DNA from: an uncultured Planctomycetales bacterium
GTDB lineage: Bacteria > Omnitrophota > Gorgyraeia > Zapsychrales > Zapsychraceae
Assembly (NCBI GenBank): GCA_964535935.1
Contig: CAZHWM010000025.1
Coordinates: forward strand, 6,159 to 70,158
DNA: 64,000 nt
Direction: 5' to 3'
Below are positions 1 through 64,000 of this stretch, one piece after another. The notes beneath the pieces are model-generated. The model was not told where the DNA came from. It saw only the letters and a list, made by a program, of their open reading frames with translations, and searched no databases. Each line of letters begins with the position of its first letter. Within the stretch, counting starts at the first letter, position 1. A program made the translations under genes and the position numbers.

Positions 1-1189
1 TTTTTTTAAATACTTCTCCAGCATAATGAAATATATTATAACATATTCGTAAGAATACCATAAGCCCAACTATACCTAATTCTGCTGTCATCTGAAGATA
101 ACAATTATGAGGATATCCTCCCCATGATATCTTATATTTAGGCGCAACCATCGAATATGTGTTAAGTCCTGTTCCTAATATAGGATAATGCTTTATAATT
201 CGTATTGCCTCTTGCCAATATATCTTTCTATCCTGCCCCCCAAAATATTGCAACTGTGATATAATCGTAGATGCAATATGAATCATCCTTTGAAGACCTT
301 TCTCCTTAGAATATTTATTTTCTTGTATCTTTAAAGATTTCACATCATCAGTAAAAAAGGAAACATTTCTATTATGTTCCATTAAAGGGGGGAATATGGA
401 AAAAAATAATATTCCTATAAGAAGGATAAATACCCCCTGAATATTCGTCTTTCTATAACGAAATAATAAAAATAAAGAAAAACAAAACCCCAACCACACT
501 CCTCTAGAAAAAGTAAAAGCCAAACACATAATAGACAAAATCATAGATATAAATAAAATTATTTTTAATATATTATTTTTAAAAAAAGATAGTGATGAGA
601 AAATTTTTCTTTGTCTAAGAGCTAATAGGCATAAATTAATCAAAACAGGAACTCCTATCAAAAGATACCCCCCAAAATCGTTAGCATGCCTGAACGATGA
701 TGTTACTCTCCCATCTATTATTAAATGATGATGTATAAATTCATATTTAAAAAAATACTGAGAAATACCACTTAAAGATATTAATGAAAAAGAGGCGAGA
801 TATATAATAAAAAAATTCCTAAATCTAACAACCGAATTAATGCACTCTACAAATAATAAACAGGTAAAGACATCTTGCAGTAATTTAAAAATAAAGGCTT
901 TAAGGCTAAGGTATGGATAATGGCTATAAAAAATCGACATAAAACAAATAAATACATATAAGCCTATGGATTTGTTGAGATTTGTATTAACAGGTTTAAA
1001 CACTTGAAGAAACTTTTGCCATACCTTCCATATTTCTCCTTTGTTATGTCTATTTATATCCTCTATAGACTGATAAAATAGCCTTTCTCTCTTAAATATA
1101 TAAGAAAAAATAATTATACCAAAAAGCGTTTCTATAATAGCCGTAGATATTGGGAGGAAGAAAATCGTTGCATAAAAACAAACTACCAT
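1..1189 (-). CDS. O-antigen ligase/polymerase family (Wzy_C/WaaL-like) polytopic membrane protein, 3' end cut by window edge
   Basis: Not in the ORF track because no stop lies in the window. Manual minus-strand translation from ATG at 1189 is open to position 1. It reads MVVCFYATIFFLPIST...FSRGVWLGFCF...ILGTGLNTYS...GGYPHNCYLQMTAELGIVGLMVF. The FSRG.WLG, GxG.NT and HN.YLQ...E.GI.G motifs match the O-antigen ligase family and the paralog at 3342-4703. Confidence 0.7.
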   Translation of the reverse strand, partial: MVVCFYATIFFLPISTAIIETLFGIIIFSYIFKRERLFYQSIEDINRHNKGEIWKVWQKFLQVFKPVNTNLNKSIGLYVFICFMSIFYSHYPYLSLKAFIFKLLQDVFTCLLFVECINSVVRFRNFFIIYLASFSLISLSGISQYFFKYEFIHHHLIIDGRVTSSFRHANDFGGYLLIGVPVLINLCLLALRQRKIFSSLSFFKNNILKIILFISMILSIMCLAFTFSRGVWLGFCFSLFLLFRYRKTNIQGVFILLIGILFFSIFPPLMEHNRNVSFFTDDVKSLKIQENKYSKEKGLQRMIHIASTIISQLQYFGGQDRKIYWQEAIRIIKHYPILGTGLNTYSMVAPKYKISWGGYPHNCYLQMTAELGIVGLMVFLRICYNIFHYAGEVFKK

Positions 1190-1287
1190 TACCTTGTCAC
1201 ATCGTTGTATGATTTTATCATTACAATTCAATTTATGATCCTTTCTATATATAAATTTCAGCTACACCTGATATAATAATTTTTTAT

Positions 1288-2259
<972 letters not shown>

Positions 2260-2300
2260 TTATTAGCTAGTTAAAAATATTTCGTTAAACAAACAGTTAC

Positions 2301-3317
2301 TTATTTCCTCCCTTTAGTCCCGTAAAGCTGACGCTCTACCAATTTCATATCAGATTCTACCATCATACGCACTAATTGTTTAAAAGTAACCTTTGGCCTC
2401 CACTTTAATATCCTTTTTGCCTTAGAACTGTCTCCCAAAAGGTAATCTACATCCGTTGGTCTAAAATATCGTTTATCTATCTCGACATATTTTCTCCAAT
2501 CAAGCCCAACAATACTAAAGGCCTCTTCAAGGAATTCTCTAACAGAATGCGTCTTTCCTGTGGCAATAACATAATCATCTGGCTTATCTTGCTGAAGCAT
2601 AAGCCACATAGCCTCAACATAATCTCCTGCAAAACCCCAATCTCTTTTGGCATCAAGGTTACCTAAATATAACTTTTTCTGTACCCCATGTTTAATACGC
2701 GCCAATGCCATTGTAATCTTTCTTGTTACAAAGGTTTCTCCTCTACGAGGAGATTCATGGTTGAATAAAATTCCATTGCATGCAAAAATATTATATGCCT
2801 CACGGTAATTAACAGTCATCCAATATGCATATACCTTTGCCGCAGCATAAGGGCTTCTTGGATAAAATGGGGTCTTTTCGTTTTGTTTACCCCTAACAGA
2901 ATTACCAAACATCTCAGAACTCGATGCCTGATAAAATTTTGTTTTAATTCCGGAATCACGTATGGCCTCAAGCAATCTTGTCGTCCCCAATGCTGCTATC
3001 TCAGCAGTATACTCTGGGATATCGAAGCTCACCCTTACATGACTCTGGGCACCAAGATTATATATTTCATCCGGCTTAATAGTTTTTACGATACGATTTA
3101 ATGAACTTGCATCATTTAAATCACCGTATATTAATCTAACCCTTACATTTTTCTCATGTGGATCCTGATAGAGATGATCTATCCTGCCAGTATTAAAAGA
3201 ACTAGACCTACGTATTAAACCATAAACCTCATATCCCTTGTCTAATAAAAATTCTGTTAAATAAGAACCATCCTGTCCAGTAATTCCGGTAATTAAAGCC
3301 CGCTTTCTTCTACCCAT
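2301..3317 (-). CDS. gmd: GDP-mannose 4,6-dehydratase
   Basis: 338 aa. [65 protein letters not shown] and [10 protein letters not shown] are hallmark Gmd motifs. Confidence 0.95.
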
Positions 3318-3341
3318 TTTACTACCCTCTCCTTTTAATTA

Positions 3342-4703
3342 TTATTTATTTTTATCTTCATTGATACATAAAAAATTGCTGCTTACCACTACAAATCCAG
3401 CGAGAACCCAGAAATAAACAGATAGCTGCAAACAGTACATATGATTATCGAAAAAACTATGTACCAAAAATGCTGCAAGTCCAGCTGTCAAGCCAATAGA
3501 AATAACCTTCATTTCTTCATTATTACAATATTTATATTTTATTTTATCTATGACTGAACGAAACAAGCTCCATAAAACATATAAAAAAGTCAATAATCCT
3601 GCTATACCTGTTTCTACTAACAACTGAAGATAACTATTATGAGCATAAGTAGGATCGCATCCCTTATCTCTTCTGTATGCCTCAAATTCACGCATAAATG
3701 TATTTATACCACGGCCAAATAAAGGTCTCTCTTTTACCATCTTCAAACTATCTTCCCATACTCCCAGCCGCCATTGGATAGTATTTCTCCTATTGTTAAT
3801 AAAATTAGGATTATTAATCCCCAAAAATACTAGGAAAAATAAACCACTGAGCAACACCCCCCAAGAAACAACTGCCTTTTTCATTGAATATGTAAATAAA
3901 AGGGATAAAACTAAAATACCTACTAATATCCCAAGCCATGCACCTCTAGAAAAAGTAAGATATAATGCACAAATCATAATTATAAGCGTAGCTATATTTA
4001 ATATTCTATATCTGGCTCTCTTCCCCTTTAACACAACTAAAGACATTGTTATTGGGATTGCCACTGCAAGATATGCACCAAGACCATTGGGAGTCTTAAA
4101 TCCTGCTGTCGCCCTGTTTCCAAAAGCAAGACCACGGCCAAAAAATATGTCTTTATGAAGAACCAAAAACTGCAACAACGCATCTATTGCAGTCGCAAGT
4201 GAGGTAAAAACAAATATCCCTATTGCTATATACACCTGTCTTTTGGCCTTCAACAATGCCCTTGAATTATTTTTATATTTTGTAGAATATAGAAATATAT
4301 TATTCCCAAAGGCCTCAATTATAAGAAAATATACAATAAACCATTCACATATCTTTGTAAAAAATCCATGAAAAGATTGAATAAAATAATTGCTTCTAAA
4401 TATTGATACAATACAAAAAAATAGGAACAAGGCCACGGGAATATTAATCGGACTGGGAACAGGTTGAAATTTCCTAACGAAACAAATCAACCTATCTTTT
4501 ATAATATTCATACATTTACTTTCTTTTGCATTCTTAAACATAAAATATCTTTTAAATGTCCATAAAACTATACAAAATACTACACATGTCTCAACAACTG
4601 CAGGACTATACGGCAACCAAAAAATCAACACATAGATAAAAAATCTAATAGCCGAATCTATATCAGTATTCATGGCATGCCATTGGCTTATATTTTTTTT
4701 CAA
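3342..4703 (-). CDS. O-antigen ligase/polymerase family membrane protein
   Basis: 453 aa, polytopic. Carries LTFSRGAWLGILVG, FGRGINTF and AHNSYLQLLVETGIAGL (Wzy_C-type motifs). Confidence 0.75.
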   Translation of the reverse strand: MKKNISQWHAMNTDIDSAIRFFIYVLIFWLPYSPAVVETCVVFCIVLWTFKRYFMFKNAKESKCMNIIKDRLICFVRKFQPVPSPINIPVALFLFFCIVSIFRSNYFIQSFHGFFTKICEWFIVYFLIIEAFGNNIFLYSTKYKNNSRALLKAKRQVYIAIGIFVFTSLATAIDALLQFLVLHKDIFFGRGLAFGNRATAGFKTPNGLGAYLAVAIPITMSLVVLKGKRARYRILNIATLIIMICALYLTFSRGAWLGILVGILVLSLLFTYSMKKAVVSWGVLLSGLFFLVFLGINNPNFINNRRNTIQWRLGVWEDSLKMVKERPLFGRGINTFMREFEAYRRDKGCDPTYAHNSYLQLLVETGIAGLLTFLYVLWSLFRSVIDKIKYKYCNNEEMKVISIGLTAGLAAFLVHSFFDNHMYCLQLSVYFWVLAGFVVVSSNFLCINEDKNK

Positions 4704-6142
4704 TACGCACCTCTCCCCTTTATAACTGCAGGTATCGTTTGAAATAATATATTAATATCCAGCCAGAAAGACCAATTGTTGATATACCATATATCCCATC
4801 TTACCAGTCTAGAAAAAGATATATCGCTTCTACCTCTTATCTGCCATAGACCTGTAATTCCAGGTCTTACCTCAAGTCTTTTTAACTGTCGTAAATCTTC
4901 TTTATGTATTTGTTCAATGGGCAGCGGTCTTGGGCCTACAAGACTCATATCCCCTTTTATAACATTAAATAACTGCGGTAACTCGTCCAAACTATATTTT
5001 CTTAGAACACGTCCTATCTTTGTAACACGTGGGTCATTTTTTATTTTAAATATAGGGCCATCAGCCTCATTTTGATCCAGGTATTGTTCAAGGACTTTAT
5101 CCGCATCTTTAACCATGCTTCTAAATTTATACATATAAAATTTCCTGCCGCCACGGCCATATCTACGTGACAAATAAAAAACAGGACCCGCGCTTGTTGT
5201 CTTTATAACAACAGCTATCACAATAAACAACGGTGACAAAATAATTAATAAAATTAATGCAACAATAAAATCAAATACACGTTTGCCTGCCTGTTTCTGA
5301 AACTCCTGTGCCTGAGAATATTCTAATATAGGAATAACTCCTATATTATATTTAAAAAAATCACCTGATATTAACTCAAATCCATGAGGCACAACCCTAA
5401 CTGCTATTCCAAGTCTCTTGGCTATCTCAAGAAGTTTTAAAAAATCAATGTGAGTATTATAGGTTGTAATAAATACCTTATTAATAAACTCCCGTCTTGC
5501 TAGCCTTACAAAATCAGAACTCTTTCCAAGTATTGGTGGCATATCTTTTAATTCAGTAATATCTTTAAAATCATCTAGGAAACCAACTACATTTATACCT
5601 AAGCCTGGTCTTTTCTTTATCTCATTATATAATGCTGTTCCTACCTTACCTGCACCAATAATAAGTACATTGAAATTGTTGTATCCATGACGCACCAAAT
5701 ATTCAACAAACCAACGTTTTAAAACACGCCATACGGAAAGTAAAAATAATATTAAAACAGAACCTATAAACAAAATGGTACGAGGAAAGCCATGGACCTT
5801 AAACCCGTATAAAGCAACAATGACTACAACTGACGACAAGGCTACTGCTTTAAACAACATTCCAAGCTCGAAACTTTCCATGACTTCTCTGCGGGTATAA
5901 TATAACGACCGTGTATTTAAAAACAAAATAGTTGTAACCAGCCAAAAAATAAATATAAATCTAAAAGGATTACTCTCTCCCCAAAAAACATTGTAAACTG
6001 TTATATCAAAAGGCAATGTTGTATGTCGTATTTTACACGTAAGTGTTAATGCCGCTATAATAGAGACAAAATCAATACATATGTATGTTAACCGTATAAA
6101 AAAATTTCTATAATAAACCTTCATCTCAATCACCTTTAACAA
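4700..6142 (-). CDS. Polyprenyl-phosphate hexose-1-phosphate transferase (WbaP/exopolysaccharide initiating sugar transferase family)
   Basis: 480 aa. N-terminal TM helices and a central Rossmann-like region (VLIIGAGKVG). C-terminal bacterial sugar transferase domain: KRVFDFIVALILL...GPVFY...GRGGRKFYMYKFRSM...DPRVTKIGRVLRKYSLDELPQLFNVIKGDMSLVGPRP. An alternative ATG at 6124 avoids the overlap with the upstream gene. Confidence 0.9.
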   Translation of the reverse strand: MLKVIEMKVYYRNFFIRLTYICIDFVSIIAALTLTCKIRHTTLPFDITVYNVFWGESNPFRFIFIFWLVTTILFLNTRSLYYTRREVMESFELGMLFKAVALSSVVVIVALYGFKVHGFPRTILFIGSVLILFLLSVWRVLKRWFVEYLVRHGYNNFNVLIIGAGKVGTALYNEIKKRPGLGINVVGFLDDFKDITELKDMPPILGKSSDFVRLARREFINKVFITTYNTHIDFLKLLEIAKRLGIAVRVVPHGFELISGDFFKYNIGVIPILEYSQAQEFQKQAGKRVFDFIVALILLIILSPLFIVIAVVIKTTSAGPVFYLSRRYGRGGRKFYMYKFRSMVKDADKVLEQYLDQNEADGPIFKIKNDPRVTKIGRVLRKYSLDELPQLFNVIKGDMSLVGPRPLPIEQIHKEDLRQLKRLEVRPGITGLWQIRGRSDISFSRLVRWDIWYINNWSFWLDINILFQTIPAVIKGRGAY

Positions 6143-6929
6143 CTTTTATCTCATTCCAATTACGTAGCAACAGATATATAAACAATGTGTTACCTATAAT
6201 ATATCTCCTCCATAACCTCCTCGGTTCACTGCATAATCTAAAAAACCATTCAAGTCCTACCTGTCTCATCCATACAGGGGCCTGAGGTTTTATGCCAGCA
6301 ATAAAATCAAATGCCGCTCCTACCCCTATCATTATGGGCACATCCAGACGACTGCGATGATTATACATCCAAAAATCCTGCTTTGGAGAACCTAAGCCTA
6401 CCCAAAGGATATCAGGAGAAGATAAATTTATTTGGTTAAGCACTTCTTTAGTTTCAATAGTATTATTATTCATAATAGATGGAGCGAAACAACCTGCTAT
6501 TTTTATTCGGGGGAATCTTCTCTTTAGATTAGAAATGAGTTTTTTATTTCCTAATTCTGTCCCACCATAAAAAAAATGACGATAACCTAAGCCCTCTCCT
6601 TGCTGACAAAGAGACAACATCAAATCAGGTCCATACGTTCTACCTATAATACTTGATCCTTTCAACCGACCAATCCATACCACTGGCATACCATCCGGTG
6701 TAGTCATAGCAGCAGAATTAATAATATTTAAATAAACTGGATCACGGAAACAATCAGTTAAAGTTGCCACAGGTGCAAGACATACATATGTCTTCCGCCT
6801 ATCTTCTACCCATCTACAAATGATATCGCATGCTATCTTTAAGTTAACAGCCGCAATCTTAACCCCCATAATATCCACATATTCCATAACTGAGTCTTTA
6901 GCAAAGCTCATTTTTATACCTCGAATCAT
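6126..6929 (-). CDS. WecB/TagA/CpsF family glycosyltransferase (GT26)
   Basis: 267 aa. Motifs PDGMPVVW, GPDLM, FFYGG, LWVGLGSPKQDFWM, IGVGAAFDFIAG, GLEWFFRL and EPRRLWRRY. The true start may be ATG 6911 (GAGG 7 nt upstream) or ATG 6887. Confidence 0.88.
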   Translation of the reverse strand: MIRGIKMSFAKDSVMEYVDIMGVKIAAVNLKIACDIICRWVEDRRKTYVCLAPVATLTDCFRDPVYLNIINSAAMTTPDGMPVVWIGRLKGSSIIGRTYGPDLMLSLCQQGEGLGYRHFFYGGTELGNKKLISNLKRRFPRIKIAGCFAPSIMNNNTIETKEVLNQINLSSPDILWVGLGSPKQDFWMYNHRSRLDVPIMIGVGAAFDFIAGIKPQAPVWMRQVGLEWFFRLCSEPRRLWRRYIIGNTLFIYLLLRNWNEIKVVKGD

Positions 6930-7629
6930 CTATTATCCCGAATTTTATTATCAGGAATATAGCCTTAATACCGTCAATCCATGAGATTTTCTTCCCTTCC
7001 TCATACGTCCTACCATTATAACCTATTCCCACCTCATAAATCCTACATTTCCTACGCGATATCTTTGCAGTAATCTCGGGTTCAAATCCGAACCGATTAC
7101 ACCTCAATGGGATAGATTTAAGGATATCTGAACGAAAGGCCTTATAACATGTTTCCATATCCGTAAGATTTAAATTAGTAAACATATTGCTAAGCAGGGT
7201 CAAAAATTTATTCCCCACATAATGCCAGAAAAAAAGTACCCGTTTTGACTGAGAACCACTAAAACGGGAACCATAAACACAATCAGCCCTGCCATCTACA
7301 ATAGGTTCTAACATTACGGAATAATCCTTTGGATCATACTCAAGATCCGCATCTTGAATAATACATATATCTCCTGACATTTGTTTTATAGCAGTCTTTA
7401 ATGCTGCTCCCTTCCCTGCATTCTTTTCATGAAAAAATGCCTTTATCTTACCCTCATAACGTTGGCATAATGCCTCTATCTTTTCTCTCGTCCCGTCCGT
7501 AGATGCATCATCTACAATAACCAATTCCATCTCATTGATACCCTCCACTTTCTGGGTCAATACCCTTGAGACAATCTCTTCGATATAATTTTCCTCATTA
7601 AATGTAGGCATCAAAACACTGAGTTTCAT
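6898..7629 (-). CDS. Family 2 glycosyltransferase (Dpm1/GtrB-like polyprenyl-phosphate sugar synthase type)
   Basis: 243 aa. KLSVLMPTFNEENYI, VIVDDASTDGT and QDADLEYDP (DxD region) are typical of short GT2 enzymes. Confidence 0.88.
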   Translation of the reverse strand: MKLSVLMPTFNEENYIEEIVSRVLTQKVEGINEMELVIVDDASTDGTREKIEALCQRYEGKIKAFFHEKNAGKGAALKTAIKQMSGDICIIQDADLEYDPKDYSVMLEPIVDGRADCVYGSRFSGSQSKRVLFFWHYVGNKFLTLLSNMFTNLNLTDMETCYKAFRSDILKSIPLRCNRFGFEPEITAKISRRKCRIYEVGIGYNGRTYEEGKKISWIDGIKAIFLIIKFGIIDDSRYKNELC

Positions 7630-8340
7630 AACAATCCTCTTTTCTGATTTTACTAAAAATTGTATCCTTTATCCATAGTCGCTACAAACTCCTACTAACA
7701 ATCTCATAGGGCCTTGCAAACGCGACATCAGAATATACGATAATAGTCGATTCGCCCTCTTCTTTATTATTGTTTAAATATTTATTAATTCAATTTCAAT
7801 AACCGTATATCTTTATCTCGTAATAAGGTATGGCATAATAGAGGCAAAAATCATCCTTATGAGCACGCCATATGGATAACGCATTTATGCAAAGAGCAAA
7901 AACAAGCATACTATAAGCACAGCTCAGATATTAACTCAATAGGCTAAAAACATAAATAAATATCATTATAAGCAGGATATAAAAAAATCTTGCCTGCTAG
8001 GATCCCAACCACCTTAATAACCAATAAATGATAATAAAAAAAGACACTACTGTAAACGCTTTTCTTTTAAGATCTAAGAAAAACATCCATAAAAATGGCC
8101 CAATACAAAGCAAATACGGCAAACCTAATGAATAATCATATTGGTTATTATTAAACACCCTTATCTGGAACTGCAGCCAACCATAAATGCCTTTAAAAAT
8201 CTATCAATGTCCTCCCGTCTCCATAATCATCCTTTGCTTTAAGATGAATAGCTGCTGTAATTATTGAATCTGTCTTTGTCATATTATATTTTTTAAGCTT
8301 AATAAGCTATTAATTGTAAGTTCTTCCACCTTAAATTAAA

Positions 8341-9792
8341 CTATGTATGTATATTCTTTTTGAACATCCTATCAAAGAAAAATGCAATTATAATGATATA
8401 AAGTGGTGCGATAGGCAAGGCAAACCGTGCCAATATAGAATACATGGAGTATAGAAGTGTAAATGGAATTATTATCACTAAAATAAAAAACACTATTATT
8501 ATGGCATTATTGCTATCATTACTACAACTAAGCGCATACCTATTCCTATAAAGACATATAAACGCATAGATAATGGCGATATAAGTTATCAATGATACAA
8601 TCATACGAATCATATTCTTAAATATCATATTATCAAACAAACGTTTTAATAGATCAGGATAAGCCACGAAACCTATTTGTGTGGATTCCCAAAATGCCAT
8701 TTTCATTGCCTCAAGCCCGGTTAAGAAAAAATACTGCAATGGATTCTCCATTATCTTACAAAAAGAAAGATATATAATTTTAGAAGAATCCTCAGGGGTT
8801 GGATGATGTCCAAGTAATCCTGGCAATAATCTTGACCAATAAATATCAGCATAATGAAATTCAGGGTATCTACATGTATCTTCGTCAAAAAATTTTCTAC
8901 ATACACCCCCACCAGGAACAGATAAAATATGCGCTATAAATAATTTTTTGTTCAATTTATCTACACGTTTTGCAGCATTGCCGAATAATAAAACATCATA
9001 TCGATTTGTAAAATCAAACCTGCCGTTATATATCTTATTAACAAATCGATAAGACAACACAATGGCCAAAAATAATGTCGAACAAACAAGGGGATATATT
9101 ATGCCAGATAAAATTATATCTTTTTTTTTCTTTTGATATGCATTAAAAATAAGACATATAAAAAGGATAATAAACATTACAAAAACATATTGAAATATAG
9201 CTTTCACAAATGATGCACAGGCAAATGCAAATCCTGTCAATAATGACAACATAATAATGCGACCTATTTGACTCCCTTTAACAAGAGCATCCCAAGAATA
9301 AAATGCACACAAAATTATCATCAAAACAAATGGGAATGAAGCTATCTCCGAATATAGACTGAATGCAGAATTAACAATAGCAGGGGAGAATCCCATATAT
9401 AATACAGCTAAAGATTGGACAAATCTACTTACTCCAATTTTCTGAAGTATAAAGGCAACTATTATTTGAGATATAAATAATATAAATATCTGCAACAGCT
9501 TCTGTAGCTGTTGATAGTTGATTGAAAAATAATCTGCTATTCTCATAGAAGACGCCACCATCAAAGGATACAATGGTTCCCTATTAGGACCTGTCATAAA
9601 AAACTCTTTCATACCATGCTCTCTAATCATTGTGCCTAACTTATAGTAACAGAGTGCGTCGTGTTTAATTAACATATGTGAAGAAAAAAATAAATACATC
9701 CAATATACAAAACATATAACAAACGCAGATATAAGTCCTAAATGAAGCCGTAGTGGAAATGCATACCTTTTTTTATTTTTATCTATTGACAT
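8341..9792 (-). CDS. GT-C fold membrane glycosyltransferase (ArnT/PMT-like, tentative)
   Basis: 483 aa with about 10 or more hydrophobic helices. The first loop (HDALCYYKLGTMIREHG...GPNREPLYPLM) resembles the ArnT/PMT_2 first periplasmic loop. The neighbouring GT2 polyprenyl-P sugar synthase fits this call. Confidence 0.55.
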   Translation of the reverse strand: MSIDKNKKRYAFPLRLHLGLISAFVICFVYWMYLFFSSHMLIKHDALCYYKLGTMIREHGMKEFFMTGPNREPLYPLMVASSMRIADYFSINYQQLQKLLQIFILFISQIIVAFILQKIGVSRFVQSLAVLYMGFSPAIVNSAFSLYSEIASFPFVLMIILCAFYSWDALVKGSQIGRIIMLSLLTGFAFACASFVKAIFQYVFVMFIILFICLIFNAYQKKKKDIILSGIIYPLVCSTLFLAIVLSYRFVNKIYNGRFDFTNRYDVLLFGNAAKRVDKLNKKLFIAHILSVPGGGVCRKFFDEDTCRYPEFHYADIYWSRLLPGLLGHHPTPEDSSKIIYLSFCKIMENPLQYFFLTGLEAMKMAFWESTQIGFVAYPDLLKRLFDNMIFKNMIRMIVSLITYIAIIYAFICLYRNRYALSCSNDSNNAIIIVFFILVIIIPFTLLYSMYSILARFALPIAPLYIIIIAFFFDRMFKKNIHT

Positions 9793-9807
9793 ATCGTTTA
9801 CTATTTT

Positions 9808-10992
9808 TTACTTTTTAGCATACCAATTTGATATTGTCTGACTATATATATCCATCAATCTATTATAATTCTCTTCTTCTGTATAATGTTGTCCATATAC
9901 CTTACGGGCATTATTCCCCATCGTCTGTACTAAATCTCTTTGCTCAAACAGTATAGATATCCTCTCTGCAAGCTGATTGCTATTGTCACGTTCAAATATA
10001 TATCCTGTCTTACCCGGCACAACAAGCTCCTCTAATGCACCACCAGCGGAAACGACAACAGGTACTCCTAACGCATATGCCTCTATTACTGTCCTGCCAA
10101 AAGTCTCATAACAAGACGATGCTGAAATAAGACATATCGCCTTTGAAAGATATTCCATAACTTCATTAAAACTCACATGAGCTATATACTCTACATTTTC
10201 CATAAAAGTAGCCTCATATTTTACATAATCCGCAAGAGGACCATTTCCTATTATTCTAAGTTTATATCTATTACATATCTTGAATGCATCAATCACTGTC
10301 CTGATACCTTTATAATCCGCCAACCGCCCAACAACAACAGCATAATCTTCTATCTGATCCCTACAGAGGCACTTATCATGCACAACGTAATTAGGTTTTA
10401 TATATAACTTTCTGGAAGGAATACCTGCATTGATAAACTTCACCATAGAAAACCTACTAAGAACAATAAAACTAGATATCTTCCTAAAAACATTCCTCTT
10501 CTTGTAAGAGCGTAATATCCCTGCTGCAACACAGCTTGATAAAAATGAATTACGCCAACATCTATTTATAACCGACTGCTTGATACCATATCTCAAACAC
10601 TCTTCACAAGGACTGCTCCCACGAAAAAATAGACCATTAATACAAAAAAATCTATAATTATGCAGGGTCTGAACAACAGGGACCCCTGCATCATAACAGG
10701 CATCATATACCGAAGGCGTAATCATAAAAAAGATATTATGAACATGTACTATATTAGGAGACTCTCTCTCTATTTGCTTACGTAACTCATAATATATCCT
10801 ACTTCTCCAATATATATCTTTTAAAAGAAATCTAAATTTTGCTAAAGGTGGCATCCTTATAAACTCTTCATTAGAGCAACTATAAAATAAAACATCATGT
10901 CCATGCCTTTTAAGCATGTTTATCTCCATGCGGACTACCTCATCCTCTCCTCCTGATTCAATATATTTATTATGTACTATTAATATCTTCAT
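9808..10992 (-). CDS. Family 4 (GT-B) glycosyltransferase
   Basis: 394 aa. MKILIVHNKY..GGED at the N-terminus. C-terminal ETFGRTVIEAYALGVPVVVSAGGALEELVVPGKTGYIF is an EX7E-type Glycos_transf_1 motif. Confidence 0.88.
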   Translation of the reverse strand: MKILIVHNKYIESGGEDEVVRMEINMLKRHGHDVLFYSCSNEEFIRMPPLAKFRFLLKDIYWRSRIYYELRKQIERESPNIVHVHNIFFMITPSVYDACYDAGVPVVQTLHNYRFFCINGLFFRGSSPCEECLRYGIKQSVINRCWRNSFLSSCVAAGILRSYKKRNVFRKISSFIVLSRFSMVKFINAGIPSRKLYIKPNYVVHDKCLCRDQIEDYAVVVGRLADYKGIRTVIDAFKICNRYKLRIIGNGPLADYVKYEATFMENVEYIAHVSFNEVMEYLSKAICLISASSCYETFGRTVIEAYALGVPVVVSAGGALEELVVPGKTGYIFERDNSNQLAERISILFEQRDLVQTMGNNARKVYGQHYTEEENYNRLMDIYSQTISNWYAKK

Positions 10993-11041
10993 TGATATGG
11001 CATGAAAATAAAAAAAGATAAAATATAACTATAACCTGATA

Positions 11042-13201
11042 CTATTCTTTGCTATCGTTTACTTTACAATAAGCAAGTGTCACCCCATATAATGACCAAA
11101 TTGGAATTGCTGTATATGGCATCTCAAATATCAGTAAAAAATTGGCTGCAACAAACCATACAACAAATATGGTGCACAATAATATGCCAATATATGAATG
11201 TATCATAACAAAACGTCTAACCATCTTAAAAAACGATATAATAATAAACAAAATAAATCCAACACCTACAATACCCGCCCTATATATCATATTAAGATAA
11301 GAATTATGGACAGCTATCCAACCGTCTCTACTCCATTCCCCTTCTGCCCAATGCAGCGCTTCCAAACTAGGAGATATAAACGGTTTTCCAAAATCTTCTC
11401 CCCATAATATCTTTATTCCCATATGCTTCATATTTTCAATGACATCATGCCATATAAAGAGTCTAAACAAAATATTACCTATCTTATATTTATCTACTTT
11501 TGCCCTTTTCAAATGAGAAACGACATAAGAGTCATGCTTACCAACCTTTTCCTTCATAAAATGGTCTTTTTTCTTAGTAATTTTTTTTATATTTTTTTCA
11601 GACAAATTGGATTTTAAAGAATTATTATTAAGATAAAATTTTACTGATTTCCCCTCCTTACTAATTTTTATCTCTTTATACCTAGAAATAGAGTTGGTAC
11701 TATCCCTATTATTGTCTGCTTTATTTACGATGGAAATATCCCGATAGCTACTAACTGCTGTTTTCCTAACGGTTTTATTAAATTTTTTTTTGTTTGCTAA
11801 TTTAATAAGCTTTCCATTCTTATCTTTCGTTTCTCTTTTTCCTTTTATTTTACGTTTCCCATTAACGCAATTATCACTTCTATAAACAATTTTAACATCA
11901 TTCTGAGCGGGTTTTATTTCTCCCCTCATTCTATGCTCCGTGGATCTCATCTTTTTATTATGCTGTGAGCTTGTAATTATCTTTGACCTTTTCATCCCAG
12001 CATTTGAATGATATATTTTGATATTTTTATTTTTCGTTTTATTAAAAGCTCCCTTCATGGCTGACTTACGCGAAACATTTGGAGTCTCTTCTACATAATG
12101 CACATAATGTTTCTTAGTTTCGTATCTATCTGATTGTTTTAAATTAAATACATATTTATCTCTCAAAAGACTTATGTCCTTTATATATCTCTTATATTCA
12201 GACTCACATCTTAATAAATTCCTCTTAAAAAAAACACAGAATGCATCCCAAAGTTTAGTAATCAACAATGGTGAATGCCTATTTAAAATAACTATATCTG
12301 TCGTTGTCGTAGTGGGATTAAATATATGCACCTTCCTTTTAATATCTACTCTAAATTGAGTATGATTATTAATACGTTCATTTACTACCGACATATTCTC
12401 CTTAAAACCTGTATATATGGCAGAAATATTAAATATAGATTGTAGTCTTGCTCTATTTGGAGTTAAGCTATAACATATAATGGAAATCACTATTACAAAC
12501 AAACAAATAATAACCTTATTCTTAAAACCTATCTTAGACATAAACAACAGACATAACATAAAAAAAACAATAGCCGCCAAATTACCGAGTATAATCATGC
12601 GTGCTGTAGAGAAAAAACTGACATAAGGAGTGGAGATAAAAAGAAGTGATAATATAAAGTATCGTAATATCCTTGAACCAATCGAAACCGCAAGAATAAT
12701 CCCCAATAAAAAAAGAGAAGACCCCCAATGGCTGACATAGTTTAACTTATTCAATGTTATAATAATAAACATGACAAGAAATACGCGTAAATACCATGGG
12801 AGGAATTCCTTCCGAAAGAATATATAACCAAAAAAGATAAAGATAGGGTAGTAAAACATAGCTGCATGGCGCAATGCTAAGGGACCCCATTCTAAATATC
12901 CCAATAAAGCCTTTAATAAAATAAAAGAGGTATAACTTATAACAAAATACCTGTATCTCTTTAATGGCAAAAAATATTTCTTCTCCTTTTTGGCAAAAAC
13001 AAGGCACAAGCAAAAAAATAGTAATATCTCCCCTATAAAAATAGGAAAATTAAGAAAAGATAAGTCAATATGTATTTCGGCAAATATATCTCTGAAAAAA
13101 ACATATAAAAGCGATGTAAGCCCTATGCTGACAAATCCTAAAAAATCAATGAAAATTTCTTTATCTATCTTTCTCATTGTTTTTCCACGCAACATATACA
13201 C
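11042..13201 (-). CDS. O-antigen ligase/polymerase family membrane protein carrying a ~300-aa lysine-rich insertion
   Basis: 719 aa. The N-terminal polytopic part contains FSTARMIILG (counterpart of FSRGAWLG). The C-terminal part has FRLFIWHDVIENMK...WGEDFG...AVHNSYLNMIYRAGIVGVG, collinear with the paralog at 3342-4703. Residues ~250-575 are hydrophilic and K/N/S-rich. Confidence 0.65.
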   Translation of the reverse strand: MYMLRGKTMRKIDKEIFIDFLGFVSIGLTSLLYVFFRDIFAEIHIDLSFLNFPIFIGEILLFFCLCLVFAKKEKKYFLPLKRYRYFVISYTSFILLKALLGYLEWGPLALRHAAMFYYPIFIFFGYIFFRKEFLPWYLRVFLVMFIIITLNKLNYVSHWGSSLFLLGIILAVSIGSRILRYFILSLLFISTPYVSFFSTARMIILGNLAAIVFFMLCLLFMSKIGFKNKVIICLFVIVISIICYSLTPNRARLQSIFNISAIYTGFKENMSVVNERINNHTQFRVDIKRKVHIFNPTTTTTDIVILNRHSPLLITKLWDAFCVFFKRNLLRCESEYKRYIKDISLLRDKYVFNLKQSDRYETKKHYVHYVEETPNVSRKSAMKGAFNKTKNKNIKIYHSNAGMKRSKIITSSQHNKKMRSTEHRMRGEIKPAQNDVKIVYRSDNCVNGKRKIKGKRETKDKNGKLIKLANKKKFNKTVRKTAVSSYRDISIVNKADNNRDSTNSISRYKEIKISKEGKSVKFYLNNNSLKSNLSEKNIKKITKKKDHFMKEKVGKHDSYVVSHLKRAKVDKYKIGNILFRLFIWHDVIENMKHMGIKILWGEDFGKPFISPSLEALHWAEGEWSRDGWIAVHNSYLNMIYRAGIVGVGFILFIIISFFKMVRRFVMIHSYIGILLCTIFVVWFVAANFLLIFEMPYTAIPIWSLYGVTLAYCKVNDSKE

Positions 13202-13218
13202 TTATTATATTAATATAT

Positions 13219-14370
13219 TTAAAAAAATATCCCTCTCTCCAAGTCAAACAAAAACTGTCTACACTCTGCTGATAACTTCCTTCGTGCATTTAATTTTTGG
13301 GAAAAATAATAAATAGACGGCAATTTAATAAGAATATTTTTTCCCATCATACATATTGCATAAATAGATGAAAAAATACTCTTCTTACCGAAAAGGCCTA
13401 TGCAAAAAGAACATAACTCTTTGACCTGATGGATATTTCCTTCTTGAATAAAATAATATATTCTTTTAAGAGATATGGTTCTAAGTTGACGCATATACCA
13501 ATTATGAACAAGGGGGACATCTAACTTAAATTCATTTCGTATATTATCATATATCACATATAATATCTCTACAGCCCTTTTAAATTCATCATCACTTAAT
13601 GAAGAGGCATGATAATTAGCCCTACATAATATAGAAATCTCTTCAGTAGAAATGTCTGCAGAGGATAAATATTTGACATTATCATAAATAATATCTGTCC
13701 ATTCAGAAATATAAGCACCTTCACCAGAAGAAATGCTACTAGAAGCAGAATGCACCCTTATAGCAACCAAAATATCAGATAAAGACACAATCCTTTCTTC
13801 CTTCCTTAAAAGATCAGACCATAATTTATAATCAGCAATTATCTTATACCGTTCGTCATACCCCCCACACGAAACAATAACCTTCTTATGCATTATAGAA
13901 CCAACGTGATTTATAGGAGAATCTAGTAAAGCGCGTAACAGGATATCCTGTCTTGAAGCAGGAGGGATATAGGTTCTAGTCACCTTACCATTTTCATCTA
14001 TCACAACAGCCCCAGCACTTACAACAGCATATTCACAATGATTAGAAACAAAATCCATTTGTTTTTTAAGCCAATCAGGGAAGGCTATATCATCTGCATC
14101 TATACGGGCAATATATTCAGCCGATGCCAATTTAATTCCTATATTCAAAGAAGTTGTCTGGCCCAAATTTTTTTTATTATGATGCAAAACAATTCTTTCA
14201 TCACGAAATGAATTTATTACATCAACAGAATTATCCGTACTACAATCATTAATAATGAGAAGTTCAAAATCACTAAATCTCTGATTCAAGACACTTTCAA
14301 TAGAGGCAGATAAATATTTACCTCCATTATAGACTGTCATTAATACAGTTATCTTCGGGTTATTCTTCAT
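13219..14370 (-). CDS. Family 2 glycosyltransferase
   Basis: 383 aa. KITVLMTVYNGGKYLSASIESVLNQRFSDFELLIINDCSTDNS and RIDADD (DxD). Confidence 0.88.
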   Translation of the reverse strand: MKNNPKITVLMTVYNGGKYLSASIESVLNQRFSDFELLIINDCSTDNSVDVINSFRDERIVLHHNKKNLGQTTSLNIGIKLASAEYIARIDADDIAFPDWLKKQMDFVSNHCEYAVVSAGAVVIDENGKVTRTYIPPASRQDILLRALLDSPINHVGSIMHKKVIVSCGGYDERYKIIADYKLWSDLLRKEERIVSLSDILVAIRVHSASSSISSGEGAYISEWTDIIYDNVKYLSSADISTEEISILCRANYHASSLSDDEFKRAVEILYVIYDNIRNEFKLDVPLVHNWYMRQLRTISLKRIYYFIQEGNIHQVKELCSFCIGLFGKKSIFSSIYAICMMGKNILIKLPSIYYFSQKLNARRKLSAECRQFLFDLERGIFF

Positions 14371-14443
14371 TGCTAAAAATTATAAATAACAATTATTAAC
14401 TATCTCGACATGATAATACTCTCTGGATAAAATAGGTCAATTC

Positions 14444-15385
14444 TTATGTATGCATGATATTTATACCAAGACTCTCCAAAAGACTAATGGTAGCCTCAAT
14501 CTCCATATTAAGGCGAGACTCTCTTGTCAATGTAGCTATGTGAGGAGTAAGAACCACATTATCTAATTCGCATAACGGTCCTCTATACGGCTCATCTAAA
14601 AACACATCCAAACCAGCACCACCAAGCTTTCCTTCTTTCAATGCCTCATAAATAGCGTTCTCATCAAGAAAACACCCACGTGAGGTATTTATTATAACAC
14701 ATCCTTCCTTCATCAGAGCTATCTGTTTTCTACCTAAAACAAACCTATTTCCTCCTGTATATGAAAGATGAATACTGAGTATATCAGATTCCCTTAGAAG
14801 TTCTTCTATGGAAACTATTCTTACATTATGTTCCTTTGCCCAAAAAACATCTGGACAGATATCTGAAGCTATAACCTCACAACCTATTGAATTTAAAATA
14901 CTTGCTACCCTCTTGCCTATCCTTCCCAGGCCTAATATTCCGACCTTTTTACCATAAAGTAATCCTCCTGCCGACTTATGCCATTTACCAGAACGAAGAG
15001 ATACCGTATGAAAAATAAGCCTTCTGAGAAGACAAAAAATCATAGCAATGGTAAGTTCAGCAACCGGCTGAATTACAACATCAGGCGTATTTCTTATAAC
15101 TATACCCTTAGCCCTTGCCGTTTCATAATCAATGTTATCTATTCCAACCCCACATCGACTTATGCACTCCAACTCTGTCAATGCATCTAACACATCCTTA
15201 TCATAAGGCTCAACACCTGCAATAATTCCATGACAACCACTGGCCATCTGAATAAGCTCTTCCTTAACAAGCCGCCTACCAAGATTATTAATAGTATATT
15301 CCACATTCTCTGATGTAAGCATATCCAGTGGCTCACTGCCATATTGGGCAAATGTTGATAATGCAACAAAAACCTTCTTTTTCAT
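14444..15385 (-). CDS. D-isomer-specific 2-hydroxyacid dehydrogenase (phosphoglycerate dehydrogenase-like)
   Basis: GKKVGILGLGRIGKRVA NAD motif, plus INTSRG and LTPHIA. The track ORF starts at GTG 15406 inside a repeat copy. ATG at 15385 (MKKKVFVAL) is the more plausible start. Confidence 0.86.
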   Translation of the reverse strand: MKKKVFVALSTFAQYGSEPLDMLTSENVEYTINNLGRRLVKEELIQMASGCHGIIAGVEPYDKDVLDALTELECISRCGVGIDNIDYETARAKGIVIRNTPDVVIQPVAELTIAMIFCLLRRLIFHTVSLRSGKWHKSAGGLLYGKKVGILGLGRIGKRVASILNSIGCEVIASDICPDVFWAKEHNVRIVSIEELLRESDILSIHLSYTGGNRFVLGRKQIALMKEGCVIINTSRGCFLDENAIYEALKEGKLGGAGLDVFLDEPYRGPLCELDNVVLTPHIATLTRESRLNMEIEATISLLESLGINIMHT

Positions 15386-15397
15386 ATCCAAAAACTC

Positions 15398-15464
15398 ATT
15401 CTGCACAATTTAACCTTGTTGATTTGTGCATTTTTCACTATTTAACAAGGTTAAATTGTGAAAT
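15398..15464. repeat. Palindromic intergenic repeat, copy R1 (right end degraded)
   Basis: attctgcacaatttaaccttgttgatttgtgcatttttcactatttaacaaggttaaattgtg-aaat. Same family as the copies at 17844, 35164, 39503, 43689, 50909 and 60066. Confidence 0.9.
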
Positions 15465-16239
15465 AAGAATTAAGTATCTGTTCATATAATTGTTTTTGTT
15501 TTACATTTTTTTTCAAAATACCTTCAATAATTTCTATATCATCCGGTCTATCAACACCTGCTGTATACTCCTTTGTAATTACAGCTGAAATAGTAAAACC
15601 ATGCTCTAATATCCTCAAAAAATCTATAGATTCTGCCTGCTCCAAAGGAGTAGGAGATAGGCTTGCAAATTTATGCAGAAAGTCTTTTCTAAATGCAGAA
15701 ATCCCTGTCTGACGATAAAACTGACATTTACCTTTAACACGCTGATATGGAATAGCAGCTCTTGAAAAATATAATATATGTTGTTTATTGTCTATAATAG
15801 TTTTTATAATATCAATATCATTAAGATCTGCCTCATTATGAATAACCGAAAGTAGGTTGGCACAATTAATACTATCGTCTTTTAACAAAGGAGCGACCAA
15901 TTCATCGATTATCTCTGGAAAAAATAACGGCTCATCTCCTTGCAGGATCACTATAATATCCGCATCCATCCCACATGCAGCTTCCTCCACTCTATCAGTA
16001 CACCTCTCATGTGTATCAGAAGTCATAACCGCTCTTCCGCCATAAGAAGAAACTGTCTCTATAATAACATTATCACAGCTGGCAACAATTACGTCATCAA
16101 CACAAGAACACAACATAGCTCGTCGCCTAACATGCTCTATCATAGGCAAATCAAGGATCTTCTCCAAGGGTTTACCCGGGAACCTGGAAGATCCCATTCG
16201 AGCAGGTATGACAGCTACTATTTTCTTATTTCTATTCAT
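15451..16239 (-). CDS. CMP-ulosonic acid synthase family cytidylyltransferase (KdsB-like)
   Basis: KIVAVIPARMGSSRFPGKPL..I...PMIEHV, VIVILQGDEP and FYRQTGISAF are KdsB/CTP_transf_3 signatures. ATG 16239 forms an ATGA overlap with the stop of the upstream SDR. The last codons and the stop lie in repeat R1. Confidence 0.85.
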   Translation of the reverse strand: MNRNKKIVAVIPARMGSSRFPGKPLEKILDLPMIEHVRRRAMLCSCVDDVIVASCDNVIIETVSSYGGRAVMTSDTHERCTDRVEEAACGMDADIIVILQGDEPLFFPEIIDELVAPLLKDDSINCANLLSVIHNEADLNDIDIIKTIIDNKQHILYFSRAAIPYQRVKGKCQFYRQTGISAFRKDFLHKFASLSPTPLEQAESIDFLRILEHGFTISAVITKEYTAGVDRPDDIEIIEGILKKNVKQKQLYEQILNSYFTI

Positions 16240-17003
16240 TGTGGTAAGACTCCGCAATCAACATTTATAGATTGACCTGTTATAGCAGAGGCCTTCTCAG
16301 AAGATAAAAACAGACAAACCTCAGCCACCTCTTCAGCAAGTGGAAGCCTCTGTAATGCAGACTGGCTTTTTGCAAACTTCTTCAAATATTTCATAACATC
16401 CATACCTGCTGCAGGTGATACCTTTTCTTTTAAGGCAGCAATAACCCCTTTGGTTTCCACATACACAGGACACACTGCATTGACACGAATCCCGTCATGA
16501 CCTAACTCCTTTGCCAATGCCTGTGTTAAACCAACTATACCAAATTTCGAGGCACAATATACAGAATTATTAGCACTTCCTCTTTTCCCTGCCAAACTAG
16601 AAATATTTATTATACATCCGCCTCTTTTTAAGTATCTTGCGGCTATCTTACATCCCCAAAAAGTTCCCTTGAGGTTCGTGTCTATCATCTCATCCCAAAA
16701 AGAGTCTGTCACATCTACTATAGGCATCCATTTTGAAAACCCTGCACAATTTACATAAATATCCAGCCGTCCTGTTTGCTTCAATGCACGTTCCGCCAAA
16801 CGGATATGCCCTGACTCACGGCGTACATCCATCTTTACAAAATACACTCCCTTACCTAATTCATTAGCTAAACCACTATCATTTCTAGAGCCAACAAAAA
16901 CATTCATATCGTTGTCATAAAATTTTTTTGCTATAGCAGCACCTATACCTTTAGTGCCACCAGTTATAACTACTGTTTTTTTACTTTCATTCACAACAAC
17001 CAC
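16236..17003 (-). CDS. Short-chain dehydrogenase/reductase (FabG-like)
   Basis: 255 aa. Has TGGTKGIG and a YCASK catalytic Y-x3-K. Confidence 0.88.
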   Translation of the reverse strand: MVVVNESKKTVVITGGTKGIGAAIAKKFYDNDMNVFVGSRNDSGLANELGKGVYFVKMDVRRESGHIRLAERALKQTGRLDIYVNCAGFSKWMPIVDVTDSFWDEMIDTNLKGTFWGCKIAARYLKRGGCIINISSLAGKRGSANNSVYCASKFGIVGLTQALAKELGHDGIRVNAVCPVYVETKGVIAALKEKVSPAAGMDVMKYLKKFAKSQSALQRLPLAEEVAEVCLFLSSEKASAITGQSINVDCGVLPQ

Positions 17004-17046
17004 CTCTTATTCTAAAAATTATATTATTTATTTTTAAGGCTCCACT

Positions 17047-17829
17047 CTATATCGTCATACATGAAAAACCCCCATCTACTGTTATCTCAGCTCCAGTAAC
17101 AAAACTAGCCGCATCTGAACAAAGCCATATAACCGCACCTATAAGCTCTTCTGGCCTACCATACCTTCTCATAGCAGTATGAGATAAAATTGCATCCTGT
17201 CTAGGTTTATCAATAAAATGCTTCATACTCCATTTTGTAGGGAAAAATCCTGGCCTTAAGGCATTAACCCGCACATTAAAAGGTGCCCATTCCCGTGCAA
17301 GATTCTGAGTCAAATTTTTAACCCCTGCCTTGGCAACAGAATAGCTGAATGCCTTAGACAAGGGAGGGCCTGCAGACGCAGATGACATATTAATAATAGC
17401 ACCTCTTTTTCTCTTTAACATATGAGAGCCAAAAACCTGACAACCTAACAAAGTAGCTGTTACATGAGAATCGATTATTGCATGCCATTCATCCAGAGTA
17501 ATATCTAACACAGGAGTAGGGGCATTAATCCCAGCACCATTTATCAAAATATCCACCCGATTAAAACATGACAATGTTTCTTTCAAAGCCTTCTCATGAT
17601 CACCTTTTTTAGTCGCATCTGCAACAACACTTAATACCTCTGCCCCCAAACGATGTATCTTCTTTTCCATCCGCTTTAACCCCTCCTTATTCTTATCCAT
17701 CAAAACCACACGTGCCCCTGCCTTTGCCAGTCCGACTGCCATATGCCCACACAAATAACCAGCAGAACCTACTACCACAGCAACCTTTTTCTCAACACTA
17801 AATAATTTAGACAAATAATCTCCTACCAT
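17047..17829 (-). CDS. Short-chain dehydrogenase/reductase
   Basis: 260 aa. SDR fold with NGAG, SSAS and YSVAK (Y-x3-K) motifs. Confidence 0.86.
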   Translation of the reverse strand: MVGDYLSKLFSVEKKVAVVVGSAGYLCGHMAVGLAKAGARVVLMDKNKEGLKRMEKKIHRLGAEVLSVVADATKKGDHEKALKETLSCFNRVDILINGAGINAPTPVLDITLDEWHAIIDSHVTATLLGCQVFGSHMLKRKRGAIINMSSASAGPPLSKAFSYSVAKAGVKNLTQNLAREWAPFNVRVNALRPGFFPTKWSMKHFIDKPRQDAILSHTAMRRYGRPEELIGAVIWLCSDAASFVTGAEITVDGGFSCMTI

Positions 17830-17843
17830 CTAATCCCCCTTCT

Positions 17844-17912
17844 ATTCTGCACTATTTAACCTTGTTGATTTGTGCATTTTTCACTATTTAACAAGGTTGA
17901 ATTGTGCAGAAT
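17844..17912. repeat. Palindromic intergenic repeat, copy R2
   Basis: 69 bp: attctgcactatttaaccttgttgatttgtgcatttttcactatttaacaaggttgaattgtgcagaat. TA dinucleotides sit at both junctions. Confidence 0.95.
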
Positions 17913-18536
17913 AAAACTTTTTATCTCAAAAAAGTCTCTAAAAATTGAGAAATCAACTATTCCAAAATCCTTGCCACTAAAACGACCCATAAAGTGGACT
18001 CCTGTCTGCATTGCTGATTTATAATCCTCAGGGCTATCTCCAATAAACACTGCCTGATCACTCCCTATACCCTCTCTTTTTAATATATCTCTTATTGCAT
18101 CTGGCTTCTTCCATGGAACTGGATACACATCTTTAAAGTATCCACTTAAGCCTCTTTCTTTTATAATTTTATCCAATTCATCTTTAGGATTTACAGAAAC
18201 CACATAAATAGGAACCCTTTTATAAAAATAATCAAGAAACTCTACACTGCCAGCCACAGAAGGACAATTAATAATATCATCCACAACTAACTGGGAATAC
18301 CTTTCACTTAAATCTTGTTCTATTTCTTCCGTGTAGTCAATACCTAATATATTCTCAAATATATATTTAAACTTCTCAAATCTGATTACTGCATTATGTG
18401 AGAGATGGTACTGCATAATTTCTTCTACATGCTCTGGATAGTCAGAAAAAATCTCCTTAAATGCCCTATCCTTAATACCTACTGATTCCACTAACACTCC
18501 ATCAAAATCTAATATAATTGTGCCAATACCCTTCAT
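17856..18536 (-). CDS. HAD-superfamily phosphatase
   Basis: 226 aa. TIILDFDGVLVES is HAD motif I (DxDGV) and FIGDSPEDY is motif IV. The last ~19 codons (LHNSTLLNSEKCTNQQG) and the stop are encoded by repeat R2. Confidence 0.8.
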   Translation of the reverse strand: MKGIGTIILDFDGVLVESVGIKDRAFKEIFSDYPEHVEEIMQYHLSHNAVIRFEKFKYIFENILGIDYTEEIEQDLSERYSQLVVDDIINCPSVAGSVEFLDYFYKRVPIYVVSVNPKDELDKIIKERGLSGYFKDVYPVPWKKPDAIRDILKREGIGSDQAVFIGDSPEDYKSAMQTGVHFMGRFSGKDFGIVDFSIFRDFFEIKSFILHNSTLLNSEKCTNQQG

Positions 18537-19333
18537 ACACCCCTCTCTCTCTTCCGTTTATGTATTAAATCATCCATAGCCTCTGACCATTTCCATAATA
18601 TAAATATATCTGAGGCAAGTACTACAAAATTAAACCCCTGATTGAATGCATTATCTATACTCTTACTATCAGGGACGACTATCTGCGTCCCACAAGATAC
18701 CTTTTTCTGAAGGCATATATCAAGAACATACCTACATGCATCTATAACCTTACTGTGGTTCAATTGTCCAGGGATGCCTAACGAACCTGAAAGATCATAT
18801 GGGCCAATCATAATCCCATCGACATTAGGACTTGAGACAATCTTTTCAATATTATCTACTGCATCTATGGTCTCAATCTGTGCGATAAGTATACACACTT
18901 TATTCCACTGCTGGGTATATTCCTCGAAATCAAATCCATACCCATGTGCCCTTGCAACACCATAACTACGGCTGCCTTCAGGAGGATATTTCATCCATGA
19001 AGAAATCTCATCAATCTGTTCTCTAGAAGAAATCATAGGGACAATCAACCCATCCGCTCCTGAATCTAATAACCTCTTTACTATCTCCATATCATGAGTA
19101 GGTATCCTTGGCAGACATAATCTACCCATTGCCTGAGCAGCAGCTATAATCCTCTGAGATTGTTCCTGATTTATAGTGCTGTGTTCTATATCAATACCTA
19201 TAAAATCGAAAGAGGCCTTGCAAAAAATCTCTGTTATGGAAGGATGGTAAAGGGATGTCCAAGCGGCAAATATGTCTTCCTTGTTTAAAAATCTCCTTTT
19301 CAGCAAGGCACGGCTCTTTAACAATTCCTTCAT
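18533..19333 (-). CDS. HpcH/HpaI family class II pyruvate aldolase
   Basis: 266 aa. FIGIDIEHS, LDSGADGLIVPMISS, YPPEGSRSYG, AQIETIDAV and MIGPYDLSGSLG are collinear with HpaI/HpcH aldolases. Confidence 0.82.
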   Translation of the reverse strand: MKELLKSRALLKRRFLNKEDIFAAWTSLYHPSITEIFCKASFDFIGIDIEHSTINQEQSQRIIAAAQAMGRLCLPRIPTHDMEIVKRLLDSGADGLIVPMISSREQIDEISSWMKYPPEGSRSYGVARAHGYGFDFEEYTQQWNKVCILIAQIETIDAVDNIEKIVSSPNVDGIMIGPYDLSGSLGIPGQLNHSKVIDACRYVLDICLQKKVSCGTQIVVPDSKSIDNAFNQGFNFVVLASDIFILWKWSEAMDDLIHKRKRERGV

Positions 19334-20016
19334 GAGGCACTCTCTCCCTTGGCTGCATCATCCAAAAACATCTTAACAGTCTCTTTAGAATAAGGGTGAA
19401 CTATCATCAACTCTATAAATTTAGGGACAACGGTCACAATATGGGCCCCTGCATTTAACCATTCAACAACATTCAAAACCTCCCGTGTTGATCCAACAAT
19501 AATCTTTGCCTTTAAATCGAATTCATCCAGTAGAGCTCTTATCTTCATAATCTCATCAACTGCATTATATCCCATATTATTAACCCTGCCGCCAAATATC
19601 GAGACATAACTTGCCCCTGCGAGTGCAGCAAGCAGACATTGTTGGGCACTCATCATTGCAGTAACATTGACACGAACATCATGCTTGGTCTCTAATTCAT
19701 GAACGACTTCTAAATTATGTAGTTCTCCTTGGGGACCATGTATGGTAATCTTAACATTGATGTTATCTGCCCAGCTTGCCATCTCTCTTGCCTGCTTTAA
19801 CATCTGTTGTTTTTCATTAGTCGTAACCTCCACTGATAATGGAAGCGGACTAATAAGCTTGGCAATCTCTATGGTAGATTTCTTTATCTCTTTCATGCCT
19901 CCCTTGATACCTGATTTGAGCAAAATAGTAGGATTAGTAGTCACCCCTCGTATAATCCCCATATGCAGATATTTTCTAACTTCTTCAATATCACCTGTAT
20001 CTAAAAAAATAGCCAT
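19330..20016 (-). CDS. Transaldolase family protein, fructose-6-phosphate aldolase/TalC subtype
   Basis: 228 aa. MAIFLDTGDIEEV....GVTTNPTIL, the NVKIT Schiff-base Lys context, and VSIFGGRV. Confidence 0.88.
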   Translation of the reverse strand: MAIFLDTGDIEEVRKYLHMGIIRGVTTNPTILLKSGIKGGMKEIKKSTIEIAKLISPLPLSVEVTTNEKQQMLKQAREMASWADNINVKITIHGPQGELHNLEVVHELETKHDVRVNVTAMMSAQQCLLAALAGASYVSIFGGRVNNMGYNAVDEIMKIRALLDEFDLKAKIIVGSTREVLNVVEWLNAGAHIVTVVPKFIELMIVHPYSKETVKMFLDDAAKGESAS

Positions 20017-20104
20017 CTCTTCCTCCTGAATTTATGCTATAAATTATATTGTTAACTAAGTCTAACTACCTGCTGAACAATAGCAAAACATTCTACCTCA
20101 ATAT

Positions 20105-20716
20105 TTACTCACTACCATCTTCAGAAACAGACTCCCATTTATTCTTCATCTGCATAATCCTAAAATCAGATATTATCAGATGCCAGATAACTGCCTGAAA
20201 AGACTCTGCATGCGGAGTAATAGTATCATCTGCCACAGTAGGGACTATTACACATGCATCTGCAACCTTTGCTGTATATCCTCCATCTCTACCTACTATT
20301 CCCAAAATCCTTGCTCTCTGCTGTTTTGCATACTCAAGAGCATATACGAGATTAGCACTAATATTCTTCTCTTTATTACCCCCCCCTACAGAAAAGATAA
20401 ACACCCCGTCTCTATCACACAGTTTAGACTGCTTTAGCCACTCAACAAATACCGTATGCCATCCCTCATCATTTGTACGTGCAGTGAGTTCTGCCACATT
20501 ATCCACTGGAGTATATGCCTCAAATCCTCCTATCTTACGAAAATCATTAACAGCATGAGAACAATTGGCTGCACTTCCTCCAACACCTAAGAAAAAGATC
20601 CTTCCACCTTCATTTCGAACATCTATCAGCAAATAAATCATCTTCTCTATCTGAGATTTATCTATTTTTTCTATAATACTTACCGTTTCTTTCAAATAAC
20701 GCTCAACATAAGACAT
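20105..20716 (-). CDS. SIS-domain sugar-phosphate isomerase (GmhA/phosphoheptose isomerase-like)
   Basis: 203 aa. GGRIFFLGVGGSAANCSHAVNDF, and size and architecture like GmhA. Confidence 0.78.
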   Translation of the reverse strand: MSYVERYLKETVSIIEKIDKSQIEKMIYLLIDVRNEGGRIFFLGVGGSAANCSHAVNDFRKIGGFEAYTPVDNVAELTARTNDEGWHTVFVEWLKQSKLCDRDGVFIFSVGGGNKEKNISANLVYALEYAKQQRARILGIVGRDGGYTAKVADACVIVPTVADDTITPHAESFQAVIWHLIISDFRIMQMKNKWESVSEDGSE

Positions 20717-20726
20717 ATAAGGCTCC

Positions 20727-21740
20727 TTATCTTTTTCTTAATAAAATCCTTCCATAGGAACTTAGTAGATTCGTCTGTAAGAACTCCTGAAATGCATCTC
20801 TTACATTTCTATCTTTAGACTCTATAATACTTCTTATAAACCTTGATATCTTGATATCAGGATTATGCTGAATAGCATTTAAAACAATATCTACATCCAA
20901 AATCCCTGGAGTACTAAACTCCAGACAATCAAAATTAAACCTATCTGCAATTATCTTGATTGCCTCCATTGAAAATACATTTAGCCTATCTGGTGGATAC
21001 AGATTTTCCGCATGTTCCCAAAGCTCCAATATATCAAAACCTGATGACAAAATAGCAGTAATAAAACAAAGCCCATCTTGTTTTAACATACGAGTTATCT
21101 TTGCAAAAAAAGCATCAATATCCGAGACATGCCCCAACACATCAAACAGACTGACAACATCTACCTCATTATCAATCTGACCATTAGCAAGATCTTTATC
21201 AAATAAAACAAAAATGTTATCTTTCTCAAATGAAGATTGCCTTACATACGGAGAAAAAAGGGTCTTTCTTGCAAATAAATCTGTCTTTGCTATCTCATCA
21301 ATATACCCATAATGACTGGTATTAACATCTACCCAATGCCTTGCTCCTGGCAAATATTCTATAGTAGAATCGATTACCCAATCAACCCTTGGCTTTATAA
21401 TCTTTTCTTTACGCTTTTTATCTGTTGAAGTGGATAATTTCTCCTGCCAAAACTTCCGGGCTGAGGAATTAAGATAATAATCATTCAATACTGAATCATC
21501 AGGCCTAGGAGATATATAAAGTGTCTTACAATGCATACATTCTTTATACTGCATCCCGAATCGTGAAAAGGCGAATTGTGTCAATTGCGAATTACATGCA
21601 GGACAAGGGATATCCCGCAACTCATTGTTCGCCAAAAATTTACCAATATCCTTTCTAGTAAGGCTTATATATTCCTCTAATAAATCAGCAGGTTTAAAAT
21701 CCAGCTCATTAAACTCGTCAAAAACAACAATGTTTTTCAT
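20727..21740 (-). CDS. Methyltransferase-like protein with N-terminal Cys4 zinc ribbon (tentative)
   Basis: 337 aa. Has CPACNS...CMHCKT. VDVVSLFDVLGHVSDIDAFFAKITRMLKQDGLCFIT resembles class I MTase motifs II-III. The GxGxG SAM motif is not obvious. Confidence 0.5.
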   Translation of the reverse strand: MKNIVVFDEFNELDFKPADLLEEYISLTRKDIGKFLANNELRDIPCPACNSQLTQFAFSRFGMQYKECMHCKTLYISPRPDDSVLNDYYLNSSARKFWQEKLSTSTDKKRKEKIIKPRVDWVIDSTIEYLPGARHWVDVNTSHYGYIDEIAKTDLFARKTLFSPYVRQSSFEKDNIFVLFDKDLANGQIDNEVDVVSLFDVLGHVSDIDAFFAKITRMLKQDGLCFITAILSSGFDILELWEHAENLYPPDRLNVFSMEAIKIIADRFNFDCLEFSTPGILDVDIVLNAIQHNPDIKISRFIRSIIESKDRNVRDAFQEFLQTNLLSSYGRILLRKR

Positions 21741-22767
21741 CTCCCACCTCTTCTGTTATCCCTCCTTCTGCATCATTATATGCCTGTTCGATAATCTCCA
21801 TTACCCTTAAGGCATCAAAAGAACTGCTCATAGTAACAGGCTTATCCTCTCTTATACATCTTACAAACTCCGACACCTCTAACTCCCAAGACCTGTCTTT
21901 ATCAAAGTATGTAATCTGCTCTGATGGATTTCCTAGTGCCTCTGCCTCATCTTCAAACTGCCGTTTGCCTACCACCAGCCTTTCTCTTCCATAACTGCCT
22001 GTCTTAGAAAGCAACCCCTCTATAACCATATAGCCTTCTTCCAAAATAATATCCAAACGAAATGTATGCTTCCATAATGTAGCTGACGAATGCAGGCTTG
22101 CCATTTGGCCATCACTATTGCGTAGTATTACAAATGCATTATCTTCTATATCAAATTTCCAAAATAAATTATTTTTAAAACACTTAACATCCTGAAAATC
22201 ACTGCAAAAGTACCTGAATAAATCAAGCATATGCACCCCTTGATCAAGGAGTATCCCCCCACCTGAAACCTCTTTTTTGTTTCTCCATGATTTATGGAAG
22301 CCAGAACCACCTGATTTTCCATAAACTCCTCGCAAAGCAATAATCTTTCCTAGACGGCCACTGTCAACTATAAGTTTTGCCTTAATTATCCCGGGATGAT
22401 AACGATGGTTAAAACCAAACATCAATTTAACACCGTCTTTTTCATGCTGGCGCATATATTTTATATCATCCACGTTTCTACCAGGGGGCTTCTCGCAAAA
22501 TACATGTTTACCTGCATCCATTGCCTTAACAGATATCTCAGGTGAAAAACAATTTGGAGTGCATACAAATACTATGTCGATATCCTTATCCAGCATATCT
22601 TCAAAACAAGAAAATACCTCAACATCCTGTAATCTATCACGAACACTCTTATCTATATCACATACTCCCACCAAGCGCAATCCTTCAACAGAGTCTACAA
22701 TCCGTTTACGGATCTCTCCCATATATCCAAAACCAACTATACCGCAATTTAATATTTTATCCATCAA
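21718..22767 (-). CDS. Gfo/Idh/MocA family NAD(P)-dependent sugar oxidoreductase
   Basis: 349 aa. LNCGIVGFGYMG, VFVCTPN, CEKP and FGFNHRYHP. Confidence 0.86.
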   Translation of the reverse strand: MMDKILNCGIVGFGYMGEIRKRIVDSVEGLRLVGVCDIDKSVRDRLQDVEVFSCFEDMLDKDIDIVFVCTPNCFSPEISVKAMDAGKHVFCEKPPGRNVDDIKYMRQHEKDGVKLMFGFNHRYHPGIIKAKLIVDSGRLGKIIALRGVYGKSGGSGFHKSWRNKKEVSGGGILLDQGVHMLDLFRYFCSDFQDVKCFKNNLFWKFDIEDNAFVILRNSDGQMASLHSSATLWKHTFRLDIILEEGYMVIEGLLSKTGSYGRERLVVGKRQFEDEAEALGNPSEQITYFDKDRSWELEVSEFVRCIREDKPVTMSSSFDALRVMEIIEQAYNDAEGGITEEVGDEKHCCF

Positions 22768-24081
22768 TCACTCCAATGCCCATTGATAAAAAGGTACAAT
22801 ATCTATCATAAATCCTTCTTCATCAATCGTTTTGCTATCTCCCTCGGCAACAACAATCATAGCCTCTTTAAGCCCAAAATACCTCATAGCCTCCATCAGA
22901 GAAGATACCTCTCTTAAAAACGTCTGTTTTTCTGTTATATTATAACAAACATTTATCAATTGTCTTATTTTATGTCCTTCTTTTATAACGAAATCTACCT
23001 CTTTCCTTTCGTGAAAATAATAAATCTCTCTTTTCTGTCTTCTCAAATGATGAAACACTGCGTTCTCTAACAGTTTTCCTTTATCATTTGAAAATTTAAA
23101 CGCTATAGCATTATGCATACCATTATCTATAAAATATAGCTTACGATCCGTCCGCATCTGATCTTTAAGTGAATATGAAAACCGCACAAGAAAATCAATC
23201 AAAAAGGCATCGGACAGATAATGGGAAAATCTATGAACAGTATCCAAAGACAAAGAAAAATCTACCACTTTTTTCACTTTATTAAAAGTATATTTAGATG
23301 TAAAATTTGTTCCATAAAATAATGCCAAATCCTGCAATTTCCCCGACTCTTTTATTTTATATCTATTAACAATATCTTTAGTTAAGATATCATTGAAATA
23401 CTGCGACAATAATTCCTTACGCAATAATTCATCCTGTGTAAGGACAACCTTGGGAAACCCCCCTATTTGAAGATATTTTACAGCAAACTCCTCCAATATA
23501 TGTCTATTCTTCACCATCCAAAACCTGTCAGAGGATATCTCCATGCCATTAAAAATCAAAAATTCCCTAAACGAAAGAGGGCTAATAAATACCTCCAAAT
23601 GCCTGCCGGTAAGCACAGATGCAAACTCCGATCCTAAGAGTCCGGCATTTGAACCTGTTACAAATATCTTTACAGCCTCTTTTCTATCATATTTCGCCCT
23701 TACCCAATGCTCCCATCCTGATATCTTCTGTACCTCATCCAATACCAAATACACCTTACCCTTAGGCTGCAAATAATCAAGATAAGCATTCCATATATTA
23801 TCCAATAATTCTATATTCAAAGAGCTATAAAACTTAGGATCTTCAAAATTAACATAAATAGTATTAACCTTTGGTACTCCCTGCCTAATTAACTCAGACA
23901 AAACCTGCAAGGATATCGTACTCTTACCCGAACGCCTAACACCTGTTAATGCTACAATCTCATCTGTCTTGAGATACCGTTGTATACAATCTAAATAATC
24001 ATGGCGTAGAATACCTGTATCTATACTACGCTCCCAAAAATTCCATAAAAGAAGGGTTGCTATGATCTCATCTTTTTGCAT
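22768..24081 (-). CDS. AAA-family ATPase with DUF4143-type C-terminal domain
   Basis: LTGVRRSGKSTISLQ is Walker A and YLVLDEVQ is Walker B. The C-terminal region is typical of AAA_14/DUF4143 proteins. The track start is GTG 24090. ATG 24081 is preceded by GGTGGA. Confidence 0.84.
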   Translation of the reverse strand: MQKDEIIATLLLWNFWERSIDTGILRHDYLDCIQRYLKTDEIVALTGVRRSGKSTISLQVLSELIRQGVPKVNTIYVNFEDPKFYSSLNIELLDNIWNAYLDYLQPKGKVYLVLDEVQKISGWEHWVRAKYDRKEAVKIFVTGSNAGLLGSEFASVLTGRHLEVFISPLSFREFLIFNGMEISSDRFWMVKNRHILEEFAVKYLQIGGFPKVVLTQDELLRKELLSQYFNDILTKDIVNRYKIKESGKLQDLALFYGTNFTSKYTFNKVKKVVDFSLSLDTVHRFSHYLSDAFLIDFLVRFSYSLKDQMRTDRKLYFIDNGMHNAIAFKFSNDKGKLLENAVFHHLRRQKREIYYFHERKEVDFVIKEGHKIRQLINVCYNITEKQTFLREVSSLMEAMRYFGLKEAMIVVAEGDSKTIDEEGFMIDIVPFYQWALE

Positions 24082-24090
24082 TTTATCCAC

Positions 24091-24149
24091 CTATTATTAT
24101 CCGATACATCGGACAATAATAGCCTATATTATCCGATACACTTTGTCAA
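24091..24149 (-). promoter_or_regulatory. Putative promoter/operator of the ATPase gene: TTGACA hexamer, a 14-bp direct repeat and a 32-bp inverted repeat
   Basis: Minus strand reads TTGACA (24149-24144), then TGTATCGGATAATA (24140-24127), and the same 14-mer again at 24108-24095. 24091-24122 is a near-perfect inverted repeat (ctattattatccgata/c/atcggacaataatag). Confidence 0.35.
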
Positions 24150-24195
24150 CAAAAACCATATAAATTATACAAATAAATACTTTTAATTTACTTTA

Positions 24196-26013
24196 CTAAA
24201 ACAGAGACAATGTTTCGTCATTAACAGGATAAAAATACCTGCGTATATACTGTTTGGCCTTTTGCTGTTGATATATAAAGTCTTTATCTTCAATACGATA
24301 AATCTCTTTAATAACATTATCAAGGTCATCATAGGCAGTCACGCTCCATTTCAAATAACTGCATTCAAACAATGGGTCATAACTCAATATAGAACCAATA
24401 TCATAATGTATTACAGGCCTTCCCATACTTAAGGACTCAATAACAACAGTGCTCCCCCAGTAGATAACAACATCCGCCCATTTTATATCTTCTTTCAAAG
24501 ACCTTTTCTCCGAAAGAATAAAATTAGAAATATTGTCTATATTTATATTATAATGACGACTAAAGTATTCCCAACCAAGCACAGGGTGCGTGCGTATCAT
24601 AACCTCATAGCTATCCTTACCTGCCAGCTGTGATATAACATATTTTACCATCGCACCTGCAGCAGGTACCCCCTCTAATGCTACTAATATCTTCCCCTCT
24701 TTCTTTCTTGATAAAGATAAATTTATTTTAAAAAGATACTCATGCCTAAGAGCACATGCAACCTTAATCATACCTTTATGATAACTACCATATCTTTCCA
24801 TTATCTGTTTTGGAATCTCACCAACAGTAAATATCCTGTCCGGCATAGGAGAAAGCTCTCTCTCTCTACTATCCGGGAACATATTCAACGAGGCCTGTGG
24901 GACTACGGTATGCTGAAACCCTATAATATCTGTAGCAGAACTACTCTCTTTAACTGAAGAAACACACATCCTCTCCCATGGATTATTCTCATAAGTATAT
25001 AAAAAAGTCTTTGCCTGCACACAGGCAAACAGCCTTTTTACTGCACAGTAATGAAGCAATTGATATAACTGTACACCATTAAAGGTCCTTTTCAGTTCAT
25101 TATTTATAATATCAAATACATCCTTTCCATAAAATAATATATCTTTCGGTAGCTTTATTTTAAAAAATAATATCTGTTTTACTGCGGTCAATATATCAAA
25201 AAAAGATATAAAACAATCTATCGGTATAATAAAATAAGTACTGTTCCTTATCTTATGGATACAGTGACGATAACCTCCCAGTATGTTAGCTAGGATAATC
25301 ACATCATCCCGGGCATTCAAAAAATCCACAAGTCTGCCAAAAAATATATCATAATAACTGTTATTCTCACCAAAAGAATGATTATAAATAAAACTCTTAA
25401 CTATATAATAGGGCTTATCAGTAACAAGCCTTTTATGAATAATCCTACCCAATCGCAGCCTTGCATAAACCGAACGTATATAAATAACTCCTGCATGATA
25501 AAATAGACCGAGTATCTTTTTTATTCTGGCAAAGACAATCCTAAAATTATTTACAAAATCTCTGCTGATAAATTCACACTTAACACCATAAAATGAAATC
25601 GCTTTATTTAATGATTGCAATATAAGATAAGAAGGGCTGAAAATAACGAGGTTGTCTATATCATCCTGCCTTAGCATATACAAAATAGTAATAAACTGAT
25701 GAATTAACGACGGAAGAGTTGAAGTAAATCTATTCTTTGATGCAATATCTGTTGCCCACCATAGACGGCTATTATTTTCCTTTGATAATGAGCCAATAAG
25801 AGTTATATATTCAGCTAAAAATCTTTCCCTTTGTTCTGAAGATGGCCTTGCAGGGCAGATCAAATCCATATTATAATCTCTAATCAATCTCTGTAGTTGT
25901 TCAGATATATCTGTAAATGCAAGAAATTTATTCCTGCAAGAAGTATTAAGCAATCCTCTTTTAAACAGGCCTACCATCTCCCGTGTATTATAAACGACAT
26001 AAATTGCTTTCAT
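24196..26013 (-). CDS. Uncharacterised large protein, possible GT-B-like surface-carbohydrate biosynthesis enzyme
   Basis: 605 aa. The long intact ORF is tightly packed in the operon. The C-terminal WADVVIYWGSTVVIESLSMGRPVIHYD resembles the nucleotide-sugar-binding end of GT-B, capsule (KpsS/KpsC) or TagF-type enzymes. No firm family assignment. Confidence 0.4.
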   Translation of the reverse strand: MKAIYVVYNTREMVGLFKRGLLNTSCRNKFLAFTDISEQLQRLIRDYNMDLICPARPSSEQRERFLAEYITLIGSLSKENNSRLWWATDIASKNRFTSTLPSLIHQFITILYMLRQDDIDNLVIFSPSYLILQSLNKAISFYGVKCEFISRDFVNNFRIVFARIKKILGLFYHAGVIYIRSVYARLRLGRIIHKRLVTDKPYYIVKSFIYNHSFGENNSYYDIFFGRLVDFLNARDDVIILANILGGYRHCIHKIRNSTYFIIPIDCFISFFDILTAVKQILFFKIKLPKDILFYGKDVFDIINNELKRTFNGVQLYQLLHYCAVKRLFACVQAKTFLYTYENNPWERMCVSSVKESSSATDIIGFQHTVVPQASLNMFPDSRERELSPMPDRIFTVGEIPKQIMERYGSYHKGMIKVACALRHEYLFKINLSLSRKKEGKILVALEGVPAAGAMVKYVISQLAGKDSYEVMIRTHPVLGWEYFSRHYNINIDNISNFILSEKRSLKEDIKWADVVIYWGSTVVIESLSMGRPVIHYDIGSILSYDPLFECSYLKWSVTAYDDLDNVIKEIYRIEDKDFIYQQQKAKQYIRRYFYPVNDETLSLF

Positions 26014-26016
26014 AGA

Positions 26017-26712
26017 TTATAATAATCCCTCTTCTGCAAAACTAAAATAATCATTATCTGCAATGATTATATGGTCAAGAACATTTATATGCAGAATCTT
26101 ACCTGCAACGGTCAAATCTTTCGTAAATTTTTTATCTTCTGCACTAGGCAATTTGACTGCACTTGGATGATTATGGGCACATATAATCGATACAGCATAC
26201 CTCTGAAGCGCTGAATGCATTATCTCTCTTATTATCGGCGTGGCAAAATTAACTGTACCTGTGGCTGCATCAGCAATATCAATAATCTTATTATCACTAT
26301 CAAGAAAAACGACCTTAAAAACCTCTTTCTTTAAATCGCGCATCTGGGGCATTAATATCTCCACAACATCTCTAACAGATTTTATTTTATATCTATTCTC
26401 GCGAAGCTCATCCTCCCTAAACCTTCTGCCTATCTCCAAAGCAGCCTTTATCTGAGCAACCTTGGCCTTACCAAGCCCTTTAAACTCATCCCAATCCCTT
26501 AAATCTGTTTGCATCATATTTCTAAATGTCTTGAACTTAACAAGTATACTCCTGGCTAGATCTATAGCACTACAACCACAGGCGCCTGTCCGTAACAAAA
26601 TAGCTAACAATTCAGAATTACTAAGGGTATCTGCCCCTCTTTTCAATAACTTCTCTCTTGGTCTATCTTCAACAGGCCAAGACTTGATTGCGGATGTATA
26701 TTTACTTTTCAT
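26017..26712 (-). CDS. radC: RadC-like JAB/JAMM domain protein (UPF0758)
   Basis: 231 aa. IKSWPVEDRPREKLLKRGADTLSNSELLAILLRTG (HhH region) and an intact JAMM motif, HNHPSAVKLPSAED (HxHx7SxxD). Confidence 0.88.
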   Translation of the reverse strand: MKSKYTSAIKSWPVEDRPREKLLKRGADTLSNSELLAILLRTGACGCSAIDLARSILVKFKTFRNMMQTDLRDWDEFKGLGKAKVAQIKAALEIGRRFREDELRENRYKIKSVRDVVEILMPQMRDLKKEVFKVVFLDSDNKIIDIADAATGTVNFATPIIREIMHSALQRYAVSIICAHNHPSAVKLPSAEDKKFTKDLTVAGKILHINVLDHIIIADNDYFSFAEEGLL

Positions 26713-26718
26713 AATCTA

Positions 26719-28827
26719 TTAATCTATATTTGTTAATTCAAAAATCTTATCCTTCCCCCATTTTTCAGAATAACATTGGGCAGCATCTGCTAAAACCTTA
26801 TCTTTTGGCAATCCTTTCTTAAGGCCTTCTATAATCCAAAAAAGATATGTCCCCATTCTCTCTGCTGCCTTACCATCACGGAACGGATCAAGTTCATCTA
26901 TTAATTCAGACCAATCGCCAAACCCCTTGATACTCCCAGGCTGTCTCCAATGTTGCTGGCATGCCTCCCATAAACTATCCCAATCATGAAATACCACCCT
27001 TCCCTTACCCAACCTGTTCAATATCCCTCTAGGCCATCCTTCTCTGTCTAATAAAAGCGTAGGAGTTCCAGTAAGTGCTGACTCAACTCCTGCACTCCCA
27101 CTGCATAAATGCCCGTGTACAGCAATATCAGAAGCCAATGCTGCAACAGATGGAGGATATACCCCCTGTATAGTCCCTCCTGAAAACATATAACAACGTC
27201 CTGTAGTGATGGCCTTATCAAGCAACTCAGCAACACCTCCCAACCTATCACGCAATGTCCTTGGAACCTTTGGTTTTAATATAAGACCAAAGTCCTTATC
27301 ATCAATAACCTTCTGCAAAAGGAAAGCATAATTATGCCTCATAAACTCATGGCCTGTATGCCAGCGAGGATCAGGCATAGAATTCTCATCAAAAAAAGAA
27401 ATAATCCTTGTGGCCCCGTTTTCCAATAACTGCTGACGCAGCTTATCCGCGATATGTTTAACAAACCTAAACCTAAAATCACCTATATAACCTGTTATCA
27501 CATAATAATTAACAAAAGAACCTGATGCAATCTCTGCATCCATACTTATTTTTGAGAAACCAAAAGCCAAATCACAACCAAGAGTAAGTTCAGGTGAAGG
27601 AAATTCCTCAAATGAACGCTGATAAATAACAGAAACGCCTCCTACCTGTCTTAACGCCTCTGAGATAACACAATGACGACTCCCACAATTAAACCAGGAA
27701 ACAAACACTCGTGTATTTGTCTTTAAAAAAAATTCTCTCCAATAATCAACATCCCTATAAAAAGTTACGATCTGTTTACGTAGCCATCTTGAATTGTTAC
27801 CATATTTTGTATATTCATCATACTCTTCCCGTAGATTCTTATTCCCCATGTAAATAAAAACAGGGACCTCTCTTACCTTTGACGCCTTAGGATTAAGCAC
27901 TACAACAGGTATCTTATGTCTCTTTAATTCATCCAACCCCTCCAAATCTAACGGTGAGGCAGGCAGGTTAAAAGACACAATAACATCCCTATTACAAAGA
28001 CGTGAATTTTGTAAAAAAAACAGGTCTGAAAAGAATTCAGGTCTATCTAAATTAAGATGACCATAGTATTCTGCCATAACCTTAGGACTACTTTTATCTC
28101 CAAAACAAATAGAGGTAAATCTGCTCTCCTTTACACGGCAATACTGAGACACCAACCCTTTTATTCCATACAACAGATAAATATAATACCATGCACGTAG
28201 CCTATGTTCCCCTACTAAAGATGCAACAAAATTTCTGATATTGACTCTATGGAAAAAAGAAAAGATAACCCTTACATCATACTTTGCAGCATATGAAACA
28301 AGCTCCTTTCTCCACAACCTTTTATCTGCAAAAAATATCTTCTCTGCAGTTTTTCCAAAAACCTTCTTTTCCGCCCAACATGCTACATGAACAAGAAATA
28401 TCATCCTCCAAACAGTACCAGCACTATCCCACGTGAACGCCACAGCCTGCTTTTTTAAATATATCTTCAAAAAAGGATTGTCAACAGCTATAGCTTGTAA
28501 CAACGGCTTAAACTCAGACCTATCCAAAATATCTTCCTGCACTTCAATTAAATCCTCTCCTGCAATTCGCAGCCTTATCAATCTACCAACATCATCACGA
28601 ATATCCACCAACCTAAATGAAAGCAATCTTATTTCAAGGTTTATAAGGCTTCCCATAACACGAGTAAAAAAAAGGCCAATAGATGTGGTATCAATATAAT
28701 AGAGGACATCTTTTCTAAAAAAACCAGCTTTAAATTTTAAGATTAAAATATGAGGGAAAATACAGGATATCCATATAGGGAAGGTCAAACGTTCTACAAA
28801 AAATAAAAAAGGCTTCTTGTCTCCCAT
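26719..28827 (-). CDS. Uncharacterised large protein, possible GT-B-like polysaccharide biosynthesis enzyme
   Basis: 702 aa. The C-terminal DIAVHGHLCSGSAGVESALTGTPTLLLD resembles GT-B or capsule-synthesis C-terminal motifs. Otherwise no recognisable family. Confidence 0.4.
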   Translation of the reverse strand: MGDKKPFLFFVERLTFPIWISCIFPHILILKFKAGFFRKDVLYYIDTTSIGLFFTRVMGSLINLEIRLLSFRLVDIRDDVGRLIRLRIAGEDLIEVQEDILDRSEFKPLLQAIAVDNPFLKIYLKKQAVAFTWDSAGTVWRMIFLVHVACWAEKKVFGKTAEKIFFADKRLWRKELVSYAAKYDVRVIFSFFHRVNIRNFVASLVGEHRLRAWYYIYLLYGIKGLVSQYCRVKESRFTSICFGDKSSPKVMAEYYGHLNLDRPEFFSDLFFLQNSRLCNRDVIVSFNLPASPLDLEGLDELKRHKIPVVVLNPKASKVREVPVFIYMGNKNLREEYDEYTKYGNNSRWLRKQIVTFYRDVDYWREFFLKTNTRVFVSWFNCGSRHCVISEALRQVGGVSVIYQRSFEEFPSPELTLGCDLAFGFSKISMDAEIASGSFVNYYVITGYIGDFRFRFVKHIADKLRQQLLENGATRIISFFDENSMPDPRWHTGHEFMRHNYAFLLQKVIDDKDFGLILKPKVPRTLRDRLGGVAELLDKAITTGRCYMFSGGTIQGVYPPSVAALASDIAVHGHLCSGSAGVESALTGTPTLLLDREGWPRGILNRLGKGRVVFHDWDSLWEACQQHWRQPGSIKGFGDWSELIDELDPFRDGKAAERMGTYLFWIIEGLKKGLPKDKVLADAAQCYSEKWGKDKIFELTNID

Positions 28828-28856
28828 CTTACTACTTTCATTGCAAAAAATAAATC

Positions 28857-29612
28857 CTATTCTGTACTCAACCGTGCCAATGCACCACCATCTGCTATAA
28901 GAACCTGCCCTGTAACAAACGAAGAACTGTCATTATCTGCCAAAAAATATATTACCTTAGCTATCTCTTCTGGGGTCCCCACTCTTCCAATAATATGTTT
29001 TTTACCTATACTTACCAACTGTTCAGATATACTATCCCCACATATACCAGTCCGCCTTAATCCCTCCTCAAGCATTGGTGTATTTACCGCACCTGGAACA
29101 ACTGCATTAACTCGCACCCCTACAGTGCCGAACTCAATAGCCATATTCCTTGTCAATGCTATCAAACCAGCCTTGCTGGCAGCATAAGAAGATATATCTT
29201 TAGATGATGCATATGCATGGACAGAAGATACATTGACAATACTTCCCTTAGCCCGTGCCAAAAGCCTAAATAAGCCCTTGGCAAGCAGAAACGGTGCCTC
29301 AAGGTTTACAGCAAATACAGACCGCCATTCTTCTAACTCCATATCCAACAAGGACTTACATACCTGATAAGCTGCATTGTTAACCAATATATCAAGTCTC
29401 TGATGAGAAGAGGAAATTGTAGAAATCAAATCTTCTATCTCTTCTCTCTTAGAAAGGTCTACTGAATAATATGCAGACATACATTCAGGAGCAGTCATCT
29501 TTCTTCGCCCAACGCCAATTACCTTCCACCCATTCCTAAAAAAGACATCGCATGTCTTATATCCTATCCCACTTGAAGCACCTGTTATAATAACAACTCT
29601 CTCAGTACTCAT
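28857..29612 (-). CDS. Short-chain dehydrogenase/reductase
   Basis: 251 aa. ITGASSGIG, NNAA and YAASK (Y-x3-K). Confidence 0.88.
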   Translation of the reverse strand: MSTERVVIITGASSGIGYKTCDVFFRNGWKVIGVGRRKMTAPECMSAYYSVDLSKREEIEDLISTISSSHQRLDILVNNAAYQVCKSLLDMELEEWRSVFAVNLEAPFLLAKGLFRLLARAKGSIVNVSSVHAYASSKDISSYAASKAGLIALTRNMAIEFGTVGVRVNAVVPGAVNTPMLEEGLRRTGICGDSISEQLVSIGKKHIIGRVGTPEEIAKVIYFLADNDSSSFVTGQVLIADGGALARLSTE

Positions 29613-30544
29613 TTTCCCAATCCCTCCAAAAGGTTTTTAACAGTATTCTCATGTACCCTCTCCCATGCGGACGGACTACTATTGGAATTATGCGGAGCAA
29701 GAAGCACATTATCCATCTTCAACAAAGGACTGTCTGAAGGCAACGGCTCTCGTTCAAACACATCCAGACCTACGCCTGCGACTATACCCTGATTAAGTGC
29801 TTCAACAAGATCCATTTCCTTTACTATAGCCCCCCTTGCAGTATTTATAATAAAAGGCCTCTTTTTCATCTGCTTTAAAGCGACCTTATCAATAAGATGA
29901 AAGCTATACTCATTCAAATCACAATTAAGACTAATAAAATCAGACTCTTTATAAAGATATTCCTTCTCAACCATCTCTACACCATAATAGGAAACGAAAC
30001 CTTTATCTATTTCTTTTATATCATTACCCAACAGACGCATACCAAAGGCTGATGCCTTTCTTGCCACTGCTTTACCAATATTCCCCATTCCTATAATACC
30101 TAATGTTGCCTCTTTCAAAGATATCCCTGGGATCTTCTCCCATACACCTGACTTCATTGCCTTGTCCATCCATGGAATCTTGCGGGCAAAACATAATATA
30201 TAACACATCACTGAATCAGAGACTGGTTCGGTAAAAGCATTAGGTGTGTTTTTTACATCGATATTAAATCTGGCACACGCATCTCTATCAATAGAATCTA
30301 TCCCCGTGCCCCATTTAGATATAACCTTAAGTCTCTTAGCTACAGCTAATACTTTTTCTGTAAAACGATCATCCCCACATATCACCCCATCTATATCAGA
30401 TATAACATCTAATAACTCTTTCTCACTAAGACGTTCATTCACGTCAGCAACAACCACCTCAATATCATTCTCCTCAAAAATCTCCCTATACCTATCCACT
30501 ACAGGGATAAAATAAGGCGCTGATATTAATACCTTTTTTTTCAT
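29609..30544 (-). CDS. D-isomer-specific 2-hydroxyacid dehydrogenase (phosphoglycerate dehydrogenase-like)
   Basis: 311 aa. LGIIGMGNIGKAVA, INTARG and LAPHNS. Paralogous in type to 14444-15385. Confidence 0.86.
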   Translation of the reverse strand: MKKKVLISAPYFIPVVDRYREIFEENDIEVVVADVNERLSEKELLDVISDIDGVICGDDRFTEKVLAVAKRLKVISKWGTGIDSIDRDACARFNIDVKNTPNAFTEPVSDSVMCYILCFARKIPWMDKAMKSGVWEKIPGISLKEATLGIIGMGNIGKAVARKASAFGMRLLGNDIKEIDKGFVSYYGVEMVEKEYLYKESDFISLNCDLNEYSFHLIDKVALKQMKKRPFIINTARGAIVKEMDLVEALNQGIVAGVGLDVFEREPLPSDSPLLKMDNVLLAPHNSNSSPSAWERVHENTVKNLLEGLGK

Positions 30545-31248
30545 TCTGTCCTTCCTGTTTCCTCTTTATGGTTAAAATAATATTTTGCCATAGATTCTGC
30601 TATACAAAAGTCCTCTTCATCATCAATATCTACTGCCTCGCACTTAGGTATTTCAAACATCATAGGATTATTACCTATACGATTCTTCTTACGACTAATA
30701 ACATCCTTTGTAAATATATAAATATTCGAATTCTCTTCAAATATAGGCGGCAGATCCTGTGTCTGCTCAAGCCTGTCCGGGTTATGGTTTATAGGCCTTA
30801 AATTACCATCCCATAATCTGCTCTGAATACGTGTTACACTAAACAAAGAATCATACTTATCCGAAGACAAAAATAACTCTATTGCCCTCTCAATAGTTTC
30901 TTTTTTCAACAATGGATTTGTACAATGTGTCTGAAGATAATAATCGGCGTCAACCTCTGAGATATCATGCAAAAGAATATCATTCATAGGGACCCTATCA
31001 CCCAAAAGATGTTGAGGTCTATCTATAATACGAATGCTATCACCAAACCTATGCAATGCCTTCTCTTTAATAATGGAAGAATCCGTATCAATATACACAG
31101 AATTAATAGAAGGGCATTGTAAGAGGGTCTCGATAATCCAAAAAAATAACGGCTTACCATTAAAGTTACGATAATTTTTCCCCGACACCCTTTGACTATG
31201 ACCTTTCATAGGGACCAATGCAACAATATTAACATATGGCTTCTTCAT
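30541..31248 (-). CDS. Acylneuraminate (NeuA)-type cytidylyltransferase
   Basis: 235 aa. IVALVPMKGHSQRVSGKNYRNFNGKPLFFWIIETLL, LQTHCTNPL and VDIDDEEDF are CTP_transf_3 features. Confidence 0.84.
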   Translation of the reverse strand: MKKPYVNIVALVPMKGHSQRVSGKNYRNFNGKPLFFWIIETLLQCPSINSVYIDTDSSIIKEKALHRFGDSIRIIDRPQHLLGDRVPMNDILLHDISEVDADYYLQTHCTNPLLKKETIERAIELFLSSDKYDSLFSVTRIQSRLWDGNLRPINHNPDRLEQTQDLPPIFEENSNIYIFTKDVISRKKNRIGNNPMMFEIPKCEAVDIDDEEDFCIAESMAKYYFNHKEETGRTE

Positions 31249-32663
31249 AACTGTTCCGCCGCCCTTCTTTTTGCATAAATATATCCTAACACCATTCTCT
31301 TAATCTTAACAAGCTGTCCCCATATATGTAAACGTGTAAGCAAAGCCTTTATAAACATCTTCAAACGAACAACAATATCATACCTATATATTAACTTCTC
31401 CCAATTTTGTCTGTAATATATTAACCGTTGTTTATATTCTGCAGGATAGTTTAAAACACTAGATCTCCTCTCATTAGAAAAATCATAATAAAGTTTCTCA
31501 TTAACAAGTCCCTTCTCAAAACAATAATCTCCTAATTTAGTGCCTCTATAGGGATAAAAAATATTTACTCCACTTGAAGTAGGTCTTATCTTCCTGTTCA
31601 ATCTTATTGTATCCCATATCATATCCTCTGTCTCTCCTGGGGTGCCAATAATATTCAGGGCATTCGTCTGCAATCCATATTTATGTAAAAGAGCAAAGGC
31701 TCTTATTATCTGCTCAGTCCTCATACGCCGATTCATTATTGTATTTCTCACATAATCGTTACCAGATTCCACCCCCATAGAAACCCTATAACAACCAGCC
31801 TCCCTTAACATTGCAACAAACTCCTCATCAATAACATTAGCCCTTAAAAGGCAAAAAAATCTTATCTTAATCCTTTTTTTATATTTCTCACAAAACTCCC
31901 TACGCCATTTTTTGTTAATCCCGAATATATCATCCACAATAGCTATCTTACTTATAGGATACTTTTCAATAACCTCCTCTATCTCACGTATACTTGCCTC
32001 TGGGCTGCGATAACGCGGTCTGTTGCATGGTAACCCATACGCCTTTGCTATAGCATGATTGCTGCAATAAGTACAGAGATATGGGCATCCGCGCGAAAAG
32101 AAAAAAGGCGCATACCCTACACTATTCAAAGTATGCTCAAAAAGAGATATACTTCTATCTGGTGGAGGCAATATGTCTAAATTCGTAATAAGAGGCTTAA
32201 GTCTATTTTTTATAACCTTGCCAGATTTAGAAACATAAGCGATATTATCAATATGCTTATATGAACGCCCCTTTTCCACAGCCTCAAGAAATTCTACAAA
32301 AGACTGCTCAGATTCTCCTACAAAGACAGCATCTATTGCCTTTGTTTCTGCAACACAACCCGGATTAATAGTGGTATGAACCCCGCCACATACAATAATC
32401 TTATTCGGGAAATCTCTTTTTATTAACGCAGCAATCTCCTTAACAAAATGGAACTGTGAGGAAACACTGGTAAATCCGATTACCCTTGGATTAAACCTCC
32501 GTACAGTATCAAGAACTAATTTATATTCCTCTTTTGTTTTAACAAGCACAACATCTGCTTCATGTCCACTCCTTTTAGTTACACTTATAATATATGCTAA
32601 ACCAAAAGGAAATGTATCTTCATGAAATCCATTAATATTGGTATATATAAATAATACTCTCAT
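31245..32663 (-). CDS. B12-binding-domain radical SAM enzyme (class B)
   Basis: 472 aa. The N-terminal cobalamin-binding-like Rossmann region is MRVLFIYTN...GLAYI. The CxxxCxxC cluster motif is FFSRGCPYLCTYCS. GVESGN is also present. Confidence 0.88.
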   Translation of the reverse strand: MRVLFIYTNINGFHEDTFPFGLAYIISVTKRSGHEADVVLVKTKEEYKLVLDTVRRFNPRVIGFTSVSSQFHFVKEIAALIKRDFPNKIIVCGGVHTTINPGCVAETKAIDAVFVGESEQSFVEFLEAVEKGRSYKHIDNIAYVSKSGKVIKNRLKPLITNLDILPPPDRSISLFEHTLNSVGYAPFFFSRGCPYLCTYCSNHAIAKAYGLPCNRPRYRSPEASIREIEEVIEKYPISKIAIVDDIFGINKKWRREFCEKYKKRIKIRFFCLLRANVIDEEFVAMLREAGCYRVSMGVESGNDYVRNTIMNRRMRTEQIIRAFALLHKYGLQTNALNIIGTPGETEDMIWDTIRLNRKIRPTSSGVNIFYPYRGTKLGDYCFEKGLVNEKLYYDFSNERRSSVLNYPAEYKQRLIYYRQNWEKLIYRYDIVVRLKMFIKALLTRLHIWGQLVKIKRMVLGYIYAKRRAAEQL

Positions 32664-33301
32664 TGAGTAAATAATATAGCCCGTGTAAGAGAGGCCTCTA
32701 TACCGTTAAATTTTATTGGAAGGCATACCAATTTATACCAACCTTGCTCCACTGAAGACAAATCAAGCGTCTCTAAAACAACCACCTCGGCCCCAAGAAG
32801 TATATCATGCACCCTATCCTGACCTGTGAAGCGTTGTATGGAAAGATAATCAATACCTACAAGCCGTATACCATTATCAACAATCCACTGAGCAGCATCC
32901 TCTGTCAAGGCAACAAAATCCTCATAAAAAGAATTATCTCCATCCTTCCATAGAGAAGAATTATCCGTCTTAAACAAAAGTCGTTTTGCTCCTGAAAATA
33001 AATGTGCATTGTTTTGCAAGATCTCTGCTGAAATTTCTTTTACCTTAGGCAGATACAAAACATATACTTCCCCTATCAAAATATCAAGGTCAAGGGCTTC
33101 TACTGATTTTCCACCCTTAATATAATGAGACGGAGCATCAATATGCGTACCAGTATGAACACTTCCACTAAAAAGCGTATCATTGACTCCCTCACCTGCA
33201 TCCATATCTTTTATAGCAGAAAACCTTACAGATGGAGACTCTGGCCACACTACAAGAGACTCATCTATTCCAACAGATATATCAATAATTCTTTTAGCCA
33301 T
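32660..33301 (-). CDS. Cyclase family protein (PF04199-type; kynurenine formamidase-like fold)
   Basis: 213 aa. Exact HxGTHxDxPxH motif: HTGTHIDAPSH. Confidence 0.85.
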   Translation of the reverse strand: MAKRIIDISVGIDESLVVWPESPSVRFSAIKDMDAGEGVNDTLFSGSVHTGTHIDAPSHYIKGGKSVEALDLDILIGEVYVLYLPKVKEISAEILQNNAHLFSGAKRLLFKTDNSSLWKDGDNSFYEDFVALTEDAAQWIVDNGIRLVGIDYLSIQRFTGQDRVHDILLGAEVVVLETLDLSSVEQGWYKLVCLPIKFNGIEASLTRAILFTQ

Positions 33302-34272
33302 TACTTATCTGTTTTATGAATTATCTCAGAATACCTGATTTTCAACCTATCAGAATCAGTAGCAGATTTATGATTATTTGACTTCTCAGACGGATAGTAA
33401 AAACGATCTTTTAAGAGATTCATTTCAATATTTCCACTCCTAAATCCTCTATAAGTCCCTAGAAACTGTAAAAGTCTGAACATTATAATATCCTTAATAT
33501 TCCGGCAAAACTTTTTTTCTTTTAAGGCAGCCACTGAATCAGAATAAATATTAGATATCAGGAGTCTCACAAATTCTTTACGGCTAAAGCGTTCCTCAGG
33601 ATATATACGCTTAAGTGCCATAGCCTCACGGTAATACCGATGAAAAATCTGCGAATAACTCTCATTATGGACATGTATGACTTCTGCCTTTGACTCATAT
33701 ACAATCTTATATCCTTTCTGTGTTATATTCTTTGCCCATTCTAAATCCTCTAACCCTGTAAGCTCCTCATTATATTTTATCTCTTCCCATATTCTACGTC
33801 TTATTGCTGCATTAGCATTATTACAAAAAGGATGCTTCTGCCCATTCTGAGAGACCTCAGGAAACCATTTCATAAGCAGTCGCCGTTCAGAATAAAAAGA
33901 AGAGTCACTTCCCCGTTGTTTGCCATAAACTAACCCAACCTTTTCATCATCAAAAGGCTTAAGCAGCTGCTCTGCCCAATCCTTATAAACAGGATAAACA
34001 TGCCCACTAGCTATTATCAGAAACTGCGAAGTAGCTGTCTCACATCCTATATTAAGAGATCTGCCAAAAGAAAATTCTTCCTTACTTATTTTTAAAACCT
34101 TAACAGGAAAATGAGATACAATAGATAGGGTAGCATCTGTGGAACCAGAATCAACAACAATAATCTCTTTTGGTCTTAAAGTCTGCTCCAATATGCCACT
34201 TAACAATCTGGCAATATGTTTCTCCTCATTAAAACATCTAATAATAACAGAATATTCTTTCTGCTTTCCCAT
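33301..34272 (-). CDS. Family 2 glycosyltransferase
   Basis: 323 aa. YSVIIRCFNEEKHI, IIVVDSGSTDAT and LEDLEW. Confidence 0.85.
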   Translation of the reverse strand: MGKQKEYSVIIRCFNEEKHIARLLSGILEQTLRPKEIIVVDSGSTDATLSIVSHFPVKVLKISKEEFSFGRSLNIGCETATSQFLIIASGHVYPVYKDWAEQLLKPFDDEKVGLVYGKQRGSDSSFYSERRLLMKWFPEVSQNGQKHPFCNNANAAIRRRIWEEIKYNEELTGLEDLEWAKNITQKGYKIVYESKAEVIHVHNESYSQIFHRYYREAMALKRIYPEERFSRKEFVRLLISNIYSDSVAALKEKKFCRNIKDIIMFRLLQFLGTYRGFRSGNIEMNLLKDRFYYPSEKSNNHKSATDSDRLKIRYSEIIHKTDK

Positions 34273-34346
34273 AAAGGACAGTCATCCTTATAATTATAAC
34301 TTATTATTTACAGCTCTCAAACAACATCCACAACGATAATCTTCAT

Positions 34347-35144
34347 TTAAACTATAGCAACCGCCCTACACCATCCTGCACCTGCCTCTCTCACACGTAC
34401 AGGGAAACAACTTACTGTAAAACCATACGGTTTAGGTATAGCACCTAAATTCCCCATTCTTTCCATATGGCAAAATTCCCGTCTCCTACCTAAAAAATGA
34501 ACCGGCCATAAAAGGCTCTTATCCTTTGTCTTAAGAAACTCCTCAAACATTTTAAAACACGGAGCATCCAACCCCATAGTATCAATTCCAATCATCTTAA
34601 CTCCACAATCCAATATATATTCAACTGCCTTAGGAGTCATCCCCACATATTCAGTAACATATTCTGGCCTGCCAAGTAATTTATCCCCACCTGTATTAAT
34701 AAGAACAATATCCATTGGTTTTATCTCATAATCTATACGCTTAACTTCGTTAACTATATCCTGTTTATCTATCAAATCAGGATATCTTTTATGCGTAAAA
34801 TCAAGAACAACTCCTGGAGCATAACACCATTCGAGAGGAATCTCCTCAATACGTTTAGACGGTTTTCCCTCTGAATGGCTCCCATAATGAAATGGTGCAT
34901 CCACATGCGTCCCCATATGCACAGATGAATGAACAATCTCTAAAGAAAGCAATTCTCCATCAGGAACATCCTCAGGAGAAATAATTCGTTCCCCTTTATT
35001 AAACCTTTCCTCGCCACCTTCTTCCCCACGCATAAGCACCCAGTTAAGATGCTCCACGCCCTCTGCATGAGAGATACGATCAATAGAAGCCGCATGTGTC
35101 TCTTTTAACGTATCATCTATAGGCAAACTCAAATCAATTAACAT
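34347..35144 (-). CDS. Cyclase family protein (PF04199-type)
   Basis: Exact HxGTHxDxPxH motif: HMGTHVDAPFH. The track ORF (to 35204) starts inside repeat R3 (MKNAQINKVKLCRI...). ATG 35144 (MLIDLSLPID) has GGAAGG 8 nt upstream. Confidence 0.85.
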   Translation of the reverse strand: MLIDLSLPIDDTLKETHAASIDRISHAEGVEHLNWVLMRGEEGGEERFNKGERIISPEDVPDGELLSLEIVHSSVHMGTHVDAPFHYGSHSEGKPSKRIEEIPLEWCYAPGVVLDFTHKRYPDLIDKQDIVNEVKRIDYEIKPMDIVLINTGGDKLLGRPEYVTEYVGMTPKAVEYILDCGVKMIGIDTMGLDAPCFKMFEEFLKTKDKSLLWPVHFLGRRREFCHMERMGNLGAIPKPYGFTVSCFPVRVREAGAGWCRAVAIV

Positions 35145-35163
35145 CAAAAAATCCTTCCTATCT

Positions 35164-35231
35164 ATCCTGCACAATTTAACCTTGTTGATTTGTGCATTTT
35201 TCACAAATCAACAAGGTTAAATTGTGCAGAA
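35164..35231. repeat. Palindromic intergenic repeat, copy R3 (perfect 28-bp stem)
   Basis: atcctgcacaatttaaccttgttgatttgtgcatttttcacaaatcaacaaggttaaattgtgcagaa. The left and right arms are exact reverse complements. Confidence 0.95.
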
Positions 35232-35243
35232 CGCAAAATAGGA

Positions 35244-35480
35244 CTAATTAGCTCCCTTTTCTTTCAAAATTTTGACAATTTCATTAAAAGAATGGGTCTT
35301 TTTTAATTCATTATCTTTTAAATCAATACCCAACTCTTTCTTAAGGCCAACAGATATTTCTACCATCTCAGTAGAATCAACATCAAAAAGGACATCAAGA
35401 CCTTTATCAGGTTCAATTTCTTCTGGTTTTACATCAATAACCTTATTTAATATCTCTTTCACTTTGTCTTCAACTGCCAC
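35244..35480 (-). CDS. Acyl carrier protein
   Basis: 78 aa, acidic. FDVDSTEMVEISVGLKKELG has the DS(L/T) phosphopantetheine attachment context (Ser36). Lies adjacent to the KS pair. Confidence 0.82.
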   Translation of the reverse strand: MAVEDKVKEILNKVIDVKPEEIEPDKGLDVLFDVDSTEMVEISVGLKKELGIDLKDNELKKTHSFNEIVKILKEKGAN

Positions 35481-35526
35481 TTTTCTCCCTCCTTTACAAA
35501 ACTTTAATACTTTATCTTAAAATTTC

Positions 35527-36762
35527 TTATTCATTTTTCTGCAAAATTAAAACACAATTAATCCCTCCCCGACCTCTATTAATAACCATTGCATTCTTTA
35601 TATCTTTATATTGAGCCTTATTAGGACAATAATCAAGATCACAGTCAGGATCTGAGTCAAAATAATTAATTGTAGGAGGGACCATCCCATGTTCCATGGC
35701 CAATACTGTAGTAATTACATCAACTGCTCCAGAGGCACCAAGCATATTACCAAAAACAGACTTTGGTGCAGAAACAGGAATTTTCTTAGCCCTATGCTCG
35801 AACACATTCTTTATTGCTTTTGTCTCTGTTACATCCCATATATCCTTTGCAGCACCGTCCGAACAAATATAATCAATGTCATCTGGTGCCAATCCTGCAT
35901 CATCTAAAGCCATCCTCATTGCCCTTGCAAGTTCAAAACCATCCTCTGCTGGATTAATCCGGTCCACTCCATCAGTTGTAGTACCAAATCCAATAATATC
36001 TGCATAAACCTTAACTCCCCTCTCCTCAACTCTATCTGGCGGCTCAAGTATTAATATCCCTGCACCTTCAGCAATGGCAAAACCATCACGATTTCTATCA
36101 AACGGACGATAAGCAGTTTCAGGGGTATCATTACGTCTGGTTAACATACCTGAAGTATTACAACACAACAAAGCATATGGAGTAACAGGGGCCTCCATGC
36201 CTCCAGCCAAAATAAAATCATTTTTGTCATGAACCAAATTCTTGGCTGCATATGCTATTGCCATTAACGAACTTGCTCTGTCCGCAACAAAGGTTTTACT
36301 ATAGCCTTTTATTCCATATCGTATAGATACCTGCCCTTGCGGCGCCGCAGGGAACCACGCAGAGGCCATAAATGGACTGACCCCCTCCCTACCTTCCAAA
36401 TAAAGGTCCCTTAACTCTGTCTCTGCATATAACCATCCCCCTATAGCATTGCCCATAAATATACCAACGCGATCAAGATTTCCTTTTGATAAATCTATTC
36501 CCGCATCTTCTATAGCCAATTCTGCTGCAACTAAAGCCATATGCGAAAAAAGATCTATCTTCTTCAATAAACGAGAAGAGACATTACTATAAGCCTCAAG
36601 TTCTTGTACATGCCCTGCTATATGCGAAGGATATTTAGATGCGTCAAAACGCTCTATCTTCTGAACAGCAGATCTACCTGCCTTAATATTTGACCAAAAC
36701 TTCCGTTTATCAATCCCACTTGGGCTAATTATCCCCATACCTGTAATAGATATTCTTTTCAT
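35527..36762 (-). CDS. Ketosynthase beta / chain-length-factor-like subunit (catalytic triad replaced)
   Basis: 411 aa with a KS fold. Aligned by eye to the adjacent KS-alpha, active-site Cys becomes Arg162 (VADRASS, codon 36277-36279), the first His becomes Asp (SDGAAKD), and the second His becomes Asn (KSVFGNMLGASG). PVSAPKS..G and NRGRGGINCVLIL resemble actinorhodin-type CLF. Confidence 0.85.
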   Translation of the reverse strand: MKRISITGMGIISPSGIDKRKFWSNIKAGRSAVQKIERFDASKYPSHIAGHVQELEAYSNVSSRLLKKIDLFSHMALVAAELAIEDAGIDLSKGNLDRVGIFMGNAIGGWLYAETELRDLYLEGREGVSPFMASAWFPAAPQGQVSIRYGIKGYSKTFVADRASSLMAIAYAAKNLVHDKNDFILAGGMEAPVTPYALLCCNTSGMLTRRNDTPETAYRPFDRNRDGFAIAEGAGILILEPPDRVEERGVKVYADIIGFGTTTDGVDRINPAEDGFELARAMRMALDDAGLAPDDIDYICSDGAAKDIWDVTETKAIKNVFEHRAKKIPVSAPKSVFGNMLGASGAVDVITTVLAMEHGMVPPTINYFDSDPDCDLDYCPNKAQYKDIKNAMVINRGRGGINCVLILQKNE

Positions 36763-36837
36763 ATTCTATTTACCTTTCAAATTATACTTTCTTTTCTTTA
36801 TATCAATATCCATATTCAAATTATTGAACAGATAAAA

Positions 36838-38100
36838 TCACTCGAATCGCTTCAAAACCATTGCAGAATGTATTCCTGAAAACCCACTACTGGTCTTTAA
36901 CATATAATTTACCCTCTTCTCCCTTGCCTTATTAGGGACATAATCTAAATCACATTCCGGGTCCGGGAATTCTTGATTAATCGTAGGAGGCAAAATATTC
37001 CTCTCAAAAATAAGCGCTCCAATTGCTAATTCAATACCATTCGCACCTGCTAATGGATGTCCTATCATAGATTTTAATGAACTTATAGGGATTTTATAAG
37101 CATAATTGCCGAAGACCATTTTATAAGCATTTGTTTCAAATACATCGTTTTGCCTTGTAGAAGATCCATGCGCATTAATATAATCTATACACTCCGGATT
37201 AATACCTGCATCTTCTAAAGCGAGCCTGACACATGCCGCCTTAGCCTCTCCTGACGGAGGCAAATCAGTCATATGATAAGCATTACATGTGGTTCCAAAC
37301 CCCACTATCTCACAATAGATACGTGCACCTCTCTTTAAAGCATGTTCCAGTTCCTCAACAACTAAGAGACCTGCACCTTCAGATATTACAAATCCATTCC
37401 TTTTTGCATCAAACGGCCTAGATGCCTTTTCAGGCTCATCATTGTGCGTTGACAATACATTTACAGTATCGAATGCACCGAATGTTATAGGTGTAAGAGG
37501 TGCCTCGCTTGCCCCAGTAATCATAACGTCTACCTCACCATCCTGAATTGCTTCATACGAAAATCCTACACAATCAGTACCGGCAGTACATCCTGTAGAT
37601 ATCGTATTACAAATCCCTTTCAATCCGTACTTAGCCGCTATCTCGCTTGAAGGGGTATTAAACATGGCAGCATCATATAAATCAGGCCTAACTATTGTAG
37701 GATCAATAGGATTTTTCCCACTATCTGTAACAAGCGCAAACTCCTCTTCCATATACTTTGTCCCGCAGATAGCATTTGCAAGAGATACTCCCATCCTCTG
37801 CTTATCTACCTTGTCAAGATCAAGCATAGAATCCTGCAGTGCCATGTCTGCGGTAACCATAGCAAACTGTACATAACGGTCCATACGTATGGCATCCTCT
37901 TTAGTTAACCCATATTTTAATGGATCAAAATCCATCACCTGTGCTGCTATCTTTGTATTAAACATCGACACATCAAAATCTGTAACCCTACGTACAGCAG
38001 AAATCCCATTAATCATGGAATTCCAACACGCCTCCTTACCAATACCATTCGGCGCAATAATCCCCACACCTGTTACAACAACTCGTCGTTTTTTCTCCAT
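36838..38100 (-). CDS. Type II polyketide synthase-like ketosynthase alpha
   Basis: 420 aa. RRVVVTGVGIIAPNG, active site ISTGCTAGTDCVG, TCNAYHMTDL, DYINAHGSSTRQND, SLKSMIGHPLGANG and PDPECDLDYVP. The HGS.TRQND and PECDLDYVP motifs match KS-alpha of aromatic PKS rather than FabF (HGTSTPxGD). Confidence 0.88.
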   Translation of the reverse strand: MEKKRRVVVTGVGIIAPNGIGKEACWNSMINGISAVRRVTDFDVSMFNTKIAAQVMDFDPLKYGLTKEDAIRMDRYVQFAMVTADMALQDSMLDLDKVDKQRMGVSLANAICGTKYMEEEFALVTDSGKNPIDPTIVRPDLYDAAMFNTPSSEIAAKYGLKGICNTISTGCTAGTDCVGFSYEAIQDGEVDVMITGASEAPLTPITFGAFDTVNVLSTHNDEPEKASRPFDAKRNGFVISEGAGLLVVEELEHALKRGARIYCEIVGFGTTCNAYHMTDLPPSGEAKAACVRLALEDAGINPECIDYINAHGSSTRQNDVFETNAYKMVFGNYAYKIPISSLKSMIGHPLAGANGIELAIGALIFERNILPPTINQEFPDPECDLDYVPNKAREKRVNYMLKTSSGFSGIHSAMVLKRFE

Positions 38101-38145
38101 ATTTCCTCCCGAATCTCTTGAAATATAACAATATTATACTAACAT

Positions 38146-39159
38146 TTATCTATTAACCGATATATCTCTTTTAAATGCCTCTTTTACTTCCTCAGGAGAA
38201 AAGAACCTACCAGTCTCCTCTACATGGTGAACCATATCAACCACCTTGCTATTTAATGGTGCTTGTTCTCGTATTTGTCTTGCCAGGCAGACAACCTCGC
38301 CATTTATAAAATCTATCTCACTTACCCTGCCACGCATTATGCTCTGCAAAATAGAACCATACAACGGCTCATTGCTAAGACCTGTTAAAGTCTTATTAAT
38401 AATCCCAGCAGCCTGATCAACAGGCATATTTACAAGCCCAAATATCCTTTCCTTTGGGAAATCAGGCAAAGAAACCACCTCAATCTTTGCCTTCTTAACA
38501 ATCTCAACACCCTCTCTTAAAAGAAAAATACTTAACCTGCAAAAATCCATATCTGAAAAGGTATCCTGCATAGACTTACCGATAAGGGCAGGTAGGCAGT
38601 TGTTAAAATTAATAAACAATTTCAACCACTTCATTCCTATAATATTCTCAGAAACAACAACATCAAATCCCTTTTTAAGAATACCTGCCACCTCATGCAC
38701 CTTAGGAGATACAGGCATAAAAGCACGTCCGATAATCCATTTCCCCTCAAAATTAAAAACTACCTCAGCCGGTCTAAGACAAGTAGCCCCAAACATCACA
38801 ATACTACTCAACACACTCTCTCTTTCAAAATGCCCTCCCAGAATATTATCCGCCTGCACGCCATTCTGTGAAGAAACCACCAAAGAATTATCAAGATACT
38901 TATTATTCTGCTCATATGCCTGTTCCAAATCCTGAGTCTTTACTGTAAAAATAGCAAGATCAGGCTCATAATCAAGCTGTGGCAATATCTCCACATTAAA
39001 TGTTTCCTGGCCACGAACACCAGACACCTTAAGCCCATTTTTCTTTATTGCCTCAACCTGCTCATTACGACCTATAAGAGTTATATCAACCCCTTCTTTA
39101 CTAAGGTATGCCGCAACTACCGAACCTATAGCGCCAGCGCCAATAACTGCTATTTTCAT
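38146..39159 (-). CDS. 2-dehydropantoate 2-reductase (ApbA/PanE) family oxidoreductase
   Basis: MKIAVIGAGAIGSVVAAYLSKEGVDITLIGR is the N-terminal Rossmann region, with an ApbA_C-like C-terminus. ATG 39159 has AGGAG 11 nt upstream. The track start, GTG 39168, is too close to that SD. Confidence 0.8.
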   Translation of the reverse strand: MKIAVIGAGAIGSVVAAYLSKEGVDITLIGRNEQVEAIKKNGLKVSGVRGQETFNVEILPQLDYEPDLAIFTVKTQDLEQAYEQNNKYLDNSLVVSSQNGVQADNILGGHFERESVLSSIVMFGATCLRPAEVVFNFEGKWIIGRAFMPVSPKVHEVAGILKKGFDVVVSENIIGMKWLKLFINFNNCLPALIGKSMQDTFSDMDFCRLSIFLLREGVEIVKKAKIEVVSLPDFPKERIFGLVNMPVDQAAGIINKTLTGLSNEPLYGSILQSIMRGRVSEIDFINGEVVCLARQIREQAPLNSKVVDMVHHVEETGRFFSPEEVKEAFKRDISVNR

Positions 39160-39174
39160 AACACACACTTCTCC

Positions 39175-39450
39175 TTACTCTTCTTCATATTTTTTATGGT
39201 CAAAACCAACATCATCCATAAGCCTTATCATAAGGCTATAAAAGGCCTTTGGGACCTCTGTCAAAAAGGCACGAACAACATCACATTCCTCGACAACAAA
39301 AGAACCCCTCTCCTTCGCATTTAACACTGCCTTCTCTGGCACAATCTGTTTAGTAATCTCTCTATGAAAAATTGGTATCTTATTAAGCATTTTATTATAT
39401 TTATTCAAACAGGCCTCATCCCATTTTAATCCTTCTACCATCTCCTGCAT
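39175..39450 (-). CDS. Small hypothetical protein (possible PCP_red-like domain)
   Basis: 91 aa. The pattern W.EA....L.KIPIF.R...........A...G...V....V..A is reminiscent of the PCP-reductase/protochlorophyllide-reductase C-terminal domain family. Weak, recalled from memory only. Confidence 0.35.
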   Translation of the reverse strand: MQEMVEGLKWDEACLNKYNKMLNKIPIFHREITKQIVPEKAVLNAKERGSFVVEECDVVRAFLTEVPKAFYSLMIRLMDDVGFDHKKYEEE

Positions 39451-39502
39451 AATCCCCTCCCATTAAAATTATATATAACTTCCTATCCCATTCTATCCTG
39501 CT

Positions 39503-39571
39503 ATTCTGCACAATTTAACCTTGTTAAATAGTGAAAAATGCACAAATCAACAAGGTTAAATCGTGCAGAAT
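39503..39571. repeat. Palindromic intergenic repeat, copy R4 (opposite orientation to R2)
   Basis: attctgcacaatttaaccttgttaaatagtgaaaaatgcacaaatcaacaaggttaaatcgtgcagaat. TA at both junctions. Confidence 0.95.
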
Positions 39572-39584
39572 AGAAAATTAAAGA

Positions 39585-41075
39585 CTAAAACCATGAACTA
39601 ACTAAAGCCATACCATCTAAAGAAGCATCCATACAAATATGCTTTGCCTGAGTATATTCCAAAAGCCCATCTCTTCCTAACTCCCTGCCAAAACCACTTC
39701 GCTTACATCCGCCAAAAGGGGCCTCATTGTAAAAACCACCGTAAGTATTTACCCACACCGTACCACATCTAAGTCTATCTGCAACTCGTTGGGCCTTATC
39801 GGTATCCTTACTCCATATACATGCAGCCAGGCCATATTCATTATCGTTAGCAATACTAACAGCCTCTTGTTCCGAAGAAAATTTTATAACAGATAATACA
39901 GGGCCAAATATCTCTTCTCTGGCAATAGTCATAGGATTTTTTACATCCGCAAATATTGTAGGTTCAAAATAAAATCCATTGGGATTAATCCCTTCTCCTT
40001 CTGGGACCTTCCCCCCACAGACAAGCCTTGCCCCTTCCTCTATTCCCTTCTCAACAACACTTAAAACATTATCCCTATGCCTTTTGCTTATAAGCGGACC
40101 GAATTCTGTTTCATAACTTGCAGCATCGCCTATCTTAAGCGATTGAGTCTTCTTAATAAGCAGATTTAAAAACTCATCATATATCTTATCTTCGAGAAGG
40201 AGCCTTGAGCCTGCAGTACACATTTGCCCCTGATTCATAAAAATAGCAGCCATCGTACCGCCAACAGCAGCATTTATATCACAATCTGCAAACACAATAT
40301 TAGGAGATTTTCCTCCTAATTCAAGGCATAATTTTTTTGTATTAATAGATGCCAGCTGCATTACCTTCCTACCTGTGTCTGTGCCCCCTGTAAAACTTAT
40401 CATATCCACATCACTACTTTTTATTAATTCAGCTCCAACTCCATGATCCGAACTGGGGATTATATTCAATACTCCCTCCGGCAGACCTACATCCTGAATA
40501 ATCTCAGCAAGCCGCATTATTGACACACTGGCAAAAGAAGACGGTTTAAAAACCACACTGTTGCCTACAATAAGCGCAGGGGCTGTCTTCCATCCAAACA
40601 TAATTAACGGATAATTCCAAGGTATAATACAGCCAACAACACCTATTGGTTCCCTAACAGTCTTACTCTTTACAGGCCAATTGGCAATGGTATTAACCTC
40701 ATCTTCAACCCATGATTCAACCCTACTACCAAAAAATTCAAACGTATCGGCCACTGTAGGCACATCAATAAATGTAGTCTGTTTTATAGTCTTACCTGTA
40801 TCAAGGGTCTCTAACTCTGCCAACTCATGTGCATTCTCCCTAATCAGATCTGCTATTTTTACTAAATACTGACCACGCTCCTTAATAGAGATCCTACTCC
40901 AACTCCCTCCATCAAATGCCTTACGCGCAGAAGATATTGCCTCCTGCATATCTTCTATCCTAGCATCCGCAACATAGGCAAATGGTTCCCCACAAGAAGG
41001 ATTTACACTTTCAAAATATCCTCCGCTAATAGATGCACATAACCTACCGTTCTTGAATAAATCATATCTTCTCAT
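39585..41075 (-). CDS. NAD(P)-dependent aldehyde dehydrogenase
   Basis: PWNYPL, FTGGTDTGRKV, LELGGKSP, the catalytic Cys context NQGQMCTAGSR, and EEIFGPV. ATG 41075 forms an ATGA overlap with the upstream aldolase stop. Confidence 0.9.
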   Translation of the reverse strand: MRRYDLFKNGRLCASISGGYFESVNPSCGEPFAYVADARIEDMQEAISSARKAFDGGSWSRISIKERGQYLVKIADLIRENAHELAELETLDTGKTIKQTTFIDVPTVADTFEFFGSRVESWVEDEVNTIANWPVKSKTVREPIGVVGCIIPWNYPLIMFGWKTAPALIVGNSVVFKPSSFASVSIMRLAEIIQDVGLPEGVLNIIPSSDHGVGAELIKSSDVDMISFTGGTDTGRKVMQLASINTKKLCLELGGKSPNIVFADCDINAAVGGTMAAIFMNQGQMCTAGSRLLLEDKIYDEFLNLLIKKTQSLKIGDAASYETEFGPLISKRHRDNVLSVVEKGIEEGARLVCGGKVPEGEGINPNGFYFEPTIFADVKNPMTIAREEIFGPVLSVIKFSSEQEAVSIANDNEYGLAACIWSKDTDKAQRVADRLRCGTVWVNTYGGFYNEAPFGGCKRSGFGRELGRDGLLEYTQAKHICMDASLDGMALVSSWF

Positions 41076-42079
41076 ATAATTTTCACATCCTGCCATAATT
41101 CAAAAAGCCTACTGCAAGGTGCATACCATCTTGATATCCTTGCAAAGTCACCTCGCAGGCTCATTTTCTTCTGTGTAGTTGCAACAAAGGGATCTATCTC
41201 TCTATTAAAAACCGCACGCCACACATTCTCATCCGCACTTATCAAAAATTCAACATCCTCATCATTACCTGTCTCAACAATCCTGCCATTTTCAAACTTA
41301 AAACTATAAAGCTTACCTGTTTCATTTAATTTAACTGCCAATGTCATAGTCATCTTTGTCTGAGCACCAAGCCGTGCCATCTTTTCATCATTATTAACCA
41401 AATCTACAATTGCATCTATCTGCTCTTGAGAAAACAATTCATACCTTTTATCCGACTGCTCTATTATCGCATCTTTCTCCCCATTATCTGACGAACATAT
41501 CTCTGTTTGCATCCTGTATAAATGACTTATAGCCTCTATTTTAGCTGCATCTTCTAGTGCCTGAATTAACAAAAAACAGTCAAACAACTCCCTACCTATA
41601 GCAACCACACCATGATTTCTTAATACTGTTATATTATTCTCTTTTAACAACTCAATTACAGGAGCTGTATCTGTAACCGACGGTGTCATCTGCTCAGCAG
41701 ATCTTACCCTGCCAAGATAAATCTTGGACTCAAATATACGCGGAGATAAATTTTCATGTTCTAAGAAAAATGCATTCGTATAAATTGTATGAGTATGAAT
41801 TATTGCCTGTATGTTCTCAAACTGTTTATACACATCCGTATGCAACAACCGCTCACTCGATGCCTCGCCGCCTTCCTTTACCGTTCCGTCAAGGGCCATC
41901 AACACTATATCCTCCTCCTTAAGCAGACCTAAACAAGTACTTCTTCCTGTTAATAAAATAGTGTCTTCACTAACCCTGCAACTTATATTACCATTAAGCC
42001 CTGATACCAATCCTTTATCCCACAATAACTTCCCAATTTCTATAATCTTTCTCCTTAGGCTCTCTTTGTCTTTTTTCAT
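41072..42079 (-). CDS. Class II aldolase/adducin-domain protein fused to an SCP2-like C-terminal domain
   Basis: 335 aa. N-terminal half: GLVSGLNGNISCRV, SSERLLHTDVY, IIHTHT and LRNHGVVAIG, the class II aldolase family that includes MtnB/FucA/Ald2. C-terminal ~110 aa: LAVKLNETGKLYSFKFENG...ISADENVWRAVFNREIDPFVATTQKKMSLRGDFARISRW, an SCP2-like pattern. Confidence 0.78.
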   Translation of the reverse strand: MKKDKESLRRKIIEIGKLLWDKGLVSGLNGNISCRVSEDTILLTGRSTCLGLLKEEDIVLMALDGTVKEGGEASSERLLHTDVYKQFENIQAIIHTHTIYTNAFFLEHENLSPRIFESKIYLGRVRSAEQMTPSVTDTAPVIELLKENNITVLRNHGVVAIGRELFDCFLLIQALEDAAKIEAISHLYRMQTEICSSDNGEKDAIIEQSDKRYELFSQEQIDAIVDLVNNDEKMARLGAQTKMTMTLAVKLNETGKLYSFKFENGRIVETGNDEDVEFLISADENVWRAVFNREIDPFVATTQKKMSLRGDFARISRWYAPCSRLFELWQDVKII

Positions 42080-42097
42080 TTATTCCTCCATAAAATA

Positions 42098-42604
42098 TCA
42101 AACAACATTTGTTACATACCTTAACGGTACAGCTTCCAAAAGAGGGACATATCCCCTAATCCCTCTAGGCGCAACCCTTATGCCATTAAAATTAAAAATC
42201 TCCTTTTCATCTGCAAACTGTCCACTTTTACTACTGGCGTACGATAAGAATACCGGCACATGATGTCTTTTTGCCAAAACAGATAAAATTAACCCACCTA
42301 CAAGACACACAGCCTCTTCACCATCTCTATCCTGATAAGAAAGCCATACCTCCTTGACCATATGCTTAAAAAAAAGGAATCCTGCCATATTATCAGATAT
42401 TATTACAGGACGTATCCCTAATTTAAGAAGATGCCTGCACGCATGCTTTAAAGACTTAAGGGTCGGTCTAGCTTCCAACACAAAGACCTTCTCAATTTGC
42501 TGTTTCTTCAACCTAACGAAAAACTCATCTTCAAAAAACCCATGAATGATAACAGAACCTTTATTGTCTATATCATCTTTATTATTTATAGTACTTGAAG
42601 ACAT
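42098..42604 (-). CDS. Short eIF-2B/MtnA-family paralog (C-terminal Rossmann-like domain only)
   Basis: 168 aa. VFVLEARPTLKSLKHACRHLLKLGIRPVIISDNMAGFLF...VPVFLSYASSK...VPLLEAVPLRYVTNVV is collinear with the C-terminal half of the adjacent full-length MtnA-like protein (ATETRPYMQGAKLT..EL...G..VTLVADNA...IPFYAL...PAFDVVPRKYLT). Confidence 0.5.
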   Translation of the reverse strand: MSSSTINNKDDIDNKGSVIIHGFFEDEFFVRLKKQQIEKVFVLEARPTLKSLKHACRHLLKLGIRPVIISDNMAGFLFFKHMVKEVWLSYQDRDGEEAVCLVGGLILSVLAKRHHVPVFLSYASSKSGQFADEKEIFNFNGIRVAPRGIRGYVPLLEAVPLRYVTNVV

Positions 42605-42658
42605 AATAATATTTATTTCTTAAATAAAAAACATAAAAAACAATAATTAGACAAACAC

Positions 42659-43660
42659 TCAACCCACCTCTATCTCTATGCTCCCTCCTGTCAGATACTT
42701 TCTAGGAACTACATCAAAAGCAGGATAAAAGGCATCAACATTACCTCTAACAATCTTTCTGCCTCCAAACCTCAACAACTCATCCGCAGGCCTTATCTCC
42801 ACAGGGATATCATTCCCTGACGGTATCCTATTAGAGGGCTGAATAAGCGCATAGAACGGGATAGAAAACTCCTTAGCAAGCACCGCAATCTGATAAGTAC
42901 CTATCTTGTTTGCAAAATCCCCATTAGCACATGAGCGGTCTGAGCCAACAATCACCTTATTAACCAACCCATCTGCCATCAAAGAACCTATAGCGTTATC
43001 CGCCACTAAAGTCACATCTGCTCCCATTTTTTTTAACTCCCAGCAGGTCAACTTCGCCCCTTGCATATAAGGCCGTGTCTCAGTTGCAAAATAATGCACA
43101 AGCTTACCCTGCTGACTACATAACCATGCAGCCATAGCCAACTCTCCGCTTACATTACAATGAGTCAAAACCTTATCCCCATCCTCAATTACATCCGCTA
43201 TCCTTCTAACCCTATCAAGTCGTCTTTGTCTGATAGCCTCCATATACCCTAAAATACGCATACTAACAAATTCTACAAAATCCTCATCCTGTTTTATGGC
43301 CTGCATACCCCAGCCCAAACACATAGAAGTAACTTCTTTAAAAGGAAAAGTAGGCCTACTGTTCTCAATTTTCTCTGCTATATCCTCTAACAGCGACAGT
43401 AACTGTTCTGATTGTTTATATTTGCTCCCAGCCTTATCCAATTCCAACAAAAAAGTATTCAGAACAACCAAAAACTGACCGAACGCCCTGGTCTTCATCT
43501 GCCTTATGGCCTTGACAGCTTCCTTCACATCCTTAGCCTTTATATAAACTGTCTTTGCAGGCAATGAAGTCTCATCAAGAATAATAACCGCATTCCTGCT
43601 TAATCTAACCGGCCAAAATAAAGGTGATTCTTTTATCTGATCCAATCTATCAACAGACAT
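42659..43660 (-). CDS. Methylthioribose-1-phosphate / 5-deoxyribose-1-phosphate isomerase family (eIF-2B alpha/beta/delta-like, MtnA-like)
   Basis: 333 aa. THCNVSG, ATETRPYMQGAKLTCWEL, VTLVADNA, VIVGSDRSCANGDFANKIGTYQIAVLAKEFSIPFYAL and YPAFDVVP. Confidence 0.85.
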   Translation of the reverse strand: MSVDRLDQIKESPLFWPVRLSRNAVIILDETSLPAKTVYIKAKDVKEAVKAIRQMKTRAFGQFLVVLNTFLLELDKAGSKYKQSEQLLSLLEDIAEKIENSRPTFPFKEVTSMCLGWGMQAIKQDEDFVEFVSMRILGYMEAIRQRRLDRVRRIADVIEDGDKVLTHCNVSGELAMAAWLCSQQGKLVHYFATETRPYMQGAKLTCWELKKMGADVTLVADNAIGSLMADGLVNKVIVGSDRSCANGDFANKIGTYQIAVLAKEFSIPFYALIQPSNRIPSGNDIPVEIRPADELLRFGGRKIVRGNVDAFYPAFDVVPRKYLTGGSIEIEVG

Positions 43661-43688
43661 TTTAGGGTCCTTAGGGGCTAATTCTGCT

Positions 43689-43757
43689 ATTCTGCACTAT
43701 TTAACCTTGTTAAATAGTGAAAAATGCACAAATCAACAAGGTTAAATAGTGCAGAAT
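43689..43757. repeat. Palindromic intergenic repeat, copy R5
   Basis: attctgcactatttaaccttgttaaatagtgaaaaatgcacaaatcaacaaggttaaatagtgcagaat. TA at both junctions. The 8 nt immediately upstream (attctgct) nearly duplicate the element terminus. Confidence 0.95.
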
Positions 43758-43760
43758 AGA

Positions 43761-44516
43761 TTAGTTAGATTGATTTAGCCCTTTTATAACATTAAAAGCA
43801 ATATTAATCATTGCAGTTTCTGCCATATAATAATTTGGGTTCATAAACCCCATCTCACCTGTAATAACATTATCACTAACTGCCAACATCACTGCAGCAG
43901 GTATATTATACGTTTGAGCAATCGTCAAAAATGCTGCAGTTACCATGTCAACTGCAATCGCACCATCATCAACCGCCCTGCCAACAAACTCACGCGTCTC
44001 TTTTAATATTGCATCTGTTGTCCAACAACTCCCAACATGCACCTTACACGAAGCATCCTCAGCTGCTTTAATAAACTCATCTGTCAAAGATTTATCTGCA
44101 GTAGGGACAAAATCCTTCTCAACATAATACTGAGTTACACCTTCTCCTCTTAGCGCTGTGCTGACCACTACTAAATCCCCGACCTGTATATCCTCACGCA
44201 ATGCACCGCAACTACCTATACGCAATAAATAGCCAACTTGCGCATTACACAATATTTCCGTGGTTATCGCTGTATCTGCTGAAAAACGACCACCATTAAT
44301 AGTAGTAACCTTTATTCCATCGAAAAAACCTGTATACATCGTATATTCCATAAATGAAAAATTTTTAACAGGTTGCTCAAGCTTCTTTACAACCGCCTCC
44401 ATCCTATCTTTGGGCCCAGGCACAATAGCATACCTGCCAACATCTTCGGCCCTAAGCTGGACCATCTCCATCAAATCTTTTCCTGTCATATGAACATCTT
44501 TTCGCATCTGAGACAT
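43761..44516 (-). CDS. Nucleoside phosphorylase, PNP_UDP_1 family (purine/uridine/MTA-type)
   Basis: 251 aa. GPKDRMEAV, TTINGGRFSADTAITTEIL, LLRIGSCGAL, VGDLVV and AVDMVTAA. Confidence 0.8.
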   Translation of the reverse strand: MSQMRKDVHMTGKDLMEMVQLRAEDVGRYAIVPGPKDRMEAVVKKLEQPVKNFSFMEYTMYTGFFDGIKVTTINGGRFSADTAITTEILCNAQVGYLLRIGSCGALREDIQVGDLVVVSTALRGEGVTQYYVEKDFVPTADKSLTDEFIKAAEDASCKVHVGSCWTTDAILKETREFVGRAVDDGAIAVDMVTAAFLTIAQTYNIPAAVMLAVSDNVITGEMGFMNPNYYMAETAMINIAFNVIKGLNQSN

Positions 44517-44571
44517 CTATTTCTCCTCTCTCACATCAATATTATTGATAAATATAAAATTAGGGATTCTC

Positions 44572-46128
44572 TCATCCCACACCTATACCCTTAGTTTCTT
44601 CTCTTTCCTTAAGAATGGCTTTATCAATCTTTCCTGTCCTATTTTTAGGAAGCATATCTACTATCTCAATCGACTGTGGAACCTTAAAATTTGCCAAGTG
44701 CTGGCGGACAAAATACCGCAACTCATCACCTTCCAAGACAGCCCACTCCTTCAACACCACAAATGCCTTGACTGCCTCCCCCTTCATTTTATCAGGTATG
44801 CCTATAACTGCAGCCTCTTTAACAGCCTCATGCTTATAAAGTGCATCCTCCACTTCTGGTGCATAAACAATCTGGCCTCCTACCTTAATCATCTCCTTCT
44901 TTCTGCCCACAATATAAAGAAAGCCATCCTTATCAAACCTACCAAGATCCCCTGTATGAAGCCATCCATCACGAAGAACCGCAGCAGTTGCCTCAGGATC
45001 CTTATAATAAGCATCCATAACCACCCATCCACCAATAATAACCTCTCCTATCTCTCCTACAGAAAGTTCATTATCTTCATCGTCAACTATCTTAATTTGA
45101 CAATGAGGAGCAGGTTTACCAACACTTGCTATATTATCACTGTCAAATGGAGTAACAGTATTTGGTGGACAGGTCTCTGTCATCCCCCAACCATTTAAAA
45201 GTTTGGCATTAGGACAATACCTGTTAAACCTTTTCATAATAACAGGTGAAGACGGCGCACCAAAGACCACTACCCAGCGAAGAGAGGACAAATCAAACCT
45301 ATCTATTTGCTTCAAGGTAAGTATGGCATTATACATCGGAGGCACAATATGAAAACATGTAACTTTATACTGCTGGACCTTCTCTAAAAATTCAAATGGA
45401 TGAAATCTCTCCATTAAGACAAGAGTGATACCAAACTTGATACAATTCTGGATATAAATAAACCCACCTATATGGCTTAAGGGGAGCGCACATAGTTTTA
45501 CATCCTTATCTGAAAGGTCAACAAAATATTCCATTGCTGCAGGAGAACCATCCAAATGCCTATAATTCAGCAATACCCCTTTAGGCCTACCTGTGGTACC
45601 TGAGGTATACATAATTAAGGCCGGTGCGTGATCTGAGATATCTATTTTATCAAGACATGGACAGTCCTCTTCCATCAGATTATCATACAATAATGAAACT
45701 ACCTGCCCTGTATCTGCCGAGTTGCCAACCAAAACCATATACTCTAACCCAACTGCCGCGACTGAAATATCTTTAAATTCAACACCTGTCTTTGGCCTAG
45801 CAATCAACAAACGTGCCTGCGAATGAGAAATGCAAGATATAAGTTCATCTGCCTTCAACATATAATCCAGAGGGACCCCAACCGCGCCAATACAAAAACA
45901 TGCCAAATATGAATAAATATACTCCGGGCAATTTGGCAAATAAATAGCAACCTTATCTGATTTATTAACTCCCCTTGCCTTCAACGCAGATGCCAAGCGC
46001 AACGTATTATCCCTCAACTGCCTAAATGATATCTCATTGCCCTTAAAAATAACCGCAGGCTTATCACCGAATCTATCTGCAACATTATCTAATACCTGTC
46101 TTATATCCATCCTATTTTCTCCAAACAC
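44572..46128 (-). CDS. AMP-dependent acyl-CoA/acyl-ACP synthetase (ANL superfamily)
   Basis: 518 aa. MYTSGTTGRPKGV (A3 motif), GWGMTE, TGDLGRFDKDGFLYIVGRKKEMIK and LPKNRTGKI. Confidence 0.9.
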   Translation of the reverse strand: MFGENRMDIRQVLDNVADRFGDKPAVIFKGNEISFRQLRDNTLRLASALKARGVNKSDKVAIYLPNCPEYIYSYLACFCIGAVGVPLDYMLKADELISCISHSQARLLIARPKTGVEFKDISVAAVGLEYMVLVGNSADTGQVVSLLYDNLMEEDCPCLDKIDISDHAPALIMYTSGTTGRPKGVLLNYRHLDGSPAAMEYFVDLSDKDVKLCALPLSHIGGFIYIQNCIKFGITLVLMERFHPFEFLEKVQQYKVTCFHIVPPMYNAILTLKQIDRFDLSSLRWVVVFGAPSSPVIMKRFNRYCPNAKLLNGWGMTETCPPNTVTPFDSDNIASVGKPAPHCQIKIVDDEDNELSVGEIGEVIIGGWVVMDAYYKDPEATAAVLRDGWLHTGDLGRFDKDGFLYIVGRKKEMIKVGGQIVYAPEVEDALYKHEAVKEAAVIGIPDKMKGEAVKAFVVLKEWAVLEGDELRYFVRQHLANFKVPQSIEIVDMLPKNRTGKIDKAILKEREETKGIGVG

Positions 46129-46264
46129 ATCTATAAATCAACTACAAATTCATTATATTTTTCAATCACACTAACTAAAAAGACATAAGCCAAAGACAAA
46201 TCTCTCCCATTTTTTATAACCGAAAAAATATCTCATACCACCTTCTTTAATCAACCTAATAACC

Positions 46265-46669
46265 CTACTCCATTTCCTCGATTATCTCAGCAACCTTACA
46301 TTCAAAATGACAAAAAAGAGGATAATACGTATGTTTAATTTCAGAATATATCCTAAATGCAAGTTGTTCATCATAAATATGGGCAGCCATATTCCTATCT
46401 TCAAGCATTGAAATCCATGTCTCACCATCAACCATTATCTCTTGTTTAAATGCCTCCTTAATAACCGAACGAGGACTACTCACCAATATTCCCCTATATT
46501 CTAAAATATCCTTCGCTAATCTCCATGACAGCTCAAATACAAATTCAAACCTCTGAATAGTAGCATCAATAATTGCATCCGTAAGAGATAAATCTTCCTC
46601 AATAACCGATGCCAATCTTTTTAACGCATGCTGAAAATCTAAAAACCGCTGCTCAACTCTCTTTGTCAT
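46265..46669 (-). CDS. hepT: HEPN-domain toxin HepT (HI0074-family nucleotidyltransferase substrate-binding protein)
   Basis: 134 aa. DATIQRFEFVFELSWRLAKDILEY and an Rx4H HEPN motif, EDRNMAAHIYD. Overlaps the upstream MNT gene by 17 nt. Confidence 0.88.
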   Translation of the reverse strand: MTKRVEQRFLDFQHALKRLASVIEEDLSLTDAIIDATIQRFEFVFELSWRLAKDILEYRGILVSSPRSVIKEAFKQEIMVDGETWISMLEDRNMAAHIYDEQLAFRIYSEIKHTYYPLFCHFECKVAEIIEEME

Positions 46670-46967
46670 ATATCACAATCCCATCTTTTACTATCTCATC
46701 TTTCAATGCCTGTTTTTCCAAATCATAAAAATGGACCACATCAAACTTCAATGGCGTCCTAACCTCCTCATCCAATGCATTCCTAACAAGATTTATATCT
46801 TTATATGTCCAATTACGACTAAATATAGCTATATCTATATCAGAACTGCGGCTAAAATCTCCTCTTGCCCTAGATCCAAAAATAACTATCTTGTCTACAT
46901 CTTTCTGAGACACAATAATGTTTACAATTTTATCTAATACCTTTTTATCTAAACCAACATTTAACAT
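46653..46967 (-). CDS. mntA: Minimal nucleotidyltransferase antitoxin MntA
   Basis: 104 aa. IFGSRARGDFSRSSDIDIAIF is the GSx10DxD polymerase-beta-type NTase motif. Confidence 0.88.
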   Translation of the reverse strand: MLNVGLDKKVLDKIVNIIVSQKDVDKIVIFGSRARGDFSRSSDIDIAIFSRNWTYKDINLVRNALDEEVRTPLKFDVVHFYDLEKQALKDEIVKDGIVIYDKES

Positions 46968-46977
46968 ATTATTAACA

Positions 46978-46999
46978 AACTAGTAAAATTTTACTAGTT
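46978..46999. promoter_or_regulatory. 22-bp perfect palindrome upstream of mntA (candidate autoregulatory operator)
   Basis: AACTAGTAAAATTTTACTAGTT equals its own reverse complement. It lies 11-32 nt upstream of the mntA start codon. Confidence 0.5.
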
Positions 47000-47049
47000 A
47001 GATTTTAATAAATATATAAGTATTGTCAAGGGATATTCATAAAGAAAAA

Positions 47050-47565
47050 CTAAAATAATATATCTGTTAATCTAGCTATAGATTTAATCTCTGCCTCGAC
47101 TAAATCAAGGTCATGATCAAGGATTATCTGAAGGTGTTTTTTGGAAGGAGCAATATTTTTCTTTAATGCCTCAATCTCTTTTTTTATACGTTTCAAAAAT
47201 ATCTGTCTTGCACGGAGTCTTCTTTTGGCAATATGTTTATCCACATACTGTAAAAAATAAAGAGACAAATCTATCTTAAAATATGGGCGTTCAATAGAAA
47301 GAAAACTCTCCGTAATAAGATGCTCAAATATCTCTTTTCCTTTAGGTGTAAGACTATAAATATATCTCTCCGGGAACCTGCCCTCACGGCCTACATCCTT
47401 TTTAATAAGGCCAAGATTCTCCATCCTTTTTAATGGATAATAAATCGACTTTATTTTAAGCCCGACAAAAGGAAAAAGCTCTTCTTCAATAAGACGCTTA
47501 ATCTCATAACCATGCTTAGGGCCATCCTTAAGCAAGCCTAAAAACAAAAGCTCATTTTCTATCAT
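47050..47565 (-). CDS. PadR family transcriptional regulator
   Basis: 171 aa. LLKDGPKHGYEIKRLIEE...SIYYPLKRMENLGLIK...YSLTPKGKE is a winged-helix PadR signature. Confidence 0.88.
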   Translation of the reverse strand: MIENELLFLGLLKDGPKHGYEIKRLIEEELFPFVGLKIKSIYYPLKRMENLGLIKKDVGREGRFPERYIYSLTPKGKEIFEHLITESFLSIERPYFKIDLSLYFLQYVDKHIAKRRLRARQIFLKRIKKEIEALKKNIAPSKKHLQIILDHDLDLVEAEIKSIARLTDILF

Positions 47566-47588
47566 AACAAAATACTAACAACCAAATA

Positions 47589-47615
47589 GCACAATTTAAC
47601 TCTGCTGACTTATAC
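47589..47615. repeat. Degenerate half-unit remnant of the palindromic repeat
   Basis: gcacaatttaac matches the repeat exactly. The following 15 nt match at about 9 of 15 positions. Confidence 0.3.
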
Positions 47616-47646
47616 AATTAAAACCCATTTAAACACCACCCAACTC

Positions 47647-48672
47647 CTAAAGCCTTAAATCACCACAACGTTCTGTATACTCTGCTATCTTACTCATCAT
47701 CTGAATACTCTCACATGGATATCTACCAACCGCGGTTTCTCCAGAAAGCATAACAAAATCAGTCCCGTCAAGAATTGCATTAGCTATATCAGATACCTCT
47801 GCACGAGAAGGCCTAGACTGGACAGTCATGCTCTCCAACATCTGAGTTGCGGTTATAACAAGTTTCTTTTTACGGTTGCATCTGCGTATGATATATTTCT
47901 GTATCATAGGTATCTTATAAATAGGCAAAGTTACACCTAAATCACCTCTAGCAATCATTATCCCATCACACGCATCAATTATACTATCTATATTACGTAC
48001 TCCCTCTTTATTCTCAATCTTTGCTATAATTTTACACGAAGGTAAATACGGACTAACAAGATTCTTTACATTCAATATATCCTTTTTATTTCGAACAAAT
48101 GACTGAGCGATATAATCCATATTATGTTTTATCCCAAATTCTATATCCTTTTTATCTTTATCCGTAATAATATCAGCATGCAATTTTAACTGAGGGATGT
48201 TAATTCCTTTTCTCTCTTTTAACAGCCCACCTACAACAACCTTTAATTTTAACCTTTTACCAACACGGGCTGTAACCTTTAAATGAATAGTCCCATCATC
48301 AATATAAAAATCATAACCTTTAGCTATAAGAGAGAGAGCTCCCTCATAATCAAAAGGAATATGATCTTCAGCCTCATTCTCCTCATCATTAGACATGTAA
48401 ACTATCTGCCCCTCAACAAGTTTCTTTGCCTTCTTAAAATGTCCTACTCGTATCCTGTAACCTTCCAAATCCTGTAATATCTTTATATTAAATCCGTTCT
48501 TCTTATTAACCTTTTTAATCCTATCTATCATCATACTATGCTGATGATAACTCCCATGAGAAAAATTTAACCTAGCAATATCCATACCACTTGAAGCCAT
48601 TCTAGTAAGCATTTCCTCTGAGGAGCTAGCAGGACCTAATGTACAAATAATCTTTGTATCTCTGTTTTTCAT
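47647..48672 (-). CDS. pyk: Pyruvate kinase, short form lacking the C-terminal (allosteric/tetramerisation) domain
   Basis: 341 aa. TKIICTLGPASSS..M...GMDIARLNFSHG, IAKIENKEGV, IMIARGDLGV and MLSGETA.G.YP. The protein ends ~20 aa after the A domain. Confidence 0.88.
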   Translation of the reverse strand: MKNRDTKIICTLGPASSSEEMLTRMASSGMDIARLNFSHGSYHQHSMMIDRIKKVNKKNGFNIKILQDLEGYRIRVGHFKKAKKLVEGQIVYMSNDEENEAEDHIPFDYEGALSLIAKGYDFYIDDGTIHLKVTARVGKRLKLKVVVGGLLKERKGINIPQLKLHADIITDKDKKDIEFGIKHNMDYIAQSFVRNKKDILNVKNLVSPYLPSCKIIAKIENKEGVRNIDSIIDACDGIMIARGDLGVTLPIYKIPMIQKYIIRRCNRKKKLVITATQMLESMTVQSRPSRAEVSDIANAILDGTDFVMLSGETAVGRYPCESIQMMSKIAEYTERCGDLRL

Positions 48673-48711
48673 AATATTATTCTCCTATTATAAAAGATTA
48701 ATAAAAACCGC

Positions 48712-49164
48712 TCACAATACCCGTTTAAATCTCATATCAAGCTCCTTAAATACCGAGTCTGCAACCTTCTCCTTAGCTATAGAACTTAAAGAAGAGACAT
48801 CTACTCTAATAGCATTCTTGCCAGATGGATAAAAAAAGATACCGACCTCTGTAGTATCTATATTACCCTTAACTCCCATAACCACAATACAAGCCCTTAT
48901 CCTATCTTTTAAAAAAACATCAAAAACCTTTCTCTTCGTATAAGGGACATACATAGACTCATTACGTCCCAAACTTAAAACAGCATCAAAACAATCGTCA
49001 AAACTACATATATAGCTTCTACTTAATGCATTAAGTCGTGCATTTTCTAACGCTCTTATAGAAGACCCCCACAAAGTCCTGGGCATATCAGCTAACCATG
49101 AACACCCCTGAGAAAAAAATAAAGAATAAAACAAAAATAATACAAAAAAAAATCTTTCTTTCAT
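48712..49164 (-). CDS. Hypothetical lipoprotein
   Basis: 150 aa. Hydrophobic signal peptide ending in a lipobox-like FSQGC. No recognisable domain. Confidence 0.45.
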   Translation of the reverse strand: MKERFFFVLFLFYSLFFSQGCSWLADMPRTLWGSSIRALENARLNALSRSYICSFDDCFDAVLSLGRNESMYVPYTKRKVFDVFLKDRIRACIVVMGVKGNIDTTEVGIFFYPSGKNAIRVDVSSLSSIAKEKVADSVFKELDMRFKRVL

Positions 49165-49227
49165 CTAAAAATCCCCTTATATCAAATTAGATAAGATTAA
49201 AAATTATCCCTCCCAAAAGCTATGTTA

Positions 49228-49884
49228 TCACCTACTTGTAGCCTCTAAGCGTATCTTAAACTCCTCACATATCTTCTCTAATCCAAGGGCCTTAGCCCTA
49301 CTTTTGGTGAGTTCATACTGCAAAAACCGATCCTTTTCCAACAACTGTGCATTATGTTCTTCTATTTTCTTAGAATTTATCATCAGCTGAGAGCGTTCCC
49401 TAAACAATTCATCTCTCTCCTTACTCAACGATTCCATCTGTCTATGTAAACGAGCATTCTCACTACTCAAGGTCTCAATTGCCTGTCTAGCCTCTGCCAA
49501 ACTCTTCTCCATTTGCCTTAATACCTCAGTTTTATCCTTATCCAAGCTTTTATCCCTTAAAGCTATCTCATTTTTTATCGCCTCCTTTAACTGCCTATTC
49601 TCCATCTCAAGCCCTGCCACCTTATGTTTATATTCACGGGACAACCGATTTATTTTCTGCCTTAAAGCTAAGACCTCTGCCTTTAAATCATCTGCAGAAT
49701 TTATATTTTCCCCCCCATTATATTTTTCTGAGACAACAGCTACCTTACTTTCTGGCCTTCTTATCTCGGTTATATCTGATATAGGAACCGCCTCTAACTC
49801 AACAGAGTCTGCAAATCTCTTCTTGAACAACCATACACCACCTATAAATATTGCTACAACTATAACGATAAAATAAAGCCACAT
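49228..49884 (-). CDS. Membrane-anchored coiled-coil protein, unknown function
   Basis: 218 aa. N-terminal TM helix (MWLYFIVIVVAIFIGGVWLF), then heptad-rich E/K/L/R sequence. Confidence 0.45.
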   Translation of the reverse strand: MWLYFIVIVVAIFIGGVWLFKKRFADSVELEAVPISDITEIRRPESKVAVVSEKYNGGENINSADDLKAEVLALRQKINRLSREYKHKVAGLEMENRQLKEAIKNEIALRDKSLDKDKTEVLRQMEKSLAEARQAIETLSSENARLHRQMESLSKERDELFRERSQLMINSKKIEEHNAQLLEKDRFLQYELTKSRAKALGLEKICEEFKIRLEATSR

Positions 49885-49908
49885 AATATCATTACCCTCC
49901 CTATACTC

Positions 49909-50901
49909 TCAAAAATATCTATGATCAGCTAAATATCCCACATAATCCCTAACTGCATCTTCTAGACCTGTAAACCCCTTAGAATAACCTGACGCCTGCA
50001 ACTTAGACATATCTGCTTGGGTAAAATACTGATAACGATCTTTTAATCCCTCTGGCATATCAATATACTCAATACAAGGTTCTATCCCTACAGCAGAAAA
50101 AAGCGCATAAGCCAGATCATTCCATGTTCGTGCCAGTCCTGTTCCAACATTAAAAATACCATTTGTCTGTGGATTATCAAGGAAAAACATAACCACATCT
50201 ACCGCATCCTTAACATAAATAAAATCACGTTTCTGTTCTCCATGCTTATACTCTTTCTTATAGGATTTGAAAAGTGCAATCTTGCCTTCATTCACCACCC
50301 TTCTATACGATTTAGCAACCACGCTCATCATATCCTTTTTATGATACTCATTCGGGCCGAAAACATTAAAAAACTTCAACCCTACCATCCTATCAATATA
50401 ACCATTATCCAGCACCCACTCATCAAACTTCTGCTTAGACCATCCATATAAATTCAACGGCCGACACCTACGTATAGTTTCCTCGTCATCCTTATACCCA
50501 ACACTACCATCCCCATAAGTAGCAGCAGAACTTGCATATATAAAACGAACATTTCTGTCTAACGCCCACTTAGCAAGATGCATAGTATATTCAAAATTAT
50601 TCTTATTAAAATATTGCTCATCCTGCAAAGTAGTTGAACTACACGCCCCCATATGAATAATACTATCCACCTCCGAAGACAACTTTCCAGATAAGAGATT
50701 CTGCAAAAATTCCTGCTTATCATAATATAATGCATATCTCTTACCTTCCAAATTCCTCTTCTTCATACCTTTTGTATCCAAATGATCAACCACAATAATA
50801 TCATCTCTACCCCTATCATTAAGAACACGAATAATACAACTCCCAATAAAACCAGCACCACCAGTTACTACTATCACAACTATCCCCCCTTCAACTTCCA
50901 T
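49909..50901 (-). CDS. hldD: ADP-L-glycero-D-manno-heptose 6-epimerase
   Basis: VVTGGAGFIGSCIIRVLNDRG..DIIVVD, GACSSTT, FIYASSAATYG, PLNLYGWSK, FFNVFGPNE, KRDFIYVKD, NVGTG and RYQYFTQADMSKL are collinear with E. coli RfaD/HldD. The track start (50949) lies inside repeat R6. Candidate starts are ATG 50901 or GTG 50877, the latter with AGGGGGG 6 nt upstream. Confidence 0.9.
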   Translation of the reverse strand: MEVEGGIVVIVVTGGAGFIGSCIIRVLNDRGRDDIIVVDHLDTKGMKKRNLEGKRYALYYDKQEFLQNLLSGKLSSEVDSIIHMGACSSTTLQDEQYFNKNNFEYTMHLAKWALDRNVRFIYASSAATYGDGSVGYKDDEETIRRCRPLNLYGWSKQKFDEWVLDNGYIDRMVGLKFFNVFGPNEYHKKDMMSVVAKSYRRVVNEGKIALFKSYKKEYKHGEQKRDFIYVKDAVDVVMFFLDNPQTNGIFNVGTGLARTWNDLAYALFSAVGIEPCIEYIDMPEGLKDRYQYFTQADMSKLQASGYSKGFTGLEDAVRDYVGYLADHRYF

Positions 50902-50908
50902 CTTCCCT

Positions 50909-50977
50909 ATTCTGCACGATTTAACCTTGTTGATTTGTGCATTTTGCACAAATCAACAAGGTTAAATCGTGCAGAAT
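50909..50977. repeat. Palindromic intergenic repeat, copy R6 (near-perfect hairpin)
   Basis: attctgcacgatttaaccttgttgatttgtgcattttgcacaaatcaacaaggttaaatcgtgcagaat. TA at both junctions. Confidence 0.95.
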
Positions 50978-50993
50978 AAAAATTACGACTATT

Positions 50994-52724
50994 TTAATGA
51001 CACAATTTCTGCATACGTCTCTTTTTCCCAAACTCTACACGTCTACTAAACTCCCCACCCGTAAGTGCATCTATCATCGCAGTAAGTTCTTCTATCCTAA
51101 GCTGCTTATCAAGCCTTGCTTTTGCATCCATAGACCTATTCGTTAACAATTCTATCTGTATTCTACGCCTTTCAAAATATAGACGAGTAACCTGATCAAG
51201 TATATCCTCCCTTAACTGCACCATTAACTTAGAACGCATATCAATAGATGTCTGTTCCTCATTCCAAATAACATTACTTAAATCCCATGAAAGAGACACA
51301 TCCCAGCCAAAATTATTGTGAAATGTCTTATCATCTGGTCCGACATAAGACTGCCCACCACTGGTATAACTTCCCCACACGCTATCTGAGACAGTCTTAT
51401 TTTTATCCCCATCTATCCCAACCGTAATTTTAGGTAACCATGCCTTTTTTCTTACCTTCCTACGCCATGCCTTTATCTTCTCAGGACTAACCTCAGCATA
51501 TTCTATAGCCAACTCCTGCACTTTATTTATATCAGGCTCATAACTAAAATAACTTCTTATATCCTCATATTTATTGTTATATAGAACCTCTTTTGCATTA
51601 GAACTGTTCTTAAATCTATTCTTTTTTTTATTCTCTTTTTTAAAAGAAAAAGAAACAGAATTTCTTAAACATATGGAAAAAATGCCAGAATCTGTGCCAA
51701 CATACGACTTATGTCCTTTTCCAAAAACAACACAGTTAACCTTATTAGTATCCAACCCCTTATAAAGAGGGACCCACCTATTCATATCATAGAGAAAAAC
51801 ACCATCTATAGTTGCCAACATAAATCTAAAATCATATATCTTACGCCTATCAAATTTGACCCTACACCAATCAACGGCAACCCCAGTCGCCTGTCTATAT
51901 GGAATACCCATTGAAGAAATCGACTTCCACTTATGACCATCATTTGGACTAAAATAAATACCCTTTGAAGTAACAATAAAAACATATCTACCTTTAACAG
52001 CAACTGATTTAATTAAAGAACACTCCTTCTCTGTTTCATTATTATCCTCTGTATCTGTATCATCTCCATCACCACCGCCCACTGAAAATACCGTGTCTAT
52101 CTTGCCATCCTTATCTATACGAAATAAGGAGTCTCTATCTGATACATAGACATAATCCTGATTTGAGGCAATATGATAAAGACTCTGTTTATAAATCTTT
52201 CTAATCTTAACTCTATGCCAAAGATTATCACTTATACTATCTCGGACAAAAAGACCTCCTGCAGTAGCTAAATAAATATTCTTCCCCAAACAAACAACGG
52301 ATAAACACCGAGCATCGTCTTCGACCGTTGAATAATAAATTCGTTTCCAGTGAATACCACTATCTCTACTCTCATATAACCCCGAGTCCGTAGCTGCCAA
52401 AATCTTCCCCTCATCAAAAGGAGATATATAAATTGCATTCACCCCTCTAAATTGTCCCTCTGGCTGTAAACTCCTATGGCATTCATCATCCTTCAATTTA
52501 TACAGTCCAACAGATGTCCCGATATAAATATCCCGGCCATTTAAAGAAACAGCAATACATCTTATATCCCTATCATACCCTCTACAAGCCAACCTCTGCC
52601 ATTCTAATTCCTCTGCAAGGCACAACCTGTCAATTCCTATAGACAAACACACAAACACCAAAAACTTAAAACACCAGCTATTCATAAAACAAAAATTAAA
52701 AAAACCGCAAACCATTAAATACAA
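50994..52724 (-). CDS. Secreted repeat protein: beta-propeller-like N-terminal region (BNR/Asp-box-like repeats) with a coiled C-terminal region
   Basis: 576 aa. Recurrent (G/A)T..G(L/I/V)(Y/F) blades (GTSVGLYKL, ATDSGLYESRDSGIHW, ATAGGLFVRD, TSKGIYFSPNDGHKW, ATIDGVFLYD, GTDSGIFSI). SRDSGIHW fits SxDxGxxW. The C-terminal ~170 aa weakly resembles a single TolC-type OEP repeat. Confidence 0.45.
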   Translation of the reverse strand: MYLMVCGFFNFCFMNSWCFKFLVFVCLSIGIDRLCLAEELEWQRLACRGYDRDIRCIAVSLNGRDIYIGTSVGLYKLKDDECHRSLQPEGQFRGVNAIYISPFDEGKILAATDSGLYESRDSGIHWKRIYYSTVEDDARCLSVVCLGKNIYLATAGGLFVRDSISDNLWHRVKIRKIYKQSLYHIASNQDYVYVSDRDSLFRIDKDGKIDTVFSVGGGDGDDTDTEDNNETEKECSLIKSVAVKGRYVFIVTSKGIYFSPNDGHKWKSISSMGIPYRQATGVAVDWCRVKFDRRKIYDFRFMLATIDGVFLYDMNRWVPLYKGLDTNKVNCVVFGKGHKSYVGTDSGIFSICLRNSVSFSFKKENKKKNRFKNSSNAKEVLYNNKYEDIRSYFSYEPDINKVQELAIEYAEVSPEKIKAWRRKVRKKAWLPKITVGIDGDKNKTVSDSVWGSYTSGGQSYVGPDDKTFHNNFGWDVSLSWDLSNVIWNEEQTSIDMRSKLMVQLREDILDQVTRLYFERRRIQIELLTNRSMDAKARLDKQLRIEELTAMIDALTGGEFSRRVEFGKKRRMQKLCH

Positions 52725-52783
52725 AAATATTGATTCTGGGATTAAAAAATGTTATTCTTTATAATCAATAATCTTTCATTTTA

Positions 52784-53152
52784 ATGACTTTAAACACTAT
52801 GAAAATACTCATATATTCTCCTAACAAAGACGTTCGAGAATCTATAAAGCTTCTACTTGCAAGACAATACGATCTAATCCTTACTGACTCTCCAGATCAA
52901 TGCAAGGAATGCATAAAAAATGCCACTATAAATCTAGTTATTGCAGAAATATCCAATCCAATATCCGAAAAAAATTGGCTGGAAGAAATTAAATCCCAAT
53001 CAAAAAATATACCTATAATACTCCTTATACCTCACAAATACGAAAAAGATAAACGAATAAAAGAATTTATCCAAATCGTGGATAAATATCTCTATATAAA
53101 ACCAATAAAAGAAGAAGCGCTACAAAACATATTAAAACAACTTAAAATATAA
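52784..53152 (+). CDS. Pseudo-receiver (REC-fold) protein lacking the phospho-acceptor Asp
   Basis: 122 aa and the only plus-strand gene. Collinear with the CheY-like protein at 54388-54750: ILIYSPNKDVRE vs LLIVDDEIDVRE, LVIAEISNP vs LVLLDIYMD, YLYIKP vs GYIHKP. The DD pocket becomes SP and the acceptor D becomes E. An alternative start is ATG 52799. Confidence 0.55.
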   Translation: MTLNTMKILIYSPNKDVRESIKLLLARQYDLILTDSPDQCKECIKNATINLVIAEISNPISEKNWLEEIKSQSKNIPIILLIPHKYEKDKRIKEFIQIVDKYLYIKPIKEEALQNILKQLKI

Positions 53153-54352
53153 CTACACAGCTCCCTTCCGATACAATTCCAAAATAGCCTGCACCACAAA
53201 CGGATGAAATTGAGTTCCTGAATGAGTCTCCAACTCTTTAATTGCCGTAGCCTTTGCCATAGCCTTACGATATGGCCGATCTGAGGTCATGGCATCAAAT
53301 GCATCCGCTACTGCTACAATAGCAGCAGATATTGGTATTTCACCAGGACCAAAAACTTTAGGATACCCTGAACCATCATAACCCACATGATGATACTTTA
53401 TACCTTCAATACATTCCTGTGATAATGAAAGAGGTTGAACCATTTCTGCACCACGTACCGGATGCTCCTTCATAATTTCATACTCTTCTTCTGTTAATTT
53501 ACCATGTTTATGTAATATGCTCTCTGGAATACCTATCTTTCCTATATCATGAAGCAAACTAGCTATATACAAACTATCAAAAAAAGTCTCAGGAAAATCC
53601 ATTGAATTATTTGCCACCATCTGCCTAGCAATATCCAAAGCAAGCCTTGTAACCCTCTCTGTATGTCCATGAGTATATACATCCTTCGCTTCTATGGCAG
53701 ATCCTAAAACAATAATCGTCTGAATGAATTGCTTACGATTCTTCTCTGATTCTCTTTTTAATCCCTCAAATAATTGCGCATTCCGTATTGCCATAGCTGC
53801 ATCTGAAGCAAGTGCAGCAAAAAAATTCAATTCCTCCTGTTCAAATCTACTTTCATCATGTTTCTCTCCCAACAACAATATCGCCATCAATTTATCTCGA
53901 TAATACGCGGGCACACAGGCAACCGTATTCAACATCTGCATCTGCTGTTCTACCTTATATAAAAATTCCTTAATTTCTCTCCCATTTCCATTACACATCA
54001 AACTTTCCCGCCAAACCAATTGATTAATATCATCAGATACAATAGCATTACGATTAACAGTAAATAACCTATAATTTCTATCCTTAAATAATTTAATTAT
54101 AGGACTATCCTCACTAAATCTAGTAAACCCTGATGGGACCTTAATACCAGTCATCCCCCTTGAAATACTCAAAACATAGGCATTAATAGAGGCATCAAAA
54201 AGAATCATAGCTGCATGCTTGATAGATAACTTCCTAACAATCATACGAACTATCAACTTTATCAAGAGCTTGGGATCATGAATCATGATCATGCTCTTGC
54301 TTGCAGCCTCTAGTTCCTTTTTAAAATCAATATTATTAGACGAAGGAGACAT
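53153..54352 (-). CDS. HD-GYP domain c-di-GMP phosphodiesterase with N-terminal GAF-like sensor
   Basis: 399 aa. HGHTERV, LLHDIGKIGIP, HHVGYDGSGYP and ADAFDAMTSDRPYR. Confidence 0.88.
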   Translation of the reverse strand: MSPSSNNIDFKKELEAASKSMIMIHDPKLLIKLIVRMIVRKLSIKHAAMILFDASINAYVLSISRGMTGIKVPSGFTRFSEDSPIIKLFKDRNYRLFTVNRNAIVSDDINQLVWRESLMCNGNGREIKEFLYKVEQQMQMLNTVACVPAYYRDKLMAILLLGEKHDESRFEQEELNFFAALASDAAMAIRNAQLFEGLKRESEKNRKQFIQTIIVLGSAIEAKDVYTHGHTERVTRLALDIARQMVANNSMDFPETFFDSLYIASLLHDIGKIGIPESILHKHGKLTEEEYEIMKEHPVRGAEMVQPLSLSQECIEGIKYHHVGYDGSGYPKVFGPGEIPISAAIVAVADAFDAMTSDRPYRKAMAKATAIKELETHSGTQFHPFVVQAILELYRKGAV

Positions 54353-54387
54353 TAGACAAAAAAATCGTTAAACAAACAATAAACTAC

Positions 54388-54750
54388 TTAATCTCTTTTT
54401 AACTCCGCCATAACAATCTTTTCTAACTCTTCTAGGATTAAAGGTTTATGTATATATCCTTTTATACCAAAACTATGCGCCTTTTTTACAATCTCCTCAT
54501 CCTCAACTCCACTTACCATAATAACATTCACATCAGAACCCGACTCCCTTATATTCTGAAGAACTTCTATTCCTGACATACCATCCATATAAATATCCAA
54601 CAGGACCAAATCAGGAGACTCTTCCAAAATCACCTTTACTGCCTCATAACCATCACCTATAGCAGAAACCTCAATACCTCGTTTTGCAAAAAACCTTTTA
54701 GCAAATTCCCTCACATCTATCTCATCATCCACTATTAATAACTTTGACAT
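54388..54750 (-). CDS. Single-domain response regulator (CheY-like)
   Basis: 120 aa. LLIVDDE, LVLLDIYMDGMSG, VIMVSG and IHKP. Confidence 0.92.
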   Translation of the reverse strand: MSKLLIVDDEIDVREFAKRFFAKRGIEVSAIGDGYEAVKVILEESPDLVLLDIYMDGMSGIEVLQNIRESGSDVNVIMVSGVEDEEIVKKAHSFGIKGYIHKPLILEELEKIVMAELKRD

Positions 54751-54798
54751 ATAACACCCCTATCTATTTTTCAAAAAAAAAAGTTTAATTCAACAATA

Positions 54799-56403
54799 TC
54801 ACCTAATCACAGACAACACAACTTCTACCTGAGACCCTTTACCATATTCTGAACGGAACAGAACTGTTCCCTTATGAATATCTTCTATTATTTTTTTTAT
54901 TATATATAAACCCAAACCTGTTCCTTTTCCTTGTTCAGCCTTAGTAGAATAAAAAGGATCAAATAATCTATGTATATCAGATTCTTTCACTCCTATTCCA
55001 TTATCCGTGATAACAATATGCCCCATTCCATCCTTTTCAAAAAAAGAAAATTCAACTCTACCCCTATAGTTCAAATCGTTGAATTCCCTATTTCGTTGAA
55101 CTATGGCCTCATATGAATTATCTATTATATTAAAAAACACCTCCTGAAGTTGAGTAAAATTGCCCTTCAATTTTGGGACATCGTTTCCAAATTTCCTTAT
55201 AAAATCCAAAATATTATCCATCATCTTAAACTGAGCCATCTCAATAGAAGCATCCAAAAGCCGGTTTAAATCAACAGCAGAAAAGCCATTTGAACCATTA
55301 CGAGAATATCCCAACAAACCAACAAGAACCTCTCCCCCTTGCCTAACATTTACCTGAATCCTATTCAAGGCATATTCTAATTCGCCATATAATTTATCCA
55401 TCATCATATTCATACTACCATCACCTCTTCTCCCCATTCTTATAGTATCTATGGCATCTCCTGCAATAAATCCAATAGAATGCAACCTATTATTTATCTG
55501 ATGAGAAACACCATCCGCAATAGTACCTAAAACCGCCATCTTTTCTGCCTTAAGTAAACGCTCTTGGATATTATGGATATCTTCCCTCAAGCTCACATTC
55601 TCAATAACCAATGCTGCGTGATTACAAAGCATAGAAAAAGCCATCAATTCATCACTACTAAACAGTTTTCCAGATCTTTTTTCTCCTAAGACAATAAATA
55701 TAGCAAGCCTACCATCTATAAAACCCGGTAATACCACCGATGCAGACATTCTATCCATTATCTCTACAATACCACCAATAACCCCATTACCAGCCCCCCC
55801 ATCAACCAAAGAAACAACCTCCTCATAAACCACAGGTCGCTGTATTCTCTGCATATACTCTACCAAAGAAGAATCTTCAAAGATGGAATTGGCAGCTTCA
55901 ACATTACCATCCCTACTCCCACCAGAAGCCTTCAATACATAACGCTGAGCCTTATCATGATAAACATAAATACTACAATGCTCTACCCTAACAGAACGAA
56001 TAATAACCCTTACAATAAGTCCCAATAAACGGGATAACTCTTTCACCTTAACCATACCCAAGGCAGCCTTCCATAACGCTAACTGATACTTCCTATGATC
56101 TTTCAAAAGCTGGGCTTGAGAAACATGGCGTGATCGTATATAGAAAAATACCCCCAAAACCATTACTCCTGTAGCAACTACAAGAGGCAGATCTTCAGGA
56201 CCAAACATCTCCTCATATCTATACTGGCTTATAAATACAAACAAAAACGGCATCGCTACAAAAACTACTCCCACTAAAAAAAGCCCGCTAATAGCCAAAA
56301 ATACACGCGATACCTTTTTAAGTTTAGGATAGCTTACAGCATAAGCTATCAATAAAAAAGAAAAAGCTAATATAGGATAAAAAAAAGAAAAGGAATATCT
56401 CAT
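54799..56403 (-). CDS. Sensor histidine kinase (TM region, GAF-like domain, HisKA, HATPase_c)
   Basis: 534 aa. H-box DGVSHQINNRL, N-box NIIDNSYEA, G-boxes DNGIGV and GTGLGLYI. Confidence 0.88.
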   Translation of the reverse strand: MRYSFSFFYPILAFSFLLIAYAVSYPKLKKVSRVFLAISGLFLVGVVFVAMPFLFVFISQYRYEEMFGPEDLPLVVATGVMVLGVFFYIRSRHVSQAQLLKDHRKYQLALWKAALGMVKVKELSRLLGLIVRVIIRSVRVEHCSIYVYHDKAQRYVLKASGGSRDGNVEAANSIFEDSSLVEYMQRIQRPVVYEEVVSLVDGGAGNGVIGGIVEIMDRMSASVVLPGFIDGRLAIFIVLGEKRSGKLFSSDELMAFSMLCNHAALVIENVSLREDIHNIQERLLKAEKMAVLGTIADGVSHQINNRLHSIGFIAGDAIDTIRMGRRGDGSMNMMMDKLYGELEYALNRIQVNVRQGGEVLVGLLGYSRNGSNGFSAVDLNRLLDASIEMAQFKMMDNILDFIRKFGNDVPKLKGNFTQLQEVFFNIIDNSYEAIVQRNREFNDLNYRGRVEFSFFEKDGMGHIVITDNGIGVKESDIHRLFDPFYSTKAEQGKGTGLGLYIIKKIIEDIHKGTVLFRSEYGKGSQVEVVLSVIR

Positions 56404-56446
56404 TAGGCTATCTAACTTAAGCCATTAATATTAATTTTTCTCTTAC

Positions 56447-56533
56447 CTACTTTTTCTTTTTCCATGGTCTACTTTTTCCATGAGTCCCACGCCATATTTT
56501 ACCACGTCTTGTTCTCCTGTCACCTTTTCCCAT
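56447..56533 (-). CDS. 30S ribosomal protein Thx (bTHX), 28 aa
   Basis: Manual translation gives [28 protein letters not shown]. This is near-identical in its first ~20 residues to Thermus thermophilus Thx as I recall it ([25 protein letters not shown]). GGGGGGAAG lies 4 nt upstream of the ATG. Missed by the ORF track because it is under 60 aa. Confidence 0.8.
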
Positions 56534-56608
56534 AGAGCTTCCCCCCGTTTATAATAGCCATAAAACAAAAAACGTTATCAAATAAAATAATAAATTATTA
56601 GCATCTTA

Positions 56609-57031
56609 TTAATCTAACGACAACGCAACATTAAGTAAATCATGTCTACCTACAACTCCAACCAACTTATCTCCATCAAATACTGGTAGAGTATGCACCT
56701 TCTTTCTCCTCATAATAGCTATAGCCTTAGCAACTGACACATCCTTCTGAAAAGTAATAACCTCTTTTCTTGAAACCTCTCCTACTTTCATCTCAGCAAA
56801 CTTTTTTAATTGAGCAGCCTTTTTTATCTTAGTAGAAAATGCCTCATCTATCAATCGTAATGCATCTGTTGTAGTAAAGACCCCAATCAATTCATCTTCA
56901 TTGTCCCTACTTACAATAAGCACACCATTTATCCTATATCTAAGAAGCAAATGAGCTGCACTACCTATAGACACATCTTCATTAACCTTTATAGGATGCT
57001 CACACATAATATCTTCCAACGTAGCAGTCAT
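56609..57031 (-). CDS. CBS-domain pair protein
   Basis: 140 aa. Two CBS repeats (HPIKVNEDVSIGSAAHLLLRYRINGVLIV; VITFQKDVSVAKAIAIMRRKKVHTLPVF). Confidence 0.86.
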   Translation of the reverse strand: MTATLEDIMCEHPIKVNEDVSIGSAAHLLLRYRINGVLIVSRDNEDELIGVFTTTDALRLIDEAFSTKIKKAAQLKKFAEMKVGEVSRKEVITFQKDVSVAKAIAIMRRKKVHTLPVFDGDKLVGVVGRHDLLNVALSLD

Positions 57032-57094
57032 TTTCTTCCCCCCTTATTTATAAAAATTAAAAATAACAAACAAAATAAATTTACACCGTATTTA

Positions 57095-57853
57095 CTATTT
57101 AATACGCAAACTTACCCTTGAGGTCAACTCACCTGTCCATGCCGAATCCAAGACAATCTTCCTCCACCGTGAAGACTTTACATCAGGACCAAACGTAGTC
57201 TTATTCATATTTTTATATATAAACGTCAACTCATAATCTCCTAACAAATTAAACACATCCCTCAAAATATCTTGCATCACAATAATTTCTTTTATTCCCT
57301 GATGAGCTAAATAAAATCCTCCTCGAATATTAAACATATCCCTTATATCCGCAATAGTCATCCACTGTTCAGCCTTTGGGGGGAAATCCCTTAATCCCAC
57401 CCAATCACCTTCTTTATCTGGTTGCAAATAACTTACGTGATCTATCATATTCAAAGGAATAGGTTCTTTTTTAGTAAAGATTACATTAAGACTCATTGTC
57501 TCTGAAGGAGCTAACTTACGGAAGTGTCTTCTCTCTGGAGTATAAATTATATCAGAGAAACTCGCAGGCCTTAAAACAACCTCTTCTCCATTCGGCTTTC
57601 GGACTTTACACTGCAACTCCCATAACGAAGACCAATTCTTATGAATATCATCAGGAACAAATAGAATGATATCTCTATTAGAAGTATTAATCCAACTTAA
57701 CTTTACTTGAATAGGTTCCCCCCATCGATAAACCGACTTTGACACTTTCGCTGAAAAGACCAGACCATCTGCTGCATATACATGACAACAAAGATAAATA
57801 AACCAAAACACCATCCATATATATACAAACACTCTCTTCATACCAAAATCCAC
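57095..57853 (-). CDS. Hypothetical secreted protein
   Basis: 252 aa. N-terminal signal-like helix (VFVYIWMVFWFIYLCCHVYA). No recognisable domain. Confidence 0.4.
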   Translation of the reverse strand: MDFGMKRVFVYIWMVFWFIYLCCHVYAADGLVFSAKVSKSVYRWGEPIQVKLSWINTSNRDIILFVPDDIHKNWSSLWELQCKVRKPNGEEVVLRPASFSDIIYTPERRHFRKLAPSETMSLNVIFTKKEPIPLNMIDHVSYLQPDKEGDWVGLRDFPPKAEQWMTIADIRDMFNIRGGFYLAHQGIKEIIVMQDILRDVFNLLGDYELTFIYKNMNKTTFGPDVKSSRWRKIVLDSAWTGELTSRVSLRIK

Positions 57854-57922
57854 CTATAATTTATTATTATATCATTATAGGGATAATTTTTCTAACAAAT
57901 TGCGAGGAAAATACCCATTATA

Positions 57923-60049
57923 TCAACGGCTATATCTTCTCCATATAAACACCCCCAGCAAACAGATACAAATTGGAATTAAAACCAAAATAATTGCAAC
58001 AACAGCCCTTTGCCTACTTGTTAACCGCAACCTCTCTATTTTTATCTTTCCACTATCTACCAACATATTATAATCGGTTTCTGACAACCATTTAATCACA
58101 TTAAGTCCCATCTCCGCATTACTATAATCACTAACAAACGCATTACTTAAAAAATCTGCATCTGTAAATACAACTATCCTAGTCGTAGATTTTTTACCCT
58201 TACACTTAGGTTCTGCTATCACATAAGCTATAGGTATTGGTCCTGGTTTATCAACTCCTTCATCAAATTTAACTTTAAGCATACGATTCGTTTCAGCCCA
58301 ACTATTCCTTGATGATGCAGTCAAAACCAAAGGTGCAACAAGTACAGACTTTCTCCTATTCTTTAAAAGAGAAATCGAACGAGGCCTTATATAAAAAGTA
58401 TAATCTAACCCCGACACAATAGCCTTATGCGGCATATAATTTCGTGTAGCAGGACATCCGACATCACTCCCAACATGGTTAGACAAATCTATAACTATAT
58501 CACTACCTATATTAATCCCCCAATAATTCAATATACCATTCAATGAAGGATTTTTTCTTTTTTCCTCTTCAGTAAGAGGCCGATCAGGAGTAGTGACGAC
58601 AGTATGTTCTATCAAAAATAAGGCATCCCCACCCTTCTTTAAATATGACTGTATAATATTCTCCTCTTCCTTTGATAAAAAGTCACTAGGACCAGCAATA
58701 ACCAACACATCACAATCATCTGGGATGTTTTTATTGATTCCTAACATAAGAGGCATAGCTACGAAGTTATTCTCCTCTAGAAGCTTAGCAAAGGTACTTA
58801 AACCACGCTTCGAACTATCATTAATACTATACTCTCCATGTCCTGTAAGAAAATACACCTTTACCTTTCTTCGTGTCACCTGAATAATTCCATGGTTTAA
58901 CTGTGCTTGAGAGAGAGGGGCATTACTAAAATCTATATCCTCCCGAAGTTTTCCTGACTGAACAATAACCTTATTCTCTTTGCCATTTATAACATTTCCA
59001 AACTGAGCGGCATAACCTATATCAACAAGAGGATCTATAATCTTATACGAAACCTTGCCTGCTGACAGCCTTACATACTCATTAAGCATATCCTCTAAAT
59101 ATTCTGGAGGTACCCCCACATAAAACACGGTCAACTTAACATCCTGCTTAAGTTCATGCAACAAAGACAATGTTTCCTTAGCTAACGTATGCTGCAGGAC
59201 CCTTGTCATATCCCAGCGAATATCATGCCTATAAATCAAATAATTTCCAAACACCAACAAACAAAATATCCCTATTATCTCACAAACAGTCAAAAAAAAC
59301 GCTATACACCTTCTCTTTACAAAAAATAAAACATTATCTCCCACATCTCGCAATTTATGAAGGCTAAAAATAGTAAAAAATAGACAAACCAATATACCAC
59401 TAATAAAATAAAAAACATCTGCCAACGTAATAAGTCCTGAAAACAGATCCTGAGAATGAGTTGTTATCCCTATATAATGAACCACATCCTTCATAAGACC
59501 GCCAACATAATTATTAAAAGCAACAGAAAAATACAAAAAGAAAATAAAAACATAAGAGCTAATTGCAGCTACAATCTGACTACGGCTCCAACTTGAACAC
59601 AACATACCAATAGCAATAAATAATGCCCCCTCAATCCATATACCAACATAACCCGACAAAACAGAAAGTCTATCAGGATTAGAAAAATACTCTATTACAG
59701 CATAATAAAAAACCGTCAATATGATAATCAAAGAATAAAAACACAATGCTCCCAGATACTTACCAAAAACAATAACTGAAATCCGGGTAGGAGTAGTCAA
59801 AAGCAATTCCATAGTACCAGAAGCCTTCTCCTCTGCAAAGACCTTCATAGTCAATATAGGAATAATAAAAACAAAGAGAAATTCCATAACCTTAAAAACA
59901 TCCCTAAGACTAGCCTCATGATTTTCATCCAATATCATAAAGAAAAAAACATTAAATACAGATATAGTTAATACTAACACTATATAAGCAATAGGCGATT
60001 TAAAATATGCCCCCAATTCCTTTTTAACTATAGATAAAACCTTTCTCAT
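57923..60049 (-). CDS. ABC-2 type permease fused to a GldG-like ABC-transporter auxiliary domain (GldF-GldG fusion type)
   Basis: N-terminal ~240 aa: KKELGAYFKSPIAYIVL...FAEEKASGTMELLLTTP, an ABC-2/GldF-like permease. The rest (VYFLTGHGE, VLVIAGP, a C-terminal TM anchor) resembles GldG/ABC_transp_aux. ATG 60049 is preferred over the track GTG 60061. Confidence 0.68.
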   Translation of the reverse strand: MRKVLSIVKKELGAYFKSPIAYIVLVLTISVFNVFFFMILDENHEASLRDVFKVMEFLFVFIIPILTMKVFAEEKASGTMELLLTTPTRISVIVFGKYLGALCFYSLIIILTVFYYAVIEYFSNPDRLSVLSGYVGIWIEGALFIAIGMLCSSWSRSQIVAAISSYVFIFFLYFSVAFNNYVGGLMKDVVHYIGITTHSQDLFSGLITLADVFYFISGILVCLFFTIFSLHKLRDVGDNVLFFVKRRCIAFFLTVCEIIGIFCLLVFGNYLIYRHDIRWDMTRVLQHTLAKETLSLLHELKQDVKLTVFYVGVPPEYLEDMLNEYVRLSAGKVSYKIIDPLVDIGYAAQFGNVINGKENKVIVQSGKLREDIDFSNAPLSQAQLNHGIIQVTRRKVKVYFLTGHGEYSINDSSKRGLSTFAKLLEENNFVAMPLMLGINKNIPDDCDVLVIAGPSDFLSKEEENIIQSYLKKGGDALFLIEHTVVTTPDRPLTEEEKRKNPSLNGILNYWGINIGSDIVIDLSNHVGSDVGCPATRNYMPHKAIVSGLDYTFYIRPRSISLLKNRRKSVLVAPLVLTASSRNSWAETNRMLKVKFDEGVDKPGPIPIAYVIAEPKCKGKKSTTRIVVFTDADFLSNAFVSDYSNAEMGLNVIKWLSETDYNMLVDSGKIKIERLRLTSRQRAVVAIILVLIPICICLLGVFIWRRYSR

Positions 60050-60065
60050 ATCAATTACCACTGGG

Positions 60066-60134
60066 ATTCTGCACTATTTAACCTTGTTGATTTGTGCATT
60101 TTTCACTATTTAACAAGGTTGATTTGTGCAGGAT
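60066..60134. repeat. Palindromic intergenic repeat, copy R7
   Basis: attctgcactatttaaccttgttgatttgtgcatttttcactatttaacaaggttgatttgtgcaggat. Confidence 0.95.
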
Positions 60135-60151
60135 AAGAATTAACGCTCAAA

Positions 60152-61081
60152 CTAAGACATCAAAGATAAAAATACTTGTTCCAATCCTTTACGTTTTCTT
60201 TTCACTTCAAATATCTGTGCCCCTATGCCTAATAATCTTGAAATCAAAACATTACAATCATTAACCTCTGGGCAAAAACACACATCCAGACAAAAACCAT
60301 CTATATCTTTATCTTTCTGTATATTATAACTCTGCAACACATTTAGAGACTGCAACAAATTATTAACCTTATCTACTTCTGCTTTAAGATAAATAATAAA
60401 ACTATTTCCACTATCTGATACCGTCACTAAATCTGATAGAAGGGCATCTTTTAATATCCTCCCTTGATCTATAATTATCACACGTTTACTAATCATCTCT
60501 ATCTCGGAAAGTATATGCGTACTTAATATAACAGTACGACTGCCTTCTAACCCCTTAATCAATTCTCTAACCTGCACCACCTGTAGAGGATCAAGGCCGG
60601 CAGTAGGTTCATCAAGAATAAGCACCTGCGGGTCATTAATAATAGCCTGGGCTATTCCAACCCGCTGTCTATATCCTTTTGACAATATGCCTATAGACTT
60701 TTCACTAACATCCAACAATCTACACTCCTCTAACACCCTATCTACCTGTCCCTTAAGTTTATGCTTGGCCACATCTTTCATCTGAGCAACAAAACTCAAA
60801 AAATCACGTACAGACATATTAACATATAAAGGAGGAATCTCTGGCAAATACCCTATACTTTTCTTTACAAATAAAGGATCCCTATTTACATCATATCCAC
60901 AGACAGAAACCTGCCCTGAGGTAGCTGGTATATAACCTGTAATAATTCTCATAAGGGTTGTCTTCCCAGCACCATTCCTGCCAAGAAATCCAACAATCTC
61001 GCCTTTACCTATAGAACAAGACACCCCATCCAATACTTTAAAATTCCTAAAATATTTTACAACACCTGTAATTTCTATCAT
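60152..61081 (-). CDS. ABC transporter ATP-binding protein (GldA-like)
   Basis: GFLGRNGAGKTT is Walker A, LSKGYRQRV the signature, and LILDEPTAGLD Walker B. ATG 61081 (MIEITGV) is preferred over the track TTG 61108. Confidence 0.92.
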   Translation of the reverse strand: MIEITGVVKYFRNFKVLDGVSCSIGKGEIVGFLGRNGAGKTTLMRIITGYIPATSGQVSVCGYDVNRDPLFVKKSIGYLPEIPPLYVNMSVRDFLSFVAQMKDVAKHKLKGQVDRVLEECRLLDVSEKSIGILSKGYRQRVGIAQAIINDPQVLILDEPTAGLDPLQVVQVRELIKGLEGSRTVILSTHILSEIEMISKRVIIIDQGRILKDALLSDLVTVSDSGNSFIIYLKAEVDKVNNLLQSLNVLQSYNIQKDKDIDGFCLDVCFCPEVNDCNVLISRLLGIGAQIFEVKRKRKGLEQVFLSLMS

Positions 61082-61199
61082 AATTTTTCCCGTAAAAAAC
61101 AAAGTCAAAAATACAATAAACCACGAAATAGCTCTTATCTTTTATACAACAATTTATTATCTATTATTTCAACAACAAAAATACCTCAAATTGATATAA

Positions 61200-61751
61200 T
61201 TATCCTGACGGGACCAAAACTTTGGTAATAAGAACTGTAGCTCTAACAATATCTGAATTTCTACGTTTAAGTTTAAGGGTAATTTTCTGTGCGCGCAAAA
61301 GTTGCTCTGAGGTATTAATATTATATAAAAAACGTATTATAGAAGCCATATTACCCTCAATTTCGGCTTCATAAGAATACTCATAAACTATACCTTTTTT
61401 ATTAGGGGGTTGAGGTTTAGTGTCAACAAGATCCACCGAAGCACTATTTGCAATATCAACTATAGCACCATGTAGCCTAGAAGCCTCCTCTTCATCTGAA
61501 CCAGAACGTCTAATATGTAAAATCGTCTTACTATATACTTTTTTAACATTATCCCGCTGAGATAAAGTACGCAAATTGACCTCTAAGGCCTTCTCATTTA
61601 TACGTATATTATTATCTATCTCCTCCAACTTATTATTAATAGGAACAACAATTCCACTATAAACAAAAGAAATCGTCATTAACCCCCCACCTATAATAAG
61701 ACCTACCTTTTCCCTAGAGGATAATTTATTAAAAAAAGATAATATTCCCAT
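61200..61751 (-). CDS. PilO/GspM-like bitopic pilus-assembly protein (tentative)
   Basis: 183 aa. Short cytoplasmic N-terminus, one TM helix (VGLIIGGGLMTISFVY), a coiled segment, then a ferredoxin-like C-terminal region. Directly downstream of PilMN. Confidence 0.5.
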   Translation of the reverse strand: MGILSFFNKLSSREKVGLIIGGGLMTISFVYSGIVVPINNKLEEIDNNIRINEKALEVNLRTLSQRDNVKKVYSKTILHIRRSGSDEEEASRLHGAIVDIANSASVDLVDTKPQPPNKKGIVYEYSYEAEIEGNMASIIRFLYNINTSEQLLRAQKITLKLKRRNSDIVRATVLITKVLVPSG

Positions 61752-61798
61752 AAATTTCCTACTTATACTCCTATATCTTAATCTAAATTTAATAAAAA

Positions 61799-63253
61799 TT
61801 ACACCTTATTCTCATACATACAAACAACAGCAAAATCCGTATATTCCCCCTCTCTCGACTTTTTTGTTTTGGAATAGAGCGTCTTTACCTTTTCAAAATA
61901 AGGCGAAGACTCTAATATATCTACAAACCTTACCACACTTTGCATAGTAGTAGCTCTTCCCTTTAACTCTACAGAGTTTCTTTCCTGAATAGTGACATTA
62001 GTAAGATAAATATCATCAGGGATATTTTTATATATCTCAATAAGCAACTCAAGTGAACTCCCTCTGGCATCCTTCCTTTGTCTCAATAAAGCTATTCTCT
62101 TACGCATTAATTCAACATCTGCTGTTCCAGGCTCAGTTGCAGCTACGGCCTCCTTCAATTTTGCAGCATAACTATTTTTATTATATAAATATACAATAAC
62201 AATTAAAGACAAAACCATCATTATAGCTGCAAATAATACACCTATTATTGTAACCTGCTTTCTTCTCTCTTCCATACGACGCCTCAACTTTACTTCATCA
62301 GGCGTTAAATCCAAATCAATATTTTTATATCCTGCTGCAGCACCTAGAAGAGAACAGATTGAAACAAATCTAAAATCCCCACTCGATAAATATCCATCAT
62401 CCTTTATACGAATATTCCTATAAGGGTCGACAACCCCTACACCTATACCACATTTTTTCCTTAACAGATCATCCAATCCCTTAATATTAATTGCTGTTCC
62501 TGCTAAAATAATACGACCGATCTCTGTCATATCCTTCATCTCATTACGATACACCTCCATAGAACGTATAACGGCATCAATAAACTTATCCTGCCATTTA
62601 TCAGTCTCATCCATAAGATGATTGGCACCTATAAAAATATTACGAGTAAAAGATAATCTATCATTTCTAAGCACAATAATATCAGAATAATTAGAATCTA
62701 TATCTATTAACATAACATCCTGCATTTTAGACCAGTCTACAAGATCCTTACAGGCAAGATTAAACCAATTAAACACCCCCTCTGTACTCATTACAACCTT
62801 ATTTACTTCAATACCCGCACCAGCCATAGCATCTAAACGCTCCATAATAAGACTTCTACGTGCGATAACCAACATAACCTTAGTATACCCTTCCCTTTCT
62901 GAACCTATACGGGTATACGCAGACACTATGCCCTCTTTTGAATAAGGGGTTTGTTTACCAACCTGAAGACTAACCATATTATCTATCTCGACAGGATTTA
63001 TAGAAGGGAACTCAAGAATTCGAACAGTAACAAGATGGCGGGGTATATAAGTTATAACATCCTGTTTGCTAACCTTTAAATCCTTAAATATCTCCTCAAT
63101 GGCTGTAGAAACAGATCCACTTATCTGCGCAAGTTTCACCAATCTAATTTTTGTTATAACCCTTCCTGTCCGAGAAGGGCTATTTTCAGCCACCTTCAGC
63201 CAATCATTACCTATCTCGACAATAACAACAGACCTTTTAGGTTTACAAAACAT
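61799..63253 (-). CDS. Type IV pilus assembly PilM-PilN fusion protein
   Basis: 484 aa. The N-terminal ~310 aa is actin-like ATPase-fold PilM (VVIVEIGNDWLKVAE..., MLIDIDSNYSDIIV, ILAGTA). Then a TM helix (VTIIGVLFAAIMMVLSLIVIVYL) and a PilN-like periplasmic region (VELKGRATTMQSVVRFVDILESSPYF). Confidence 0.68.
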   Translation of the reverse strand: MFCKPKRSVVIVEIGNDWLKVAENSPSRTGRVITKIRLVKLAQISGSVSTAIEEIFKDLKVSKQDVITYIPRHLVTVRILEFPSINPVEIDNMVSLQVGKQTPYSKEGIVSAYTRIGSEREGYTKVMLVIARRSLIMERLDAMAGAGIEVNKVVMSTEGVFNWFNLACKDLVDWSKMQDVMLIDIDSNYSDIIVLRNDRLSFTRNIFIGANHLMDETDKWQDKFIDAVIRSMEVYRNEMKDMTEIGRIILAGTAINIKGLDDLLRKKCGIGVGVVDPYRNIRIKDDGYLSSGDFRFVSICSLLGAAAGYKNIDLDLTPDEVKLRRRMEERRKQVTIIGVLFAAIMMVLSLIVIVYLYNKNSYAAKLKEAVAATEPGTADVELMRKRIALLRQRKDARGSSLELLIEIYKNIPDDIYLTNVTIQERNSVELKGRATTMQSVVRFVDILESSPYFEKVKTLYSKTKKSREGEYTDFAVVCMYENKV

Positions 63254-63278
63254 ACTATTTTAAGACTCCATCACAATT

Positions 63279-63315
63279 ATCCTGCACAAATCAACCTGGT
63301 TGATTTGTGCAGGAT
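63279..63315. repeat. Solo half-unit of the palindromic repeat (37-bp perfect palindrome)
   Basis: atcctgcacaaatcaacc-t-ggttgatttgtgcaggat. The 18-bp arms are exact reverse complements and share cacaaatcaac/gttgatttgtg with the 69-bp copies. Confidence 0.85.
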
Positions 63316-63354
63316 AGATATCAGGATGAAAAATTTATTCAACAAAAACCACTA

Positions 63355-64000
63355 TTATTTGTCTGTATTAACAGTCTCTGGTGCCCATAAACTCTTCATC
63401 GCTTCATACTTATGCCACTTATTAGTGACATCCTTTTGGGCTAACTCCAGCAACATCTTAGCTCTCTCCGGCTTAGATTTAGTTAACATCTTAAACCGTG
63501 TTTCATGATAAGCAAACTCTTCAAATGATATACTTGGTGGCTTTGAATCCAATGAAAAAGGATTCTCTCCTTTTTCAATCAATGCAGGATTAAACCTAAA
63601 TAACGGCCAGTGACCAGATGCAACCGCCCGTTTTTGTTCATCCATAGCTGTTTCCATATTAATACCATGGGCAATACAATGACTATAAGCAAGAATAAGA
63701 GAAGCTCCCTCATAGGCCTCAGCCTCAATTATAGCCTTAACTGCATGTGCATCATTTGCCCCTATAGCTATTGCCGCCACATAAATGCTTCCATAACTCA
63801 TTGCAATCATAGCCAAATCCTTTTTAGCAAGAGGCTTACCATCTGCAGCAAATTTAGCAACAGCAGCCCTTGGTGTAGATTTTGAGGCCTGTCCTCCTGT
63901 ATTAGAATATACCTCTGTGTCTAAAACCAACACATTAACGTTCCTCCCAGATGCTAACACATGATCAAGTCCTCCATATCCTATATCATACGCCCAACCA
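63355..64000 (-). CDS. nifJ: Pyruvate:ferredoxin (flavodoxin) oxidoreductase, C-terminal TPP-binding part; 5' end beyond window
   Basis: The frame stays open upstream of the track start: ...GWAYDIGYGGLDHVLASGRNVNVLVLDTEVYSNTGGQASKSTP...AYSHCIAHG, the classic PFOR domain VI. Confidence 0.92.
   Translation of the reverse strand, partial: GWAYDIGYGGLDHVLASGRNVNVLVLDTEVYSNTGGQASKSTPRAAVAKFAADGKPLAKKDLAMIAMSYGSIYVAAIAIGANDAHAVKAIIEAEAYEGASLILAYSHCIAHGINMETAMDEQKRAVASGHWPLFRFNPALIEKGENPFSLDSKPPSISFEEFAYHETRFKMLTKSKPERAKMLLELAQKDVTNKWHKYEAMKSLWAPETVNTDK

Follow-up and report, generated by a model that had tools for sequence, protein, structure and literature searches.

A type II polyketide synthase-like minimal core with an Arg-type partner in a conserved, uncharacterised operon of Omnitrophota

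In the actinorhodin minimal polyketide synthase (PKS; 1TQY + ACP), the genes for the ketosynthase KS-alpha, its non-catalytic paralogue, the chain-length factor (CLF), and the acyl carrier protein (ACP) follow each other in this order, and the CLF has Gln at the position of the active-site Cys, which in classical CLFs leads to decarboxylative priming. In Streptomyces plasmid clusters, KS-alpha is accompanied by an annotated chain-length factor and by TcmI or aromatase/cyclase genes. A non-actinobacterial KS/CLF/ACP set is present in the type II PKS AntA-I of Photorhabdus luminescens (6SMO/6SMP), which makes the anthraquinone AQ-256 and whose cluster also has a cyclase, ARO/CYC and KR. In its CLF, AntE, the classical Gln is likewise missing and Asp stands in its place, and the adenylate-forming 'CoA ligase' AntG is needed for activity of the Ant minimal PKS (PMC6638757). 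Type II PKS clusters with an Arg-type partner, still uncharacterised, are found outside the actinobacteria on plasmids of Bacillus bombysepticus (NZ_CP085408) and Azospirillum brasilense (NZ_CP012917) and in a third cluster, here called L092. In the cispentacin/coronafacic-acid system (AmcB, AmcF-AmcG, AmcH), an unusual acid is attached to a discrete ACP by an adenylate-forming enzyme and then elongated by a KS/KS-like heterodimer (PMC10698177). Finally, the dihydroxyacetone phosphate (DHAP) shunt (MtnP or Pfs/MtnK, MtnA, Ald2; DrdK/DrdI/DrdA), which salvages 5'-deoxyadenosine and methylthioadenosine, combines nucleoside cleavage, an MtnA-type isomerase and a FucA-like aldolase to give DHAP and an aldehyde (PMC6079011, PMC12632272).

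The locus that we compare with these systems lies in a stretch of 64,000 nt (the window) from an uncultured Planctomycetales bacterium (GTDB lineage Bacteria; Omnitrophota; Gorgyraeia; Zapsychrales; Zapsychraceae), assembly GCA_964535935.1, contig CAZHWM010000025.1, positions 6,159-70,158 of the forward strand. Three consecutive minus-strand open reading frames (Table 1) are located exactly where a preliminary description had placed a type II PKS minimal cassette of KS-alpha, inactive KS-beta/CLF and ACP, and that assignment is borne out by domains, triad residues and neighbour-joining (NJ) trees. The gene order is that of the actinorhodin set. We consider it reasonably probable that the three genes form the minimal core (a KS-alpha-type KS, a non-catalytic Arg-type CLF-like partner and a dedicated ACP) of a type II PKS-like pathway that is encoded by a conserved, uncharacterised Omnitrophota operon and operates by the steps proposed below. 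Synteny is near-invariant for 13 genes of the window and, in the majority of species, for about 18-20.

Table 1 Features of the PKS-like operon and its surroundings (positions in the window)
Feature	Position	Strand	Details
PadR-family regulator	47050..47565	-	PF03551
Adenylate-forming acyl ligase (FadD / 4CL / MenE-like), first gene of conserved operon	44572..46128	-	PF00501 + PF13193
Nucleoside phosphorylase, hexameric DeoD / uridine phosphorylase type	43761..44516	-	PF01048
MtnA-like (5-substituted) ribose-1-phosphate isomerase	42659..43660	-	PF01008; NCBIfam MtnA subfamily 224 bits
Short IF-2B paralogue (C-terminal half of MtnA fold)	42098..42604	-	PF01008, profile positions 131-271 of 280
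Class II aldolase fused to SCP2 lipid-binding domain	41072..42079	-	PF00596 + PF02036
NAD(P)-dependent aldehyde dehydrogenase	39585..41096	-	PF00171, 573 bits
Conserved 91-aa protein	39175..39450	-	weak DUF2621 match
ApbA/PanE-family (2-dehydropantoate reductase-like) oxidoreductase	38146..39168	-	PF02558 + PF08546
Catalytic KS, KS-alpha type	36838..38100	-	420 aa; PF00109 + PF02801; Cys-His-His
Non-catalytic KS paralogue, Arg-type CLF-like partner	35527..36762	-	411 aa; PF00109 + PF02801; Arg162/Asp/Asn
Discrete acyl carrier protein	35244..35480	-	78 aa; PF00550, E = 6e-8
PF04199 'cyclase family' protein	34347..35204	-	108.6 bits; HxGTHxDxPxH motif; last conserved-core gene in window
Lineage-specific neighbours outside conserved operon	28857..34272	-	GT2, second PF04199 (arylformamidase-like), B12-radical SAM, PseF-like cytidylyltransferase, 2-hydroxyacid dehydrogenase, SDR

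The triad of the KS is intact, with the Cys in STGCTAG and the two His residues in NAHGSST and MIGHPLA. According to HMMER alignments, it has the motifs CNAYHMT, AHGSxTRQND, DPECDLDYVP and SGFxGxxSAMVL in common with actinorhodin KS-alpha, so the KS-alpha-like motifs of the preliminary description are real; a 5-residue segment is also shared with actinorhodin KS-alpha (1TQY_A) and AntD and absent from Bacillus subtilis FabF. The KS is 51% identical to that of the Azospirillum type II PKS cluster (47-51% over the Bacillus, Azospirillum and L092 clusters), 47-49% to Streptomyces KS-alpha, 46% to AntD, 45% to the actinorhodin KS, 44% to B. subtilis FabF and 33% to the Escherichia coli aryl-polyene KS, and the best plasmid matches are KSs of aromatic-type clusters. 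By pairwise score, however, actinorhodin KS-alpha (394.6 bits) and B. subtilis FabF (382.8 bits) are almost equally close to the KS, which also passes the cut-off of the broad FabF subfamily PRK07314 (455.6 vs 387). The earlier statement that it does not match FabF was therefore too strong in terms of raw score.

At the aligned triad positions the partner has Arg162 (VADRASS), Asp (CSDGAA) and Asn (FGNMLG), so the replacements read from the sequence in the preliminary description are confirmed by alignment. All of the 120 closest homologues of the partner have this Arg, and all three catalytic residues are missing in every homologue examined. The same work had called the Cys-to-Arg change unusual, but in the nearest CLF-like proteins from outside the actinobacteria Arg turns out to be the usual residue: it occupies the Cys site in 13 of the 19 CLF-clade representatives at 50% identity, and also in the partners encoded by the type II PKS clusters on the Azospirillum and Bacillus plasmids. 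The partner is 34% identical to the adjacent KS, 34-42% to the Arg-type partners of the Bacillus, Azospirillum and L092 clusters and 31-33% to Streptomyces plasmid CLFs. Its score to FabF (316 bits) exceeds that to the actinorhodin CLF 1TQY_B (238 bits), and it is much more similar to FabF than AntE is. The AF2 model of the partner is poor (pLDDT 64).

A KS phylogeny, suggested at the outset as a check, was built by NJ with a simple distance, with sampling that was biased to the nearest relatives of the partner and left out ApeC, Iga11/12 and AmcF/G; it places neither protein inside the FabF or aryl-polyene clades. The KS falls in a KS-alpha-type group (94-99% bootstrap) together with the KS-alphas of actinorhodin and Streptomyces, AntD and further KSs from outside the actinobacteria, sharing a non-actinobacterial subclade with AntD (94%), and the partner falls in a CLF-type group (99-100%). 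When 27 catalytic-site columns were removed, these groups still obtained 90% and 95%, respectively. Judged by these comparisons, the assignment of the pair to the KS-alpha/CLF lineage of type II PKSs, and not to FabF or aryl-polyene KSs, is supported.

By separating both proteins from FabF, these trees also speak against the reading that KS and partner are simply the FabF enzymes of the organism. Public annotations say FabF/KASII, both proteins pass the PRK07314 'beta-ketoacyl-ACP synthase II' cut-off (392.5 for the partner), and the conservation of the KS, 77-87% identity across 80 Omnitrophota species (the best 80 of 453 matching stretches), is typical of core genes. Yet both are under the cut-off of the TIGR03150 fabF equivalog, the ACP scores 33 bits against AcpP models with cut-offs of 65-146, and the loss of all three catalytic residues from the partner is difficult to reconcile with such a role. 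A housekeeping fab context, named beforehand as an observation that would speak against a PKS, was looked for across the whole 64 kb and 0 fab genes were found (no fabH, fabD, fabG, fabZ or fabI context). A housekeeping function is thus contradicted by the evidence and highly improbable.

The ACP is indeed discrete with a DS(T) site, as first described, its serine lying in a DVDSTEMVE motif; it shares DSTE(M/L)VE with its counterparts in the type II PKS clusters of Azospirillum and Bacillus, and DSTE recurs in the ACP of L092. Directly after the ACP gene comes the PF04199 gene, whose translation probably begins with the Met at 35144. The encoded protein is 70% identical to Omnitrophota orthologues and 48% to the cyclase of the B. 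bombysepticus plasmid cluster; L092 likewise has a cyclase of this family and the Azospirillum cluster has none, and matches in the PDB are to kynurenine formamidase and isatin hydrolase, with 20-36 bits at most. The claim that no TcmN/TcmI-type aromatase or cyclase is present stands insofar as the window has no TcmN/ActVII-type ARO/CYC, but it fails if taken to mean that there is no cyclase.

A search of species-representative genomes gave 453 matching stretches, the best 80 of which are all from Omnitrophota-type MAGs and have one gene order. In these 80 species the operon runs from the AMP-ligase through nucleoside phosphorylase, MtnA-like isomerase, short IF-2B, aldolase-SCP2 and aldehyde dehydrogenase to (B12-radical SAM), a small protein, ApbA reductase, KS, CLF, ACP and cyclase, and ends with a SRPBCC-like gene, MFS, SDR and Amidohydro_2; canonical operons also add NTF2/SnoaL-like genes. 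Such retention across a phylum distinguishes it from the Bacillus, Azospirillum and L092 clusters, which are sporadic accessory clusters. The window lacks the canonical SRPBCC-like, KR-like SDR, Amidohydro_2 and MFS genes, and the tail is missing as well from a sister genome (L094, an independent MAG with a partner 92% identical), so the product may differ from that of the canonical operon.

In the window, a surface-polysaccharide locus of about 34 kb begins with the genes that follow the cyclase. The initial description of the cassette as embedded in an envelope-glycan operon is not supported. For this lineage it could be proposed that a polyketide or acyl chain is attached to a surface glycan or lipid, and that the downstream GT2, second cyclase, B12-radical SAM, cytidylyltransferase, 2-hydroxyacid dehydrogenase and SDR are further genes of this pathway that have replaced the canonical tail. 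The genes are co-directional, the arrangement is kept in the sister genome, and only 74 bp separate cyclase and GT2; no terminator-like site was found in this gap, so co-transcription with the glycan genes is possible. The lineage has furthermore lost the B12-radical SAM and SDR of the operon and has unrelated ones downstream, which could be a non-orthologous replacement. E. coli aryl-polyene clusters also join KSs with GT2, MMPL and LolA-like genes, and MMPL and LolA-like DUF1329 genes occur in L090, a divergent cluster with a partner 58% identical, in which the same families are arranged in a different order. On the other hand, none of these downstream genes is present in the 80 other loci (best 80 of 453) and the neighbourhood is shared only by L094. 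The 74-bp gap holds one of the two best promoter-like sites of the region (11/12 positions, 34320-34293), and the cytidylyltransferase/2-hydroxyacid dehydrogenase pair is duplicated 14 kb further on in a classical polysaccharide locus (Wzy, Bac_transf, WecG, GDP-mannose dehydratase), which fits sugar metabolism. A glycan-linked pathway is accordingly quite unlikely, and we regard the polysaccharide genes beside the operon, here and in the sister genome, as adjacent to the pathway and not part of it.

Nor do the genes upstream serve sugar activation, as had been supposed; their products are nucleoside phosphorylase, MtnA-like isomerase, class II aldolase, aldehyde dehydrogenase and ApbA-like reductase. 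Counting loci that reach the respective position among the best 80 of 453 stretches, the ligase is present in 41/49, the phosphorylase in 50/55, the isomerase in 52/56, the short IF-2B in 54/58, the aldehyde dehydrogenase in 59/59, the 91-aa protein in 71/73 and ApbA, always just upstream of the KS, in 75/76. Phosphorylase, short IF-2B and ApbA recur in L090, where the aldehyde dehydrogenase is replaced by aldehyde:ferredoxin oxidoreductases. The phosphorylase matches DeoD-type PNP, uridine phosphorylase and Sulfolobus MTA phosphorylase structures (66-81 bits); the best PDB matches of the isomerase are MTR-1-P isomerases, with the catalytic THCN Cys and GxDR Asp kept; and the aldolase has a FucA-type aldolase as best NCBIfam match (115 bits). 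The 120 best homologues of the aldolase (57-91% identical) all come from metagenomes and MAGs, those with a named source being Omnitrophota/Omnitrophica or 'hydrothermal vent metagenome'. The nearest solved structures to the ligase are FadD5, feruloyl-CoA synthetase and 4-coumarate ligase, and this likeness to medium-chain and aryl acid ligases makes acetate from 5'-deoxyadenosine an unlikely substrate.

The families are those of the published DHAP shunt (PMC6079011, PMC12632272), from which the module differs in that all scores are below equivalog cut-offs, a half-length IF-2B is added, the aldolase is fused to SCP2, an aldehyde dehydrogenase (or the ferredoxin-dependent enzyme) follows, and the genes are tied to a PKS operon instead of free-standing. 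The module might be an ordinary shunt that salvages radical-SAM by-products and merely shares an operon with the PKS core, in which case priming would be by acetyl or malonyl units and the ligase would have another use, such as ACP activation or product handling. The match in enzyme families and catalytic residues (PMC6079011) agrees with this, as does the B12-radical SAM, a generator of 5'-deoxyadenosine, in the operon of most species, and the other Arg-type clusters (Azospirillum, Bacillus, L092) do without such a module. Against it, the module stays with the PKS genes in L090 despite wholesale reshuffling and the exchange of its dehydrogenase, species without the operon radical SAM, the window included, keep it, the SCP2 domain and narrow range of named sources of the aldolase are unexpected for a general salvage enzyme, and the ligase is not acetyl-CoA-synthetase-like. 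Salvage therefore appears doubtful, though it is to be taken seriously. The recurrence of the module in L090, together with the presence of a FabH-like KSIII in L092, which lacks both module and ligase (it has KS, Arg-type partner, ACP, PF04199 cyclase, SRPBCC and Amidohydro_2), suggests that module and PKS are coupled. The module could also be co-located housekeeping salvage.

In the pathway that we favour, KS and partner would form a heterodimer. The KS would extend a chain bound to the ACP by condensation with malonyl-ACP units, and the partner would determine the shape of the tunnel; Arg162 and the Asp replacing the first His probably fill the dead active site as a salt bridge. The chain would be primed without Gln-dependent decarboxylation, the ligase loading a carboxylic acid onto the ACP by analogy with AntG (PMC6638757) and AmcH (PMC10698177). 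This starter acid may derive from a 5'-modified nucleoside by phosphorolysis, isomerisation of ribose-1-phosphate to ribulose-1-phosphate, cleavage by the SCP2-fused aldolase to DHAP and an aldehyde, and oxidation of the latter by the aldehyde dehydrogenase. The PF04199 cyclase would then fold or release the chain, and in most species the SRPBCC-like, NTF2-like, KR-like SDR and Amidohydro_2 proteins might also act to give a small phenolic or cyclised product for MFS export. Compared with the Ant cluster, the phosphorylase/isomerase/aldolase/aldehyde dehydrogenase module, the ApbA-like reductase and (in most species) the B12-radical SAM have no counterpart, and the window operon contains no PPTase or AntI-type lyase. 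The Bacillus, Azospirillum and L092 clusters have methyltransferases, ABM monooxygenases, PPTases or KSIII and no nucleoside module, ligase or ApbA, the Azospirillum one consisting of SRPBCC, SDR, KS, Arg-type CLF, ACP, four ABM monooxygenases and PPTase.

It is also conceivable that the pair is not an iterative aromatic PKS. It might instead carry out a few elongation and cyclisation steps, as in the cispentacin/coronafacic-acid system, or act as a reducing type II system whose product is an unusual lipid. A ligase, an ACP, a KS and its KS-like partner are the minimal set of the AmcH/B/F/G system, ApbA-like and SDR reductases are conserved in the operon, the MMPL and LolA-like genes of L090 suggest lipid export, and antiSMASH 'ladderane' calls have been published for Omnitrophota (PMC9902471). 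However, the NCBIfam AmcF model gives 158 and 148 bits against a cut-off of 325 and TIGR04072 ('lipid biosynthesis B12-rSAM') 72-101 bits against 360; there is no AmcE-type hot-dog enzyme or aminotransferase, and no dehydratase or enoyl reductase was found in the operon. The KS groups with iterative aromatic KS-alpha in the NJ tree, and genes such as those for the cyclase and the SRPBCC-like, NTF2-like and Amidohydro_2 proteins are characteristic of aromatic pathways, which renders such a non-aromatic system unlikely.

Upstream of the operon, and split from it in the window by a nucleotidyltransferase/HEPN-like gene pair, lies the gene for the PadR-family protein. Orthologues that are 47-74% identical are located directly upstream of the AMP-ligase in 8 of the 80 loci and on one further contig, and this protein is likely to be a regulator of the operon.

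The ketosynthase (KS), its paralogous partner and the ACP form three consecutive open reading frames, as the preliminary description correctly stated. The Cys-His-His triad of the KS is intact (STGCTAG, NAHGSST, MIGHPLA). A pattern search of the 80 Omnitrophota loci that carry a related cassette found the first-site Cys in all 80 and the full triad in 57. The partner gene begins 75 bp past the KS gene and its product has lost the active-site Cys, with Arg162, Asp and Asn at the positions aligned with the Cys, His and His of the KS. The ACP serine lies within DVDSTEMVE, and the motif DSTEMVE is shared with the ACPs of two uncharacterised type II polyketide synthase (PKS) clusters, located on plasmids of Azospirillum brasilense and Bacillus bombysepticus. 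Against AcpP models the ACP scored 23–34 bits, with cut-offs of 65–146, and it is thus distinct from AcpP. Within the operon set, conservation is highest for the KS and its partner. In some Omnitrophota, but not in the window, a 96-aa predicted membrane ORF separates their genes (L001, one of the loci compared, 9697-9987).

Positions, in the window, of the cassette and of other genes discussed in the text
Feature	Position	Strand	Remarks
Ketosynthase KS	36838-38100	-	420 aa, two ketoacyl-synthase domains
KS paralogue (partner)	35527-36762	-	411 aa, two ketoacyl-synthase domains
ACP	35244-35480	-	78 aa, PF00550, E = 6e-8
Aldolase-SCP2	41072-42079	-	FucA-like aldolase fused to an SCP2 lipid-binding domain
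Short IF-2B	42098-42604	-	half-length paralogue, C-terminal half of the MtnA fold
Nucleotidyltransferase and NTase-substrate-binding (HEPN-like) genes	46265-46967	-	toxin-antitoxin-type pair, between PadR and AMP-ligase
Surface-polysaccharide locus	1288-34272	-	single, long, co-directional
Cytidylyltransferase/2-hydroxyacid dehydrogenase, first pair	30541-31248 with 29609-30544	-
Cytidylyltransferase/2-hydroxyacid dehydrogenase, second pair	15451-16257 with 14444-15406	-
Large protein	26719-28827	-	702 aa, no Pfam domain
RadC	26017-26712	-	between the two large-protein genes
Large protein	24196-26013	-	605 aa, no Pfam domain

Both KS and partner are called FabF in public records, because both score above the cut-off (387) of the broad PRK07314 subfamily, and this annotation bears on the separation of PKSs from fatty acid synthases by genome-mining tools. 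Raw scores are ambiguous on the choice between FabF and a polyketide KS: the KS gave 394.6 bits with the actinorhodin KS-alpha, 386.7 with AntD and 382.8 with B. subtilis FabF, and the partner scored higher with FabF (316 bits) than with the actinorhodin CLF (238 bits). A housekeeping FabF (KAS II) was nevertheless rejected, since the TIGR03150 fabF equivalog cut-off of 493.75 is missed by the KS (472.7) as well as by the partner (403.8), and no fab genes occur anywhere in the 64-kb window. The detail of the alignments is more telling than these scores with respect to KS type. The motifs CNAYHMT, AHGSxTxQND and SGFxGxxSAMVL are common to the KS, the actinorhodin KS-alpha and AntD, and the same three proteins have a five-residue segment that FabF lacks.

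Distance-based neighbour-joining trees were calculated with 72 and then 77 sequences. These included the actinorhodin KS-alpha, AntD and B. subtilis FabF taken from PDB alignments, E. coli FabF, two aryl-polyene KSs of E. coli CFT073 (the outgroup of the second tree), annotated KS-alpha/CLF pairs of Streptomyces, the Azospirillum and Bacillus plasmid pairs, and the 50%-identity representatives nearest to the partner. The KS fell in a KS-alpha-type group with 94–99% bootstrap support; in the second tree this group had 17 members (99%), among them the actinorhodin KS-alpha, two Streptomyces KS-alpha proteins and AntD. The partner grouped with all degenerate partners, including the classical CLFs that carry Gln, at 99–100% (29 members and 100% in the second tree), and removal of 27 catalytic-site columns left the KS-alpha group at 90% and the CLF group at 95%. 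Neither protein was placed inside the FabF or aryl-polyene KSs in these trees, and the identity of the KS to the two aryl-polyene KSs of E. coli CFT073 is 33% and 28%. Judged from its sequence, the KS belongs with KS-alpha and not with FabF or the aryl-polyene KSs, and the original assignment of the pair to a type II PKS holds. KS and partner would then be predicted to act as a heterodimer in the iterative condensation of malonyl-ACP.

Two further types of cluster were considered. For a cispentacin-type AmcF/AmcG pair, the NCBIfam NF058662 scores (157.8 and 147.9 bits) are too low for the cut-off of 325. Calls of 'ladderane' clusters by antiSMASH have been published for Omnitrophota (PMC9902471), but a ladderane-type lipid cluster is not supported here, as the TIGR04072 score is far below the cut-off and dehydratase and enoyl-reductase genes are absent.

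The replacement of Cys by Arg in the partner had been regarded as unusual. Arg162 is invariant among the 120 closest homologues of the partner, but Arg also occupies this site in 13 of the 19 50%-identity representatives of the CLF clade, as well as in the Azospirillum brasilense and Bacillus bombysepticus plasmid partners. The Azospirillum cluster encodes SRPBCC and SDR proteins, KS, partner, ACP, four ABM monooxygenases and a PPTase. In classical CLFs the place of the Cys is taken by Gln, the decarboxylative-priming residue, as in the Streptomyces reference CLFs. The window partner, with Arg instead of Gln, therefore belongs to the CLF clade as a non-classical, Arg-type member. AntE has Asp at the same position (PMC6638757). 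Asp or Glu stands in for the first His in most Arg-type partners, and from the known closeness of the triad residues we infer that Arg and Asp/Glu may form a salt bridge in the dead pocket of the partner. AF2 modelling of the partner, from an alignment of 29 sequences 76–92% identical to the query, gave a poor model (pLDDT 64, pTM 0.73). Among the nearest non-actinobacterial CLF-like proteins, the dead site usually carries Arg in place of Gln, which bears on the priming of such systems. As a whole, the system would best be filed as a type II PKS whose KS/CLF pair is of a non-classical Arg-type and whose accessory module is without precedent.

To follow the distribution of this PKS, species-representative genomes were searched with the KS, which yielded 453 matching stretches. 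The best 80 of these have 77–87% identity and all come from Omnitrophota-type MAGs, some of which carry the label 'uncultured Planctomycetales' from automated pipelines. Among the best partner homologues, all those with a named source are from Candidatus Omnitrophota/Omnitrophica or a hydrothermal vent metagenome, the rest being metagenome or MAG proteins, and in a 50%-identity library the partner family is reduced to one representative (58% identical), with the next relatives at 44% or less. Homology mapping of all ORFs in the loci gave the following gene order (brackets as in the mapping): (PadR), AMP-ligase, nucleoside phosphorylase, MtnA-like isomerase, short IF-2B, class II aldolase-SCP2, aldehyde dehydrogenase, B12-radical SAM (BchE/HpnJ-like), 91-aa protein, (171-aa protein), ApbA-like reductase, (NTF2/SnoaL-like protein), KS, partner, ACP, PF04199 cyclase, 152-aa SRPBCC-like protein, MFS transporter, KR-like SDR, PC4 and Amidohydro_2. 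As a rule, type II PKSs occur as accessory clusters of patchy distribution, most of them in actinomycetes. The KS/CLF/ACP/cyclase core is found here with one gene order and 77–87% identity in at least 80 Omnitrophota species; such conservation suggests that the product is central to these uncultured, possibly predatory or symbiotic nanobacteria.

Some variation was seen around this order. The region from ApbA to KS holds 91-aa, 171-aa or NTF2-like proteins in the Omnitrophota operons, whereas L090, a divergent and reshuffled cluster, has a tandem TIGR04076-family protein in this slot (8029-8619). The 91-aa protein was considered as a member of TIGR04076 as well, but it has no NCBIfam match. 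In the window a nucleotidyltransferase/HEPN-like pair is inserted near the start of the operon, and in another Omnitrophota contig the genes of the same operon are interspersed with HicAB, two NTase/HEPN pairs and a MamF_MmsF (magnetosome-type) gene.

The occurrence of a KS-CLF pair in Omnitrophota is not new, since Candidatus Omnitrophica is one of the 14 phyla for which a 2023 CLF catalogue records KS-CLF hits (PMC10132072). The catalogue offers no functional analysis, and the clade to which it assigns these hits is non-actinobacterial, close to FabF and poorly supported. In a 2019 study, non-actinobacterial KSs formed one clade and the CLFs separate clades (PMC6638757). Literature searches on Omnitrophota with ketosynthase or polyketide returned catalogue-level mentions only, and those on type II PKS with MtnA, nucleoside phosphorylase or class II aldolase nothing relevant. 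The operon, its phylum-wide conservation and its nucleoside module (phosphorylase, isomerase, short IF-2B, aldolase-SCP2 and aldehyde dehydrogenase) thus appear to be undescribed.

Contrary to the earlier statement that a cyclase is absent, the gene directly after the ACP encodes a PF04199 protein. It has kept the motif HxGTHxDxPxH, is 70% identical to its Omnitrophota orthologues and 48% identical to a 'cyclase family protein' beside the KS pair in the B. bombysepticus plasmid cluster, and occurs in 57 of 58 loci; its similarity to kynurenine formamidase and isatin hydrolase is remote (20–36 bits). This protein is a putative PKS-associated cyclase that adjoins the minimal PKS. TcmN/ActVII-type SRPBCC aromatase/cyclases or TcmI-type cyclases were not found in the window. 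The 152-aa protein of the canonical Omnitrophota operons has a full-length, sub-threshold match to Polyketide_cyc2 (23.1 bits versus 27.4), and the equivalent position in L090 is occupied by a Polyketide_cyc2 protein. The core also recurs in L092, a cluster in an unrelated 6-Mb genome, with KS, Arg-type partner, PF04199 cyclase, SRPBCC, Amidohydro_2 and ACP; this cluster further has a FabH-like KSIII, and it lacks the ligase and the nucleoside module.

In L090 (partner 58% identical), covered as far as the aldolase gene, the same families are all present, in another order than in the Omnitrophota operon: MMPL, LolA-like DUF1329, B12-radical SAM, aldehyde:ferredoxin oxidoreductase (AFOR), ApbA, TIGR04076, KS, partner, ACP, cyclase, Polyketide_cyc2, MFS, AFOR, Amidohydro_2, FAD oxidase, phosphorylase, isomerase, short IF-2B and aldolase-SCP2. 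That co-clustering survives this reshuffling argues for a functional coupling of the module to the PKS, and so does the replacement of the aldehyde dehydrogenase by AFORs, which implies that an aldehyde/acid step is required. The short IF-2B paralogue lies beside the MtnA-like gene in essentially every locus, including L090. The isomerase has kept the catalytic Cys and Asp of MtnA and has MTR-1-P isomerases as its best solved relatives, the phosphorylase is of the DeoD/uridine phosphorylase type, and the ligase resembles FadD5, feruloyl-CoA and 4-coumarate ligases and not acetyl-CoA synthetase. The best 120 homologues of the aldolase-SCP2 protein are 57–91% identical and all metagenome or MAG proteins, those with a named source being from Omnitrophota or a hydrothermal vent metagenome; the SCP2 fusion hints at an aldolase substrate with a hydrophobic group.

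The logic of the module matches that of the DHAP shunt, in which 5'-deoxynucleosides are converted to DHAP and an aldehyde (PMC6079011, PMC12632272). The nucleoside-cleaving, MtnA-type and class II aldolase families of this shunt are present, with the isomerase catalytic residues, yet every score is below the equivalog cut-offs. Priming of a type II ACP by a ligase has precedents in AntG (PMC6638757) and AmcH (PMC10698177). From the anatomy of the operon it may tentatively be proposed that the acyl-ACP starter would be made from a nucleoside by way of an aldehyde and then an acid. A nucleoside-to-aldehyde-to-acid module welded to a PKS would, if the link is functional, be a new source of starter units, and we know of no PKS for which such a route has been described. 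A wider reading, which we consider rather unlikely, is that a type II PKS is near-universal and vertically kept in the ultra-small, possibly host-dependent Omnitrophota and that its starter derives from a 5'-modified nucleoside of SAM origin. The ribose would then be trimmed to an aldehyde by the DHAP-shunt-like module and its SCP2-fused aldolase, and oxidation would give an acid, to be adenylated and loaded onto the ACP. If true, radical-SAM or SAM by-product chemistry would be tied directly to polyketide priming.

In the window the operon covers 46128 to 34347, with the cyclase gene as its last, and the B12-radical SAM gene is missing at its usual place, as it is in six other loci. The cyclase gene is followed by genes for a GT2, a second PF04199 protein (23% identical to the first), an unrelated B12-radical SAM protein, a PseF-like cytidylyltransferase, a 2-hydroxyacid dehydrogenase and an SDR. 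The B12-radical SAM protein and the SDR were rejected as relocated operon orthologues, being only 21–22% and 26% identical, respectively. The polysaccharide locus then continues down to about 1288. None of the 80 loci has the window-specific genes after the cyclase, and only the sister MAG (partner 92% identical) has the same ones; the arrangement is therefore real but lineage-specific. For the conserved Omnitrophota operon, which lacks these glycan neighbours in the 80 loci, the proposed embedding in an envelope-glycan operon is not supported. Thus, of the interpretation in the preliminary description, the type II PKS stands, whereas glycan embedding, absence of a cyclase and rarity of Arg do not. 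The 74-bp gap before the GT2 gene contains a promoter-like site with 11 of 12 positions; it is only a hint, and the counts in a promoter and terminator scan were not above those in shuffled sequence.

The surface-polysaccharide locus contains genes for GDP-mannose 4,6-dehydratase, epimerases, Wzy_C, Bac_transf, WecG, GT1/GT2, HpcH aldolase, transaldolase, SIS, HAD and methyltransferase proteins, and the cytidylyltransferase/2-hydroxyacid dehydrogenase pair occurs twice. Weak NCBIfam matches link the 605-aa protein to families named 'surface carbohydrate biosynthesis protein' (TIGR04326, 50.8 bits). Every ORF taken as a gene in the 64 kb is on the minus strand, and the GC skew stays between −0.16 and −0.46 throughout, a pattern that fits a single replichore with strong gene-strand bias; the GC content is about 36%.
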